The notes under the pieces were generated by a model. It had not been told where the DNA came from and made no database searches. It saw only the letters and a list, made by a program, of their open reading frames with translations. Of a DNA stretch of 64,000 bases, positions 1 to 64,000 are shown in pieces. Source of the DNA: Protoeuglena noctilucae (lineage: Eukaryota); assembly GCA_958009085.1 (NCBI GenBank), contig OY253673.1:620001-684000 (forward strand), given 5' to 3'. Both the position numbers and the translations under genes were made by a program. Position 1 is the stretch's first letter. Every line of letters starts with the position of its first letter.

Positions 1-3000
1 GGCCCCTTGGCGCTCCTGGGCCTGGGGCGGCGGGTGGGCGACGGGCGCTTCTCCCGCGGCGACGCCTCGTCCGGGCCCGCAACGCCCGGTGCATAGTCCC
101 AGTGGCCGTCGACCGGGGCCCGGGGCGGCGAAGCACGGCTCGCGCTGCCGTCCGCGGCGGGCCACCCCGCCTGCCCCAAGCCTGGCCCGTCCGCCGGTCG
201 GGGCGGGGTGCGCCACTGCGGCATTGGGCCGTCCCGCGCCTCCGAAGGGGGCGCGCCGGGACTCCCAGCGTCCGCTGCGGTCCCGCCCCGTCCCTCCTGG
301 GCCTTGAGCGCCTCGCAGACCTTGACGTACCGCCTCATCTCGTCCTCCAGATGGCTCCGTGCCTCGAGGATGGCCGCCAGCCTTGCCTCTAACTGCTCGA
401 GAGGCGACAGGCTCGACGCGGGGTCGATGAGGCTGTCCAGGTCCGCGGCAGTGCCCCCGGAGCCCTGGGCGGGCGCGGGGGTCGCCGCCGCATCCTCGGG
501 GTCGTGTGTTGGGTCGACCCCCGCAGCTGGGGCAGGTGTCTCGGCTCGGGCCCGCTCCCGCGCGGCGCAGTGAACGACGCGGTGTCGGAAGAGCCCGGCG
601 TCGAGGCAGGCGTGGGAGCAGAAGAGGGACTCCCCGCAGTCGGGACAAAGGCACGGGAGAGGGAAGCCGGTGGCGCCGCACTCCCGGCAGGCGCCCTTGG
701 CCGCTCGCTGCTTCTCCATGCGGGCCTTGACGGGGCCCACGCATCTCCGCGCCTGCCGCCCGCGCTCGAACGCCTGTATCTTAATTGCGGCCGCCACCTG
801 CGCGTCGGCACGCAGCCGCATCTCCATCTCCCGCATCGCCTCGCGGGCCTGCAAGCCCCGCTCGAGCACCTCCGAAGCCAGTCCCGCGTTCTGCTGCGAA
901 GCAAGAGGCGACCGACAAGCGCTCAGCGGCTCAGCGCCACCCTCCATGCCTGTCGTCTGCACCCAGCCCACACAACTGCCCTACATCCTGCGCGTATCAG
1001 CCAACAGCACCCCACGCGCGCTTGCAATCAAGCTTTGTTTAGACGAGACCCTCACCTGCCCCTCCAGCGACTGCCGGAGCTGGTCGATGCGATGCACCTC
1101 CTTGCGCACCCGGTCCGCCCGCTTAGCGATCTCCGCGGACAGCTTGCGGGCCGCGTAGCCCCTGACGTGCTTCTGGATCAGCACGGCGGCCGCCTGGCGC
1201 CGCCGGCTCTCGATGCGCAGCGACTGCACCCTGCGCCGCGCCAGCATCCCCCGGGCGTGCGACTGGATGCGCGTGGCCGCCACGACCCGCCTCTTCGTCT
1301 CTGCGACGCGCTGCCCCGCCCGGCGACGCGCCAGGGCGCCGTGCGCGTGCGACTGGATGGACGTCGCCGCCCTCTCGTCCCACTCGCTCGCCAGCATCTC
1401 TGCCCGTCGTCGGCCCATCACGCCCCGCGCCAGGCCTTGCAACAGCTCCACTGCCCACTCGTCCTCGACATCGCCTGCGTCGTCCGGGACCCCTCTCTCC
1501 ACCTCACCCATGCATGAAACCACCTCGAGCTCTGCCGCCCCCGCACCCAGGCCGGCGCTCGTGCCAGACACCTCCGCGCCCGCACCAGGCAATGCAGCTG
1601 CGTCCGAGCTGCCCCCATCCACCCCCGCCGTCGCAAGCGCCACACCCCCGGCGCCCGCTGCATCCTCTGCACCCCATTGCCCAGGCCCTTCCCTGTCCTC
1701 GAAATCGTCGCCGTAGTCATCTTCATATGCCACGCCCTCCGCTACCGTGGCAGCCACCTCCAGGGCCCCCGTCTCTCGGCCACTGCCACTGCCGCGACTC
1801 CCCGGCGCGTCCTCCTCCCCCCGGCTCTCCTCTTCGCGCGCCAGGGCCTCAACCAGCTCCTCTGTGAGGCGGTGCACGTAAGCGGACGAAGGCGCAGACG
1901 ACAGGCCCCCGTCGCTCAGGCCCTCCAAATCAGCCGCCACCGCCTCCACCAGCGCGTGCACGGCGCGGTGCACCGCGACTGCCGATGGGGCAGAGGACAG
2001 GTCGCCCCCTGCCACCTCCGCCCAGTCAGTCACCGCGCCACCCTCCGACGCCCGCGGCGCCCCAACAAGCGCGTCTGCGGCGACACCCCCCGCAGCGTTG
2101 CCAGCCACCCCACTCGGCAGCCGCGTGGCGGTCGGCGACTGCGGCAGCGGCGTGCTCTGCGCCGCGCTCGGCAGCACGGAGCCTTCATCCTCTTCCGACG
2201 CCCCCGGAGGCACCGCGCCCTGCCCCTGGGACCCCAGCCTCGAGAAGCTGCTGACGCCGAACAGCGACTGCCGCACGCCCCGCAGCATCTCCTGGATGCT
2301 GCGCACGGCCTCGTCGATCGCAGCGTTGCTGTCGTCCTCCAGCATGCTCGCGCGGGACCACTTGCTCGCCAGGCACCCGTCGCCGTCCGCGTCCGCGACC
2401 GGGCCCGCGCCGCCCCGCCCGCTGCCCCGCCGGGACCCCTGGGGATCGGCGGAGTCGCCGCGGCCGTCGATGAAGGCCCGGACCAGGGCCTCATCCGCAT
2501 CCGCCATGGGACCCGAGGACGTCGGCCCACCGACCACCGCGGTCTCGGGAATGGCGGAGAGGACCTCGCCGGCATGGTAGCCGCCCGGGATGGCGAAGCC
2601 GGACAGGCGCAGGCTCGGCACGGCCGGGTGCCCCTTGGCCCTCGGGGGATCCTCCTCCTCAGCTGTGGTGGCCAGCGGTGGGGCGTCCTCAAACGACTCG
2701 GAATAAGAGGAATAGGAAGAGGACGAGGCAGTCGACGTGCCGTCATCCTGGCTGGCAGTCGCGCCCTCGACAGGTGCAGGGGCGACACCGCTCTCCACAG
2801 CCTCCCCGCTCTCATCAGCATTCCTGCCCCCACCAGACACGAACGCTCGCAGCTGCTCCACCGCCCCCCCTGCGCCCGCATCGGCCCCCGCAGCCCGCCC
2901 CGAAGAAGCCCGCAGCGCAGCGCGGGTCTCCAGGTGCGTGGCCGTGAGGTCGCGGAGGAGGTCCGACTCGAGCCTCTCCAGCCTTTGCCATTCGGACCCC

Positions 3001-6000
3001 TCCCCCGTCGACCCCGCGAAGCTGTCCTGGCCAACCAGCGAAGGGTGCCACGGCAGGGCCCACGAGGGAGGCGCCTCGATGCCCTCGTGTGCTGGCTCAG
3101 TAGGCCCAGAGGGTGCAGGGGCGGACTCCACAGAGCCCTCGCCCTCGCCCTCGCCCTCTAGTGCCGGGGCAACCGATGGCACGCCTTCTGTTGCAGTAGC
3201 ATCGGGGCGCGGATCCTCGACCGCGGGTGCGTCAGCCACGGCGGCCCCCGTCTCCGCTTCTTCCTCCACTTCCTCGAGAGCAGCAGGCCTCACGTCTGCC
3301 GACGCCTGTGCCGCACCGCCCCCCTCCTCGTTCACTGCCCTTGCGGTCAGCGACGCGGTCCCAGCGCCCGCCTCCTTGACCCCCGCTCCTCCCGCACCCT
3401 CCCCAACATACCCATCGGCACCCATCCCATCGCCCAAGCCCTCGGCCCCGCTTCCATCCCCAGGCGCCTTGGCGCCGCCATCGATAGCACCCTCGGCCAT
3501 TACATCCCCACTCTCATCGCCGTTCGCACCCTCCGTCGACAAAGGCAGGGCCTCAGCCTCGCCCGGATTGGTGTCCCGTGGCGCTTGACCCGGCATCGCT
3601 ACCCTCCCTTCCCCGTCGCCCCGCCCGCTCGCGCCCCGTTCCGTTCCATCGCTGCCCCTCTCGGCGCCTCCCGCCGCGGCCCCCAAGCGCCAACTGGGCT
3701 GCTCGTCGCTGGCCGTCTGCCGCAATGCCCCGTCCGCATCGCCCGCCGCGGAGCCGTCCGCTGCGGACCCGGCGCCCGTCCGCAGCGCCGACTCTGACGT
3801 TCGCGGGGCCGCGTCGGCGCCGGGGCGCTTGGCTGCAAAGGTAGGGAGCTGCAGCTGCACCCATGGTCCGGTCGGGAGCCAGGGTGCCCCGTCGGGGTGG
3901 GAGGAGATGGGGCTGGGCGAGAGGTCGTTGGAGAGCCGGCTTGACGTGCTGAGCCTGGGTTTAGGGGAGAAGATGCGGGGGGTGAGTGAAGAAAGGCATG
4001 GGACATGCAGCAGCAAAGCACAGATGCTTCGCAACAGCGGCAGCATGCAGCGGATGTGTCTGCGTCAGCAATCTCTCACCTGGTGTCTCCGGGAGAGAAG
4101 ACGGGCATCTGGGGCATGACCAGCTCCACCGACGATTGGAAAGACGACTCGCGACCCGGGGTCATGATGCCCGCTGGCATGGGAAGGTCCATGAGAGGGT
4201 CGTCGACAGTGCTGCGGTCCGTGTTGCGGCTCGTTCTCTCGGGGCCACCGTGCCGGCGCACGGCCGCGCTGCCTGGGATGGAGCCTGGAGGGGGCGGCGA
4301 GGTACACGTGTCGGCATCAAGATCCGCCATGCGAGGATGCATTGCTGGAGATGTGACAGAAGAAGGCGTGCACATGTACTGACGAAGTCGAGGCACTGCG
4401 CAAGGCCAGGAGAGCACAAAGGAGCCTGTCTAAGTCCAAGCATGCCTGCGACCCCTCACCGGAGCTGCCCTCGTCGCGCGAGAGGAAGAGCAGGTGCTGC
4501 GGGGCCCAGGGTAGGCGGGAGTCGGCCGCATGCGAGTCCGGGGGGCTCGACACCCCTCGGCCGCGGCCGATGTGCGACTGCGTGGCCCCGGCCGCCCCGT
4601 CCGACGTCCGGGGCGACGGCGATGCGTTGGTGTGGTAGCTGTTGTCCGCGGTGGCTGGCGCGAGCCTGCCGTCGGGCAGGAGGTCGCGCCGGGAGCCCCG
4701 CTGCAGGTCCCGGAGCCTCGAAGGGCCCGCGTGGGGGCTCGGCACGGGCGCCACCGCTGCGCTTGCCATGTGCCGGCTGGACCGGAGGACGAGCGACGAG
4801 ACGAGCGCGTCGTCCCTCCACGCGAACGCGCGCGGGCCCCCCGGCGCGCTCGCCTGGCTGCTGCTGGAGTGGCCGGACACAGCCGGGCGGCGCCCGTCCG
4901 CACTGATGCGCGTCCTCTCTTGCGCGCGCTGCGGTGTCACGTCCGTGCTGCTCCGCTTGACCATCCGCTGCACGCGCGGCGTCGTCTCCTCCTCCCCGAA
5001 CGACGCGTGGAGCACTGGAACCGACCGATCCGCCTCGGCCTCGGCCTCCACCGCCGCCCCTGGCGGCACCTCCTCCGCCCCCGCAGCCCAGTCGTCCCCC
5101 AGCGCCTCGCCCGCGCCCACCTCCCCAGTCGATGGCTCGCGCAGGGACGTCACCAGGGTCGTCTCGTGCTCCTCATGGACTGACGAGGGCCCTGGCCCTC
5201 CCGGCACCGAGCCCTTGGGCTCCAATGCCTCCGCTGGGTCGTCGGCAGCGCTCCGCTGAGCAACGGAGTCGCTACTATCCACGGCATTGTTCCCTGGCAC
5301 CTCGGGCAGCAAAGACTCGGACACGGGCGGGGGAATCGTCACGTTTCCCCACGGGCTGGACTGATCCAGCTCTCTGGGCCGCGAGCGGTTGGGGAAAGAC
5401 GTGAGTGAGTACTCCGAGTGGCGAGACGACATCCGCGCGCTCGCGCTCAGCGCAGACCGCGCGAACGAGGCGCTGGGATCCTCGCGTGAGGCGCGTCGGC
5501 TGCCGAGGAGCTGCGGGCGAAGAGGGACCGCCATGGGATTGGGCGCGTGACACACTCAGTCACTCGCGAGCGGCAGGAAGTGCGCGCCTCGCCAGAGCGC
5601 GCGGAACCGGCTCATTCCCAGCAACGCAGCATGTGATGAGACCCAGGCGAGCGAGGCGTACCTTGGAGGCTTCACTGGCGAGGGCATGACCTCTTTTCTC
5701 GCTCGAACTGCGGGGACAGCGGCAGGGCCGAACATTGGCTGAGCGACAGATGTGCACGCGCAATCCAGATGGCCCAGTCGTCCCGGGGCGATGCTCCCGG
5801 GATCAGTCTGCGTCGTTCCAACAGCGGAATCGTCGGCGGTCGCTAAGCAGTGGTTGGGCCAGCCACCCATCCCTTCCCGTTCCCTTGCCTGGAGCCCACG
5901 CTCGTATTCACTCCCAAAAGACGGCCGGGGGAGGCAGGCACGGAGGCTGACTGCATGGTCACGCGCTTCCTTACGTAGCTGTTCAATCAGCCCCTGTCCC

Positions 6001-6315
6001 GCCCGTCCCCAGGCCACGCTAAGCTCCCCGCGTCGCACCGCATGCGAAATTGGCCTGCACTGCCCACGCCCCGGACAAGTAAGCCTCCAGTGGCTGGCCA
6101 GGGATATCGAGGAGTGCAGCACGGGCAAGAACGCACGCGCATTCCTCTGCCACGCGATGTCTGACTGGGTTGACTTGCCAGTGAGCTCCGGCCTGTCGCA
6201 GCGGGCCACCAAATGCCGCCGCGCTCTCAGCCAGGTGACGAGTTCGGCCGGTGTGACCCCGGTTTGTGGCCCGCCGCTTGCCGCCGACTTCGCCAGGGAG
6301 GGGAACGCAGCCATG
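1..6315 (-). CDS. Large multi-exon low-complexity (Ala/Glu/Gly/Ser-rich) protein with about 4 IQ calmodulin-binding motifs and coiled coil; 3' end runs off the window, 5' end uncertain
   Basis: ORFs 981-4046, 4076-4417 and 4317-5555 can be joined by GT-AG introns. IQ motifs AATSIQSHAHGALARR, AATRIQSHARGMLARR, AAVLIQKHVRGYAARK and, in the next exon (about 745-800), AAIKIQAFERGRQARR. Confidence 0.6.
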
Positions 6316-6631
6316 CGGTGCGCAGCGGCCGTGGCGGTGGCGGCCGCAGTGCCGTCGTCTTCGTACAGCGCGGGTGAGTGTGTTATGGGCTTCCCAGGCA
6401 AGGCCCACTGCGCTCAGGGCTCGCCGACAGCCTAGTCATCGGTCGGCGTCCTCCCTCGCACTCCTTTTTAGGCGCCTATGCCTCGCAAATGTTTTCGGGC
6501 AACGATTGCTTCGTCGCTCCTGCGCCTCGGCCGGAACGACTGCGCCGGCGCGCAGGGCCGGGCCGATTGGCCTGCTCTTTGGCTGCGGCGCCGGGAGACG
6601 AGGGGGACCGCTCAGAGGCCGCTGGGGCGCG

Positions 6632-7978
6632 ATGGGATTGCTGGTTGACGGTCTCGACCTCGTGGTGCCCACGGGCCAGCGTAGCGCCCGCCTGCGGCGC
6701 GAGGGAGGGGGCTACCTGGGTGTGGTAGGTCGAGCGCCCCCCCTGCGAACGTCCCTGCCCGCTGCGTGCCCCTGCAGGGACCAACAGGATGGTGTTCCGT
6801 CCTGACACCCGCGCGACGCTGTACAGCGGGGCGAGGCGGTCCCTCCGGGCGCTGGAGGTGTCGGCAAGCAAGGTGAAGCAAGCTTCGCCACCCTGCGCGA
6901 GCCCCGCGCCGCGCGCGGCCCGCCTCGCCTCACGTCGCGTACTTATCGCTGCAGGTGGCCGTCGGGGCGTTGCGGGAGGAGGGCGACGACGACGGGGCGT
7001 CGTGGCCCGTCGAATCCGGGGTCCAGTACAAACGAATCATGCTGAAAGTGTCAGGCGAGCGCCGCCCGTGCGCCGAGCCTCGCTGCGCCGCCGGCGCGCA
7101 GCAATCGCGAAGCGCGCTCGCTCCCTCTCGCCGCGCAGGGGAGGCGCTGCAGGGCAAGATGGGCTTTGGGGTCGACCCCCAGGTGCTGCGTAAGGTGGCC
7201 ATGGAGATTGCCCAGGCGCACCTGGCTGGCGTCGAGGTGGCCGTGGTCGTCGGCGGCGGCAACTTCTTCCGGGGAGCCGCTGCCGCGGGGGACTTCCTGG
7301 ACCGCGCCACAGGTGGGGGTCGAGCCGGCGTGCTCTGGGTGCGGCATGTGCGCTGTGCCCCGGGCGCCCCGCGACGACACGGGCGGTCGTCGCTGCGTCG
7401 CAGGGGACTACGTGGGCATGCTGGCGACGTGCATGAACGCCATCATGCTCCAGAGTGCGCTGGAGCGGGAGTTCGCGGTCCCGTCCCGGGTCATGACGGC
7501 GATTGAGATGAAGGAGGTGGCCGAGCCGTACATTCGCCGCCGCGCCATTCGGCACCTGGAGCGCGGCCGGGTGGTCATCTTTGGCGCGGGGACCGGCAAC
7601 CCCTTCTTCACGACGGACACGGCCGCGGCGCTCCGGGCGGTCGAGATCGGTGCCGAGGTGTTCATGAAGGCCACCAAGGTGGACGGGGTCTACGACTGCG
7701 ACCCCAAGAGCAACCCGGGAGCCTCCCTCTTCAAGCGCGTCAGCTACGGGGAGGTCATGAGCCGGGGGCTGAACGTCATGGACGCCACCGCCATCACGCT
7801 GTGCCGGGAGAACGACATCCCAGTACTGGTGTTCAACCTGTACACGGAGAGCAACGTGATTCGGGCCGCGCGGGGTGAGGACGTGGGAACTCTCGTTTCG
7901 TCCGACTGCGAGCCGGGCATCAAGAGCAAGGGCAAGCTGCAGGGGCCGGGGCCGGCCGCCGGCGCCCCCGTGGCGTGA
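6632..7978 (+). CDS. pyrH: Uridylate (UMP) kinase, bacterial/plastid type, spliced; start 6632 or 6789
   Basis: Spliced motifs [76 protein letters not shown]. Includes GC-AG intron 7055-7138. Confidence 0.95.
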
Positions 7979-8190
7979 GTGCGCCTTGGGGAGATTTTCG
8001 ATACCCGGCAGGGTAAGAGGGGTCTTGGCGCGCAACCTCTGCCGCTGCCAGACTGCCCTCGCCTGCGCTCGATACCCTGGTGTGCTCTCAGTGTACCCTG
8101 CAATCGATGTCCCGTGACATCCTCCGGACTTTGAACAGAAACAACCCGCACATCGCATGTCGTCCTCTGGCACGCCAGAGCTCCAATGCG

Positions 8191-10495
8191 TCACGCAAAG
8201 TAGATCTGCCTGGCCTGGCCGGGAGTGCGGCAGATGGGGCAGCGGCCGTCGGGAATGCGTGCCGCACACGTCATGCACAGGGCCAGGTGGTTGCAGGGAT
8301 GGAAGGCGTGGCTGCGGGGGTTTGAGAAGCACACGCAGCACGACGCGCGCATGTCGTCTCCTGCGTTATCGTCCGCGCTCTGGCTCTGCGGGGCGGCCTG
8401 GGGTGGCGCCGCGGGACGAGCACGCTGCTGCGCTGCCCGCGCTGCCTTGTGCTCCCGGACGAACCTGGCAATCATCGCGGGGTCCTGAGGACACCAGTAG
8501 TGGAGGGGTCTCATGTTAGTCGGTGCCTGTAAGACCCAGCTGAGGCCGACACTTGCCAAGAATTGCACACGGCTCACCATGCTCCTATACAGCTCCTCGT
8601 CGATGTTGATGCCGTCCACGTGGACGGTGGGCGCGTTCATGACCCTCCGCTCTGCGCGGGTCGCGAGGTGGGCCTCCACGTCCGCCATCGTGAGCACGCC
8701 CGACTCGAGGCAGGCGCGAATCTCAGGGTCCAGGTTGTCCAGAGGAGACGGGGTACGCACAGCCGGCCTTAGAGGCGCCGAGGGCTGAACCTCGTCACCC
8801 TCATCGCGCACCACTCCCTCCGGCACCTGCGGGACAGGACGGTGCTGACTCTTGATGACCAACCAGCAAGGCACCCGCTTCACCGGCGAGTCGTGCGTCG
8901 GCGGGCCTGCTTGAGTCTCAAAGGCGGCACCTGCAAGGGGCCTCCCCTGCCCGCTTCGCCAGGCGTGCGGAGGTAGTTGTCGATGTCGGCCGGGTTCACG
9001 AACGGCAGCGGGTCCGCCGTGGGCTCGACGAACCGGTTCTGGTCGTGAGCGTCCCGGATACGCAGCTCCTCTCGGAGCTCCATCAGGCGCCGCTTCACTT
9101 GGCGCTCCTCGTCTGGCGTCTGAAACTGCACCGACCGCAGCGCCGCCTGCACCGCCTCGGTCCTGTGCGTGAGGGGCGCGTCATGGCATGCAGTCATGGC
9201 ACGTATACGGACTCGCGGACGCTTGGCCTGCCATGCTGTCTCCCTTCACTCCCACCCACCTGGCCTGCAGTGCTGTCATGATGGCCCGTTCCACCGGCGC
9301 GTGGAGCGCATCGGACAGTTGGTCCGCCTGCACCGCACCCGCGGCAGAGGAGCTCCCCATGGCGGCCTGAATCTCCGCCACCTTCTCCGCCACCGCGCGG
9401 ATCTCTCGGGACAAGTCGCCTGAGACAGAGCAGAGCACGTGTCATCGCCAGGGTGCCTTCAGTGCTGTTGAAGAAGGCAGAAAGCTGCTGCAGGGAAAAA
9501 GCTGCAGAGACAGCTGCGGAGAGCAGCTACGGCAGGACAGGGAACGCCTCACCGGTGGCCTGCGAGCCCGTCCCTGTCCTGGTCCCCTTGGCAAGCATGG
9601 CCGTCGCGCATTGGCCGACCACCTGGTACAGCGCCGCTTGATGCTCCCCGTTCGAGCGGATGGCTCGCACGAACCCGGGCACCGCTTGCTCGATTTGCTC
9701 CAGTACCATGGCCGCCACCGTGTCCCTGTGTGGATGAGATAGGCGGAAGGGTTGTGGAGTTGCACGGATAGCGCTGGCAGTCATGCACCGTCTCGGGACT
9801 GTACCTCCGCACAGCTACGTCGTTACCATCGCCTGCGCACCGCCCACACGGACTCGACACCACGCACCTGAGCCCGGCATCCTCCTCGTGCAGTGCAGAC
9901 ACCACGCGGTCAGCTGCGTTGTCGACGGGGAATGTCATCGTCCTGACATCCTGCAGACGCGGACGCGCCCCGGAATGCCACTGTAACGTCAAGTCTTGCG
10001 CAGCCTTGAGCCATGAGCCATGGCCTTGCGGTGGCTCGCCTGCAGCGTCTGGGTGTCGACTTGGAGCCCCGCCGCGAGGAGCAGCTCCATCGCCGCCTGC
10101 ACGCGTGCGCGCGCGCTCTCCAGATGGTCGCGCAAGGTGTTCCTGCCACATGCACGGAGAGACGGGTTGGTACCGCCCATTCACGCGCCATTCGCGCGCC
10201 CAAAGCTCAGCGCCCGCACTCACGCAGTAAAAGAGCTGCGAAGCGCCCTAGTAGAGCCGTACTTTTGCACGAGCGCCCTGCACTCCTCGATTGCCTCGTT
10301 CGCCGCTCGCAGGGCGGCGGGGAACGAGGGTGGGAGGACGACCTGCTGGCCTGCGCCGTCGAGCTGCTCCGCCAAAGCTTTGGCCAGCTGCCCGACTTTC
10401 TCAAGAGCCGGCTTGTTGGCCCGATACTCGTCCACCATCCTCCTCAAGGCGATGCAGGAGAATTGCGCGAACGCGATGTCATTGTCCCCCGTCAT
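8191..10495 (-). CDS. Multi-exon protein: N-terminal MLKL/MCAfunc-like helical bundle, helical middle region, C-terminal C3HC4 (IAP/MGRN-type) RING finger
   Basis: C-terminus CCVCFSNPRSHAFHPCNHLALCMTCAARIPDGRCPICR. N-terminus IALRRMVDEYRANKPALEKVGQLAKAL...AANEAIEECRALVQKYGSTRALRSSFTA|NTLRDHLESARARVQAAMELLL. Short ORFs 8880-9197, 9181-9438, 9527-9784 and 9989-10180 join in frame through GT/GC-AG introns. Confidence 0.75.
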
Positions 10496-10865
10496 GGCGA
10501 TCAGGAGCACACCTTGTAGGCGCAGGAATGAAACCAAAGCGAGGGAGGACGGGCGGCCAGAGCAAGCGGCCGTGGAGGTCGGGGAGCCGCTAAATGGAGT
10601 AAAATGCAGAGCACAGTATCGTATCCCGCACCTACGCGGCGCGACAGGTCGCAGCGCTGGGCTCCCAAGCAAATAATGGCGTCAGCAACAACGATGACAC
10701 CCACTAGCCCGCGGGGCAGACACCTCCCAGCCTGCAGAGCCTGGCGCGAGGTTTTTCCCCTGGTTCAACCCTGCGTCTTGGTGCTGGGCGACTGGCCTTT
10801 GCCGCGCAGATAGACTGCCTATCAGCGGCGTGCGACCGGTCGACTTAGAGCAAAGCTGCGCTCTC

Positions 10866-12409
10866 CTACAGCTCGTCAAAGCGCCGCTTCGCGCCCCTCC
10901 CAGTCCCCGCCACCTCCCCCGCGGCGCTGCCGGCCCCCGCGTCGGCCCCCGCCCCCGCGAAGAACGGGTGCTGCAGCGCCTCGGCGGCCGAAATGCGATC
11001 CTGGTGGTCGTAGCGCAGCATGCGGTCGAGGAGGTTGATGGCGGCGTCGGTCGCGAGTGCGCTGTTGGAGTCATCCACCATCGACGCCCAGGGCACCCGC
11101 GGGAGGTCTCCCATCGTCGCCCGCACGCGCGCGTATTCCGGGTTGCTCACGCGGTACTTCTCGACGTACGCGTCGAGGTCCCGCGTCCCCAGCACCCGCG
11201 CGATGCGCCGCAGCTGGCCCCAGTCGTCCTCTGCGCGGAAAAGCTGGCTCTTGCGGAACATCATGGCCCCAAACACGCAGCCGAGCGACCAGATGTCCAG
11301 CGAGTAGTCGTAGTCCCGAATGCCCAAGAGCAGCTCCGGGCCCTTGTACGCCCGCGTGGCCACCCGAACGGGGTACTCCTTGCCGGGCAAGTAGAAGTCA
11401 CTCAAGCCCCTGCAAGGGAAGCCACGAGTGACGACGCCGTGCCAACCGAACACACACGCGCGCGCATGGGGCAGGGCCATGACAGCGAGGGCCCGGCTGC
11501 GTGTTGCTCACCAGTCGATGAGCCACACTCGCCCCGTTCTCTCCTCCACCAGGATGTTGCCCTTCTTGACGTCCCGGTGCATGATGCCGCGCGAGTGGGC
11601 GTGCTCGAGGGCCTCCAGGACCTGACGCATGTACGACCGCATCACCTCCTCGTTGGGCAGGGTCGTCGTGTTGAGAGGGCCGCCCGGCACGAGCTGCATC
11701 ACGAGCGCGTACGCGTCTCCCTGGGGGTCGTGGACGACCTCGTGCAGCTTGATGACGCTCGGGGCCCCCTCCATGTAGTGCAGAATCATCACCTCCCGCT
11801 GCAGCTTCTCGTACTGCGCGGGCAAGGGCTGTGAGGGCCACGTTGGCGCTGCACGCGTGACGTGGATGCGAATGGCGCGCCCTGGAGCCCTGGCTGCTCG
11901 CCTTGGGGTCGTCTAACACCTTGATCGCAAAGTGCTGCCCTGTTCCCGTGTGATGGCCCTGGTAGACGTCCCCGTACTTGCCGCTTCCCAGGTGCTCCGT
12001 CGTGTGGTATGGCAGGGGGCTGTGGAGCTCCAGCTTGTAGCGCGTGTAGTCGTAATAGGAGCGCGGCTTGCTGCGGGAGAAGCGACCGTGCTCCGGTTTG
12101 ACGCGGATGCGAAGCCAGGCGGCGGCCCAGGCTGCCCGGACCCCGCGCGCACCTGGACGCCGCATCGCGATGGACCCGGGCGAAGCTAGGGACCTGGTTG
12201 GTCCTCCTGTACGACTGTGTGGGCATGTCGGAATCGTCGTCGAAGGCGTTGAAGGTGTCAGCGTCGTTGGTGGGCCCGCGCGCATCGTCCTGGAGGACGG
12301 CCCATGAACGGCGCAATGAAAGAGCTGCGGGGACAGCGTTGCGGTCTCCGATGCGCCATTCGATTGCACCGGAACGCTGGTGTATATATGAACTACGAAG
12401 ACGGAGCAT
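10866..12409 (-). CDS. Casein kinase II alpha-like Ser/Thr kinase (divergent); start 12409 or 12226
   Basis: Spliced PSFARVHRDAASSKPRSYYDY, LGSGKYGDVY, AIKVL, GIMHRDVKKGN, LIDWGLSDFY, RVATRAYKGPELL, YDYSLDIWSLGC, LLDRMLRYDHQDRISAAEALQHPFF. Confidence 0.9.
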
Positions 12410-12803
12410 GCGACACGAGCGCGGGCGCCGCGCCTGGCGGCGGGCTGCCCGCGTGGGGAAAAGTTTGCTGTGGGGCGCCCCGGGCCCTCCCCGGACCCCC
12501 CAACCGATTCCGTTAGCTGTCACCTAAGAGGAACGCAACGATCGATAAGAACGTTCTCCTTCTGCCGCACTTGACGACGGTCATGAGAGGCACGGCCCCA
12601 CTTCTTTATTTCGTATTTTTGGGAACCCGCCCTTCTTCACAATTCCATCCAATCATCGGAGCGTCGAGCCATCAATGCATTTGTCGACGCATAGTGGGCT
12701 CAGCTTGCCCACTTAGCCTAGCTTGCTATTGCCCTGCCTGCTGCAGCACAGAGTGCAAAGGCCCAACAGCGCCTACACGCATCCTATGAAAGCACATTGA
12801 GGC

Positions 12804-13891
12804 TCAGAAGTAGTGCTGCTCTTCGAGATCCGCGGGATACAGGTCCATGAGGCATTGCTGCAGCCCCGCCACGCACAGCGTAGTCCTGCAGACAACGCGA
12901 CGGCAGAGCTGGTGGGCGGCTGCACGTCGCTGCCCACAGCCACAATAGCAGCAGCGGAGTCCTCCCAGCAGCACTCGCCGTGCGACCATCAAGCTCCAAT
13001 CGTCCCACGGCGTGCCCCCGGGCTCTGCAGAGCCCACGTCCCCGGTCCCGGCCGTCCCTGACGTTGCGACCTCTGCAGGCACCGTAGCCGGCTCGACCTC
13101 GCCCGAGGCGGCACTGCCAACCCCGCTCAACGCCGGCCAGCGACTCACCGTACAGCGTCCTCCCGTCCTCCGCCGTGGTCTCGAGCAGCTTGCGGAGGCG
13201 TGGCCCCAGCACGCCCGAGGCACCCGCCTTGAGCGCAAACTCCCTCGGCAGATACGTGAGGAAGTCCTCCAGCCGCACCACCTTGCGCCGCGACCAGGCC
13301 TTCGACTTGGGCTCTGAGCCAAACACCTCCTCGATCAGCGCGTCCACCGCACGCTCCGCCTCGGCGTCCACGGCGACGACGAGGTCGAAGAAGGCGAGCT
13401 CCCCCTCGAGGCACGCCGCGTCCAGGTCGCGGAAAGGGGCCGCGAACAGCCGCGAGTCGAGGCCCAGCGCGTGGACTTCAGGGAGGAGGGACCCCAAGCG
13501 CCACGTGCTCCACCCCGCTTGCAGCGGCACGGCGGGCCCCTCGGCATCTGCAGCCACCCCGCGAGTGGCCCCCAGCGGCACGACCCCGGCGGAAGCCGGG
13601 TACAAGGCCTTGGCGCACCCATTCCACGTCGTGACGGCGTCAAAGACCCCCTCCGCCAGCCGCAACTGCGACGGTGCGATGCGATATGAGAAAGCGCTCG
13701 CTTGCGAGACCTGGAGAAGTCTCGACGCATCGCGAACTCGCCTTCACGCCGTGCGTGGTGTCCACGAACAGCAGCTGGAGGTGGAAGCGCCCCCAGTCCA
13801 ACGTGGGGAGGCGTAGGCCCGCGTGCATCGCGCTGTGGAGTCTCGACGCGGCCCCCAGCTGTTGCCGCATGAGCAGGGGCAACGCGCTCAT
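12804..13891 (-). CDS. Low-molecular-weight protein tyrosine phosphatase-like protein, probably catalytically inactive; start uncertain
   Basis: Spliced LLFVDTTHGVK|LRLAEGVF resembles the LMW-PTP P-loop region (LFVCxGNxCRSxxAE) and FFDLVVAVD resembles FDxIxxMD. Introns 13666-13741 and 12886-12978 (GC-AG) plus one GT-AG. Confidence 0.6.
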
Positions 13892-14560
13892 GTCCTCGTG
13901 ACGGAACCGCTCGCCTGCGGTTGGAGTGGCGGACAAAAAGTTGTCGCTGACTAGGGTAGGGTGGCGAACGGCCCCCCGCGAATGACGCATTCGACGGCCC
14001 GCGCTTTGCTTACCGCCTTCGGATTCATGGCCGCTCGCTCCCGCCCGGACGCCCACTCGTCGACGCCAGCGCGCCTTCGGAGAGTGTCCTGCCAAGCACG
14101 TGGCTCCGAGAGGGCCGAGAGGTGAGCTTCTGGGCCTCGACCTAGGCACAGTCAGCGCACAGGCTACGTTCAAATGCAGCGGGGGATAACCCGCACGCCA
14201 ACAATAGCTGAGGGCTGCAGGCAGGGGCGGACACGCGTGGACAGCCCCTTCCGCCGTCGACACGGACATTTGAGCCATATACACGCAGGACCGGGACATG
14301 CACCCAACACCGGTCTCCAATCTGTAAAGAACGAGGGGCGAGGGTGGCGGAACTCGACGGAACGCCCATGACACCACCAGAACTCTGGCATGTCCTGAAC
14401 CGCTTTGCTCTCGCTCGGAGCCACTTGAACTATCACTGGCAAGAACAAAGGCGTCTGCATCTGCATCTCAGGGTCTCAATGGCCCAGGTCCCTCGTGTGT
14501 CGCTAAATGCATTGCTAGCGCAGCATCTGGGCTCTTCAGCCCGTCACCTCATGAGGCTCG

Positions 14561-17500
14561 ATGAGGGCTGCGTCCAAAGAGGGTCTGAAGGCCTCCACCA
14601 GGTCCGCGGATGATAAGCTCTCCGAGAATGGGAGCGGTGGGAGCGGGGCTCGGGCGCCCGCTCACCCTGAGTTGATACTGGGCCTGGTCCTCTTCTCCGC
14701 GAGTCTCTGGCTTTACGTCCGCACGCTGGTGAGTAGCACAGGCGGCTAATGTGCGGCGGGTTGGAGCCAATCACAACCACAACCAGCAGCGGCTGTTTAT
14801 CCCCCTGCTGCGCAGTATCCCACGATCGCCGGTGGCGATGCGACCGAATTCGCCTTCCACACGTGTCAGTGGGGAGTCCCGCACCCTCCAGGGTACCCCA
14901 CCTTCGCGATCGCTTCCAACATGGTCAACATGCTGCTTGGGCCGGTTTTCCGCGCGGCCGGCGTCGCCTCGAGCCCCGCGCACCGCGCGAACCTCACCTC
15001 GGCGCTCTTTGGAGCGGGCGCCAACGTAGGCGTGTTCCTGGCGGGCTGCGGAGTGACGGGATACTGGGGCTACGCCGCGGCACGCAAGCGCCCCGCTTCG
15101 GCAGGCCCCCAGTGGCTGCACCCAGGCCTGTGGGCATCCTTTCTCTGCGCGTGCACCTTCGCCATCTCTCGACTTCACTGGTGACTCCCCCTGCCCAGTG
15201 ACTCGGGCGTCCTCGCCGCCCAAGGGACGGACTGCCACCGCCACCATTGCTCGTGCCTGCAGGCATTACTCTCTGCAAAGCGAGGTCTTCTCCCTCAATG
15301 CCCTGTTCGCCGCGGCGCTCTTCCTGATCAACTCTCGCCTCGAGGCCACTCGCGACGTCTCCTGGGCCTTCGTTGGCTCCTTCCTCTCAGGGCTCGGGCT
15401 CACCAACCAGCACACGCTCGCGCTCCTCGTGGCCCCCATCTCCGTGCACGCCGTCGCCAGGCACCCCAGGGATCTCCTGTCGCCACGCGGACTTGGCAGG
15501 TGGGTCAAACAGAGGGCTGCGACAGAGACGGCCCGATGACCTGGGTCCCAGGCAGACGTCGCTCGCGCGCGTTTCTGCATCGGAGACTGCGTCTTTTCCT
15601 TCATGCAGGCTGTTCCAGCTGTTTGGCCTGGGCCTGTTGCCGTACGCGTACCTGGTCCCCGCTTCCATGGCACGTCTGCCGGGCTCTTGGGGTGACCAGA
15701 CCACCGTCACTGGGTTCCTGAGACATTTCCTGCGACTGGAGTACGGCGCCATCACCCTCTACTCGGGTGAGCGCTTTGCGGAGGACGCGTGGTGGTATGT
15801 GGTCGCAAGTACGGCGCTGTGACTGGGACTGGTGTCGATGCGCTGTCCATGCATTGCGATGCAGGGCTGGACGGCACTTCTCGCGGGCAGTTCTTGCTCC
15901 CGGCGCTGTCGCTGTATGCGAGGGACCTGAGCGCAGACACGTGGCACGTCGGGTGGGCGCTGGTACTCCTGACGGGCGTGGCTCTGGCGCGCCACGGCAC
16001 GCGCCGCTGGGTGAGGCACCGAGCCCGCCCGTCGGAGCATCGTCCATGTCGTGCCCGGTGTGCTCGTCGCAGTGCAACTGACTGGAAAACCCACTCGCGC
16101 ATCTGCAGCCGGGCGCCACCATCGCTGCCATCAGCTGGGTCTTCTCCACGTCTCTCTTCCTGTACCTCGCCAACCTGCCCCTCACGGATGGTCTCTACGT
16201 GGGCGTCCTGGAGCGTTTCTTCATCCAGTCCCACACCACGGCGTACATCGTCATGGCACCGGGCCTGTCAATGGCCCTCAACGCGCTGGGCATGACGTTT
16301 GCGGACGGGGAGGCTGCTATCGACGTGGCCAAGCTGGCGGAGGAGCCCAAGTCGAAGAAGCGGGCGAAGGGGCCGCGGTCGGATCCGGCGCGGGAGCAGA
16401 GCACGAAGGGACGAGGGGTGGCAGACGCACCCCGTGAGGCGGCGACGGCGAAGGGCGGCGCCGGTGCGGTCCCGGCACAGTGCGGCGGGGGCGAGGTCCG
16501 TACCGTGACGGCGGCGGCGGCCGTGGTGGCGACGCTGTCAGTCGTCGTGTGGGCGGGCATGGCGCGGCTGCCAGCAATGGACGAGTCGCAGAACTGGGCG
16601 ATATACCGTGGCGTGGCGCACGTGATGGCGACGCTACCCCCCCAAGCTCGCCTCATGATGCATGGCGACTACCGCAGCAACGGCCTGCGCTACCTGCGGC
16701 AGTGCGAGGGGCTGCGGACGGACGTGGAGCTCCTCGAGATCCAGGTCAGCGTCGCAGCCGCGCATGGCAGCTCCGATCGAGCGCCGATGCCGTCTTTGCG
16801 ATGGCAGTGTCATGACAACGGGTGTCAAGTCAAGTCAGGGACGCCGCGGGGTGCGAGGGATGACCTGTGACATTTGCTGGCTCCTGTGCGCAGATGTCTA
16901 CGTATCCATGGTTTTGGAAGATGCAGCGGGGCAACGTGCCCTCGTTCGTGCTGCCCGAGGGGACGGCCATGTACCATCCCCGCAAGGCGGGCGGCTACTC
17001 CATGGAGACCTTCGTCAGAAACCAGCTGGAGGCGCCCCTCGTGTACCAGTGAGTGGCGTGGGACTGTTGGGACACCCAGCTGTCGTGTCGCATCCCCTGG
17101 TGGCCGTGTCTGCCTTCTGCCAGCGCTATAGCTTGCTGATGCCTCGTTAAGCCAGCTTCACTTGCAGGGACGCCCCGACTGGCGAGGACCGCGTGCGGGG
17201 CCCGCTGATGCTCACGGGCGGGTGGCACGTGCAGGACAGCACGCAGGCGGGTCACTTCACGGCGCTGCCGTGGGGCGGCACGGACCTGGTGCTCCCCGCG
17301 AGCGGCACCGTCGCTTGGTTCACTGCGCACCCAGGGCACCTCGACGCGTGGGTGCGGCGGACCCGGGAGCTCTTGCCCCCGCTGGAGGACACGATGTTCG
17401 GGGTCGCAACGGTGCGGGATGACCTCGGGAGCCAGGAGCGCCGGGAGCGGGCGCTCCGCAAGCTGGCTGCGATGCGAGGGAAGACGGAGCCGGGCGGGGA

Positions 17501-18232
17501 GGATGGGGACGGGTCGGGGTTGCCAGAGCGGCCGGGTGCGCGGGCCGTGGTGCATTCGACCGAAATGTTCACGGGGCCTGTGGGCGAGAGCACGCCTGGG
17601 GAGGCGCCGCTCGATCGCCTGGAGCGCATGTCGTCGTGCGTGACTTCTGAGGGCCGGGGGAGCCTGGCGACGCTGCGGGGGTGGCGCGTGGAGCAGGGCG
17701 AGGCGCGCTTGTGGGTGGGCGACCGGCGGCGCTGGGAATGGCAGGCCGAGGCCGCGATGCTGTCAATGCACCTCGACCGGGCCGCGTTCATGCTGTCGTG
17801 GGTCGAGCAGGGGGCCTGGTGCGTGCGCGCATTGCTTGCAGCTAGGCGTGGCACAGGGCGCTCAGAGCGACAGCTTCTTGACACGAGGAGCGGGTCTGCT
17901 CTGTTCGCAGGAGGACGGAGGGAGGGGAGGACTTGGCTGTTGACGTGCTGCGGGAAGTGATTGCGACGTTCGAGGCCCTGCTGGCCCTGTGGCCCGACGG
18001 GGCCCGCCACAACAACGGCCCCGTGTACATGTTCTACCGCAGCCTGGGATCGGCGTACTCGCAGCTCCGCTACATCACGCGGGACAGGGACACGGAGAAC
18101 GACACGGCTCGGGCGATGAGGGCGGCCTACGCGGCGTACTCGGCAGGCCTTGACGCCCATCCCTTGGCGCCCAGCGATCCGGTGCTGAGGGAGCATCTGA
18201 TGGAGCTTGTTGAGGGCAGGGTCCCTTGGTAG
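14561..18232 (+). CDS. TMEM260: TMEM260/DUF2723-family multi-pass glycosyltransferase (protein O-mannosyltransferase-like), about 9 exons
   Basis: Spliced LYVRTL|YPTIAGGDATEF...GVPHPPGYPTF, YSLQSEVFSLNALF, GLGLTNQHT, LGLLPYAYL, SWGDQTTVTGFLRHFLRLEYG, GVLERFFIQSH, GDYRSNGLRYLRQCEGLR. Confidence 0.88.
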
Positions 18233-18467
18233 CCATTGCAGCGTCTTGCAGCGCCACCGCTAGAGCACAGGAGTGCGTGAAATGTGACGAGCTTCGTTTC
18301 AGCCTAGCTCGTTTTAGTCTCAACAGACTTCAAGTCCCGTGCATCTACCCTATCCGCTTAGCCTCTTGACGTCCTCCCTGGTGAAAGAGAGACGTACGAA
18401 TCCCCGAAGAACTCTCGCAGCCCTTAATAGCTCCTGAGCGAGTCGTGCAGCGCTGGGTGGTGGCGCG

Positions 18468-19860
18468 ATGGCTACGGGAGCTCAATTACAAAATGTCGCG
18501 CGCACGAGATCGCACGCAGCGTGCTCCTGTCGGCCGCGGGGCGCGAGAACAGTCGCACGTGCCTTCAATCTCAACATCTTCGCCAAGCAGGGCGTGGCCT
18601 CGCAAAACCAGCAGTTCGGGAGCTTGAAGGTGTCGCAGATCGGGCTAGGGACATGGTCATGGGGCAACAAGGTCCTCTGGGGATACGATGAGTCGATGGA
18701 CGAGGAGCTCCAGGAGGCGTTTAACCTCGCCTCAGCGCAGGGCGTCAATCTCTGGGACACGGGAGACTCGTACGGTGTAGGTACGCACCTGGACCGGGGC
18801 ATTGACTGTCTGCCTTCGCCCGTCGAGAGCATGGGCTGATGACATGACGCTTGCGTGCTACCGCAGGGGCCCTGAACGGCCGGGCGGAGCAGCTGCTGGG
18901 CAGGTTTGCCGCAGCGTCCGGGCAAGCATCGAGCACCGTGGTGGCCACGAAGCTCGCGGCCTACCCTTGGAGGGTGACGCCGGAGTCGATGGTGTCGGCC
19001 TGCGAAGGGTCTCTGCGCAGGACGGGTCTGTCCCAAATGCCTCTGGTGCAGCTCCACTGGAGCACAGGTGCGCATTGTGGACGGAACACAGGGAGAGTGC
19101 ATGTGAGCGCAGGCGCGTACCCTCTGGATGTGGCCCCGGGCTCACACGCAGAGAATTACCAGCCGCTTCAAGAGCGTGCCCAGTGGGAGGGGCTGGCGCG
19201 GATATACGAGCGGGGGCTCGCGAAGGAGGTGGGCGTGAGCAACTTCGGGCCTCGGCAGCTCGAAAAGATCCACCGCAGGCTCTCCGAGGAGCGGGGCGTG
19301 CCCATCGCCAGCGCACAGGCGCGTGCCTGACACAGCTGCCCGTCTGGGCTGCCTGCGCACGTCGTGGCGGCGTGCGCGGCGTGACTACAGCGAACGTGTC
19401 CCCCATCCCGACTCCGATGCAGGTGCAGTTCTCCCTGCTCTCTTACGGCGCTCTGCAACGTGATGTGGTGGACACGTGCCGAGGCCTGGGGATCGGGGTC
19501 ATTGCGTACAGCCCGCTGGGGCTGGGGATGCTGACGGGCGCGTATGACGTCGAGCGGGGGTGGCTGCCTCCCGGGCTGCGCGGGCAGCTTTTCCGACAGG
19601 TGCTGCCGAAGGTGCGCCCTGTGACGGAGACCCTGGGGGCCATTGCCAGGGAGCGGGGACGGGACCCGGCGCAGGTGGCCGTGAACTGGTGCATGCGCAA
19701 GGGGACGGTGCCGATCCCGGGGGCCAAGAGCGTCAAGCAGGTTCGGGCGAACCTGGGGGCGTGCGGGTGGGCGCTGAACGCTGCGGAGGTCGAGGAGCTC
19801 GACGCGGCCGTCGGCAGGTGCACGGGGGGCATGGTTCAAAACATATTCAGCACCAAATGA
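18468..19860 (+). CDS. PLR1: Aldo/keto reductase, pyridoxal reductase PLR1-like, with probable transit peptide
   Basis: GLGTWSWGNKVLWGY, DTGDSYG, ATKLAAYPWR, QLHWS, VGVSNFGP, ASAQ|VQFSLL, IAYSPLGLGMLTG, VPIPGAKS, NLGACGW. Confidence 0.88.
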
Positions 19861-19870
19861 CGGCGGGGGG

Positions 19871-20251
19871 CTAGGTCTTGGCCGCCGCTTTGAGGAGCTG
19901 TCGCATCTGCTCTTGAAACCCCTCGATTTTTAGCTGCGGGGGAGCGCGGGAGGCGCGGTCGGTCGCGGCGTACGGTCGTCAATACGCTACATTTGCGCTT
20001 CCGATGCTCGGCATCGGACAGGGCCGCGCGGGTCACCTGCACGAGCTTCAGCAACTCCGTCTCGGCCTTTTCCCACACAATTTTGCTGTTTTCCTCGACT
20101 GTCGCCTCGGCCTGCAGCTTGGAACGCCTGCGGGAGGCGACGCAGACGATCGCTAGTGTCACCGTCGGACGCGTCGCGCGCTCCCTTCCGCGTCCAGCGT
20201 CCGCCGCATGTCCGACCTTAGTCCCCCCTTCGGGGACGTCGGCGACTGCAT
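19871..20251 (-). CDS. Putative 62-aa small helical protein, 3 exons, function unknown
   Basis: Exons 20251-20217, 20127-20037 and 19933-19871 joined by GT-AG introns give MQSPTSPKGGLRRSKLQAEATVEENSKIVWEKAETELLKLVQLKIEGFQEQMRQLLKAAAKT*. Confidence 0.5.
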
Positions 20252-20631
20252 CCCAGCCGCTGACGCCACGATTGTTGCCCAAAGATGTGAGTGATTCTGG
20301 GTGCAGGCGCAGCGATGCGCTGTCGGGCCTGGAAACGCCTTAGAGTGTGTTGACGTACACTAAATGCGTGGGAGAAGCCGCGGTCTGCAGCTATCGACCG
20401 TTGACAAGCAAGACTCGCAGCACCGTTACATAATCGCATAGTTCGACGTCATTTCTGGCCGTCGACGATGCTCTGCGACGCGCTCAGGAGCCGCTCAGCA
20501 GGCGTGTCGCCGACTGGCACCAGGTTTCCGATTTTCCTCGTTAGCAGCTCGCCGGGGCACCCTCATGCGATTGTTCCCGAGCTGTCTCGACATGCGCTCT
20601 GCTCCCCTGTCCATTATATAAGCGCAATTTC

Positions 20632-23600
20632 ATGACCCGCTTCTACATCCACTTCGCCGACCAGACGTACCCAAGCTTTTGCAAGGCATACGATCTCAGT
20701 CGCCTGCCGGACGACGCGACCGTGGCCGACGCGGTGCTCGTGTTCTGCCACGCCGCGGTCGCCAAGCACGGTCCTGACCATCCCCTCTGGCTGGCCGCGG
20801 AATGCCTGGAGCGCGCGGTCCGCGATGACCCGGGAAACCTGCAGGATATCAGCCAGACCGTCCAGGTCATCGATGACGAATCGTGTGTGCTGCACCTTCG
20901 CGAGCCTCTCTCGCGCCACATCAGCGAGGGGCACCAAGACCTCACAGTAATCCTCCGTGGGGATCGCTTGCCCGATGGACGGGGTGAGACGACTTTCCGG
21001 GTAACATGTCATGGCCAGCGAAAGCGAGCTTACGCACCCAGACGGCCCCTGCGTGCTCTGCAGACCTGGCGCGCCAAAGGGCCAGGATGGTGGGGACCCA
21101 ATTAGAGGCCATCGCGAGGAGTCAGAGAGTGCGCACTGAGCTGGCGGGGCCGGTGGAGGCGTCGACGAGCGGCTCGTCTTCTGATAATGAGAAAGGGTGA
21201 GTCAGGCACGCAGACCGGGCCACTTGCTGGTGACAGTAATGGCGCCTTCATGCTCAGCTCTCATCCTGGCCAGCCCTGTCACCTGCCGCTGCTGGGATCC
21301 CTCTGAATGTTCTCCTGTCTCACAGGCACGAAGCCCGGGCGCCAGCACTCCAGGGCCCCACGAGACAGATGCCGGGCGGGGTGTCAGGGATGAAGGGCGT
21401 TGGGGCGGCTCACAGGCATCCAGCGCCGCGACACCAGTCAAACAGAGCTGCCGGCTGGAAGGAGCGTGCAGACGAAGGAGCCGACGTGGCCACCTTGGGC
21501 GTGGACTCGTTTGCTTGGAGTGCCGACCAGGCTCGTGCAGTCCACATCACGCCTCTCCAGCGCCTGGCCTCATCCGATCCAGCTCTGCCCAGCAGCGGGC
21601 GGCTGCGAGGCGGCACGTCCGCGGGGTCGGCTAAGCACAAGGCAGCCTTGCTGCGGGTTCCAGAAGGGTCGGACGGTCCGGCAGACGGGGGCGACGGTCA
21701 TCACGACAGGTCGCCGGCAGCAGACCTGCCGAGTAAAGAGCGGGATGAAGGAGGAAACAAGTCAGGATCTCTCCTGGCTGAGGTGCTGGCAGCCCTCGGC
21801 ATGCCTTTGAATCTCTTGAGCGATGCCGCAACGCGTGCCGAGGGCGTCGAGCGGCTGCTGGGCGTGGGGACTGAGGCCATCAGCGCCAAGCAGCCCCGCC
21901 GCGCCCTGGCCGCGTTCTCTGCCATCCTGCAGTCGGCCCTGGACGACGCTAGGGCGCTGGAGGGCATCGTGCGTGTCTGGTGAGTCACTCCTGTTGCAGC
22001 GAGGCTGGTGACCTATACGCACGGCCATTGGGTGAGCCAGACACGACAGACGTGGCAGGGCTAATTACGCCTCCTGTACATGCTGGCAGGGTCTGTTGAA
22101 CTGCTTGCGCTTTCGGCCGTGAGTGCGCACTCGTCGCTAGCGACACTTGCTTGTCGCCCCGTCGCACGCAGGCTCGAGGCAGGCCGCACGCAGCGCGCAT
22201 GGGACTGCGCCGAGACAGCTCTGGAAGCGCACCCTGGCTCCCTGCCCCTCTTCGTCGCACGTGCCGAGTGCCTGCACGCCATGGGCCGCCACCGCCAGGC
22301 GGCGAGGGACCTGGAGGAGGCCCTGGAGCGCCTGCGGCTGCAAGGAACCGTGAGCGCAGGTGACGCATGCAAGATGGTTGCTTTGGGCAGCCAGGCCTGA
22401 CTCAGTGCAAGACCCCGACGCGCCAGCGTACACATGCAGACGCTTACGCCCCGTTTGCTGCCCGCAGCTCCCGTCGGCCTGCGCGGCCCGTTGCGTGAGA
22501 CGGATCTGCACGTCGCATACGTCCGTGCCATCCGGGCCGCGGGGGCGCCGGCCGCCGCCGTGTCGCATGTCGTCATGAGCGTTGTCAACAGCGACACGCA
22601 GCATGTGGACGGTCTGATTGAGGTAAGGCGTAGACGTGCCAGTGGAGATGTCAGTAACATCCTTGTGCACTCTTCCCATCGCTGCCAGCCATGGTGCCAC
22701 CCACCCACCTGCCCACAGTATGGGCGACTGGCATTGGGGAAGGGCCTCGTAGCACAAGCGGTGCAGGTGGCGTTGAAGGCCCTGGTGCTCGCGCCCAAGT
22801 CGGCCGACGTCAAGGCGTTTCTGGCAGAGTGCCTGGAGCGCGAGGGAGGCATAGCGGGCGTGCGAGCGACGGTGGATGGGGACGGTGGCATGCAGGCGGC
22901 CGCTGCGTTGGCGTTCGTCGCGACGGCTGCCAAGGACCCGGGCGCCGTGGACGCCGCCGTGGAGCTGATGCGCGACGCCGCCTCTATCGCGCCGGGGGTG
23001 CCTGCGTACGCTCTGGCGTTGATGCACACCCTCGAGGCGCAGTTCCGATACACAGGTGCGTGGGCGGCGATGTTGACAATGACTGAGATGTTAGGGTGAC
23101 TTTGTCAGGGGCCATGGGTGGTTGGGTCAGCGTCCCATGTATCCGACGCACAGAGCTGCGAGTCACTCAAGACACTGCTCGCCTTGCTGAGCATCGGTGG
23201 GTCCCCGTCGTGACCTGCAGAGGCCATTCGCGCGGCGCACGCGATGCTCTTACACCTGCCGGGGCTTCGTGTCCTGGGCCAGGACGTGGGTGCGCTGAGG
23301 GAGCAAGTGGAGGAGATCCTGGGCGAGATTGACGGTGGGGAGGTCTTGGCTCCGCCAATAACCCCCGCCCTGGCGGCGGCCGCGTGTCGGCGCGTGGCGG
23401 CTGCCCAGTCCTTGCTCGATGAAGAACGGGTCCTGGATGGCTTGTCGAGCATCCGCGTCTCGAGCGGTCTGGGAGGGTCGGGGGCGGGGGCTGGCGACGC
23501 AAGAGAGGGTGCAGAGACCTCAAGGGAGGTTCTGGAGGTGCTGGCTGCGGTGCAGACGTGCGTTAAGATCCTGTACATGTGCGGGTGGCTCGACTGGGCG

Positions 23601-25244
23601 GCGAAGCTCGTCCCGTCCGCCGAGCGAATGCGTGGGGCCGCTGGGGCTCAGCTGCACACCACCCACATCCGCAACGAGGTGCGTGGTCAGCGGAGCGGCG
23701 GTAGACGGCGCGGCGAGCCGCACCTCGCTGCCTCCACCGCCGCAGTGCCAGTTTGTCGCCCTGCCTTTGCCTGCAGGCCGCATACCAGGCATGCGTGACG
23801 AGGCTCCTGGCGAACCACCGCTTTGACACCGACTCCTTGCTGACCGTGGCTCGCGCCCTTGAGGATACGACTACTGAAGACCAGAGGCAGCCGGGAGGAC
23901 CGGGGCCGGGCAGCGAATCCCAGCGCTCGCCACGCGACCCACCCATCGTGCTCATCGTCGGCGACTCCCACATCGTGCCTTACGCTTATCGAGCCATCGA
24001 GACGAGGGACGGTCCCAAAGTGCTCATCCCACTGCTCGTCACCGGTGAGTGTATCAGTTGCTTTGCCATGCATTGGCGCCGCTCACATAGCTTGCTCTGA
24101 ACCCCTGCACATCGCCGGTTCCGCAGGTTCCAAAGTCTGGCACCTGCGGCCCCAGTCGCGGTTCTACCCAAAGCACAACTTCTGGCAGGCCATGCGCCTT
24201 GTGGCTCCCGGCCGGGCGTGCCCGGAGCTGGGACTCCCAGCGATGAGCAGCGGCCAGGGGGACGCCAGGGGTGCAGAATCTACGCCCGAGAGGCACGACG
24301 CTGCAACGCTGTTCAGAGGTGTGCGGCACCAAGCCCAGCTTCCCAGCTGTGCACTGCGCAGTGAGCCAAGCAGCTGCCCCTCCGTTCCTGTGTCCCGTGC
24401 ATGCGTGCTCACCTACATCCGCGTTCGTTTCCCGACTACCTGCAGGGAGGTCCGTGCCCTGGGAGCCCTGGCGCACCCCGCCCGTCATGTTTCTGCACGG
24501 AGAGATCGACTGCCGGGAGGGCATCCTTCGCGCAGTCGACCGACTCAAGTACGACTCCTTTCCCGAGGCTCTGCTCGCCACCGTCGGCATTTACCAGGCG
24601 TTGCTGCAGGCGAGGACGCGGATGGGATGCATAGGCACGTTTCTTGTGCTGTCTTGCACCCTCTGTGGCGAATACTGCCAGGGCGGTGTTGGTGTGCAAA
24701 ATGCAGTGACCAGCAAAGATTCGTTTCGCATGATGCACTTGCGGCATCAGTGACCGCGTTGTAAGCCCTGTTGCTGGTGCAGGAACTGGCTCACAGGCAG
24801 GGACTGCGTGTGCTGGTCCACCCTGTCCCACCTGTCCTCGACGACACGCGAGGCATCGTGCTGTGCTTCAACCACGCCCTGCGACAGGCTCTGAGCTCGT
24901 ACCCCGAAGCGGGCGTGCCCATCCAGTTCCTGAACATGCACTGGCGCCTGCTGAGCGTTCGGGGGGCAGATGGGGACGTGGATGAGGGTGGGGCCAGCAT
25001 GGGTGGGGGCAGCGTGGGCGGGCGGCCTCTGGCTGATGTATTGATGGACCAGCGGGTCATGGACGCTCTCGCGAGGGACATTGACGAGGGTCGGCTGTGG
25101 GGGTCGGGGCAGTCCGTGGATGTCCGGGCCCTGCTTCTGCAGGAGGGCCTGGACCTGGATGGGACGCACTTGACTCCCAAGGCGCTGGGAGCCTTAGCTG
25201 CATGCCTTGATGACGTGCTCTGCCGTGGCGGGGTGGCGCGCTAG
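20632..25244 (+). CDS. Multi-exon TPR-repeat protein with C-terminal SGNH/GDSL-hydrolase-like domain
   Basis: TPR-like helices (LFVARAECLHAMGRHRQAARDLEEAL; YGRLALGKGLVAQAVQVALKALVLAP). C-terminal LIVGDSH, FLHGEIDCREG, LVHPVPP and LDGTHL. Confidence 0.7.
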
Positions 25245-25480
25245 GGCAGCCGCTCTGGCGCGCTTCGTGCTGCACGTGAACGCCGCGCCAGAATCTTCGG
25301 TGAACGCGACTCAAGGGTCCGAGTGGATCACATGGTACGCCTGACGGGCTCGGCAGCGCCAGCCTTTGCTACTCCTGTCCACTGTGGCAGAAGTGTTGCT
25401 GCCCCGCTCCGGTTGTGGCTCCTGGCGTGGCTGTCGTCCCCTCGCGCTTCCATTTTGGGACTTGGGAAGCGTAAGGCGCG

Positions 25481-28400
25481 ATGTCGCAAGCCAAGGTCGA
25501 TCTCGCCGGGCTCCGGGAGTCGTTCAAAGCTCAGGTGCGTGCATTTAACGCGGGAGCCTCGCCGGCTCAGCCGCCACAGCCCCCGCGAAACAAGTGCATC
25601 GCAATATGTATGATGCACCGATGGCGACGAGAATCGGCCTTCGACCAGCACCGGCGAGGGCACGGATGTGATGGGGTTCGAGCCGAGGAGGGACGGCGTG
25701 TTCTCCCAGGGGACGATTTGCCGGCATCGCCGTGCTCATTCGCATCTTCTGTGAAACAGCGCGCTCCTGTCTCGGCGCGGCCCCACTTTGCGCTCCCTGC
25801 GGCGTGCCCAGGGCCCGACAAGCCATGCGTCCCTTTCTCACAGACCACCGCGGTCCAGAGCGCGATTGCCTCGCTGGTGGAATGCCAGGACTTCTTCAAG
25901 GAGCTTAAGATGAACTCCGAGTCGCTGTTCCAGGTTTTCGCGATGCAGCGGCAGAATCTCCTGCAGGTGAGAGAGGCCACGCAGATGGCCCTTGGCAGCT
26001 CGTCCGGGTCCTTCCCACGACGAGGGTGGTTTCGCACGACGCCAGCAAGCGCGGCTCGCTGACCCTCCCGCAGGGCATGCAGAGCGACGACTTTGATCAG
26101 GTCAGCTTCGCGAGCCTTGATGGGGACAGTCCACCGGCGTCGGGACCGGCCAGCGCGGGGCCTACCAGCATGGACGCGATCAAGATGGAGCAGTTGCAGC
26201 GGCAGGTGGAGGCGCTGAAGCTGCAGAACAAGAAGCTGGAGGCGGCGACCGCGTCGAGCTCGGCGAGCCGAGAGGTCGAATGGCTGACGGAGGAGAACCG
26301 GAAGCTCAAGGCTCGCGTCGCGGAGCTGATCGGCAAGAGCCAGGGCGCGTCGGACGAGGGCGCGGAGCTCCAGCAGCGGGCCGCGGAGCTCGAGCGGGAG
26401 GCTGAGTCGTTGCGGCGGAAGCTGGACGAGGCCGTGAGCGCCAGGTGGGAGGAGACGGGCGGCCGGCGGGACCCGGATGCGGTTCTTGCGGTGCCGGGCT
26501 AGTAGCTGAGCGAGCAGGCGCGGGCTGTGCACGCCCGTGGGGCGTGTGGCAGGCAGGTGTCGAATGGGATGCTTGGCGTTGGTCGCAGGGAGAGGCTGGA
26601 GCGCGAGGTGGGCGCGAATGCGGAGCAGGGCCGGTCCGAGGCGACACAGCTGGCGGCGGAGGTGTCGGAACAGCGGCGAAAGGCCGAGGATTTGGGCTCA
26701 AAGGTGCGCGGAGGGTCCCAAGCGCATGCAGTGGTCCTATGTGTCTCTGTTCTGTCTTTGTAGATGTCATGCGTGCCGTCTGCGCTCGCGCAGGTGGAGG
26801 CGCTGCAGCGACAGGTGCAGGACCTGACGGGGGAGCGGGACACGCTGCGCGCGAGGGCGCGAGAGCTGGAGGAGTCGCAGGGCCGGGAGCTCGCGGATCT
26901 GCGGTCGCGGGCAGAGACGGCGGAGCGGGAGGCCGCGGAGGCGCGGAGCGACCGCGACGCGGGGGCGGCGCGGGAGAAGAAGAACTCGCTGCAGCTTCGG
27001 ATGAAGCAGGCGGTGGGCGTGGCCATCATGGACGAGCTGGCGGCGCGGTGTCTCGCGGATAACTTCCGCCAGATGGCCGAGGGCGTGCGGGCGCAGCTGG
27101 AGCAGGAGCTGACCACGGACGTGCTGCGGAGCCTGACCGCGGCCCTGAGTCAGGTCGTGCAGCACGTGGCCATGGGCGAGTCCGCCAAGTGGCGCGAGCT
27201 CTACGGCCACGAGCACCGGTGCGCGTGGCGCGGGGCCCTGGACCCGGCCGGCCCTTGCTACCTGTTGCCATGGCGTGCCCTGGATGCACCTCTGGGTCTC
27301 TCGCCCCGTCCCTGCAGCGCGCGCAAGCGGATCCACGACGAGCTGATGGAGCTCAAGGGCAACATCCGCGTGTTCTGCCGCACCCGCCCCATGGACCAGC
27401 GCTTGGAAACTTTGGAGGGCCACTCGGTGGCGGTGCAAGTCGTGAACGACATGACGCTGCGGGCGGGCGAGAAGGGCCAGGCGATGCGGTCCTTTGACTT
27501 CGATTGCGTTTTCGGACCGGATTCGACGCAGGAGCAGGTGTTTGAGGAGGTTCAGCACCTCGTCACGTCCGTGCTCGATGGGTTCAATGTCTGCATCATG
27601 GCGTACGGGTGAGGCGGCACACGCACGCGCAGCTCGCGCGGTTGCGTGCGCGCTGGGACGCGTTCGGCTTGTCGCTCCTGTCGACCGGATGGACAAGGCG
27701 GTGGTCTGCTGCATCTGTGCGCATGCGCGCCTGCCCCGTGCCTGCACGCAGACAGACCGGCTCTGGCAAGACGCACACCATGGAGGGCCCTCCGGAAAAC
27801 CCCGGCGTCAACCTCCGCGCCCTCGAGCGTCTCTTCGAGGTGCGGAGCGCATTTGCAAGGCCGCTTGCCAGATTCCATGCCACTCGCCTGCACTGCCGGG
27901 TGACCCGGCACGTCGCTGCCCCGCAGGTGCGCGCGGCCAGGCGCGGGGCCAAGGAGATCGCCATCTTCGCCTCCGCGATCGAAATTTACAACGAGGCGGT
28001 TCGGGACTTGCTCAGTAAGGACCCGCAGGTCAGCTGCGTCGCGCTCACGATCTGCACGCCGCCCCGCTTCCCTCGCCTGCGCGCCCTGCGCTGACAAACG
28101 CGGCCCCTCGCTGTTCCGCGCGCAGAGGAAGCTGGAGATCAAGCAGGGTGCGGACGGGATGTTCGTGCAGGACCTCGTGCGTGTTCCTGTGGAGAGCAAG
28201 GACGACGTTCTGGCGCTGATGGCGCGTGCCAAGGGCAACCGCGCTACGTTCAGCACCAACATGAACGAGCACTCGTCGCGTTCGCACAGCATTCTGACCG
28301 TGTACATCGAGGCGAAGGACCAGTCGACGGGGGAGCAGACGCGGTCGAAGCTCCATTTGGTCGACTTGGCGGGGTCTGAGCGGCTGTCCAAGACGGGGGC

Positions 28401-28886
28401 CACCGGGGACCGACTGCTGGAGGCGCAGGCCATCAACAAGAGCCTCAGCGCGCTCGGGAACGTGATCGAGAGGCTGCAGCAGAAGCAACAGCACATCCCG
28501 TACCGCGACTCCCGCCTGACCTTCCTCCTCCAGGACTCCCTGGGGGGCAACTCCAAGACGCTCATGATCATGGCGGTGGTGAGTGCGCGCTTTGCTCCGC
28601 CTTGTCGATGTGCACGAGGGATGAGCTTGTGGGGCGCCGGGGGGTGCGCCACCCGTGCGGGCTCATCTGGAGCTGCCCGACTGAGAACGGATCTTTTCCG
28701 CCGCAGTCCCCGTCGTCGTTCAATGCCCAGGAGACCTTGTGCACGCTCAAGTTCGGGCAGCGGGCGATGAAGGTGGACCTGGGCAAGGCGACCAAGCGTC
28801 GTACAGCCCACGACGTCGAGCTGACGAGTGACGCTGCAGTGCGTGGCGAGGCAGCGAGCGGCGCCGACTGTTGCCTTGAATTGTGA
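25481..28886 (+). CDS. Kinesin-14 family (C-terminal motor) kinesin, about 10 exons
   Basis: Coiled-coil stalk followed by ELKGNIRVFCRTRP, SVLDGFNVCIMAYG|QTGSGKTHTM, EIYNEAVRDLL, MNEHSSRSHS, LVDLAGSER, INKSLSALG, HIPYRDSRLT, DSLGGNSKTLMI. Confidence 0.95.
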
Positions 28887-29404
28887 TGGATGACTGCTCA
28901 AGTCGCTCTTTGCGACACCGTGTGACCCGTGACTCTGACACAGTGGTTTCAATGGGGCCTTTTTTGAACATTGTGCTGCACCGAAGCTGGGTACAGGGGC
29001 CAGCAGCTGCTAGCGGGCAATGGGCGCCGGCAATGCCGTGCGCGGGGCAGCCGCCGCGCGTGGCAGGTCGCAACCGCTGGGCGCTCGCTGGAACGTCAGC
29101 CATGCCGTGTACATGCGAGAATCCCTATGCTGCACTCGAGTGCGCGTGGAATGGGCGAACAGGGCGGCGCGGCGCGACTGCAGAGGCGGCGTCAGGGGAA
29201 CCCCGCGAGCCGTGCGAGAGTCCCACCCATGGACTGCGCAGTCATCGCCGCTGCGAGGCGATCAGGCAAGGGTAGTTCCTAACCCGGCGCTCGGCGCTCT
29301 GCGCTCGTGCCGGCGGGGGTGACGGGCCGGTGGGTCCGGGCAAAGCGTCAGGACCCCGAGGGGATGACAGCGCCCGCATGCATGGAAGGTGCGCTGCCAA
29401 ACGC

Positions 29405-31098
29405 CTACGGACCGTCCTGAGGATGCATGAGGCCTTGCGGAGGCATGGACATGGGCAGGTGCGGCAGGCCTGGCCCTGCAGACGTCCCCACACCCAGCGG
29501 CAGTCCGCTTGCAAAGGCGTCCGACATCCCGGGTGCAGACACCGGCCCGGGCATCCCTGGCTGCGGCATACCCTGCGGGAAACGTGACACAGCGGGCGCT
29601 TCCCGAAAGAAAGCCTCCCCGGCACCCTGGGTTGGCATGATGCCCACTCCTATGCGGTCCTGACACGAGCAGGGGCCCACCTGCAGGTCCCCCATCGCTC
29701 CCATGCCCGGCAAGATGCTCTGCGCGGCCCCGGGCACCATCTGCGCGTGAGAGAGCCCCGCCGATCCCAGCCCAGGGCCAGCGCCGATGGCGTCTGGGAG
29801 TGCTTGGTAGGTGGAGGGGTGCGGGAAGGGCGGCTGCAGGCCGGCGTCCGTGAACGCCTTGTGCGCCTTCTCCAAATCCATCTTAAGCATCTTGTTCTCG
29901 TTGCGCTGCGGGGAGGGTCGGCAGCGAGGTGCGGAGGCCGTGCGCACCCTGTGCAGCTGCACCGCGAATGCCCGCGCCCCTGCCGCTGACCAGCATGTGG
30001 AGCTCCGTGTCCGGGCCCTTCGCGTCCATGCGCGACCGCATACTTGCAAACTCCTTTTCCCGCAACTCGAGATACTCCCGAATTTCCCCCGTCGCCATCG
30101 CACGCACAATCTTGGCCAGCGTGTTCCGACTTTGCTCCCCGCGCTTTCCCCTACCCCCCTGCGGAGCGCTCGGAACGTGCGTGCGTCGCGGGAAGCCCCG
30201 AGGGGTCGCCGATGTCCCCCTGGCTGCCATGGGAAGCACGGGCGTTAAATGGGAGCTCACCAAAAGCGGCCCCAGCAGCTTGCACTCCGCGACCAAAGCC
30301 TTCTCATGTTCCTTCGTCTCCAGGCGTCCCGAGAAGCGGCCCTGCGGGGAGCGCCGGTGCGCAGGGTCGCTGGAATTCTTCCCACCAGGACCGTCCCTCG
30401 CACCGCGCCTGTGGCGGCCCTCCGACTCCCCCAGGGCATCGAATATATTGTGGCGCTTGCAACGCAGAAGTCAGCGGGCCGAGCGCGGCCCTCGCCGTCC
30501 GGGGAAGACAGAGTCGGACACGCTGACCACCGCGCCGGGCCCAGTCACCTGGAGGTGCACCTTCTTCCGGGCGCCCGCGCGGCGCTCGTCGTCATCGTCC
30601 GAATCTGCGGTAGAAAGCGATTTGCGCGGGGATCGGCTCCCTGGGCCCCCCGATGGCCCCCGCGCCGGTGCAACCCACGAAACTCAAACACCGAGGACGG
30701 GGACCTGTGGCAGCGTGCGGCGGCCCTTGGCGCGGCGCGCGGGGGTCTGCGACATCGACAAAGCCCAACCCGCACCCACCGTGAACCCCGCCGACGCTGC
30801 CGCCCAGCAGGGAGGCCGGTTGCTGCCCATGCGACGGGATGCCCGCCCCCAACATATTGAGCGCCTCCGGCGTGTGGAAGATGTTGAAGGCCGGGTTGAA
30901 GCCGGGGAACAGCCCCATGGTGCCGTAGTGCAGCGGTGGGATGGGAAACTGGCCCTCCCCCATGGAGGACGGGAGAGGCATGCTCAACCCCGCGCTCTGG
31001 GCTCCAGGCAGGACCCCGAAGGACGCGAGGGGGGCGGGCGCCGCGGATCCGGGGGCGATCCCAGCCGACTGCGCCTCCGTCCCGGGCTTGGCCTCCAT
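29405..31098 (-). CDS. Multi-exon Pro/Gly/Met-rich protein with central basic-helical and coiled-coil region; possible transcription factor
   Basis: Low-complexity termini around spliced DSDDDDERRAGARKKVHLQ|GRFSGRLETKEHEKALVAECKLLGPLL|GGRGKRGEQSRNTLAKIVRAM...ELHML|RNENKMLKMDLEKA. The 3' end is uncertain. Confidence 0.55.
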
Positions 31099-31390
31099 GG
31101 CGGGCCGCTACCGGCCCCCGCCGGAGCCAGGTCGGGCTGGGGAGGGAGGAAATTGGTCCGACACGACCCGTGCGACGGGATGCAAGGTCCGCGGCAGCCG
31201 CGATGCCGACGAGAATGTGAAGGCTGCCCATCGCGCCCCCCCCGGCCAGCCGAAGTGACCGGCCGGGGACGCCAGAGCCCTCTGCCCGTCTGCTGTGTCG
31301 CGGGGGGATCGCCGATCTCGCGGGACCGCCGCCGCGCCCGACGCCCAGTGTTCGGGAAGCGCGTTGCGGTGTCGGGTAGCGCGATCCATC

Positions 31391-32906
31391 ATGTCGGGGC
31401 TCCTCAAGCAGGTGGCCCAGCAGGCCGCGCGCGGCCTGGCGACGAAGGGCTCCAGCGGGTCGCTGCCGCCCCGCAAGGTTGCCGTGTTGGGTGCGGCCGG
31501 CGGCATCGGGCAGCCGCTGTCCATGCTCATGAAGGTGGGGAGCGGGACGCCAGGCGACTCGACCCTCGCGCGCCCCGGGCCCGCCCCAGCGCTGCGGAGA
31601 GGGACGGTTGCGTTGATGGGTTGCACTTGCGGCAGGCATCGCGCCGGAGCCGGTGTCAACGCGTGCACGCCCTCGCTGTTCCCAGATGAACCCACTCGTT
31701 TCCGAGCTGGCGCTGTATGATATCGCCAACACTCCCGGGGTTGCGGCGGACGTGGGCCACATGAACTGCCGGGCGAAGGTCACGGTGAGGCGGGGGCCCC
31801 TTGCGCGGGAATCGCGCCCTCAAGCAACGGTACCGTTGGCCGGCCCCGGGGGACCCGGCGCGGGCCCCTGAGCGCGCGATCTCCCGGAAGCGGACTCATT
31901 CGTATCACATCAGCGAATTGGCGAAGGCGCGAGGCGCCTCACGCCCTGGCTACGCCCCGCGACGCACGCTCCCTCTCACTTCCCCTCTCCCGCGCCTCCC
32001 GGCGAGCCCCAGACCCCATGGTTCGTGTCACGTGCAGGGGTACGCGGGCGACGATCAGCTGGGCGCGGCTCTGAAGGGGGCGGACGTGGTCATCATCCCC
32101 GCCGGCGTTCCGCGCAAGGTGCGTGCGCAAGCAGTGGAAAGCCTGTCCCCGCCCCGCGCCCCGGCGCCGGGCGGTCGGCGAGGCGATCCGCTACTTCTCC
32201 TTCGCAGCCGGGCATGACCCGCGACGACCTCTTCAACATCAACGCGTCGATCGTGCGCAACCTGGTCGAGGCGGTGGGCAAGCACTGCCCCGGGGCCATC
32301 ATCAACATGATTTCCAACCCCGTCAACTCGACCGTCCCGATCGCCGCCGAGGTCCTCAAGAAGATGGGCGTGTACAACGCCCGCAAGCTCTGCGGCGTGA
32401 CCACGCTCGACGTCGTGCGCGCCAAGACCTTCTACGCCGAGCGCAAGGGCCTGAACGTGGCGGAAGTGGACATCCCGGTCGTCGGCGGCCACGCCGGCGT
32501 CACCATCCTGCCGCTCTTCTCCCAGGCGACCCCCCTGGTGCAGTTGACGGCCGAGGAGCGCGCCGAGCTGACGCAGCGCACCCAGGACGGCGGCACGGAG
32601 GTGGTGAACGCCAAGGCGGGCAAGGGCTCGGCGACGCTGTCCATGGCGTACGCGGGGGCCATCTTCGCCGACGCGTGCCTCAGCGGCCTCAACGGCGTGG
32701 CCGGCATCGAGCAGTGCGCGTACGTCCAGTCGGACGTGGAGCGGGTACCGTACTTCGCCTCCAAGTGCACGCTGGGCCCCGAGGGCGTGACCAAGGTGCA
32801 CCCGCTGGGCCCCCTCCACGAGTTCGAGAAGCAGGCGCTCGACAAGATGATCCCCGAGCTCGAGAGCTCCATCGCCAAGGGCATCAAGTTCGCGCGCGAG
32901 CCCTGA
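31391..32906 (+). CDS. MDH: NAD-dependent malate dehydrogenase, mitochondrial type, 4 exons
   Basis: Presequence-like N-terminus, [83 protein letters not shown]. Strongly biased codon usage. Confidence 0.97.
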
Positions 32907-33016
32907 GGGGCGAGGGGTCTTCTAGGGGCAGTCTCTCGCTCACGGGGCGTCGCAGCCGCAAGCCGTTGAAGAAAGGGAGAAAACCTGGGCGCTGCCTGGC
33001 ACCGGCGGGGCACGGC

Positions 33017-34046
33017 TCAGTCGGTCTTGTCGGAGCGGCGGAGGAGGCGCCGAAGGTAGACCACCGCCCCCGCGAAAAGTCCGTAGAACACCCAGTGGAC
33101 GACGAAGAAGACGGCGAACGTCCACTGCGGCGCAGCGGGGGTGCAGCGGGGTCCGGGAGCATTGCGCACCACGCTTCGGGGGGTGCTGGGCCACTGCCTG
33201 CACGCCGCTCACCCGCGCGTGTGGCAGCTCGTGGTCGAGGAACACGTAGATCCACCACCCGTGCCGCTGCCGGAACCACATGACGAAGAAGGTGTACGCC
33301 GCCGAGTAGAGCGACTGCACCCCGAAGAAGAGGCTCGGGGACAGGGGTACGTCCGTGAGGACGGCGTCCGCGAGGAGGAGGCCGAGGTTGCCGCCGTGCT
33401 GCAGGTTACTCGTCCAGTTGAACAGGAGCTGCTTGGCGACCCGCGTGACCTCCGGGTCTGCGTGGTTCCGGAGCATGGGCCACAGGAGCAGCCATGTGGT
33501 GAGCGTGACGTTGAGCGTGCTGCAGCCCAGCATGTTGAAGAGGGCCGTGACGGCGAAACCGAGCCTGGACATGTCCTTGGGCGGCTTGGGTCGCCCTTTG
33601 GCGTCGCCTTCCTTCCGTGCAGCGGCCGCCGCGTTGACCCTCCCCAAGTACCGCAGCGTGGCCGTCGCGGCCAGGAGGAAGTAGAGCGTCATGCAGCACC
33701 ACGTGAGGACGGTGAAGTACTTGAGCACAGCCGTCCCCCGCGCATAGAGCTGCAGGGCCACCACCGCGGCCCCGAGAAGGGCGCAGCAGGCACTGCGCAG
33801 GGGCAGAGAGACATATGAAGGCCAGAGATTTCGACGCATGCGATTTGGCATCTCCGTGCGCCATCCTCACCGGTACACGAACACATACTCGGGCTCCACG
33901 GCGCGAGACTCGGCCACCCACGCCTCCGGGTGCCTCCACACTGGCCCACTCCGCGACACCTGCAGTCCCAGGACCCACGCGCCGTGCCCTCCGCCCAAAA
34001 TCAACGTGGCCCAGCGCGGCCCGACCAGGCTAATATCGACAGGCAT
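33017..34046 (-). CDS. Multi-pass membrane protein, rolling stone/FAR-17a/AIG1-like (paralog A); may extend further 5'
   Basis: MPVDISLVGPRWATL, LKYFTVLTW, FNWTSNLQHGGN, WIYVFLDHELP. Last exon WTFAVFF...SDKTD* with stop at 33017-33019. Confidence 0.75.
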
Positions 34047-34350
34047 CTGCTTCTGCAGCGACACGCACGGTGAGCGAGCACACCGCGGACTCTGGCCAGG
34101 CCGACAGGCCACCACCCTGCTACCACGACCAGCAGCCTACTCTGGCGGCGTCTGGCCATGGCAAAGGGGCCTTCCGGTGTTGGTCGAAAACACAGTTCTG
34201 GCGTTTTCTGACGCATTGCCAAGCTCCCTGGCTTCGTCCGTCCATGCACATTCCCACTTTGACATGCTCTCCGTATCGCTGGAGGCTGCTGACGGCGATT
34301 TTTCCTCCCCTCTGCTGCCGTGGCGCCTCGTCGGGTCGTTGACGGCCGAT

Positions 34351-36592
34351 ATGAGCGACATTCAGAGCCCCATCGACGTGTATCTCGTCGTTAGTCGATG
34401 GGGTGTCCTCGCGGTGGCGTCGGCGATGTCGTGGCGCACGCTGTGGGCAGCTCAGCGTGTCGAAAGTTTCCACGCGCGCCCCGTCGATAAGGTCAGGGAA
34501 ACGGGACAGTTTCAGTATCGATACCTCAATATACACGCGTGGGTCGATCCGAATTGGCTTTGCATTGGCTCGTTGTGCGGCCCAGCGGTCGCCTCGAGAG
34601 GCCTGCCTCGTCGCCGGCCTAGGTCGCGAGCTTAGCCGGGGCTGGCGCCCTCGTCGAGTCGTGTGATTCTCTCCGTCTCGGTCAGGGTCTCAAGCTCGCA
34701 ACTTGGCCCCCCCCGCGCGCAGGAAGGCCCTTGCTTGCCCTTGCTTCTCACGTGGCGCCTCGCAATCACCCTCGTCGCTCTGAGCTTCGGAGTGCATCAC
34801 GTGTACATCAAGTGAGGATCAGCTTTCTGTCCGTCCGCGAAGCGGACCCTAACGGCGCGCCGGCGCGCGCGACGGGGCTACGGTCGAGTGCGCCCCACGG
34901 CGATCTTTTGCTCCCGGCCGAGCCCTTTGCCGCCGACCCTATCGCGCAGGGGCCCTCACATTCTGGTGTACTTCACCTCGGCCGCGTGGTGGGCACTGAC
35001 GGGCTACTTCGCAGTCGCCGCGGTAGCGACGATGCTTCGCATCCACGCTTGCCGTCGGGAAGCGAACCTGAGGGAGATTCTCGGCGTGAGCATCCCCGAG
35101 CAACCAAAAACCGCTGTCCCGGCCCCGAGCCTGCTGCGCGTCGATGAGGAGGGCGAGTGGGGCGAGGAGACGCCTTTGGGCGCTGAACTGGGCGCCCTCA
35201 AGTCGCCCTCGTCATCGTCGGCCCCGACGCTCAAGAACAGGCGAGCGCAGCGCCGTAACCTGACGCCGTTTCTGCAACCGCGCCCGCCCGCGCTCCAGGC
35301 CAACCCACCGCCCCGGCCCCTTTGCTGTGCAGTTTGGTGGGCTCGAGCATCCCTACGCCCCGGCTCGGCTCCCAGTCCCGTGCGCCGTCCTTGAGAGAGG
35401 AGGAGGTCTTGGATCTCGACGTCGACGTCGACATCGGCGTCGCGGAGGACCAAGGCCCCGCGAGCCCCACGCAGGCCTTCACAACCGTGTCGTTACTCTC
35501 GCTGGGTCTATCGGGGTCGCGGCCGTTCAGCGCAGAGACGCCACGGGGGACGCTCACGCTCGCGGGCGCTCCCCGGTGGCGCGGCATGGGCGTGGGCGGC
35601 GGGGCGCACGGCGAGGTGCTGTGCGCGCCGAGCGCCGGGGCCGGGATGGGCACGTACCGTGTGCTGGACGAGGCGACGGGCGTCGAGGTGGAGGTGGAGC
35701 TGACGTCGGAGGATGTGACGTTGATCCGACGGGGGGTGCTCCCGGAGGGACTGAAGCGGCGTTTCGGGAAGCAGGCGAGGGCGCGGCGGGCTGGGCAGCG
35801 GCGCTGGCCTTTCCGAGGTTCGATCATTTGATGGCTGACGGGATGACCCTCACGTGGCCGCAGTGGTCGGACGCTTGGCGGTGCCTGCGTGCGGCCGTGG
35901 GCGAGCAGCACCGCCGCGGCAAGCGCCTGGTTCACGCGGTGCGCGCGAGGCTGCCTGTGCGGGGCGTCGACTTGGCAGAGGCCAGCGCCGTGTTGCTCTT
36001 CAACATGGTCGGGGGCGTCGCGGTCATGGTGACCGTCCTCACACGGACCCTCTTGCTGCCCATGGTGAACGGCATGCCCGAGGGGAAGGAGAAGGCCGAT
36101 TGGCTCGCTTCCATCTTCAACGTCACCTCCTACATGCAACACGGCGGCAACGTGCTCTTGCTCCTCATCGACGCGTGCCTCGCGCCCACCATGCCCACCA
36201 GGTACGGGCACCGGCGTCACCGGTATCAGTCGCACTTCGCCCCATCCAGCACTTTTCCATCGTCAACCGAGCCTGCCCGTCTCGCACGCAGGTTCGATCT
36301 GGCCGCCAGCGGCGCGCTCTTCACGTCCGCGAACGGCGTCTTCATGATGATCTACATGGCCATCAACGGCGTGTGGCTCTACCCTTTCTTCGACCACCGG
36401 CTGCCAATTGCCAAGGTCGTCTTCCTGGCGCTCTATGCCGGGACCTGGGCATTTGTGGCTGCCTTCTTCGCCAAGGTCTGGGTCCTCCGTCGCGCCATCA
36501 AGATCGCCGCGTCCTGGGCCTCACGGACGGCCCTGCAAGTCACGCCCCCCGTCGCCAAGCCGCGACACCCCACCCTCGTCAAGGCTGCGTGA
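34351..36592 (+). CDS. Multi-pass membrane protein, rolling stone/FAR-17a/AIG1-like (paralog B) with a long internal insertion
   Basis: MSDIQSPIDVYLVVSRWGVL, LVYFTSAAWW, FNVTSYMQHGGN, WLYPFFDHRLP; motifs are collinear with paralog A. Confidence 0.7.
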
Positions 36593-36910
36593 GCGCCCAA
36601 CAGTCGCACGCGCGCCATCTGCCACGTACTCTCTTCACCTAGCATGCACCGTAGGCGGCCTGCCCCAATGGCGCCCCGTACATGCATCTCTCCGCACTCT
36701 GCCCATCTCAGGGGCCCGACCCTTGTGCCCGAGCTACGCAGGCGTCGCACTTGTGCACTGCGCGCCGTTTCACTCTCCTTGGTTTTGCCTTCCCTGTTCT
36801 ATAGAGCTACCGCTCTCCTCGTCACACACTCGCACTTCATCACTTAGCTACCGCGGCGTACGACTGCACCTCGTGCTCTGGCGTGGCCGGCGTTGAACTG
36901 GCGCCGCCCC

Positions 36911-39226
36911 TCACTCGCTACCCTCCTCGTCCTCAGAAGCGCCGCCCTCGTCACTGTCGCTCCCGCTGTCCTGCGCCCGCCTCTGTTGCAGCAGAGCCGC
37001 GATGTCCACCCCTGCCCGGCCCTCATCCTCGCTGTCGCCCTCGCTCCCATCGCTGCTCGCCGCGTCGCTGGCCACGTCGTCCGCAAAATGGCTCCCCGTG
37101 CGACCACCGCGGTCCTCGAAGAACAAAAAGGAATCGTCCACAGCCCCACCCTCCTGTGCCGCCCCGGCCTCTGCCACCGCCCCCACCAGCGACCCCTCGC
37201 GCGCTGCCCGCAGCAGCGCAACCAGCTGCGCCTGCGCGAAAGCCACGCCGTGGCCAGCGTCGCATGCTGACGCAGCCCACATCCGCTCAATGCGCACAAG
37301 CATTCCCTGTTAGGGACAGCAAAGACCAAAGGTGCGCATCAAGCACCAAAGCGGCACGCGTCCCCGCACCTCGGAGATGACCTCGGCACACGTGGCGTTG
37401 AAGTATGCGGGGGACGCGTCCAGGTTCTTCCCCAATGCCTCCACTACGCCCGACGGCGGCTGCCCTGCCAGCCACGCACGCATGTCCGCGGGGACGCGGG
37501 AGGAGCGGAAGGCCCGCAGCGTTTCTGCCGCAGCAGACGCCCGGCCGCGATCGCCCAGCATGCGTGCGGCCCGACGCGCCGCCATCGCCGCCGTGAAGTA
37601 CGCCGGCAGAGACCTGCGGGTGTGAGAGGGAGCGAAGTTGCATGGGCGCGACGCCACCCCGTGTGGGCCGGTCCTTTGTGGCATGCCGCTCCGCTCACCG
37701 CTCCCCCGCCGCGTCCCCCCTCGCAGCCGCGGCAATGTCCCGGGCAGGAGGCGGCTCGAGCGGCGCCAAGACCGCGCAGGCGTACAGGCCCAGCCACAGG
37801 TCCTCTGCTTGCGACGCGCGGGCCGTCAGCCCCTGCAACGCGCCCTCGTCGACGAGCGCAGCCAGCAGGGCGTCCACCACGCCGGCGCAGCACCGGAGGG
37901 TATCGAGGTCCGCTCTCGTTGCGGCCTCGCAGGCCGGGCCCCACCCCTTAAGCGCGACTCGCAATGCTGCAGAGAGCACGACCAGCCGGGCCGCGACACG
38001 TGCTGGCGGCGGGCACTCCTCGTCGCCGGCGCCCTCGGCGGCGGCAGACGGGCCCGGGAGCGGGATCGCAGCGCGGCCGTCGTAGGCGCTCCGCAGCACG
38101 TTCGCGTGCCTCCGCGCCACCACAAGGGACGCCATCACGGCGTCGATGGCGCTCCTTACAGCAGCCGCGTCCTCGGATCGGATCGCTGGAGCGGCTACCG
38201 CGGCGCAAACCGCGAGATCGCATGCTTGGACGGCAGGCCACAGCCCTGCGATCGACGGAGGGAGAGATGGGCGGTGCGCGAACAGCACGGCAGAGGCATG
38301 GCCCATCACGGCTTGGCGCTGCTCATCGGATCGGATCTCTTACCCCCGACAGAGGCGTCCAGGGCCTCGTCGTCTGCCCCCGCCACCACGGCCGCCAGCG
38401 CAGCGGGTCCCGCCGCAGCCGCGCAGAGGCGCGTGGCTTCGGACGCGTGCGCGGCGGCAGATGAAAACGCGGGTCCCGCGTGCGGAAGGCCCGCGGCGGC
38501 ACGGAGCGCGGCGGCGGGAGGTGGGCATCGTGCCGTCGCGACGGCCCGCGCACTGCCCCTGGCGGACGTCCCTGTCCCCGCCGACGACAGGCTTCGCAGA
38601 GCCGCATCGTACTCGGCATCGATGAGAAGGCCAGCATCCTTCGCCGAAAGCCCCGCGTCTGCCGCCGTGCGGGTCGCTGCCTGGGCCTGCACGGCCTTGG
38701 GTTCCTGCGCCGGGAAAGACCACAGCAACGCTGAGCAGGCGCGGGCCTGCTGCAGGATTATCGCGACGGACATGGTGTAACCGAACCATCTGCACACCTT
38801 CCGGGCCGAACGGGGCTTCGGGGCCACGCCGAGGAGCTTGCCAAGGGCAGCTGCACTCTCTGCGAGGTTTTCCGCCAGCGAGGCCTTGATGGGCAGACGG
38901 TCATCGAGGCTGTCGACGGCACGGGCAAGTGCGTCCGCGACGGTATCGTCCTGCGGCTCATCAGGTTGGGTTGGAGCGCAGTTGTCCGGGGCGGGTGCGG
39001 CAACGCTGGGCAGTCCAAGCCGGCGGACGGGCTGCGCGTAACCGCTCACCGTCAGGTCCTGTGCATTCGTCGTCTCTTTCAGCACCCCTGCTAGCTTCTT
39101 CAAAAACTTCTGGACTCTCCGCTCATCGCCGTGGGCCCCCGCGTGCTCGGCCGTCCGGGCGCTCCTCTTCCCACTCGGCGCGGCATGGGCGTCGTCCCTC
39201 GCACGCTTGGCGCGCGGACCCGCCAT
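36911..39226 (-). CDS. Hypothetical multi-exon Ala-rich helical protein with basic N-terminus and acidic C-terminus
   Basis: ORFs 38306-39226, 37695-38309, 37310-37735 and 36911-37303 lie in series with splice-like boundaries. NLS-like PRAKRAR and tail SDGSEGDSEDE...SEDEEGSE*. No family recognised. Confidence 0.55.
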
Positions 39227-39746
39227 GGGAATCGAAGCGCGTCAGCGGCAGGCGCTTCCGCTGATGCCAGCGGCGAGGCGGGCTGTCCGCCGCAGCCGAC
39301 CTACTGAAAGGTCCTCGCTGAACAAATCTGCGGGCTCCAGCGCTAGCGAAAGCGACGGAGAGTGAAGCACGAACAACGAAGTCCGCGTGCGTGCGTAGAA
39401 ATGCTTGTCCTCAACTCAGCTCAGCTAAGCTCCAGCACCCGGTCTGGCGCCGTTCTTACTCGCACGTCGCCCGCATTGTCAGCAGCTGCGGTGAAGTGCG
39501 CGCGTTGAGATTGTCGAGCACACACCGTCGTCGGGCTCGCTTTTGCCGCCTCTTGTCGCCAGCGCCGCACTCGCGAGCAAACCCTAGTGGCGGCCGTCGG
39601 CCCGGCCCGTGTCTCTCGGCGTGCAGCGCCCCGAGCTACTCTCTAACAGCATACCTCTCTGTCTGAACTGCTATCAAGTAGCTGCGCGTGCCGGAAGAAA
39701 GCTTGACCGCGAGCGGACGGTGCAGGCCGGGACGGCCCCAGCTGCG

Positions 39747-42505
39747 ATGGCGAAGGAGAGGCGGGAGAAGGCCGCCAATGGCGAGGACTCGGCGGCGAAG
39801 AAAGAGAAGAAGCGATCGCGCCACGAGGGCGAAGATGTTTTCAACGGCGTGAGCGAGGCGAGCAGATGCAGCCGAGCGTTGTCTGCGCCTCCCCAAGCGC
39901 ACTGGTCAGCGCGACGCGACGCTGTCCCCGCCACGCTCCTCGCAGGAAGAGGCGCGACGGGAGAAGAAGCGCCTGAAGAAAGAGAAGGCGAGATCCCTGC
40001 AGCACAGTTTACGGGCACACCATGCCGACCCAGCTCATCCTCACTCTGCAAAGCGGGATGCTTGGCTGCCACGCAGGCGCCGGTGACGTCGCCACCACCG
40101 CTGAGCTGGCCGTCTGTTTGATTCCCGCCGCAGAAGCGAGAGCGGGCCGAGGGGCGCGAGTTGAGCGACGGCGCTGCGCCGGCGGGGCAGGAGGGGAAGG
40201 GCAAAGAGGGCAAAGAGGAGAAGAAGCAAAAGAAGAAGAAGGCAGCGCAGGCACTAACGGAGTCCCAGGGCTTCAACGCCGGCGCGCGTGCCAAGATCGG
40301 GGACCATGACCTGGCCGACGCCCGGCCTCCCATCGTCAAGGCGCTCTTCAAGGAGCACCCTGACGTGGCGGCCATGTCGCAGGAAGACGTGGACGAGCTC
40401 ATGTCGTCTCTGCGGTGAGGGGCGGCTGAGGTGCCCAGGCACTACAACAGGCGCGGGCGCGGATGGTGGGGCTGCCGGCCATCGGGGGCAGAGGGTGCCT
40501 GGATGGCTGAAACTGGACACGCGGCGACGCAGCAGGGATACAAAGTTCACCTCCGTCGCCGCCTGTTGCCTCTCTCGCCTCGCAGCTATCGCCATGGCTA
40601 TGACTGCTATGGAAACCGTGGCTGCTCTTCTGCGGCCCATTGCAGGATCACCGTGGAGAACTGCTCGTCGCGGCCAGTGACTCGATTTGACCAGTGCGGC
40701 TTCACGCGTGGCGTGCTCAAGTGCACTGAGGCCTTCCTTCGGCCCTCGCCCATCCAAGCCACGTGCTGGCCTGTGGTGCTTTCGGGCAGGGACATGGTGG
40801 GCGTCTCCGCGACGGGCTCCGGCAAGACCCTCGCGTTCGGCCTGCCGGCCCTCATGCACATCCTGGCGCAGCGCAAGGCCGGGCTGGTCCAGGGAAAGAA
40901 CCCCAAAGTGTTGGTCCTCTCGCCGACCAGGTGCGTTGCCATACCGTGACGCGACACCCGCCATACAGGGGTCTCTTGACTCGGTTTGGACATCGTTGGC
41001 ACCCTTGCAACGCAAGTCACAGCTCTGTGCGACGACACGCTGCAACACACGAGGGTGGCCTGCGTGGGCAACGCTACGGGTGTGATGCGCCCTCAGGGAG
41101 CTGGCGATGCAGATCGCGGAGGTGCTGACGGAGGCGGGAGAGCCCGAGGGCATCACGATCCTGTGCTGCTACGGGGGCGTGCCGAAGCGAGACCAGCAGC
41201 AAGCGCTGCGCAAGGGTGTCGATGTGGTCGTGGGAACGCCGGGGAGGCTGCAGGACCTGATTGAGGCGAGTGGCGGCTGCCGGTAGTCGATGGATAGCAC
41301 CGCCGGCCGGCGGCAAGCCCAGGGACGCTTTGCATGGAGCGTGGGGAGTGGCGGTCCTGGCCACACCCGTCGAACGCAGCTCCGCGCCCGTCGCGTCGCA
41401 GGACAGCTCGTGCCGCCTGTCGGGCGTGAGCTACTTCGTCTTGGACGAGGCGGACCGGATGCTGGACTTGGGTTTCAAGCCGGCCATCGAGGCCATCGCG
41501 CGGGGGGTGCGCGCCGACCGTCAGACGCTCATGTTCAGCGCCACGTGGCCCAAGGAGGTGCAGGAGCTCGCCAACGACTTCCTCTCCAACCCGGCTAAGG
41601 TCGTCGTGGGGTCCCAGGACCTGGCCGCCAACCACGCCGTGCGGCAGGTGGTGGAGGTGATTGATCCGGAGCAGCGGGGCAAGCGGCTGCTGGACCTGCT
41701 GGAGGAACACCACGGGAGCAAGGGCCGGAAGAACCGGGTCATGGTTTTCGTGCTGTACAAGAAGGAGGCCTCGCGAGTGGAGTCCTTCTTGCAAGGGAAG
41801 GGGTGGAAGGCGGCAGCCGTCCATGGCGACGCCAGCCAAGCGGAGGTGCGGCGCCGCGAGCGACTCCGACATTGCGAGAAGTGTGCGCGGTGCGCGTGCG
41901 CGAGTGACGCTCGCCGGTGTGGGCCTGCGCGCAGAGGACGCGGGCAGTGGAGGCGTTCAAGGCGGGGACCGTGCCGCTGCTCATCGCGACGGACGTGGCT
42001 GCGCGGGGCCTTGACATTCCCGACGTCGAGGTCGTTATCAACTACGCCTTCCCGCTCACGATCGAGGACTACGTGCACCGGATCGGAAGGACGGGTGCGT
42101 GGCCGTCACGGGGAGCTGAGGGTGGCCCCAGTGATGCCGGCAGTGTGCGGTGCGTTGCGTCACCCTTTCTGGCCTGGCCACTCGCAGGGCGCGCGGGCAA
42201 GACGGGAGTGTCGCACACCTTCTTCCAAGCGGTCGCGGACAAGGCGCGCGCGGGCGAGCTGGTGAACGTGCTGCGGGAAGCCAAGCAGGCCGTCCCGCCG
42301 GAGCTGCTAAAGTTCGGCACGCACGTCAAGGTGAGGCGTTGGTCGACGGAGAGCGCGTGTCGTTGTGTGGCTCGCGTGGCGATTGACCGCTGCGTTTTCG
42401 CCATGCGCGCAGAAGAAGGAGAGCAAGCTGTACGGAGCGCACTTCAAGGAGATCGACACCAGCAAGAAGGCGCAGAAAATGACGTTTGACTCTGACTCGG
42501 AATAG
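39747..42505 (+). CDS. DBP3: DEAD-box RNA helicase, Dbp3/RH5-like
   Basis: Lys/Glu-rich N-terminus, [100 protein letters not shown]. Confidence 0.93.
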
Positions 42506-42820
42506 CGGGCTCTGATTGTGAAAAAGCGCGGATTGAGTGAAACCCGATGCCCCGGCTGGGTCAATCGCTGACAAACGTCGTTCACGCGACTTCTCGCCTC
42601 GGTTTGGGGCGTTCATGCTCAAAACCGTTTGTCGACGACGCTTTCGTCACGCCAGCACTGTGCTTGGCCCCCGTTCCGTCCCTCTTCCACGAGTCAGTGC
42701 GCGGAACAGCAGCCACCATTTCTGCCGCGCCACTCCGTGGCTCCGTTGTGGAAGTGTCGCGTTTGAAGGGCGCGGACACGAATTCGTGGCTGAGCTGTCG
42801 CGGCTGGGCGGCGCCGGCGG

Positions 42821-43756
42821 ATGCAGCTGTATGGTGGGGAGGGAGGGGGCCCAAGATTTAGGGACAGGTTCGTGCCTCTGCGCACGCGGAGGTATGACAT
42901 GCAGCGCAAGTTAATCAGTTTACCTGGCAGCAAACACCGTGCGGCGTACCTGTGGCCCGCAGGCCTCGCCTGGACCCCCTCGTCTATGTCGCCCCATCAG
43001 GGGAGAAAATTGGGCAGCTGCCGGGCGTGCAGGCTTCGCGCACGCGCATTGAGGTCCAAGTCTCGGCGAGCTTCGCGGAGCTGATGCGGGCAGGGAGCTT
43101 GCGGTCCAACAACCATCATCTACCTGAGCTGGAAGGGCCCCGGGGACCCTTGCCGGGCCCCTTGCCGGCGCGGACCCCGAGGAACTGGGCGGCGGACCTG
43201 GCAAAGCGCGGCATCCCAGCCGGGGTTGCTCGGCTGGGCTCCATCGAGCGCGCCAGCCCCCGGGGCGGGCCGCCGACCGTCGCGAACGACACGTCGTGGC
43301 TGACGTCGGCACCCGGCACGGCCATGCAAGGGTGCGGGCCGCACCGACTCCGCACCAGCGATTCTCGATGCAGCCGCGTGCAGCTTCGCCGACCGCCCCC
43401 ATCCAACCCCCAACTGCAGGCCCCAGGAGAGCCGGTACGTGACGGTGGCGCAGGGAGGGGCCATCGACGCGCACTCGCCGGGGGGCCGCGGCTTCGTGAC
43501 GCAGGACGGCAAGCTGCATCGGGAACCCACGCTGGGTGTCCTGCAGCGCATCCAGGGCCGGGCGGAGCAGGTCGCGCGCACGCAGCAGGAGCGTCAGCAG
43601 GCGCTTGAGCTGAGAATGCAGGGCACCATCGGTGAGCTGCAGCGGAGTAGCAGGTACATGTCGCCCGGCGATGCATGCGGCATCTGGGCAGAGACCCTCT
43701 CTGCCTGTTCGTGCCCCGCAGCGCGCAAACGGGAGCAGCGGGAGCGATACTTTTAG
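42821..43756 (+). CDS. Hypothetical protein, 4 exons, C-terminal coiled coil
   Basis: MQLYGG...RTRR|PRLDPL...TAMQG|PQESRY...LQRSS|ARKREQRERYF* joined in frame by GT-AG introns. Confidence 0.55.
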
Positions 43757-44075
43757 GGCGTGGCTCTCGATCGCGCGAGAGCCAAGACGCCGAACCTCGG
43801 CATCAATCGGGCCCGGGAGCGCAACGACATGGCGTACGGAGAACGCAACTTGCAGCGTGTCGGAACCAAGCAGTGACCAAGCATGTGTCATCGGTTGACA
43901 CATGACAGGATAGCTCAAGTGCACAGCTAAGCCCCGTTTGATTTCCTACATTTGCCGCCACCTCTCTCCATGTTCACTCGTACCCTCTTGCCCGTCTGTG
44001 TATCCCAGAACCATCATGGGGCTCGTTGCCCATGATGGCTCGCCGACGCTGTGGCAGGGATTTCAACAATTGGAC

Positions 44076-45340
44076 TCAAACCCACATGGCGACGATCGCC
44101 ATCGTGATGAATCCCAGCAGCAGCAGCACTACCTTGGCCAGCTTGCTCGGGTCACGGCCTTTGGAGAACTCCTTTGGGATTACCTCCTGGGGGTGTCAAC
44201 ACCCACGTGTGGATGATGTGAAATTGTGATGCATGCCAAGGCCAGGGAAGAGCAACCCCGCACGCCGCCGGCTCACCATCATCGCCACGTACATGAACGT
44301 GCCCGACGCGAGCGCGGTGGCTGCCGAGGATATGACCGAGCTGGCGATGGCACTGATGGCGAATCCCAGGAAGATGCCCGCGGGCGTCGCTGAGGCGAAG
44401 AACCAGACGACCGCGTTGAACCGGTTGACCTTAACGTTCGACTCCAGGAGCGTGGCGCCCAGTGCGTACGAGGCCAGGCCCTTGTGGGCCAGGATGGCGA
44501 TGAAGACGTCAAACGAGGACTCGAGACGCTTCTGCGCACCCATGGCGGCGCCCTCCAGGACGCTGCGCGCGCGAGCGAGGGGTGGCTGTGAGTCGAGAGG
44601 CCCACAGTCCCGCGGTGGTATGGGAGGGGCCACGGCTGCACAATGCGACTTCCCGCATCGCGCCGCCCTCGCCTGTGCACGCTGAGGGCGATGGCGAGGA
44701 TGAGGGAGCTCGTGAAAGTCACCGAGTGCCGCCCCACGGCCGCTGCGGCGCCGCTGTTGCTGGGACCCAGCAGTGACGCCCCTTCCGACACCGCAGGGAC
44801 AGTGCGGTCCTCCTCCGCACTCGCCCGGGCCGACCCCCGGGCGCCATGGGCCGTCCGATGCACCGCGGCCGAGTCCACCGGCGACCCGAACGCCCCCCCG
44901 CCGTCCCCCTCCGCGGGTGCTGCCGAGCGCCCCGCGTGCGCGGCCAACTCGACCTCAGCCGGGGCTACGTGCCCGCCGCCCTCGCCGTACGCGGCCGCGA
45001 CTTGGTCGGCCAGCAGCGTGACGAGGAACCCCACGCCCGCCAGGAGAGGAGCCATGGGGTACTCGAACAGCGGGCCCATCTCACGTGCCGCCTCCCCCAG
45101 CAGGTGGCAGAAGCCGGCCCCGAGCATGACGCCGCCAGACAGGCAGTTCCCGAGTTCGAAAAGCATGGACGTGGAGGCGCTGCCGCTGCGCGCGCGCCAG
45201 GACATCAGGAGCGCCGCGTAGGCGCCCCCGACACCGCAAGCGAGGAGCAGGGCGGCCGTGAGGACGTCGAAGACGAGGCGGTCGCTGACGCGGTCGTCGT
45301 GGGCGACCAGGTCGCTCGCGGCCAGGACGAGCCGCGGCAT
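44076..45340 (-). CDS. ZIP-family zinc/iron transporter, 3 exons
   Basis: GNCLSGGVMLGAGFCHLL, spliced signature IALSVH|SVLEGAAMG, AILAHKG, ATPAGI, ASGTFMYVAMM|EVIPKEF. Stop at 44076-44078. Confidence 0.93.
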
Positions 45341-45353
45341 CGGCAACGGTGTG

Positions 45354-45608
45354 TCACTTGGTCGCCGTGGCGAGGCCCAAGGTGTCGTCCAGCTGACGGA
45401 GGCGGTCCTGGCCCTGCCGCAGCAGGTGCTTGAGCTGCTGCTCGTCGGCGACGCGCTGCGACCGGAACTCCTCGCGAATGTGCGCGACCAGGGCGCCGCG
45501 GGACTGCGGCGGCGCGGCCCGCGCGGTGCGGAGGAAGCCGCGGTAGAGGGCGAGGACGTGCGAGCGGAGCAGGAACGAGCGCAGGCCGGGGCCGGCGGGG
45601 CCTGCCAT
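45354..45608 (-). CDS. LYR-motif protein (Complex1_LYR family), LYRM2-like, 84 aa, intronless
   Basis: FLLRSHVLALYRGFLRTAR...HIREEFR...LKHLLRQG...LRQLDDTLGL contains the LYR tripeptide and the downstream conserved Phe. Confidence 0.88.
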   Translation of the reverse strand: MAGPAGPGLRSFLLRSHVLALYRGFLRTARAAPPQSRGALVAHIREEFRSQRVADEQQLKHLLRQGQDRLRQLDDTLGLATATK

Positions 45609-45620
45609 TCCAGCGACCGA

Positions 45621-45957
45621 TCAGGAGTAGAAGAACCGGATGATGAACGTGAGGCCGAAGACGATCAGGACCGCCGTCCGGGACGAGATCGTCCCCTTGT
45701 ACACGAGCCCGGCGAAGGCCGCCGCGACCAAGACCAGCGCGGGGATCACCGTGTACGGGCCCAGGTACCGGCTCTGGATCTCTTCCCAGCTCGGGAAGGT
45801 GGACTCCGCCTGCGTCCTCTTCGAATCCTTGATGTGCTGCGCGGAGGAAGGGACGAGCGAAAGTCATGAAAGCTTTGCGCGGAGCTGCGATCAACTGCCC
45901 GGTAGTCGTCACGCACGGTACCTTCTTGATGGCCCTGGCTTGTGCCCCGCGCGGCAT
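45621..45957 (-). CDS. Small (83 aa) membrane protein with two predicted TM helices, unknown function, 2 exons
   Basis: Exons 45957-45922 and 45836-45621 with GT-AG intron 45837-45921 give MPRGAQARAIKK|HIKDSKRTQAESTFPSWEEIQSRYLGPYTVIPALVLVAAAFAGLVYKGTISSRTAVLIVFGLTFIIRFFYS*. Third codon positions are almost all G/C, as in neighbouring real genes. Confidence 0.75.
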
Positions 45958-46253
45958 GGTTCCAGCCTCACAGGCTCGCGATTTGCGCCGCGGCGAGAAA
46001 GATGAGCGAGAAGATCGATTTAACTCTGAAACGGCTCCGGATGGACTGGCTGGGTGGCAAGTGCGCGGACGAAGCGCCGGATTCGCTGTGCGCGGGGACG
46101 CTGCCGCCAAAATGAGAACCTTGCGGCAGTGACGCTGCCAGCCTACCAGACCGTGGGCCCGCAGAACCCCTGGCGGCCTGTGCTGGCGACATCCATGTCA
46201 ACACATCACCTTTGCAAACCCCACGGTGCAAGGGATCGCTTCCGCGGGTCACC

Positions 46254-47189
46254 ATGGGCTCGCCAACCCAAGAGATTGCCGCTCGCCTGAAGCAGGAGTG
46301 GCAAGACGGCACGACGCACCCCTTCCTGGACGGTGACGTAACACATCAGTCTTCTGATTCACTCACCGATGCCAGCCGAACGGTCCTGATGGCGGTTTCC
46401 TTCACAACCGCAGGGTGTGCCGATGGCTCGGTGTCTGCCAAACAGTTCGGGACGTGGCTTGTGCAGGACTTCATGTTCGTCCTCGCCTTCACCCGGTTCA
46501 TGGGCAGCGTGCTCTCCAAGGCCCCCGAGGTGTGCGCGCCTTGATACCTGCTGAGTCTGATGAAGCCTGCCACAGCCTGCACTCTACTGCCCTGCCCAAC
46601 CCAAACAGCGCATGTCCCGCAGAGCCACCTGCACGTCTTGCTCGACGGCACCAAGTTCATCCAGGACGAGCTGACGTGGTTCCGCGCCAAGATGGCCGAG
46701 CGCGGGCTGGACGCAGCGTCCGCGCCCCAGCACGGCACATGCGCGCGCTACTGCCGGTTCCTGGACTCGCTGGGGTCGCGGCCGTACGCCGACTGCGCCG
46801 TGGCCTTCTGGGCCATCGAGGCCATGTACCTGGAGGCCTGGGCGGGCGTGCTGGCGAAGGTGACGGCCATGTGCCTGGAGGCCTGGGCGGGGGTGTCGGC
46901 GAAGGCCACGCCTCTCACACGGGTGCCGCACACCGGCCGGTGCCATCTGGGCCATGAAGGTTCCCGGCAAGCTTCTGTGCCTCTGCAGAACCCTGAGACG
47001 CCGTACAAGGAGTTCGCGATGCGGTGGGCGAGCGATGGCTTCCGCGCGTATGTCGCGCAGCTGCGGCAGCAGGCGGACGAGGCCGTGGCGTCGCTGTCGA
47101 GCGGGAACTGGGCCGCGCAGGCGGAGGACCTCGTGCGCGACATCTGCGTCCTGGAGAAGGAGTTTTGGGGTATGGCGTGGGGAGCTTGA
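46254..47189 (+). CDS. TENA/THI-4 family protein (TENA_E-like, thiamine salvage), 4 exons
   Basis: TTHPFLD|GCADG...FGTWLVQDFMFV, IQDELTWF, FWAIEAMYLEAW, YKEFAMRWASDGF, LEKEFWGMA. Confidence 0.9.
46821..46905 (+). repeat. Imperfect tandem duplication with 45-bp period across an exon/intron boundary
   Basis: gccatgtacctggaggcctgggcgggcgtgctggcgaagg (46821) versus gccatgtgcctggaggcctgggcgggggtgtcggcgaagg (46866). Confidence 0.9.
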
Positions 47190-47600
47190 CGCGTCGTCGG
47201 ATGCTTGACGTAGTTGTGCTGCGTCTTCAAAGAAGGAGTTGAGGAATCATGAAGGCAGTGGGATGCTTCTGTTGTGCTGCACTTGCCAGGTCGGTACCCG
47301 AACGCTGTTCTTTCTGACCTCCCGCGTCGCCAGCATCACGAGCATTTCATGCGGATGGCAGATTGAACATCGATTGTGGTTTTGAGGCTGCAGCGAAGGC
47401 GGGGACATCTGAGGACATCTCGGCGAGGGTGACTGGCGCGTCGTGTGCCGCCCGGCGCTGGACCGCACGCGATGTTTTCATGAGATCGACCCGCGCACCG
47501 CTGTGTGGAGCGCAGATGCCGAAAGACGCGTGAAAACTAGCTATTGTGCTCTGCATGTCCAGGGACGGCGTCGTCGTTGGGGCGAGCCAGGGTCCGCGGA

Positions 47601-49520
47601 ATGGACGCGACCCCCCCCGCACTGCCTCCTGTACGGCTGGCCGGAGGGCCCGTTCGCGCCCCGTCCGCCCGGAGCGTGGAGCCTCTTTTGCGAATGCGCA
47701 GCAACAGAGTCGCGCCTGAGCCCCAGGGAGCCCAACAGCCGCTCGCCAATGACGCTGGTACATCCAACGCGGGGTCATCTGGCGCCGGGCCGTCGGGAAC
47801 CGGGCCGTCCGGCGCGAGTCCGAGCAACGCGCCTTTGTCTCCGGAGGAGGAGGCGCGTCGCGAGCTTAAGAGGCAGAGGAAAAGGGAGGCGAAGAAGAGG
47901 AAACAGGAAAGGAAACGGTTGGAGCGAGAGGCAGCCCAGGGAGGCAACGCGGCAGCCCAGGGGGCCAACGCAGCTGGGCAGGGGGGCAATGCTGCCAGCC
48001 AGGCACCACAGGCTGCGGCCAGGGCACCGCAAGACGTGGCCAGGACACCACCGACTGCGACCAGGACGCCACCGGCGGCGACCAGGGGTTCGCAGGCTGC
48101 CAGCAGCGCCGGGCCCAGCGCCCCGTCAAGGCCTGCACCGCCACCCAGGCAGCCGGAGGTCCCACGGTGCCACTCGACTCCGCCCTACGAGACGTTTGTG
48201 GGTGCCAGTCGCAAAGTGGTGGACGCCTGGTGGGACAGCAAGGCGTGCCTGCGGAACCCCATGCTGCCCGACTCGCTCGGGTCGCGCCGCGTACGGATCT
48301 TCTGGTGAGGAGCGCGCGGAGGGTGGCAGTGGGTGGTGCACATGCCCATCACATGCCCTGTCGGTGCCTGGGGGAGGGTCCCAGCGCGCTTGCGTGTGTG
48401 CCCGACCTCACCCACTCGGCGCAGCATGTGAGGGTGCACATTCCACACCCTGCAACACCCTGTGTTGCAGGGACATGGAGAACGTGCGACTCTATTCGGA
48501 CCAGGAACACGGCTGCCATCCGCACCAACAGTACGACGCACTCGTCCGCCGGCTGGGGTACAGCGGCAGCAGGGACGCTCGCGTCAGGTGGGTGCTGCAT
48601 GCGAGCAGGTCTCTATGGGGCGAGGAGAGGAAAGGCAGAAGAGAAAAGAGCACTGCCTTTTACACCCGCAGGCTGTATGCCTACACGTCGGACCAGCACA
48701 TCAGGCCTGGAAAGGACTACACCTACTCTGAACGGGTCATAACACACGTTCGTAGGTACCACGAGCACGTCAACATCACTGTCGCTCTGGGCTCGTTTGA
48801 GGACAAGCTCTCCACCGTGGACGCTCACATGAAGGCGGACATTCAGTGCTTCATGCGCGATTCGGATCGTGGCGACGTGCTCGTCATCATCACGGGCGAT
48901 GTCGACTTCCGGGATGTCCTCAGGCACGTGTGCGCTGGTTCCCTGTCGAGACTGGTACGCGCGTCACCGGCCCCTCGTGCTCCAACCCTGTGCTGAGACC
49001 GTGATTGTGCAGGAACGCCATGGACATGGGCCTCTACTGCGTCCTGCTCATCAACGACGGCACAGTGAGGGACGACCTGCGCAAGGCCTGCCACTGGTCG
49101 GGCAGGTTCACGGACTACATGCAGCAGGCGCTGCAGGGCGACGACGGCGGGTGCGTGATGCTGCGACGGGAGGCTTGACACCTCTTCACCCATGCCCCGT
49201 GCGCAGTGACATGCCGATGTGTTGCCCTGAATTGCAGGTCACCCGAGGAGCCGTGGCAGGCGCTGCGGCGGGAAGAGGACCAGCGGCAGGCGCCCACACA
49301 AGCTCAGCAAAACAACCAGCCCCAGCCGCAGCCAGAGCCGCGCTCGGATTTGGCCACGCAGGAAGCCGACTCCCCAGAGACACGGTCCGTGGCACCTGCC
49401 GACCCCACCGCGTCATTGGCGAGCAACGAAAACGCCGGGAGGTCTTCTGATGGGGACAAAGCGGCCGGCGACGTTCCCCGCAAGCGGCGGAGCTGGTTCG
49501 CGTGCTTCCGTGGCCACTGA
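47601..49520 (+). CDS. NYN-domain (LabA/MARF1-like PIN fold) predicted ribonuclease with low-complexity N-terminus
   Basis: Spliced VRIFW|DMENV, KLSTVDAHM, VLVIITGDVDFRDVLR|NAMDMGLYCVLL; the acidic active-site residues are present. Confidence 0.82.
47931..48090 (+). repeat. Degenerate 21-bp (7-aa) coding tandem repeat, about 7 units
   Basis: AAQGGNA-AAQGANA-AGQGGNA-ASQAPQA-AARAPQD-VARTPPT-ATRTPPA. Confidence 0.75.
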
Positions 49521-49700
49521 GGACAATTCGATTGCATACCCCCGCCTCGTCATCAATGCTAGCGATTCATAGTTGTGTTACGCGAATACCCCGCGATCGT
49601 GATCCTAGTAGCACGTGATCCTAGCTGGGCATGTGATTCCATGCCGCTTGTGCTGCATGTGCCTCACCCCTGTTATCCAGCCTAGCCGCCAGCCGCGGCG

Positions 49701-52700
49701 CTAACTCCGCAGCGCCCCGAGCCTCCACCGCTGCCATGAAGCCCCAGCGCCAGTGCCCGCGTCTGCGGCATGCGATGGCTGATCCACGGATGGCACAAGG
49801 TGTGCCAAGAGACCCGACCCCTTGGCACCTGCGCCCGCCTCCCGCTCCCGCTCGCGGCTGTCGGTCGCCGCCCCGCTCCGCTCGGAGTGATGCAAGCCCG
49901 ACGAGCCCCGCCCGCCCTGGCCCTCCGCCTGCACGACCAGCGCGGGCACCGCGGGCGCAGGCAGCCGCATGAGCCGCTCTACGGCGGCCTCCGGGCCCAG
50001 CTGCTCGACCAGCGCCGCCGTCTCGGCCCACTCGGCGTCCACCACCGCCGCCGCCCCGCGCTGATCGTACCGCAGTGACCCAGGCCCCGGGGTGCGCCAC
50101 ACTCCGCCCAGCAGCCCATGGGGCACCTGCCCCTCTCTCAGGAAGGCCGGCAGCAAGCCACGGTCCGCCCATGCGCCCTCCGCTTGACGGGCCGTGTCTG
50201 TGCCACTTGCGCCGAGCCTGGCACTCGCGACCTGCACTGGCGCGATGCGATAAGCGTGCACATGCCGAGGGCAGCCAAGCATCACCAGCTCATCAAGCAG
50301 ACCTCACAGGTCGTCCGAGGTCAGCGTCGATAACACAACAAGCGCAATGCCAGCGACACGGCCAGGGTCACTGACCTCGATCAAATCCTGGGCGTCCAGT
50401 CCCGTGCGGGCCCCAATCTCCTGTGCAACGACGGCCTGCACGCCCGGGTGAATGCCCTCTCGGGAGAACACTTGCAAGACGCCCGCCGCCGCGCGCACCG
50501 GGCTGCATGGGCGGAGAGCGGGGGCGGTCAGCTGGCGATGGCAGCTGCATGTCAGCGAGCATCAAAATGCACGATGCGCAGGGCAGAGAGCGGCAGCCGC
50601 TCACCCACGCCTCGCCAGCACGCCGCCCAGAACGCCCGCGTCACGAGTCAGCGCCGTCCGCAGCGCGGGGCCGACGCCCTGCGCTGTCGACAGGCGCCCG
50701 ACCATCACGGCCGCTGCAGCCAGCTCAGCGCTCGACAGCCCGCCCCGCCCTGCTCCGAGACCCTGGCTGCCCTCGCCGGCGTCCTCCCCATGCGAGGCGA
50801 TGCCCGGCACCGCAGCATCGTCGCCCGCAGTCGCTCCGATTCCCACAACGCGCTCCTCGGGACCGGGGTGGACGGCCGCCAGCGTCAGCAGCCGCGAGGC
50901 CTCGAACACGCGCTGCGAGAGCGGGTGCCGCTCCGGCACCGTCCCCAGCTGGGCGAACGGGTGCCCCGGCGGGAGATGGGCACAGCACGATACGGCGCGC
51001 AGCACGCCCCGCAGGAGGTCCAGGGCGTCCTGCGGGGACGCGCCCTGCAGCACGTTCCCGAACACCACCGCCTGCGCCGCCCTCTTGAGCAGCGTCTCGG
51101 CCGCCGGCGCGTGCGGGCCGGGGACGTCCGCCGCGACTGCCGCCATGAAACGGCCCAGGGGCCCCGCCTGCCCCTCGGCTCCCAGCGAACCCTTATGGAC
51201 CCGGGAGAGCACGAAGAGCAGCGCCGCACGCGCGCTCTCGGCCTGAGACGGCGCGCGGGTCGATGGGTCCTCCGCCGGGGGTGCGCAAGCGTGGGCGATG
51301 AGCCATGGGGTGGCGACGTGGTCCAAGAAAGGACCCAAGGGGAGCCGGCCTTGCTTGAGCTGCCGCTCCAAAAAGGCGCGGGAAGACGGCGACGGCGCTT
51401 CATCGGCTGACAACGCATCCTCCGGCATCACGAGCGTGTCCCATGCTGAACCGGCGAGTAGGGCGGCGCCCTGCGGGTGCACGGCACGCTGGCGGGTGCG
51501 CAGGCGGCAGCGACCGACGCGGATCCCCGTCGCAGGTGTGGCGCAGAGGCGGGGCGAAGCGAGGGAGGGAAGAAACAGCATACGGCGCTGCGACGGCACA
51601 TGCGCCATGAAATGAAACCAAGCGCGCCATGTCACCTCGTTGGCAGCGCGCCGGCATAGCCGCCCGAACGCAGCGTTGTCCGGGCCGATCCCCACCCCAG
51701 CCAGGTCCCGCACGGCGCCAAGGAGGCTCAGAGCCGACGCGGCCCCTCCGCCACCGTCACGGCCGTCCGCCAGCCGCGCCACCAACGCATCGGCGGCGTC
51801 CGCGGGGCTCCCGGAACCGTCGAGATAGCGCGTCGCGCTGCTGTCTGCGCTCGCACGGTCTTCGTCGAACAGCCGGGCAGCGGCATTGCCCAGCAGACGG
51901 CTGCGGAGTCTCGCGGGTCCCTGCGCCACCTGAGCCCCTGACCCATCGCCCGCCCCGTCCCTCTCGCCAGGTAAAGAGTCCATGTTTCCAAACCCTTTCC
52001 GCCGCAGCGTCGAGTCGACCCCCGCTGACAGCAGCAGGCGCAGGGCCCGGGCGCAGTCGTCGCGCGGCAGGAGGGGAGCTGCGGCGTGCAGCATGGCGCT
52101 GACGGTGCCCAGGGGAGGGTGGCTGCTCAGGAGCAGCGAGAGGGCTTCGAGAAGGGCGAGGGCCGGGAGATGGAGGGCGGGGGGCATGTCGACAGACCTG
52201 GGTGCAGCTGTGGCGGGCGGCGTGGGGGCGATGCTCGCCAGCACGCCTGCAAGGCCCGGCAGGCGATGGACAGGCGGAGGCCGGCAGCGGTCCTGCACGC
52301 GGAGCAGGGGGGTCAGCCATGACACGACGCCAGCAAATGCGCTGTGTCACACGTGCCCTCGCTGCCGATGCTGGCGGCTGCGCACCTGAGTCAGGCGCCA
52401 CTGGCGGGCCAGAAAGGCCTCCAGGTCCGCGGCGGCCCGAGGAGAAAGCTCTTGTCCGCCCTGCCTCGCCGCAAAGGCGATCTCCATCACGACTGCGGCA
52501 GCCACTGCCAGAGGCCCCTGTGCCTCTCTTTGGAGTTGCCAGTCCACGCGGCCAGACGCGGGGCCCGCCTCGTCCGCGGCTGGCGGCAGGACAAACGACA
52601 CTGTCTCGTCACCGCGTGGGGTGCCCGGCAATGGAGACGCTTCCGGCACTAAGGGCCCTGCCGCGAGGCACGAGAGCGCCTCCTCGATGTCCAGTCGAGA

Positions 52701-54370
52701 CCCTAGGCCATCGTAGAAGGGCGCCAACGCCTGCAGTGCCGCCCTCGTCGCCGGGGCTGCCTCTGCCAGCAGCTGCCGCACGCTCCCGCCCTCCTCCGCA
52801 CCCACAGCCACGGTTCCCAGCACTCGTAGCGCCTCCTCCGCCGCTGCGACCTCCGCGGGGCCCCGCTCGCTCCCTCGCGCGGGGTTGTGCCAAGTCAGCT
52901 CGTCCGCACCCTCATCATCGATCGCAGGCGTGCGCATCTCACACGCGGCACGCATGACAGCATCGAGCCCGGCCCATGCCGGCGATGCAGACCGCGGTCC
53001 GTGGCTTCCACTCGCAGCGCTGTCGCTGCCGGGCAAAGCCGAGCCGCTCAGCGCGGCCACGGCGGCCTCTGCATGCACGCCTTGCAATGCCTCCCGCAGC
53101 CGCGGCCGGTCCCTGAGCGCAGGAAGCACGGTGGGGCTGGGTTGGGTGCTGACACGGTTGCCGACAGCAGGCGGCAATCTCTCCATGACAGATATAAGCA
53201 GGAGGTCGGGTTCAGGGACACACAAGTGTGAGCAACCACACGTGACGGCCCTTGAGGGTCACTTCAGAGAACAACAGTCGCCGCTGACGTGGTCACCTGA
53301 TGTGGATCTCAGTTGCCACGGGGCCCGACTGCGTCGCCGCACCCACAGACGCGTGGCTCTGACGCTCGCCCACCGCACTCTGCCGCATGACCAGGTGAGG
53401 GTGATCCCCAGACTCCAGCGTGGGCGGCCTGGAAGGCGGGAGACCCCTGAATCGATCGAACCCGACCCTGCCCTCGTGTGTGGAAGCCGCGTCGCTTAGT
53501 TGCGCGTGGAGCTCGCCAAGACACTGCGGGGAGAAGGGCGGGGAGAAGGGACATGCGACGGTCCATGCCCGTCACCAGCCCATCATATGCATGAAAGAGA
53601 ACTAGACTCGTCAAAGCTGCGGATTCAGTGACGCCGCGCAAGCATCGAATGTCATCATAGCTAGCCATGGTCATGGCTATCGATGCCAGCATGTCACCTC
53701 TAACGCCGCCCCGACCACGGCATCGGCCGTGAGCTCGGTGTCGAGGGTGTCGATGCACAGGACGTTCATGAAGGGCCGACGAGAGCTGCGAGCGAACAGA
53801 GAAAGACTCTCTTGCTAGCATAGCTGGCTGCCCACGCGTTTGCACCCCCGCCCGTGATGTCTGTCGAGCGCCCGGCTGGCCGCGTCTCCCTCGCACCTGG
53901 TGATGCCGAACTCGGGACACTTCATCCCGCGGTCTTCCAGTCGTCTTCGGACGCTCTCCGCCAGACCCATGAGGTGCTGGCCACCATTGGCGCGCAGCCA
54001 CCGTGCCGACTCGGCAGGCACACGCACCCGCGCACGGCGGTACTGGGGCGCCGCCCGGTGCAGCGTGAAGAGGCGCCCGGTGCCCAGGAGTTCCACCGGC
54101 GGGCCCAGCAGGCGGGCGATGTCGGAGGAAAGGAAGCACAGGGCTTGCTCCAACTCCGCCTCCGCCGCCAACAGCGTGCCCAGGCCGCCAGGCGCGGGCG
54201 CCAGCCGCTGCGCGACGACGCGCCACGCCATATGCGGCGTCCCCTCACGCTCGCTCCGCAAGAGCAGGTCGGAGCCCATGCGAAGCCCCAGCCGCGCCGC
54301 CACGAACTTGACTAGGCCCCCGGCCGTCTCATCGCCCGGAGAGCCGAGCAGACGTTCCAGCGACGGCATG
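49701..54370 (-). CDS. Large hypothetical Ala/Leu-rich helical protein, multi-exon; boundaries uncertain and could be two genes
   Basis: Serial minus-strand ORFs 53815-54978, 52347-53225, 50601-52325, 50304-50498 and 49701-50285 with coding-like codon bias and splice-like borders. No family recognised. Confidence 0.45.
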
Positions 54371-55041
54371 TCCAGAGCCCAACGAAGCGTCAACGTCGTC
54401 GGAAGAAGGAGAGGCGCGGCCGATGCTTTGCGCGGCGCCCCGAAGCCCGTGTGCGTTGTGCCCCGCTCTGTTTGTTCCGCCGCGCCGCGTGGTGAGTCCG
54501 ATGAAGCGTACCCGCGAACGTACATCTCCAATGGAAGAGTCCAGACCGCCGGGACGGCCCTGGGCGAGCCAGCGGGCGGGAACCACGCCGCCACCTTCGC
54601 TGCGCCCTGCCGTTCACCCTCCGGATTCGGACCCAATGCCGGGGCCATCCCAACCACCTTCCAGGCGCCCCGTATGTCCATATCCGCCTCGTCTGAGGCT
54701 TCGGATCCGCCTGCCAACCTCGCCCTGCCACGCGGGGAGCCCGACCCATCGCGTCGCAGGCCCCGCTCGCCGAACCCGGAGACGAACCGAACATTCAGGG
54801 CATCGGCGTGAAGACACGTCGGAAGGAGAGCCACGTGCAACAGGGAGCCGCGAAGACGGCCCCGCAGCGGGGCCAGCGCTGCCATCTCAGCGCCAGCGCA
54901 GGCCCAGGCACAACATGGCAGCAGTCGCGGAGCTATGCCGGCCCCGACACTAGGGACTCGCGGGCGTAAGGGTTGCATCGGCTCCTATCAACCAAGCAGA
55001 GCGAGACTGGCGCCAGTCCGCGCACAAATCGTGCTGTGGCA

Positions 55042-57444
55042 TCACAGCTCCTCCGCAGCTTGCTTTTGGCACAAGTCCTGCGCAAGGTACCCCCGGAGCA
55101 TCTCCCGGGCCTCCGGAGGCTTGGTCTGCGGCACCATATGCCCGGCGCCCTTGACGGTCACGTACTGCAGGCCCTTCCACGTCACACAGTACCCCGCGAC
55201 CTGACCGTCGAGCTCCCAGGGCGCCCACTCGGCCACCAGGTCCAGCCCCCGCTTCCGAGCGAGGTCGCGCGTCCAGGCCTCCGACCCCGTGTGCGGCACG
55301 GCTGCGGGCGCCGCGGAAGTCACTTTCGCCATCCATCGACCCCCAACTGACCCAGCGACACGCCTGGTTCTCGCGCGCGATCCTCACCCATGTCGTGGTC
55401 GCCAGAGTAGACCAGTGCCCGCAGCCCTGCCCCGATGAGCTTGGCGTGGTAGGGGAGCATGCTTCCCAGGTCGTGGCGGTAGGAGAAGTTGATGCCCATG
55501 TTACACAGCTCCCACTCGCCGATGTCCTCCACGGCACGTGCGTGGATGGCCTGGCGGACCGCGGGGTCGTTGAGCCAGCGCGTCGCCAGGACGTCGTCTG
55601 TGCAGGGCACCGTGGGAGCCCCGGCTTGCCGGGCGTACCGCCCCCAGTGATGCACGGGACCCGGGCGCACGACAGGGCCGAGGGGCCACCCGATCGGACC
55701 CACGTCCGACAACGCCGCGAGCGACGCGGCCCGCGCCGTGGCAGAGCCGTGGTAGCAAGGCAGCAGGACGTCGTACACATCCAGATCGAGCAGGTCGTTG
55801 CGGACCTGCAGCACCAGCTCCGCGCAGGCCTCTGCGGCGACGACGTGGGACGACAATGTCAGCTGTCACAGGTGTGGAGCTGGTCATGGTGCGGAGCAGT
55901 CCTGGGTGCGGAGCTGTCACTGGTGCAGAGCTGTCAAGGGTCATCACCTGCCTTAGTAAGGGACGGGGGCAGCGGCACTCACCCGAGGTCGGGCTGTAGA
56001 TGTCCTGTCCCTTGCACGCCTTGGTGGCTCGCTGGTACAAATCTTGGGAGATGAGGGACTTGCCCACCGCGAACGGGAACAGGGCGCGCGAGTCGTATTT
56101 CTCGTCTGTCACGCCGTTGCCCACCACGTACCCCTTGAGGTTCACATTGGGCTGCAGCCCCGCGTGGTTGCCGTCAAGCAGCGCCGCCGTTACTGCGGGA
56201 AGCGAAGTTGGCTGTCTTATTGACTGAGATCGCAAAGCGTGGCTCCAAGGGCCCAAGTGGCGGTTGTACAGAGGATACCAAAGCGTGGCAACGCGACTAC
56301 CATCACTTGCACACACATATGGGATGACCCATCCATGCTCCCATATTCATGCTCACCCGTGGGCACGAATACCCCCGCGTACGACTCCCCGGTGATGTAG
56401 ACGTCGTTGTCCTCGAATCCAAAAAAGTCCACGAGCATGCGCACGAAGAGCGACATGTCCCTCGCGACGGTCGAGTCCGTGCTCTCCTCGCAGCCCACCG
56501 CGTCGCAGTAACTGAGGCCGACACCTGCGGACAAGGGATGGCTACTATGCAAGGTGTCCGCTTGCACTTGCCACGCTCGGCCTCATGCCATTAGATAACG
56601 ACAGTGTGATTAGTGTGATGCGAGGTGCACCCTTTCGAGGCGCGCAGTCAACTGACCCTCCTCGACATGCGTGGTTTTGATGGGTTAGGCCGACCCTGAT
56701 GATACATATTGCGATAGCAGCAGTCGTCACCTACGGGGTTGTCGACCCAAACCACAGTGGCCTCCTTGGTCCACCCGTGGGGGTTTACCGAGAGCACGGG
56801 CAGGCCGTCAGGGTCGCTGGGATTCTTGCTGAACAGGTAGGGGCCGTGCTCGTAGATGAAACCCTCCATGGAGCTGCACCCGGGGCCTGGGAGAGCGAGG
56901 CAGGTGCACGAGCGTCGATGGGCTGTGCGCTAGTGGGTTGCATCAGTGGGCCAGGCCGGTGGACCCAAGTTAGTCCACGGGCCAAGTCGCTGGTCAGCTT
57001 GGCGCGCACACCTCCGTTCATCCAGACCACGACGGGGGCGGAGGAGGCGTGGGAGGGGTCCTCCTTCAGCTGCATGTAGAAGAAGACATGGCGGTCCTGC
57101 GCCTCGTCGACCGTGATGTAGCCCGAGTACGTCTGCCCGGCCAGCTGAGGGGCGCTCAGCCCAGGCAGGTGGTCCACGGGGTGGATGTCATAGACGTCCA
57201 CGCCAAAACGACGAGGTCCTCGCGGCCAGGCCTCTCCCGAGGGCTCCACCCTCGCCGGGTCGAACAGCCGCCCGGGACGAACGGTACGGGCGCCTGCGCG
57301 GGCCATGACACGGTGTGGGTCCTCCGGGAAGCGGGATCGAGCTCCGCACGAGTTGTTGCGGGGGAATGAGGTCGCACCTGACGAAAGGGACGCCGTCGCT
57401 GCCAACGCGACAATCAGAAAAGCGATTTGCATGCGGGAGAGCAT
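55042..57444 (-). CDS. Serine carboxypeptidase (peptidase S10), secreted or vacuolar, 6 exons
   Basis: Signal peptide, YSGYITVD, WMNG|GPGCSS, YEHGP, DNPVGVGLSY, ITGESYAGVFVP, NLKGYVVGNG, VYSGDHDM, TVKGAGHMVP; the Ser/Asp/His triad is intact. Confidence 0.95.
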
Positions 57445-57729
57445 CGCGGCCCCGCGCACGAAGCTTGGGTGGCGAGCTAAGCCCTTGTGTGTGTCGCTAA
57501 GGCAAGGTCCGTTTTTCGCGTCTGCTGTTGGCGATATTCGCCAGCTGCCACTCGCGATGCGTTCCTCATGTATGATTTGTGTCTGACACGCCCCCGGCGG
57601 GCCAGCTCATTGCTTGAGCGAGGACTGGCAGGGCTGACACCAGCTGCAGTTCGCGGAGATCGGGGCATCCGAGCCACGGCGGCCGCCATCTCTGTGGCCA
57701 TCGAACCGATCGGATGTTGACGTGACGCG

Positions 57730-58949
57730 ATGGCGGCAATCCACTCCCTGAGCCCTCAGGCGTCGCTGCCGTTGTGGAAGAAGCGCGTCCTCGTCACGGC
57801 GCCCCGCCAATACGCCCCTCGTCTCATCAGCGCGATCATTCAGCGAGGCGGCCTTCCAGTGTGGCTCCCTACGATCGAGGTCTGCGACCTGGAAGAGACT
57901 GACCCTTTGGACAACGAGGTGCCTCAACGTGCGCACGCTGTGGCGCACCTGTTCCTCCCGCCTGGCCCCACCGCGTTTCTCCTCCCGGATCGTGTCCCCA
58001 GGTCCGGCGCCTGGTGGATGGTCACTTCACGCATGTCTTGTTCACCTCCCGCAACGGCATCGACGCCGTCATGCGCCGCGCCGCGCACATCCTAGGGGGC
58101 GAGGTCGAGGCAGCGTCGGCGATCAACAGCAGCGGGGCGCGGGTCTACGCATTGGGCGCGGACTCCAACGTGCTGCGGGAACTGGGCGTGCTGTGCGCCA
58201 CGCCTCGCGAGCCGAGCACACAGGCGAGGACAAGCCAGGCGCCCCTGCCCTGCCGGTGCTGGTCAACCCATGTCCGTACCATACAACCCCGCCCGAAATG
58301 TCTTGTGACAGTGCTCATGCACTGTCGCACGAGCCAGCACCCAACGCCCACGCCACCCTCAGGGCTTGGTGCGAGACCTGGAGGAGAGCGGGGAGGCGTT
58401 GGCTGCCGTGGCGCTGTGTCCCGTCCCGCGCGTCACGGGCGGCCTCACGGAGCCTCCCGTGGTGCCCAAGTTCCTGGCGGGATTGGAAGCTGCGGGGGCG
58501 AAGGCCGTCCGCGTCGACGCCTACGTGACCCGGGCAGGGGCCGCCCCGGGAGACTTTGCGGTGGAGACAAGCCTTCTCAAGGGCGGGGAGATGGACGTGG
58601 TGGTCCTGTCGTCGACGGTTGAGGCGCAGGGGCTGTTGATAGCGACGGGCGGGGCGGATGCGCTCGCGAGCGCGATAGCCAAGGGGCTCGTGCTGGCGGC
58701 GCACGGGCCCTACACAGCCAAGGGCGCCCAGGCCGTGCTCGGGTGAGGGCAGGGGTGACAGCCAAGGCATCTCTCACTGCCGTGGTGATTGTTGGGCTGA
58801 CAGGGTTTCTCAAGCCATAACGTGCTCTGCGCTCCTGTCGTCGTCGCAGGTACGAGGTGCCGGTCGTTGGCCAGAATTACTCCACCTTCGACGGAGTGTG
58901 CGAGGCGCTATCGGCGCACTTCAACGGGGAGGGCAATTTGAACACTTGA
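57730..58949 (+). CDS. hemD: Uroporphyrinogen-III synthase (HemD)-like protein, cyanobacterial type, 4 exons
   Basis: KRVLVTAPRQYAPRL...GGLPVWLPTIE, LFTSRNGIDA, ALGAD, EPSTQ|GLV, LTEPPVVPKFL, VRVDAYVT, LSSTVEAQG, AHGPYTA. Confidence 0.82.
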
Positions 58950-59106
58950 CGACGCCTATGTGAGGTCCCATGGTACATGCATAGAGGACTAACTGCCAGA
59001 AACGGTTCCGTCACATATCCTCCTTCTCCCTCAGTAAGACGGCCCAGAGTGGCGCAGGGGCGTCGGTTGCCCCGCGAGCGCCGCCACTGCCCTGGCCTTC
59101 TCACCC

Positions 59107-61119
59107 TCAGCCCAGCAGGTCGGCGAAGGGGTCCTTTGCCGCGGGCGCAGCTGGCTGACTGCTCACGCCCATCCCAGCGCCCGTCCCCACGCCCATGCCC
59201 ATGCTCCCCATGCCCATGCTCCCGGACGGGCCCGTCCACTGGCCGTTCGCCGCCATCCCCATCACAGGCGCTGCGCCGTTGGCTCCCATGCCCATACCCA
59301 TGCCCACGCCACCACCCATGCCCATGCCCCCACCCATGCCCATGCCGCCACCCATCGGGGGTACCTCCGGCACACCGAAGATGTCCGCCGCCAGCGGGGC
59401 CCGCGTCGTGGCCGGCTTGGCCGCCGGCACATCCGCCCCAGCGAACGCGTCGAAGTGCCCGCCGGACGCCGCGGGAGGCTTGGCCGCCGCAGGCTTGGCG
59501 TTGAGCGTGTCGGCCCCCGCAAAGGCGGCCCATTGGTCACCGCCCCCCGCAGGCCCCGCGTCGTGCGTGTCCGCCGCGGCGAACGCGTCCCACTGGTTGT
59601 GACCGGCCGCGGTGGGGGCGGCGGGCGCGGGCGCGGGGACGTCGACGGCCAGGAGGTCGTTCAGGCTGTCAGACGGGGCGGGGCTGGCGCCAGCGAGGCT
59701 GGCGGGCTTGGACGAGGTCGAGGGCGCGAGCTTGATGTTGGCGAAGGACGCGGCGATCTTGGAGTCGACCTTGGTGCTGCTCAGCTTCTTCTGCGGCGAG
59801 CGGCGGCACGGTGCGCGGTGCGGCACGGGGTACATGTACAGGGACGGCCCATGCACCGCCACGTCTGGCGCTGGGCACGGCGCGGGTCTCGCCCCGCTGC
59901 CTGCCGGCGTCGCAATCCGCGCGTCACCTTGGCTTCCGCGGACGAGAAGGACGGCGGGTCGTTGGCGCGGAGCTTCTCAATCCGCTGCTGCGTGGCGGCG
60001 AAGGCGTCGTCGCTGCCCGCGTAGCCGCTCCCGCCCTCGAGCGCCTCGCTCGTGATCATCTTGTCGGGCGCCTCCGAGGTGACCATGCCGCCTGTGTCGA
60101 AGCCAGAGGCCTTGAAGGCGCCGAAACCGCCCGCGGCCGCCCCGGCCCCACCGGCCTTGCCGAAGCTGCGGGCGAGGAAGGGTCGCAGCGTCGCGGGCTC
60201 CCCGCAGCGTGTCGCGCGCCCGGGGCATTCGCTCCCGGCGCCGGCGCTCGCCTGTAGGAGCCCTCCGAGGTGGTCCCGTCCGCCGCCACGTTGTGCATGC
60301 GGCTGGCCTTCTCCCGCTCGGCGTGGATGCGCTCCGGGTCCCGGATCAGCGCCCCGAGCTCCTTAGCGCGGTGGCGCACGTTCAGCCCGTGGTCCTTGCC
60401 CTTGGCGTCCACGTAGATGAAACCGTCCCGGAGCTTGTCGATCGTGTCGACGTTCCCCTGGAGCTCGTTGACCACCACCTGGGGCCCGTTCTTCAGAAGA
60501 TGGTCAAGGACAAGCAGGGACTTGTACACCTGCCGCCACTTCTCCCCTGCGAGCGGCGGCACGGGGCGCTGCGTGGGGCCGGTAAACAGAAGCCCCCCTC
60601 GCGCCCGCGCGCGGGCCGGGACGGCGGGCGGACCGGCGAAACGGGCCCTCGAGTGATTTTGCAGTGAGTTACGACGCGCGCGCGCAGCGCACCCTTCTCC
60701 TGCAGCCTCCGAGCGAGGACCCCCATGATCTGTTTGTAGCCCTCGGGGTCGAAAGACATCTCTGCGATTTCGTTGAGCAGCTGCCCGTGGGGACCCCAGG
60801 GCTCCGCGTTCGTCGCCTCCTCGACCTGGGGACGGCGGAGCGAAGCGCCATCAGCGCGCGGGGGGACGAGGGTGGGGCTCGTGCCGCCCTAGCGCGCGCC
60901 CCCAGATGCGCGCCGCGAGAACGAAATACGGCCGCCGGGGGTATCCACAGAGCATCTTCGCGACAAATGCAGAGAAAGGACGCAAGCTCGCTGCCCGGGG
61001 ACCGTCCGACCGCGCTGTGGCCCCTGCCCGCGCCGTGCCTTCATCTCCAGGTCGCTCAGGGAGAAGGCGTATTGCTTGGCCTTCCTGGCCAGGTTCTTCA
61101 TCCTCTCCTTGAAGTCCAT
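59107..61119 (-). CDS. ENTH-domain protein (epsin/epsinR-like clathrin adaptor), 5 exons
   Basis: SDLEMK|VEEATNAEPWGPHG, KWRQVYKSLLVLDHLLKNG, GKDHGLNVRHRAK. Tail with WDAF/WAAF/FDAF motifs, a Met-Gly-rich stretch and DPFADLLG*. Confidence 0.93.
59190..59360 (-). repeat. Coding low-complexity (ATGGGC)n Met-Gly repeat
   Basis: Repeated cccatg/gcccat on the plus strand; translates to MGGGMGMGGGMGMGGGVGMGMGMG. Confidence 0.8.
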
Positions 61120-61776
61120 CCTCGCGAGATCCGCACGCACAGGCCTCTTCGGCGAACGAGCGGTGCGCGAGCAGAGAAAGCGGGTCCTCCCGGCGGTGCG
61201 CTGGACGCGATACGACGCCCGAATGACTTGAAATCCAAAGCCCCGTTGCAGATGTTTGCTGAGTCCCAGCGGGGAAGGCCCTGTCAGACAGGGACCCGAG
61301 CAGTCGCGCTCCCGCGCCACGACAGCCGCGGTGCGCGGTCGGTCCCGAGCAGAGCGCACGCTTGTTCGCGCGGCTGCAGCCCGTGCCCAGGCGGGCGGAG
61401 CGCAGGGAATCGGTCCGAGTCGAAGCGCGCGCGCCCGGCGCAGTGGGGCGCGTCTCGCCTCGCGTGGGCATTCTGTCAGGTGATATGGGCGCTCGCGAGA
61501 GGCTGGGAGTCCGCGGCGTGCGCCGCAGTGCACGGGAAGCGCGCGATCGCTGCACCCGCGATGCTCCACGCCTCCGCTGCGGCACCATTCGCTTCGTTCG
61601 ATCGATGTAGATGTGTTGGAGTGACACCCCGGAGACCTCGCCCTTGCGCACGCCGTCCCACCCAGCCACCGTGAAACCGCTCTCATCGCGCGCGCTTGGA
61701 CCCGTGCAGCGCGCTTGCAGCGCACGAGTTTGAGGCTTGTGTCCCTTTGGTTGCTCCGCCGGACGTCGGGCCGGGA

Positions 61777-64000
61777 ATGACGACCCCCGGCGTCGCGCAG
61801 GGCTTGCCGGGGAGGGAGGGCGGTTACGCGGCCGCCCGCGAGCCTGGGGCGTTCGGCGTGGACGCCCGCGGCGCCGGATCGCCAGATTCCGCGATGAATC
61901 ACGCATGGGCGGGGCCCAGCCCGGGCCCAGACGAGCATGAGGAGGAGGCTTTGGAGGCGCTCGCTGCGCTGGCTCCAGCCCACGGTGCGGCCGCGCGCGG
62001 GAATCGCCTCTGCGGAACGCGATGCGATTCCGTCGAGGATGCGCGCACACCGACCGCGGCGCGCGGCGGGGCACCCTTCGCGCGCCCCCTGATACCCTGA
62101 GCCGGTGCCCGCAGTGTCGACGTGGGGCTCGGGCGGCGGCCCCATCCCCCATGCGGCGCTCCCTGCGGTACCGAGCGAGTTTGCGATCCCAGAGACCATG
62201 CTGCTCAAGCGGCTGATGGAGTCGGGGGACCTGATTGCTCTAAACATGGCGAAGGCGAGCCGTCCTGCCTCTTCCCGGCCGCTGCACGCGCCGCGCCGGA
62301 TCCCTGGCCTGTTGCGACGGACTCCTCGCCGCATCGTGCGCAGGATGGCATCTGCATGCGCACGAACGGCAAGTCGTGGCGCTGCGCCAACCCGCGCATG
62401 ATGGGTAGCCGGTACTGCACCAAGCATGCGGACATGGAGTCGAAGCGCAACCATCACAGCCGCAAGAGGGACTGGATCGGGCGATGGCGGGCCCACAACA
62501 GGGACAGGTGCGAAAGGCTCGACTCCCGGCAGCGTGTGGAGTGAGCGCCCAAGCGTGGCGCCAGCATTCAACCGGTGCGGGTGCGGTCGTTCTCAGGGCG
62601 GGCGTCGCGGACGCCCCGAGTGACGACCCGGTTCTGGAGACGAACGCGGCACTGCGCCCGGCCCCACGTAGGGCCGCAGCTGCCCGTGCGAACAACCTGA
62701 TCGAGTCACTGGCGGCCGCACCGGGCAGGCAGGTGGGCTACTCGGGCCGCTCGCACCACGTTCTGGCGGCGAACCAGCACCCGATGTTCGCGGGGCAGCG
62801 CCGGATGGACCGCTCGCGCATGGATGCGGACGTGATTGTCATCGGGGCGGGGCCCGCGGGGCTGGCCGCGGCGCAGCGCTTGCGGCGCGAGGGGCTGGAG
62901 GTGGTCGTCCTGGAGGCTCGGCACCGCCTCGGCGGGCGCTGCCACACCGTGACGCTGCCGGCGGTGGAGGGGACGGAGGGCTTGCTGCCAGAGGTCAGCG
63001 TCGACCTCGGGGCGAGCTACATGCACGGGTGCTGCGACGCGCAGCCCGTGTACCGGCTCTCCAAGGACCTCCGCGTCGATTCCGAGCCCGTGGACGACGG
63101 TCTGACTGAGGCGAGGGGCGCGCTGCAGCAAGGGTCTCCTCACAGTCCCTGCCGGCGTCGCTGCACGCTTTGGCTCATCATAGCAGCAAATTCCGATTCC
63201 ATCGGACGATCGAGCAGCGCGCGTGCGGCGCCACGCAAGCGCTGCAGTGCGTGTGGCGATGGCCGCTTCCCTTGTACCTGCAGAAGGCGGCTTGGTACGC
63301 GAATGGGGAGAGGCACCACATCTTCAAAGTCAAGTCCTTCCACGCGATTCTGCACGCCGCGGGGTCCCTCCTGATCCACCGCACGCGCGCCCGCAAGGAG
63401 GCGGGGCTTGAGGACGTGCCCATCGCCGCCATGATGGAGGGGTGCCTGGCAGACGCGCTGATCGAGCGGGCGCTGAAGAGGCTCCCCATGGAGAAGAAGA
63501 AGGTGGGTATGCGGTGTCATGTGATGGGAAATGGGTTTGCAATGTCAAGAGCAAGAGATGGTGGGCGCAGGGTACGTGAGCTGCACCTTGGTGTGCGCTG
63601 AGCTTCTGGGCTTGCGAGGGCTTACCTTCCATGTTATGTGCACAGAAACATCTTCGTATGGTGTTTCTCTTCGCAGCGGATGGCCCCCGGTGTGCTGGAG
63701 CGCATCCGCACGATGCGACCCCTGTTAGAGGACACGCCCACTCCGTCGCCCGCACCGACACTGCCGCCCGCATCTGAGGAGCGGCACAGGCAGGCGCGGG
63801 GCCATGCCTCGCCTGGCAAGTCCCGCACCCCCAAGGGTGGCCATGGCCACGCAGCGGGCCGCAAGCAGGCGGACAAGTCGCCCCTTGCGCCGCACGCCGG
63901 CCAGCCCAGGTGCGCGAGCCCCCGGCTGGTTCCGGCAGTTGCGTGTTGAAAGTGGAAACCTCGCTGTGTCGCTTCGTCTTACATGTTGTAACACGAATGA
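61777..64000 (+). CDS. Flavin-dependent amine oxidase (LSD1/polyamine oxidase family) with N-terminal WRC zinc domain; 3' part outside the window
   Basis: WRC motif CMRTNGKSWRCANPRMMGSRYCTKH. FAD-binding DVIVIGAGPAGLAAAQRL...VVVLEARHRLGGRCHT...VDLGASYMHG. Confidence 0.85.

Follow-up and report, generated by a model that had tools for sequence, protein, structure and literature searches.

The minus strand of the 64,000-nt window (the whole stretch of DNA analyzed) carries one locus in which a short open reading frame (ORF1), an ORF encoding a LYR-domain protein and a three-exon ZIP transporter gene follow each other at distances of 12 and 13 nt (Table 1). This arrangement was confirmed by recomputing all coordinates, which returned the gene models, spacers and start contexts described in an earlier sequence-only reading of this DNA. 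We propose that the locus is probably expressed as a compact tricistronic nuclear mRNA, with all three proteins translated from one molecule by scanning-dependent initiation. This proposal builds on what was observed at the locus: closely spaced, spliced ORFs with the composition of coding sequence, RNA contigs that cover them without a gap and no AUG besides the three starts.

After splicing, ORF1 measures 252 nt (83 amino acids, one intron), the LYR-domain ORF 255 nt (84 amino acids) and the ZIP coding sequence 1,065 nt (354 amino acids, three exons). The locus is closely flanked on both sides. The start codons of ORF1 and a divergent TenA-like gene lie 296 nt apart, and the ZIP stop codon is approximately 320 nt from that of a convergent plus-strand gene. 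The frame of the latter ends in ...REQRERYF*, the same terminal residues as those of ORF 43616..43756 (+). The 3' untranslated regions (UTRs) of ZIP and this convergent gene probably overlap, since the region between their stop codons is crossed by RNA contigs (X1 record 1 and X4 record 11).

Table 1. Features of the ORF1/LYR/ZIP locus. Positions are those of the window; X1 and X4 are RNA samples.
Feature	Position	Strand	Description
5' UTR, minimum extent	45958..46068	-	111 nt; 0 ATG; true start may lie further upstream
ORF1 exon 1	45922..45957	-	12 codons, MPRGAQARAIKK; start context ACCatgC
ORF1 intron	45837..45921	-	85 nt, GT-AG; contains ATG 45867; joint 45836/45922 in RNA contigs
ORF1 exon 2	45621..45836	-	Stop TGA 45621-45623
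Spacer 1 (ORF1/LYR)	45609..45620	-	12 nt, TCGGTCGCTGGA; LYR ORF in frame with ORF1
LYR-domain ORF	45354..45608	-	84 aa; L21-Y22-R23; start context GGAatgG; stop TGA
Spacer 2 (LYR/ZIP)	45341..45353	-	13 nt, CACACCGTTGCCG
ZIP exon 1	44673..45340	-	Start context CCGatgC; PF02535 profile positions 7-188, E 5e-12
ZIP intron 1	44563..44672	-	110 nt, GC-AG type; joint ends CT..GC on plus strand, in X1 and X4
ZIP exon 2	44277..44562	-	HSVLEGAAMG region; PF02535 positions 190-287, E 1.5e-13
ZIP intron 2	44187..44276	-	90 nt, GT-AG
ZIP exon 3, coding part	44076..44186	-	Stop TGA 44076-44078; PF02535 positions 289-323
Tail-to-tail region, ZIP stop to convergent plus-strand gene's stop	43757..44075	.	RNA contigs cross it

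The base composition of all three ORFs is that of coding sequence. GC content at third codon positions (GC3) equals 0.94 in ORF1, 0.95 in the LYR ORF and 0.88 in ZIP. Across the 84 codons of ORF1, GC content is 0.50 and 0.48 at the first and second positions, respectively, and this codon-position signal is absent from its intron and 5' UTR (overall GC of 0.61 and 0.60). Together with the Pfam domains of the LYR and ZIP proteins, which score above cut-off, these values uphold the claim that the three ORFs are genuine coding frames on one strand. The window was also scanned for comparable junctions, defined as a stop codon followed by an ATG within 40 nt and flanked on each side by sequence with a GC3 of 0.85 or more. 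This crude scan returned six matches, two of them sharing one stop. As GC3 alone also selects antisense frames, a higher GC content at first than at second codon positions, the sense-strand pattern, was additionally required on both sides. It was displayed by no junctions other than the two described here.

The spliced ZIP product is identical to a database protein (P0007) with a precomputed Pfam assignment to PF02535. Its exons tile this profile from position 7 to 323, a full-length match that identifies the product, at the sequence level, as a ZIP-family metal transporter. A relative with 69% identity (P0008), encoded on a 6,789-nt contig, aligns with the ZIP N-terminus from residue 3. The top Atlas cluster for ZIP consists mostly of Streptophyta, and the next ones are from fungi and arthropods.

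The LYR-domain assignment is likewise solid as judged by profile comparison: the ORF matches PF05347 (Complex1_LYR) with an E value of 4.6e-14 and 52.5 bits (cut-off, 24.8), and the eponymous L21-Y22-R23 tripeptide lies near the N-terminus. LYR-domain proteins are mitochondrial assembly or regulatory factors that depend on the acyl carrier protein. The exact protein is on record as P0003, and the protein search recovered no relative other than the LYR protein itself. The more specific label "LYRM2-like" proposed earlier was not supported, as the score against PF20263 (21.5 bits) falls below the cut-off of 26.8 and matches to solved structures favor no subfamily clearly. The best of these, to the human MIEF1 upstream ORF (uORF) protein, is weak (E value of 0.009, residues 15 to 66), followed by LYRM4 (E value of 0.08).

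ORF1 is predicted to encode an orphan membrane protein with two hydrophobic helices, in agreement with its earlier description as an uncharacterized 83-residue membrane protein. Hydropathy places the hydrophobic segments at residues ~36 to 63 and 60 to 80, and the AlphaFold single-sequence model contains helices at residues 4 to 23, 29 to 58 and 64 to 82 (mean pLDDT of 72). The exact 83-residue protein is on record as P0001. A word-indexed search of 5.8 billion clustered proteins recovered only ORF1 itself and a 42-residue fragment. A HMMER search of 1.84 billion representative proteins gave four matches, comprising this fragment and three long, internally repetitive sequences (P0004 to P0006) that were judged spurious. 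No Pfam family was found at E values up to 10, and no Atlas cluster reached the lead level of 0.9, with giant-virus hypothetical clusters scoring best (0.85, 0.81 and 0.80). Comparison of the model to the PDB using Foldseek gave no match at an E value of 0.001 or below (best, 2.6). A predicted complex of ORF1 and ZIP (score of 0.00, mark of 0.34) was counted neither for nor against the proposal.

The lack of relatives beyond its own copies in both protein collections, of a Pfam or Atlas match and of a similar fold would be expected if ORF1 were not a functional protein gene. It could instead act as a regulatory upstream ORF, or its TGA could be read through to yield a membrane-anchored LYR fusion; the 12-nt spacer keeps the LYR ORF in frame, with this single TGA and no further stop in between. 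However, ORF1 shows the strong codon-position signal given above over its entire length, and its frame is maintained across a spliced intron. In-frame spacing arises by chance in one of three cases, as in green algae, and the LYR ORF starts with an AUG of its own, in a favorable context. We therefore regard both versions of this explanation as very improbable.

To assess transcription, contigs from marine metatranscriptome samples (X1, X3 and X4, all short-read assemblies) and a DNA run (X5) were compared to the locus. A 2,878-nt contig from X1 (record 1) covers positions ~46068 to 45922, its first 147 letters mapping to 45922-46068, continues from 45836 to 44673 unbroken over both spacers and then enters the two remaining ZIP exons, with all three minus-strand introns spliced out. 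The LYR/ZIP junction is also spanned in another sample, X4, by record 13 (45043-45460), and the X4 contigs carry the same three splice joints. None of the ORF1 or ZIP joints occurs in the DNA run, indicating that the contigs with joints are derived from RNA. In addition, the database proteins for spliced ORF1 and spliced ZIP (P0001 and P0007) are each found on one contig. As the longest contig is 3,056 nt for both, we infer that they share one and the same cDNA contig. Among the matches listed (27 of 42 pieces), X1 record 1 is the only one to span the ORF1/LYR spacer with 31 nt or more on each side.

These contigs support part of the earlier claim that one mRNA carries the three ORFs: continuous, spliced RNA sequence covers all of them, but the best contig also merges a gene from the opposite strand. 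Specifically, X1 record 1 runs on into the convergent gene, whose introns have GT..AG ends in the plus-strand sense. The assembler thus joins distinct overlapping transcripts, and assembly by itself does not prove a single molecule. The same contig could therefore be an assembly chimera of two or three separate monocistronic mRNAs that overlap in a compact genome, possibly alongside a polycistronic form. This would fit the tight spacing of the flanking genes and the low-depth X3 sample, whose contigs break at 45351/45381 and 45603/45606, adjoining the two spacers, and whose record 9 stops 15 nt past the ORF1 stop; these breaks could be true RNA ends or result from low depth or strain variation. 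It also has precedent in Chlamydomonas reinhardtii, where partially and fully polycistronic loci are equally numerous (87 each) (Gallaher et al. 2021). However, neither a promoter nor a 3' UTR fits into spacers of 12 and 13 nt. Separate mRNAs would each need start and poly(A) sites within the adjacent ORFs and would thus begin and end in the coding sequence of a neighbor. Moreover, the junction scan revealed no second such locus in the window. Overall, separate transcripts are an unlikely explanation.

The distribution of start codons points further to a single polycistronic mRNA. Within 46100-45300, the minus strand has only four ATGs, located at 45957, 45867 (in the ORF1 intron), 45608 and 45340. 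After splicing, the stretch between 46068 and the ZIP start contains the three cistron starts and no other ATG. This count agrees with the sequence-only reading, which had reported no further AUG in the spliced region from ORF1 to ZIP and one more in the ORF1 intron. In the 643 nt preceding the ZIP start there are two ATGs, both cistron starts, compared to a composition-adjusted expectation of 5.05, while the ZIP coding sequence holds 13 versus 8.46 expected. Calculated from the same expectation, the probability of finding no nonstart ATG is approximately 0.006; in a cruder control, 6.9% of all 646-nt windows on both strands of the 64 kb contain three or fewer ATGs. The paucity of ATGs before ZIP thus moderately exceeds chance. 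At the protein level, neither ORF1 nor the LYR ORF has an internal methionine, compared to 12 methionines in the 354 residues of ZIP. Separate mRNAs would leave the absence of internal ATGs from both upstream ORFs without a reason.

In the tricistronic model, one promoter in the 296-nt gap between ORF1 and the divergent TenA-like gene would give rise to a single spliced mRNA with three separate frames, for ORF1, the LYR-domain protein and the ZIP-family metal importer. Ribosomes would load at the cap, scan and initiate partly at ORF1; others would continue to the LYR AUG, and the remainder would reach the ZIP AUG, which is possible because no other AUG occurs in any frame en route. The 12- and 13-nt spacers would also let some terminating ribosomes restart at the next AUG. 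In this model the single molecule, the translation of all three cistrons and the relative shares of leaky scanning and reinitiation are inferred.

The start contexts bear on these shares. ORF1 has A at -3, the LYR ORF has G at both -3 and +4, and ZIP has C at both positions, so that the Kozak-like context of the first ORF is not the weak one, and the order of contexts speaks against a simple leaky-scanning gradient. Rereading the contexts sustained the earlier caveat that they form no weak-to-strong gradient. A Kozak consensus built from coding-like ORFs in the window, each taken at its first ATG, was too noisy and was dropped. The upstream contexts are good and the last one is poor, whereas leaky scanning predicts the opposite. 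These contexts would suit a tricistronic mRNA, differing from our model in mechanism only and overlapping it in probability, whose downstream cistrons are translated mainly by termination-reinitiation, with restarts 12 nt after ORF1 at the LYR AUG and 13 nt after LYR at the ZIP AUG. Both spacers are very short and near-equal, and Duenas et al. (2025) do not rule out reinitiation entirely and regard short inter-ORF distances as suited to it. Nevertheless, their experiments in green algae favor leaky scanning: ORF 2 output drops upon strengthening the ORF 1 context or restoring an AUG 483 nt upstream of the stop (PMC11892635). Furthermore, reinitiation efficiency decreases with upstream ORF length, and the ORFs here span 83 to 84 codons; the AUG depletion extends over both ORFs in full and not just their stop-proximal parts. 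Reinitiation as the main mechanism thus appears rather unlikely, and we retain scanning-dependent initiation on one tricistronic mRNA as the preferred reading.

A functional link among the three products, suggested in the sequence-only reading, is more speculative still. The locus might act as an operon-like module that delivers a Zn or Fe importer (ZIP), a mitochondrial LYR assembly factor dependent on the acyl carrier protein and a lineage-specific membrane protein with two helices in fixed proportions. This would tie metal import to the assembly of metal-dependent mitochondrial complexes, with the spacers serving as a termination-restart relay rather than for plain leaky scanning; we consider this improbable. 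If it were true, and if the host lies outside the core chlorophytes, RNA-supported nuclear polycistrony would extend to a new marine lineage.

Searches for a conserved counterpart of the locus were carried out in metagenomes. Scanning with LYR gave 593 pattern matches, none of which was confirmed, and scanning with the ZIP alignment gave 272, of which one was confirmed. The latter (L001) was rejected as a related locus, as it lies antisense to a bacterial ntrB/ntrC-like sensor-kinase/response-regulator pair. Within the window, Rfam and tRNA scans detected no rRNA, tRNA or other Rfam match, and TGTAA, as a poly(A) signal, shows no enrichment (15 matches versus 13 expected). The nine RNA-supported introns contain no introner-like repeats; they are unalike by eye, and a window-wide repeat search found no family.

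The rule of one protein per mRNA has an established exception in nuclear polycistronic mRNAs, which are still thinly sampled. Well-supported tricistrons are few, and the published examples compared here have long spacers. The candidate locus, found in environmental RNA, combines two tiny, AUG-free upstream cistrons with spacers of 12 and 13 nt, and its compactness would make it a clean natural test case for leaky scanning versus reinitiation. It would also add an instance to the unexplained recurrence of LYR proteins in polycistronic loci. A gene finder limited to one ORF per transcript would overlook both ORF1 and the LYR gene.

The closest known systems are found in green algae, whose nuclear genomes contain polycistronic loci (Gallaher et al. 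2021, PMC7896298; Duenas et al. 2025, PMC11892635). As in the locus described here, these consist of unrelated same-strand ORFs with very short spacers and small first ORFs, AUGs are depleted before the downstream start, LYR cistrons occur (LYR proteins are described as common among them), and RNA data indicate one transcript, a probable one in the candidate. The published ORF 1 medians range from 291 to 357 nt and the inter-ORF medians from 40 to 183 nt, with 40 nt in A. protothecoides and a spacer of 14 nt at REX1 at the short end (PMC7896298; PMC11892635). Upstream ORFs of 252 and 255 nt and spacers of 12 and 13 nt are small and short in the same way. Observed-to-expected AUG ratios before ORF 2 are approximately 0.48 to 0.49 in the published loci (PMC7896298; PMC11892635), and the 643 nt before ZIP, with no nonstart ATG, fit this signature, as the sequence-only reading had suggested.

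The candidate differs from these loci in having three cistrons, with both spacers at 12 to 13 nt. In the "full" sheet for C. reinhardtii (PMC7896298), only two rows among 87 loci list a third gene, with spacers of 136 to 675 nt, and no spacer measures between 1 and 33 nt. Published ORF 1 start contexts are weak and bicistron 5' UTR medians are 54 to 83 nt (PMC7896298; PMC11892635), whereas the upstream contexts here are not weak and the minimum 5' UTR of 111 nt is longer. The supporting data differ as well, being short-read contigs here compared to Iso-Seq, ChIP and proteomics in the green-algal studies.

Two individual cases resemble the candidate more specifically. At a published locus pairing LYR with a TPT/SLC35 transporter, a small LYR ORF lies directly upstream of a multipass membrane transporter on one mRNA. 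However, the transporter is of the TPT/SLC35 rather than the ZIP/SLC39 type, the LYR protein belongs to another subfamily, the spacer measures 111 nt in C. reinhardtii and a third cistron is lacking. The human MIEF1 uORF protein (AltMIEF1, or MIEF1-MP), a LYR protein of a mitoribosome assembly intermediate, likewise shares its mRNA with another gene's ORF that lies downstream, as its PDB name indicates. In contrast to the candidate, it comes from an animal, the gene that follows it is a different one, and its apparent sequence similarity to the LYR ORF is weak. The ORF1/LYR/ZIP trio was not found in the searched tables of published green-algal polycistronic loci. Taken together, the candidate is probably a further case of a kind of polycistron known from green algae, with a gene trio unreported in those tables.

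The three consecutive minus-strand frames (ORF1, the LYR ORF and ZIP; see the table) are spanned by a single RNA contig. Marine metatranscriptome runs X1, X3 and X4 and the organism-labelled DNA run X5 were aligned to positions 42500-47500. Record 1 of X1 (2878 nt) starts at approximately 46068, lacks the ORF1 intron and continues unbroken from 45836 to 44673, through the ORF1 stop codon, a 12-nt spacer, the entire LYR ORF, a 13-nt spacer and ZIP exon 1. Both ZIP introns are also removed, and the splice sites fix the strand of the RNA. All three joints recur in X4 contigs, and X4 record 13 (45043-45460) reaches across the spacer between LYR and ZIP. None of the joints is present in the X5 contig, which is colinear over the region. 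ZIP intron 1 (44563-44672, -) is of the rarer GC-AG type, the only one among nine RNA-supported introns in the aligned region. Of the sampled words of the locus, 57-77% are present in four marine metatranscriptome runs from one study, and all of them in four runs labelled with one organism. In addition, the 354-residue ZIP product matches database protein P0007 at every residue. This entry and P0001, which is identical to spliced ORF1, are on record from one contig each, with a longest contig of 3056 nt for both; the shared figure suggests a further cDNA contig carrying both.

Features of the ORF1/LYR/ZIP locus and Pfam-matched genes elsewhere in the window (exon-level matches)
Feature	Position	Strand	Remarks
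ORF1 exon 1	start 45957	-	36 nt; first of three frames
ORF1 intron	45921-45837	-	85 nt; GT-AG
ORF1 exon 2	ends TGA 45621-45623	-	ORF1 product 83 aa
LYR ORF	ATG 45608, TGA 45354-45356	-	intron-less; 84 aa
ZIP exons	45340-44673, 44562-44277, 44186-44076	-	ATG 45340; 354 aa
IQ-motif protein	984-4064	-	Pfam
Protein kinase	10869-12519	-	Pfam
Aldo/keto reductase	18781-19857	+	Pfam
Kinesin with microtubule-binding domain	26764-27609	+	Pfam
Malate/lactate dehydrogenase	31872-32903	+	Pfam
FAR-17a/AIG1-like	32943-33866	-	Pfam
DEAD-box helicase	41261-42262	+	Pfam
Serine carboxypeptidase S10	55045-55865	-	Pfam
HemD	58309-58743	+	Pfam
ENTH domain	60496-60888	-	Pfam

Assembled contigs are unable to reveal RNA ends. 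X1 record 1 extends past ZIP to 43721 and then contains three introns that read GT..AG on the plus strand, so that the ZIP transcript is fused to a convergent gene on the plus strand that has its stop codon near 43756; the assembler evidently joins distinct overlapping transcripts. The single exon-overlapping stretch of this gene that was scanned (43304-43753) gave no Pfam match. Roughly 320 nt (43757-44075) lie between the two stop codons, and since RNA contigs are continuous across them, the 3' UTRs of ZIP and the convergent gene probably overlap. Among the 27 pieces listed (of 42), X1 record 1 is the only one to bridge the ORF1/LYR spacer with at least 31 letters on each side. Contigs of the low-depth run X3 end at 45351/45381 and 45603/45606, adjoining both spacers; these breaks may reflect variation between strains, low coverage or true ends of the RNA.

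On the other side, 296 nt separate the ORF1 start from that of a divergent, spliced gene of the TenA/THI-4 family (46254, +; context ACCatgG). Given this short divergent gap (45958-46253), which RNA contigs enter from either side, the two loci probably share a bidirectional promoter region. The third RNA-supported intron of the TenA-like gene (46860-46988) opens with a 45-nt tandem copy of the preceding exon sequence (repeat at 46820-46909, +, 87% identical) and looks like the product of a tandem duplication of an exon segment.

All three frames have the composition of coding sequence. GC3 is 0.94 for ORF1, 0.95 for the LYR ORF and 0.88 for ZIP, against a G+C content of 0.61 in the ORF1 intron and 0.60 in the 5' leader; the window as a whole has 67.6% G+C and no N. 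ORF1 codon positions 1 and 2 show G+C of 0.50 and 0.48, as a hydrophobic protein would give, and no open antisense frame with high GC3 was found over ORF1. A crude window-wide scan for a stop followed by an ATG within 40 nt, with high GC3 on either side, returned six matches, with the sense pattern on both sides only at the two ORF1/LYR/ZIP junctions.

The LYR ORF matches Complex1_LYR (PF05347; E 4.6e-14, exceeding the cut-off) and contains L21-Y22-R23. The narrower label "LYRM2-like" in the sequence-only reading is not supported, as the subfamily model reaches 21.5 bits where its cut-off is 26.8. Among solved structures, the human MIEF1 upstream-ORF protein comes closest in sequence (E 0.009) and LYRM4 next (E 0.08). 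Together, the three exons of ZIP tile profile positions 7 to 323 of PF02535. A metagenome scan with the ZIP alignment yielded one locus, L001 (3676-3828), which is a false relative: it runs antisense to a bacterial sensor-kinase gene that adjoins an NtrC-like regulator gene. ORF1 had no match in family, relative or fold searches. With two hydrophobic stretches and a single-sequence AlphaFold model of three helices (4-23, 29-58 and 64-82; mean pLDDT 72), it is best described as a predicted, lineage-restricted small membrane protein.

After splicing, the starts of ORF1 and ZIP are 532 nt apart (252 + 12 + 255 + 13), in line with the earlier figure of about 530 nt. The reported scarcity of AUGs also stands: only four ATGs occur on the minus strand from 46100 to 45300, namely the three starts and one in the ORF1 intron. 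When expected numbers are adjusted for composition, much as Duenas et al. do, 5.05 ATGs would be expected in the 643 nt between the 5' end of X1 record 1 and the ZIP start; there are 2, both cistron starts (probability of no extra ATG, ~0.006). The ZIP coding sequence contains 13 versus 8.46 expected, and 12 of the 13 are in frame. A cruder control gives a weaker result, with three or fewer ATGs in 6.9% of all 646-nt windows of the 64-kb sequence. Out-of-frame ATGs are rare anyway because third positions are nearly always G or C. In effect, the signal is the lack of internal methionines in proteins of 83 and 84 residues, versus 12 in the 354 residues of ZIP.

The anatomy of the locus fits that of green-algal bicistrons. 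In these, first ORFs are small (medians of 291-357 nt; PMC7896298, PMC11892635), the inter-ORF median in Auxenochlorella is 40 nt, a 14-nt REX1 spacer is functional in reporters, and AUG observed/expected before the downstream start is ~0.48-0.49 (PMC11892635). Output from the downstream ORF falls there when upstream contexts are strengthened or AUGs are added, which favors leaky scanning. Two features fit less well: the leader of at least 111 nt and the good upstream start contexts (A at -3 in one, G at -3 and +4 in the other), whereas ZIP has C at -3 and +4. Ribosomes could also restart at the next AUG after termination, which the near-equal spacers would suit and which Duenas et al. deem impossible to exclude. 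A fusion by read-through is possible in principle, as ORF1 and the LYR ORF share a frame, with only a TGA and four sense codons (S-V-A-G; 45609-45623, -) between them, but such spacing is expected in one-third of cases, the rate seen in green algae. Weighing this fit, the misfits and the spacers, we favor one tricistronic mRNA whose translation would depend on scanning, with reinitiation as a possible contributor. Leaky scanning as the main route, taken alone, would have about an even chance.

A chlorophyte host is plausible for a compact, G+C-rich marine genome. Gallaher et al. 2021 (PMC7896298) describe loci that are exclusively polycistronic in two chlorophytes, 87 in one and 173 in the other, whose transcripts encode "two, three, or more" proteins each. 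LYR motifs are common among them, for example in an SDHAF3-like protein paired with a TOM22-like protein, and four further LYR subfamilies occur; three of these are in Dataset S5, which pairs LYRM9-like with a transporter, ETFRF1-like with a SET methyltransferase and LYRM1-like with an oxysterol-binding protein. The searchable tables of PMC7896298 and PMC11892635 list no ZIP transporter-LYR pairing and no LYRM2, and their one ZIP text match is unrelated. The "C. reinhardtii full" sheet of PMC7896298 lists a third gene in only two rows, with spacers of 136-675 nt, and none of its spacers falls in the range of 1-33 nt. By this comparison, the ORF1/LYR/ZIP locus would be a fresh example of an already known green-algal polycistronic kind, unusually compact and with three cistrons.
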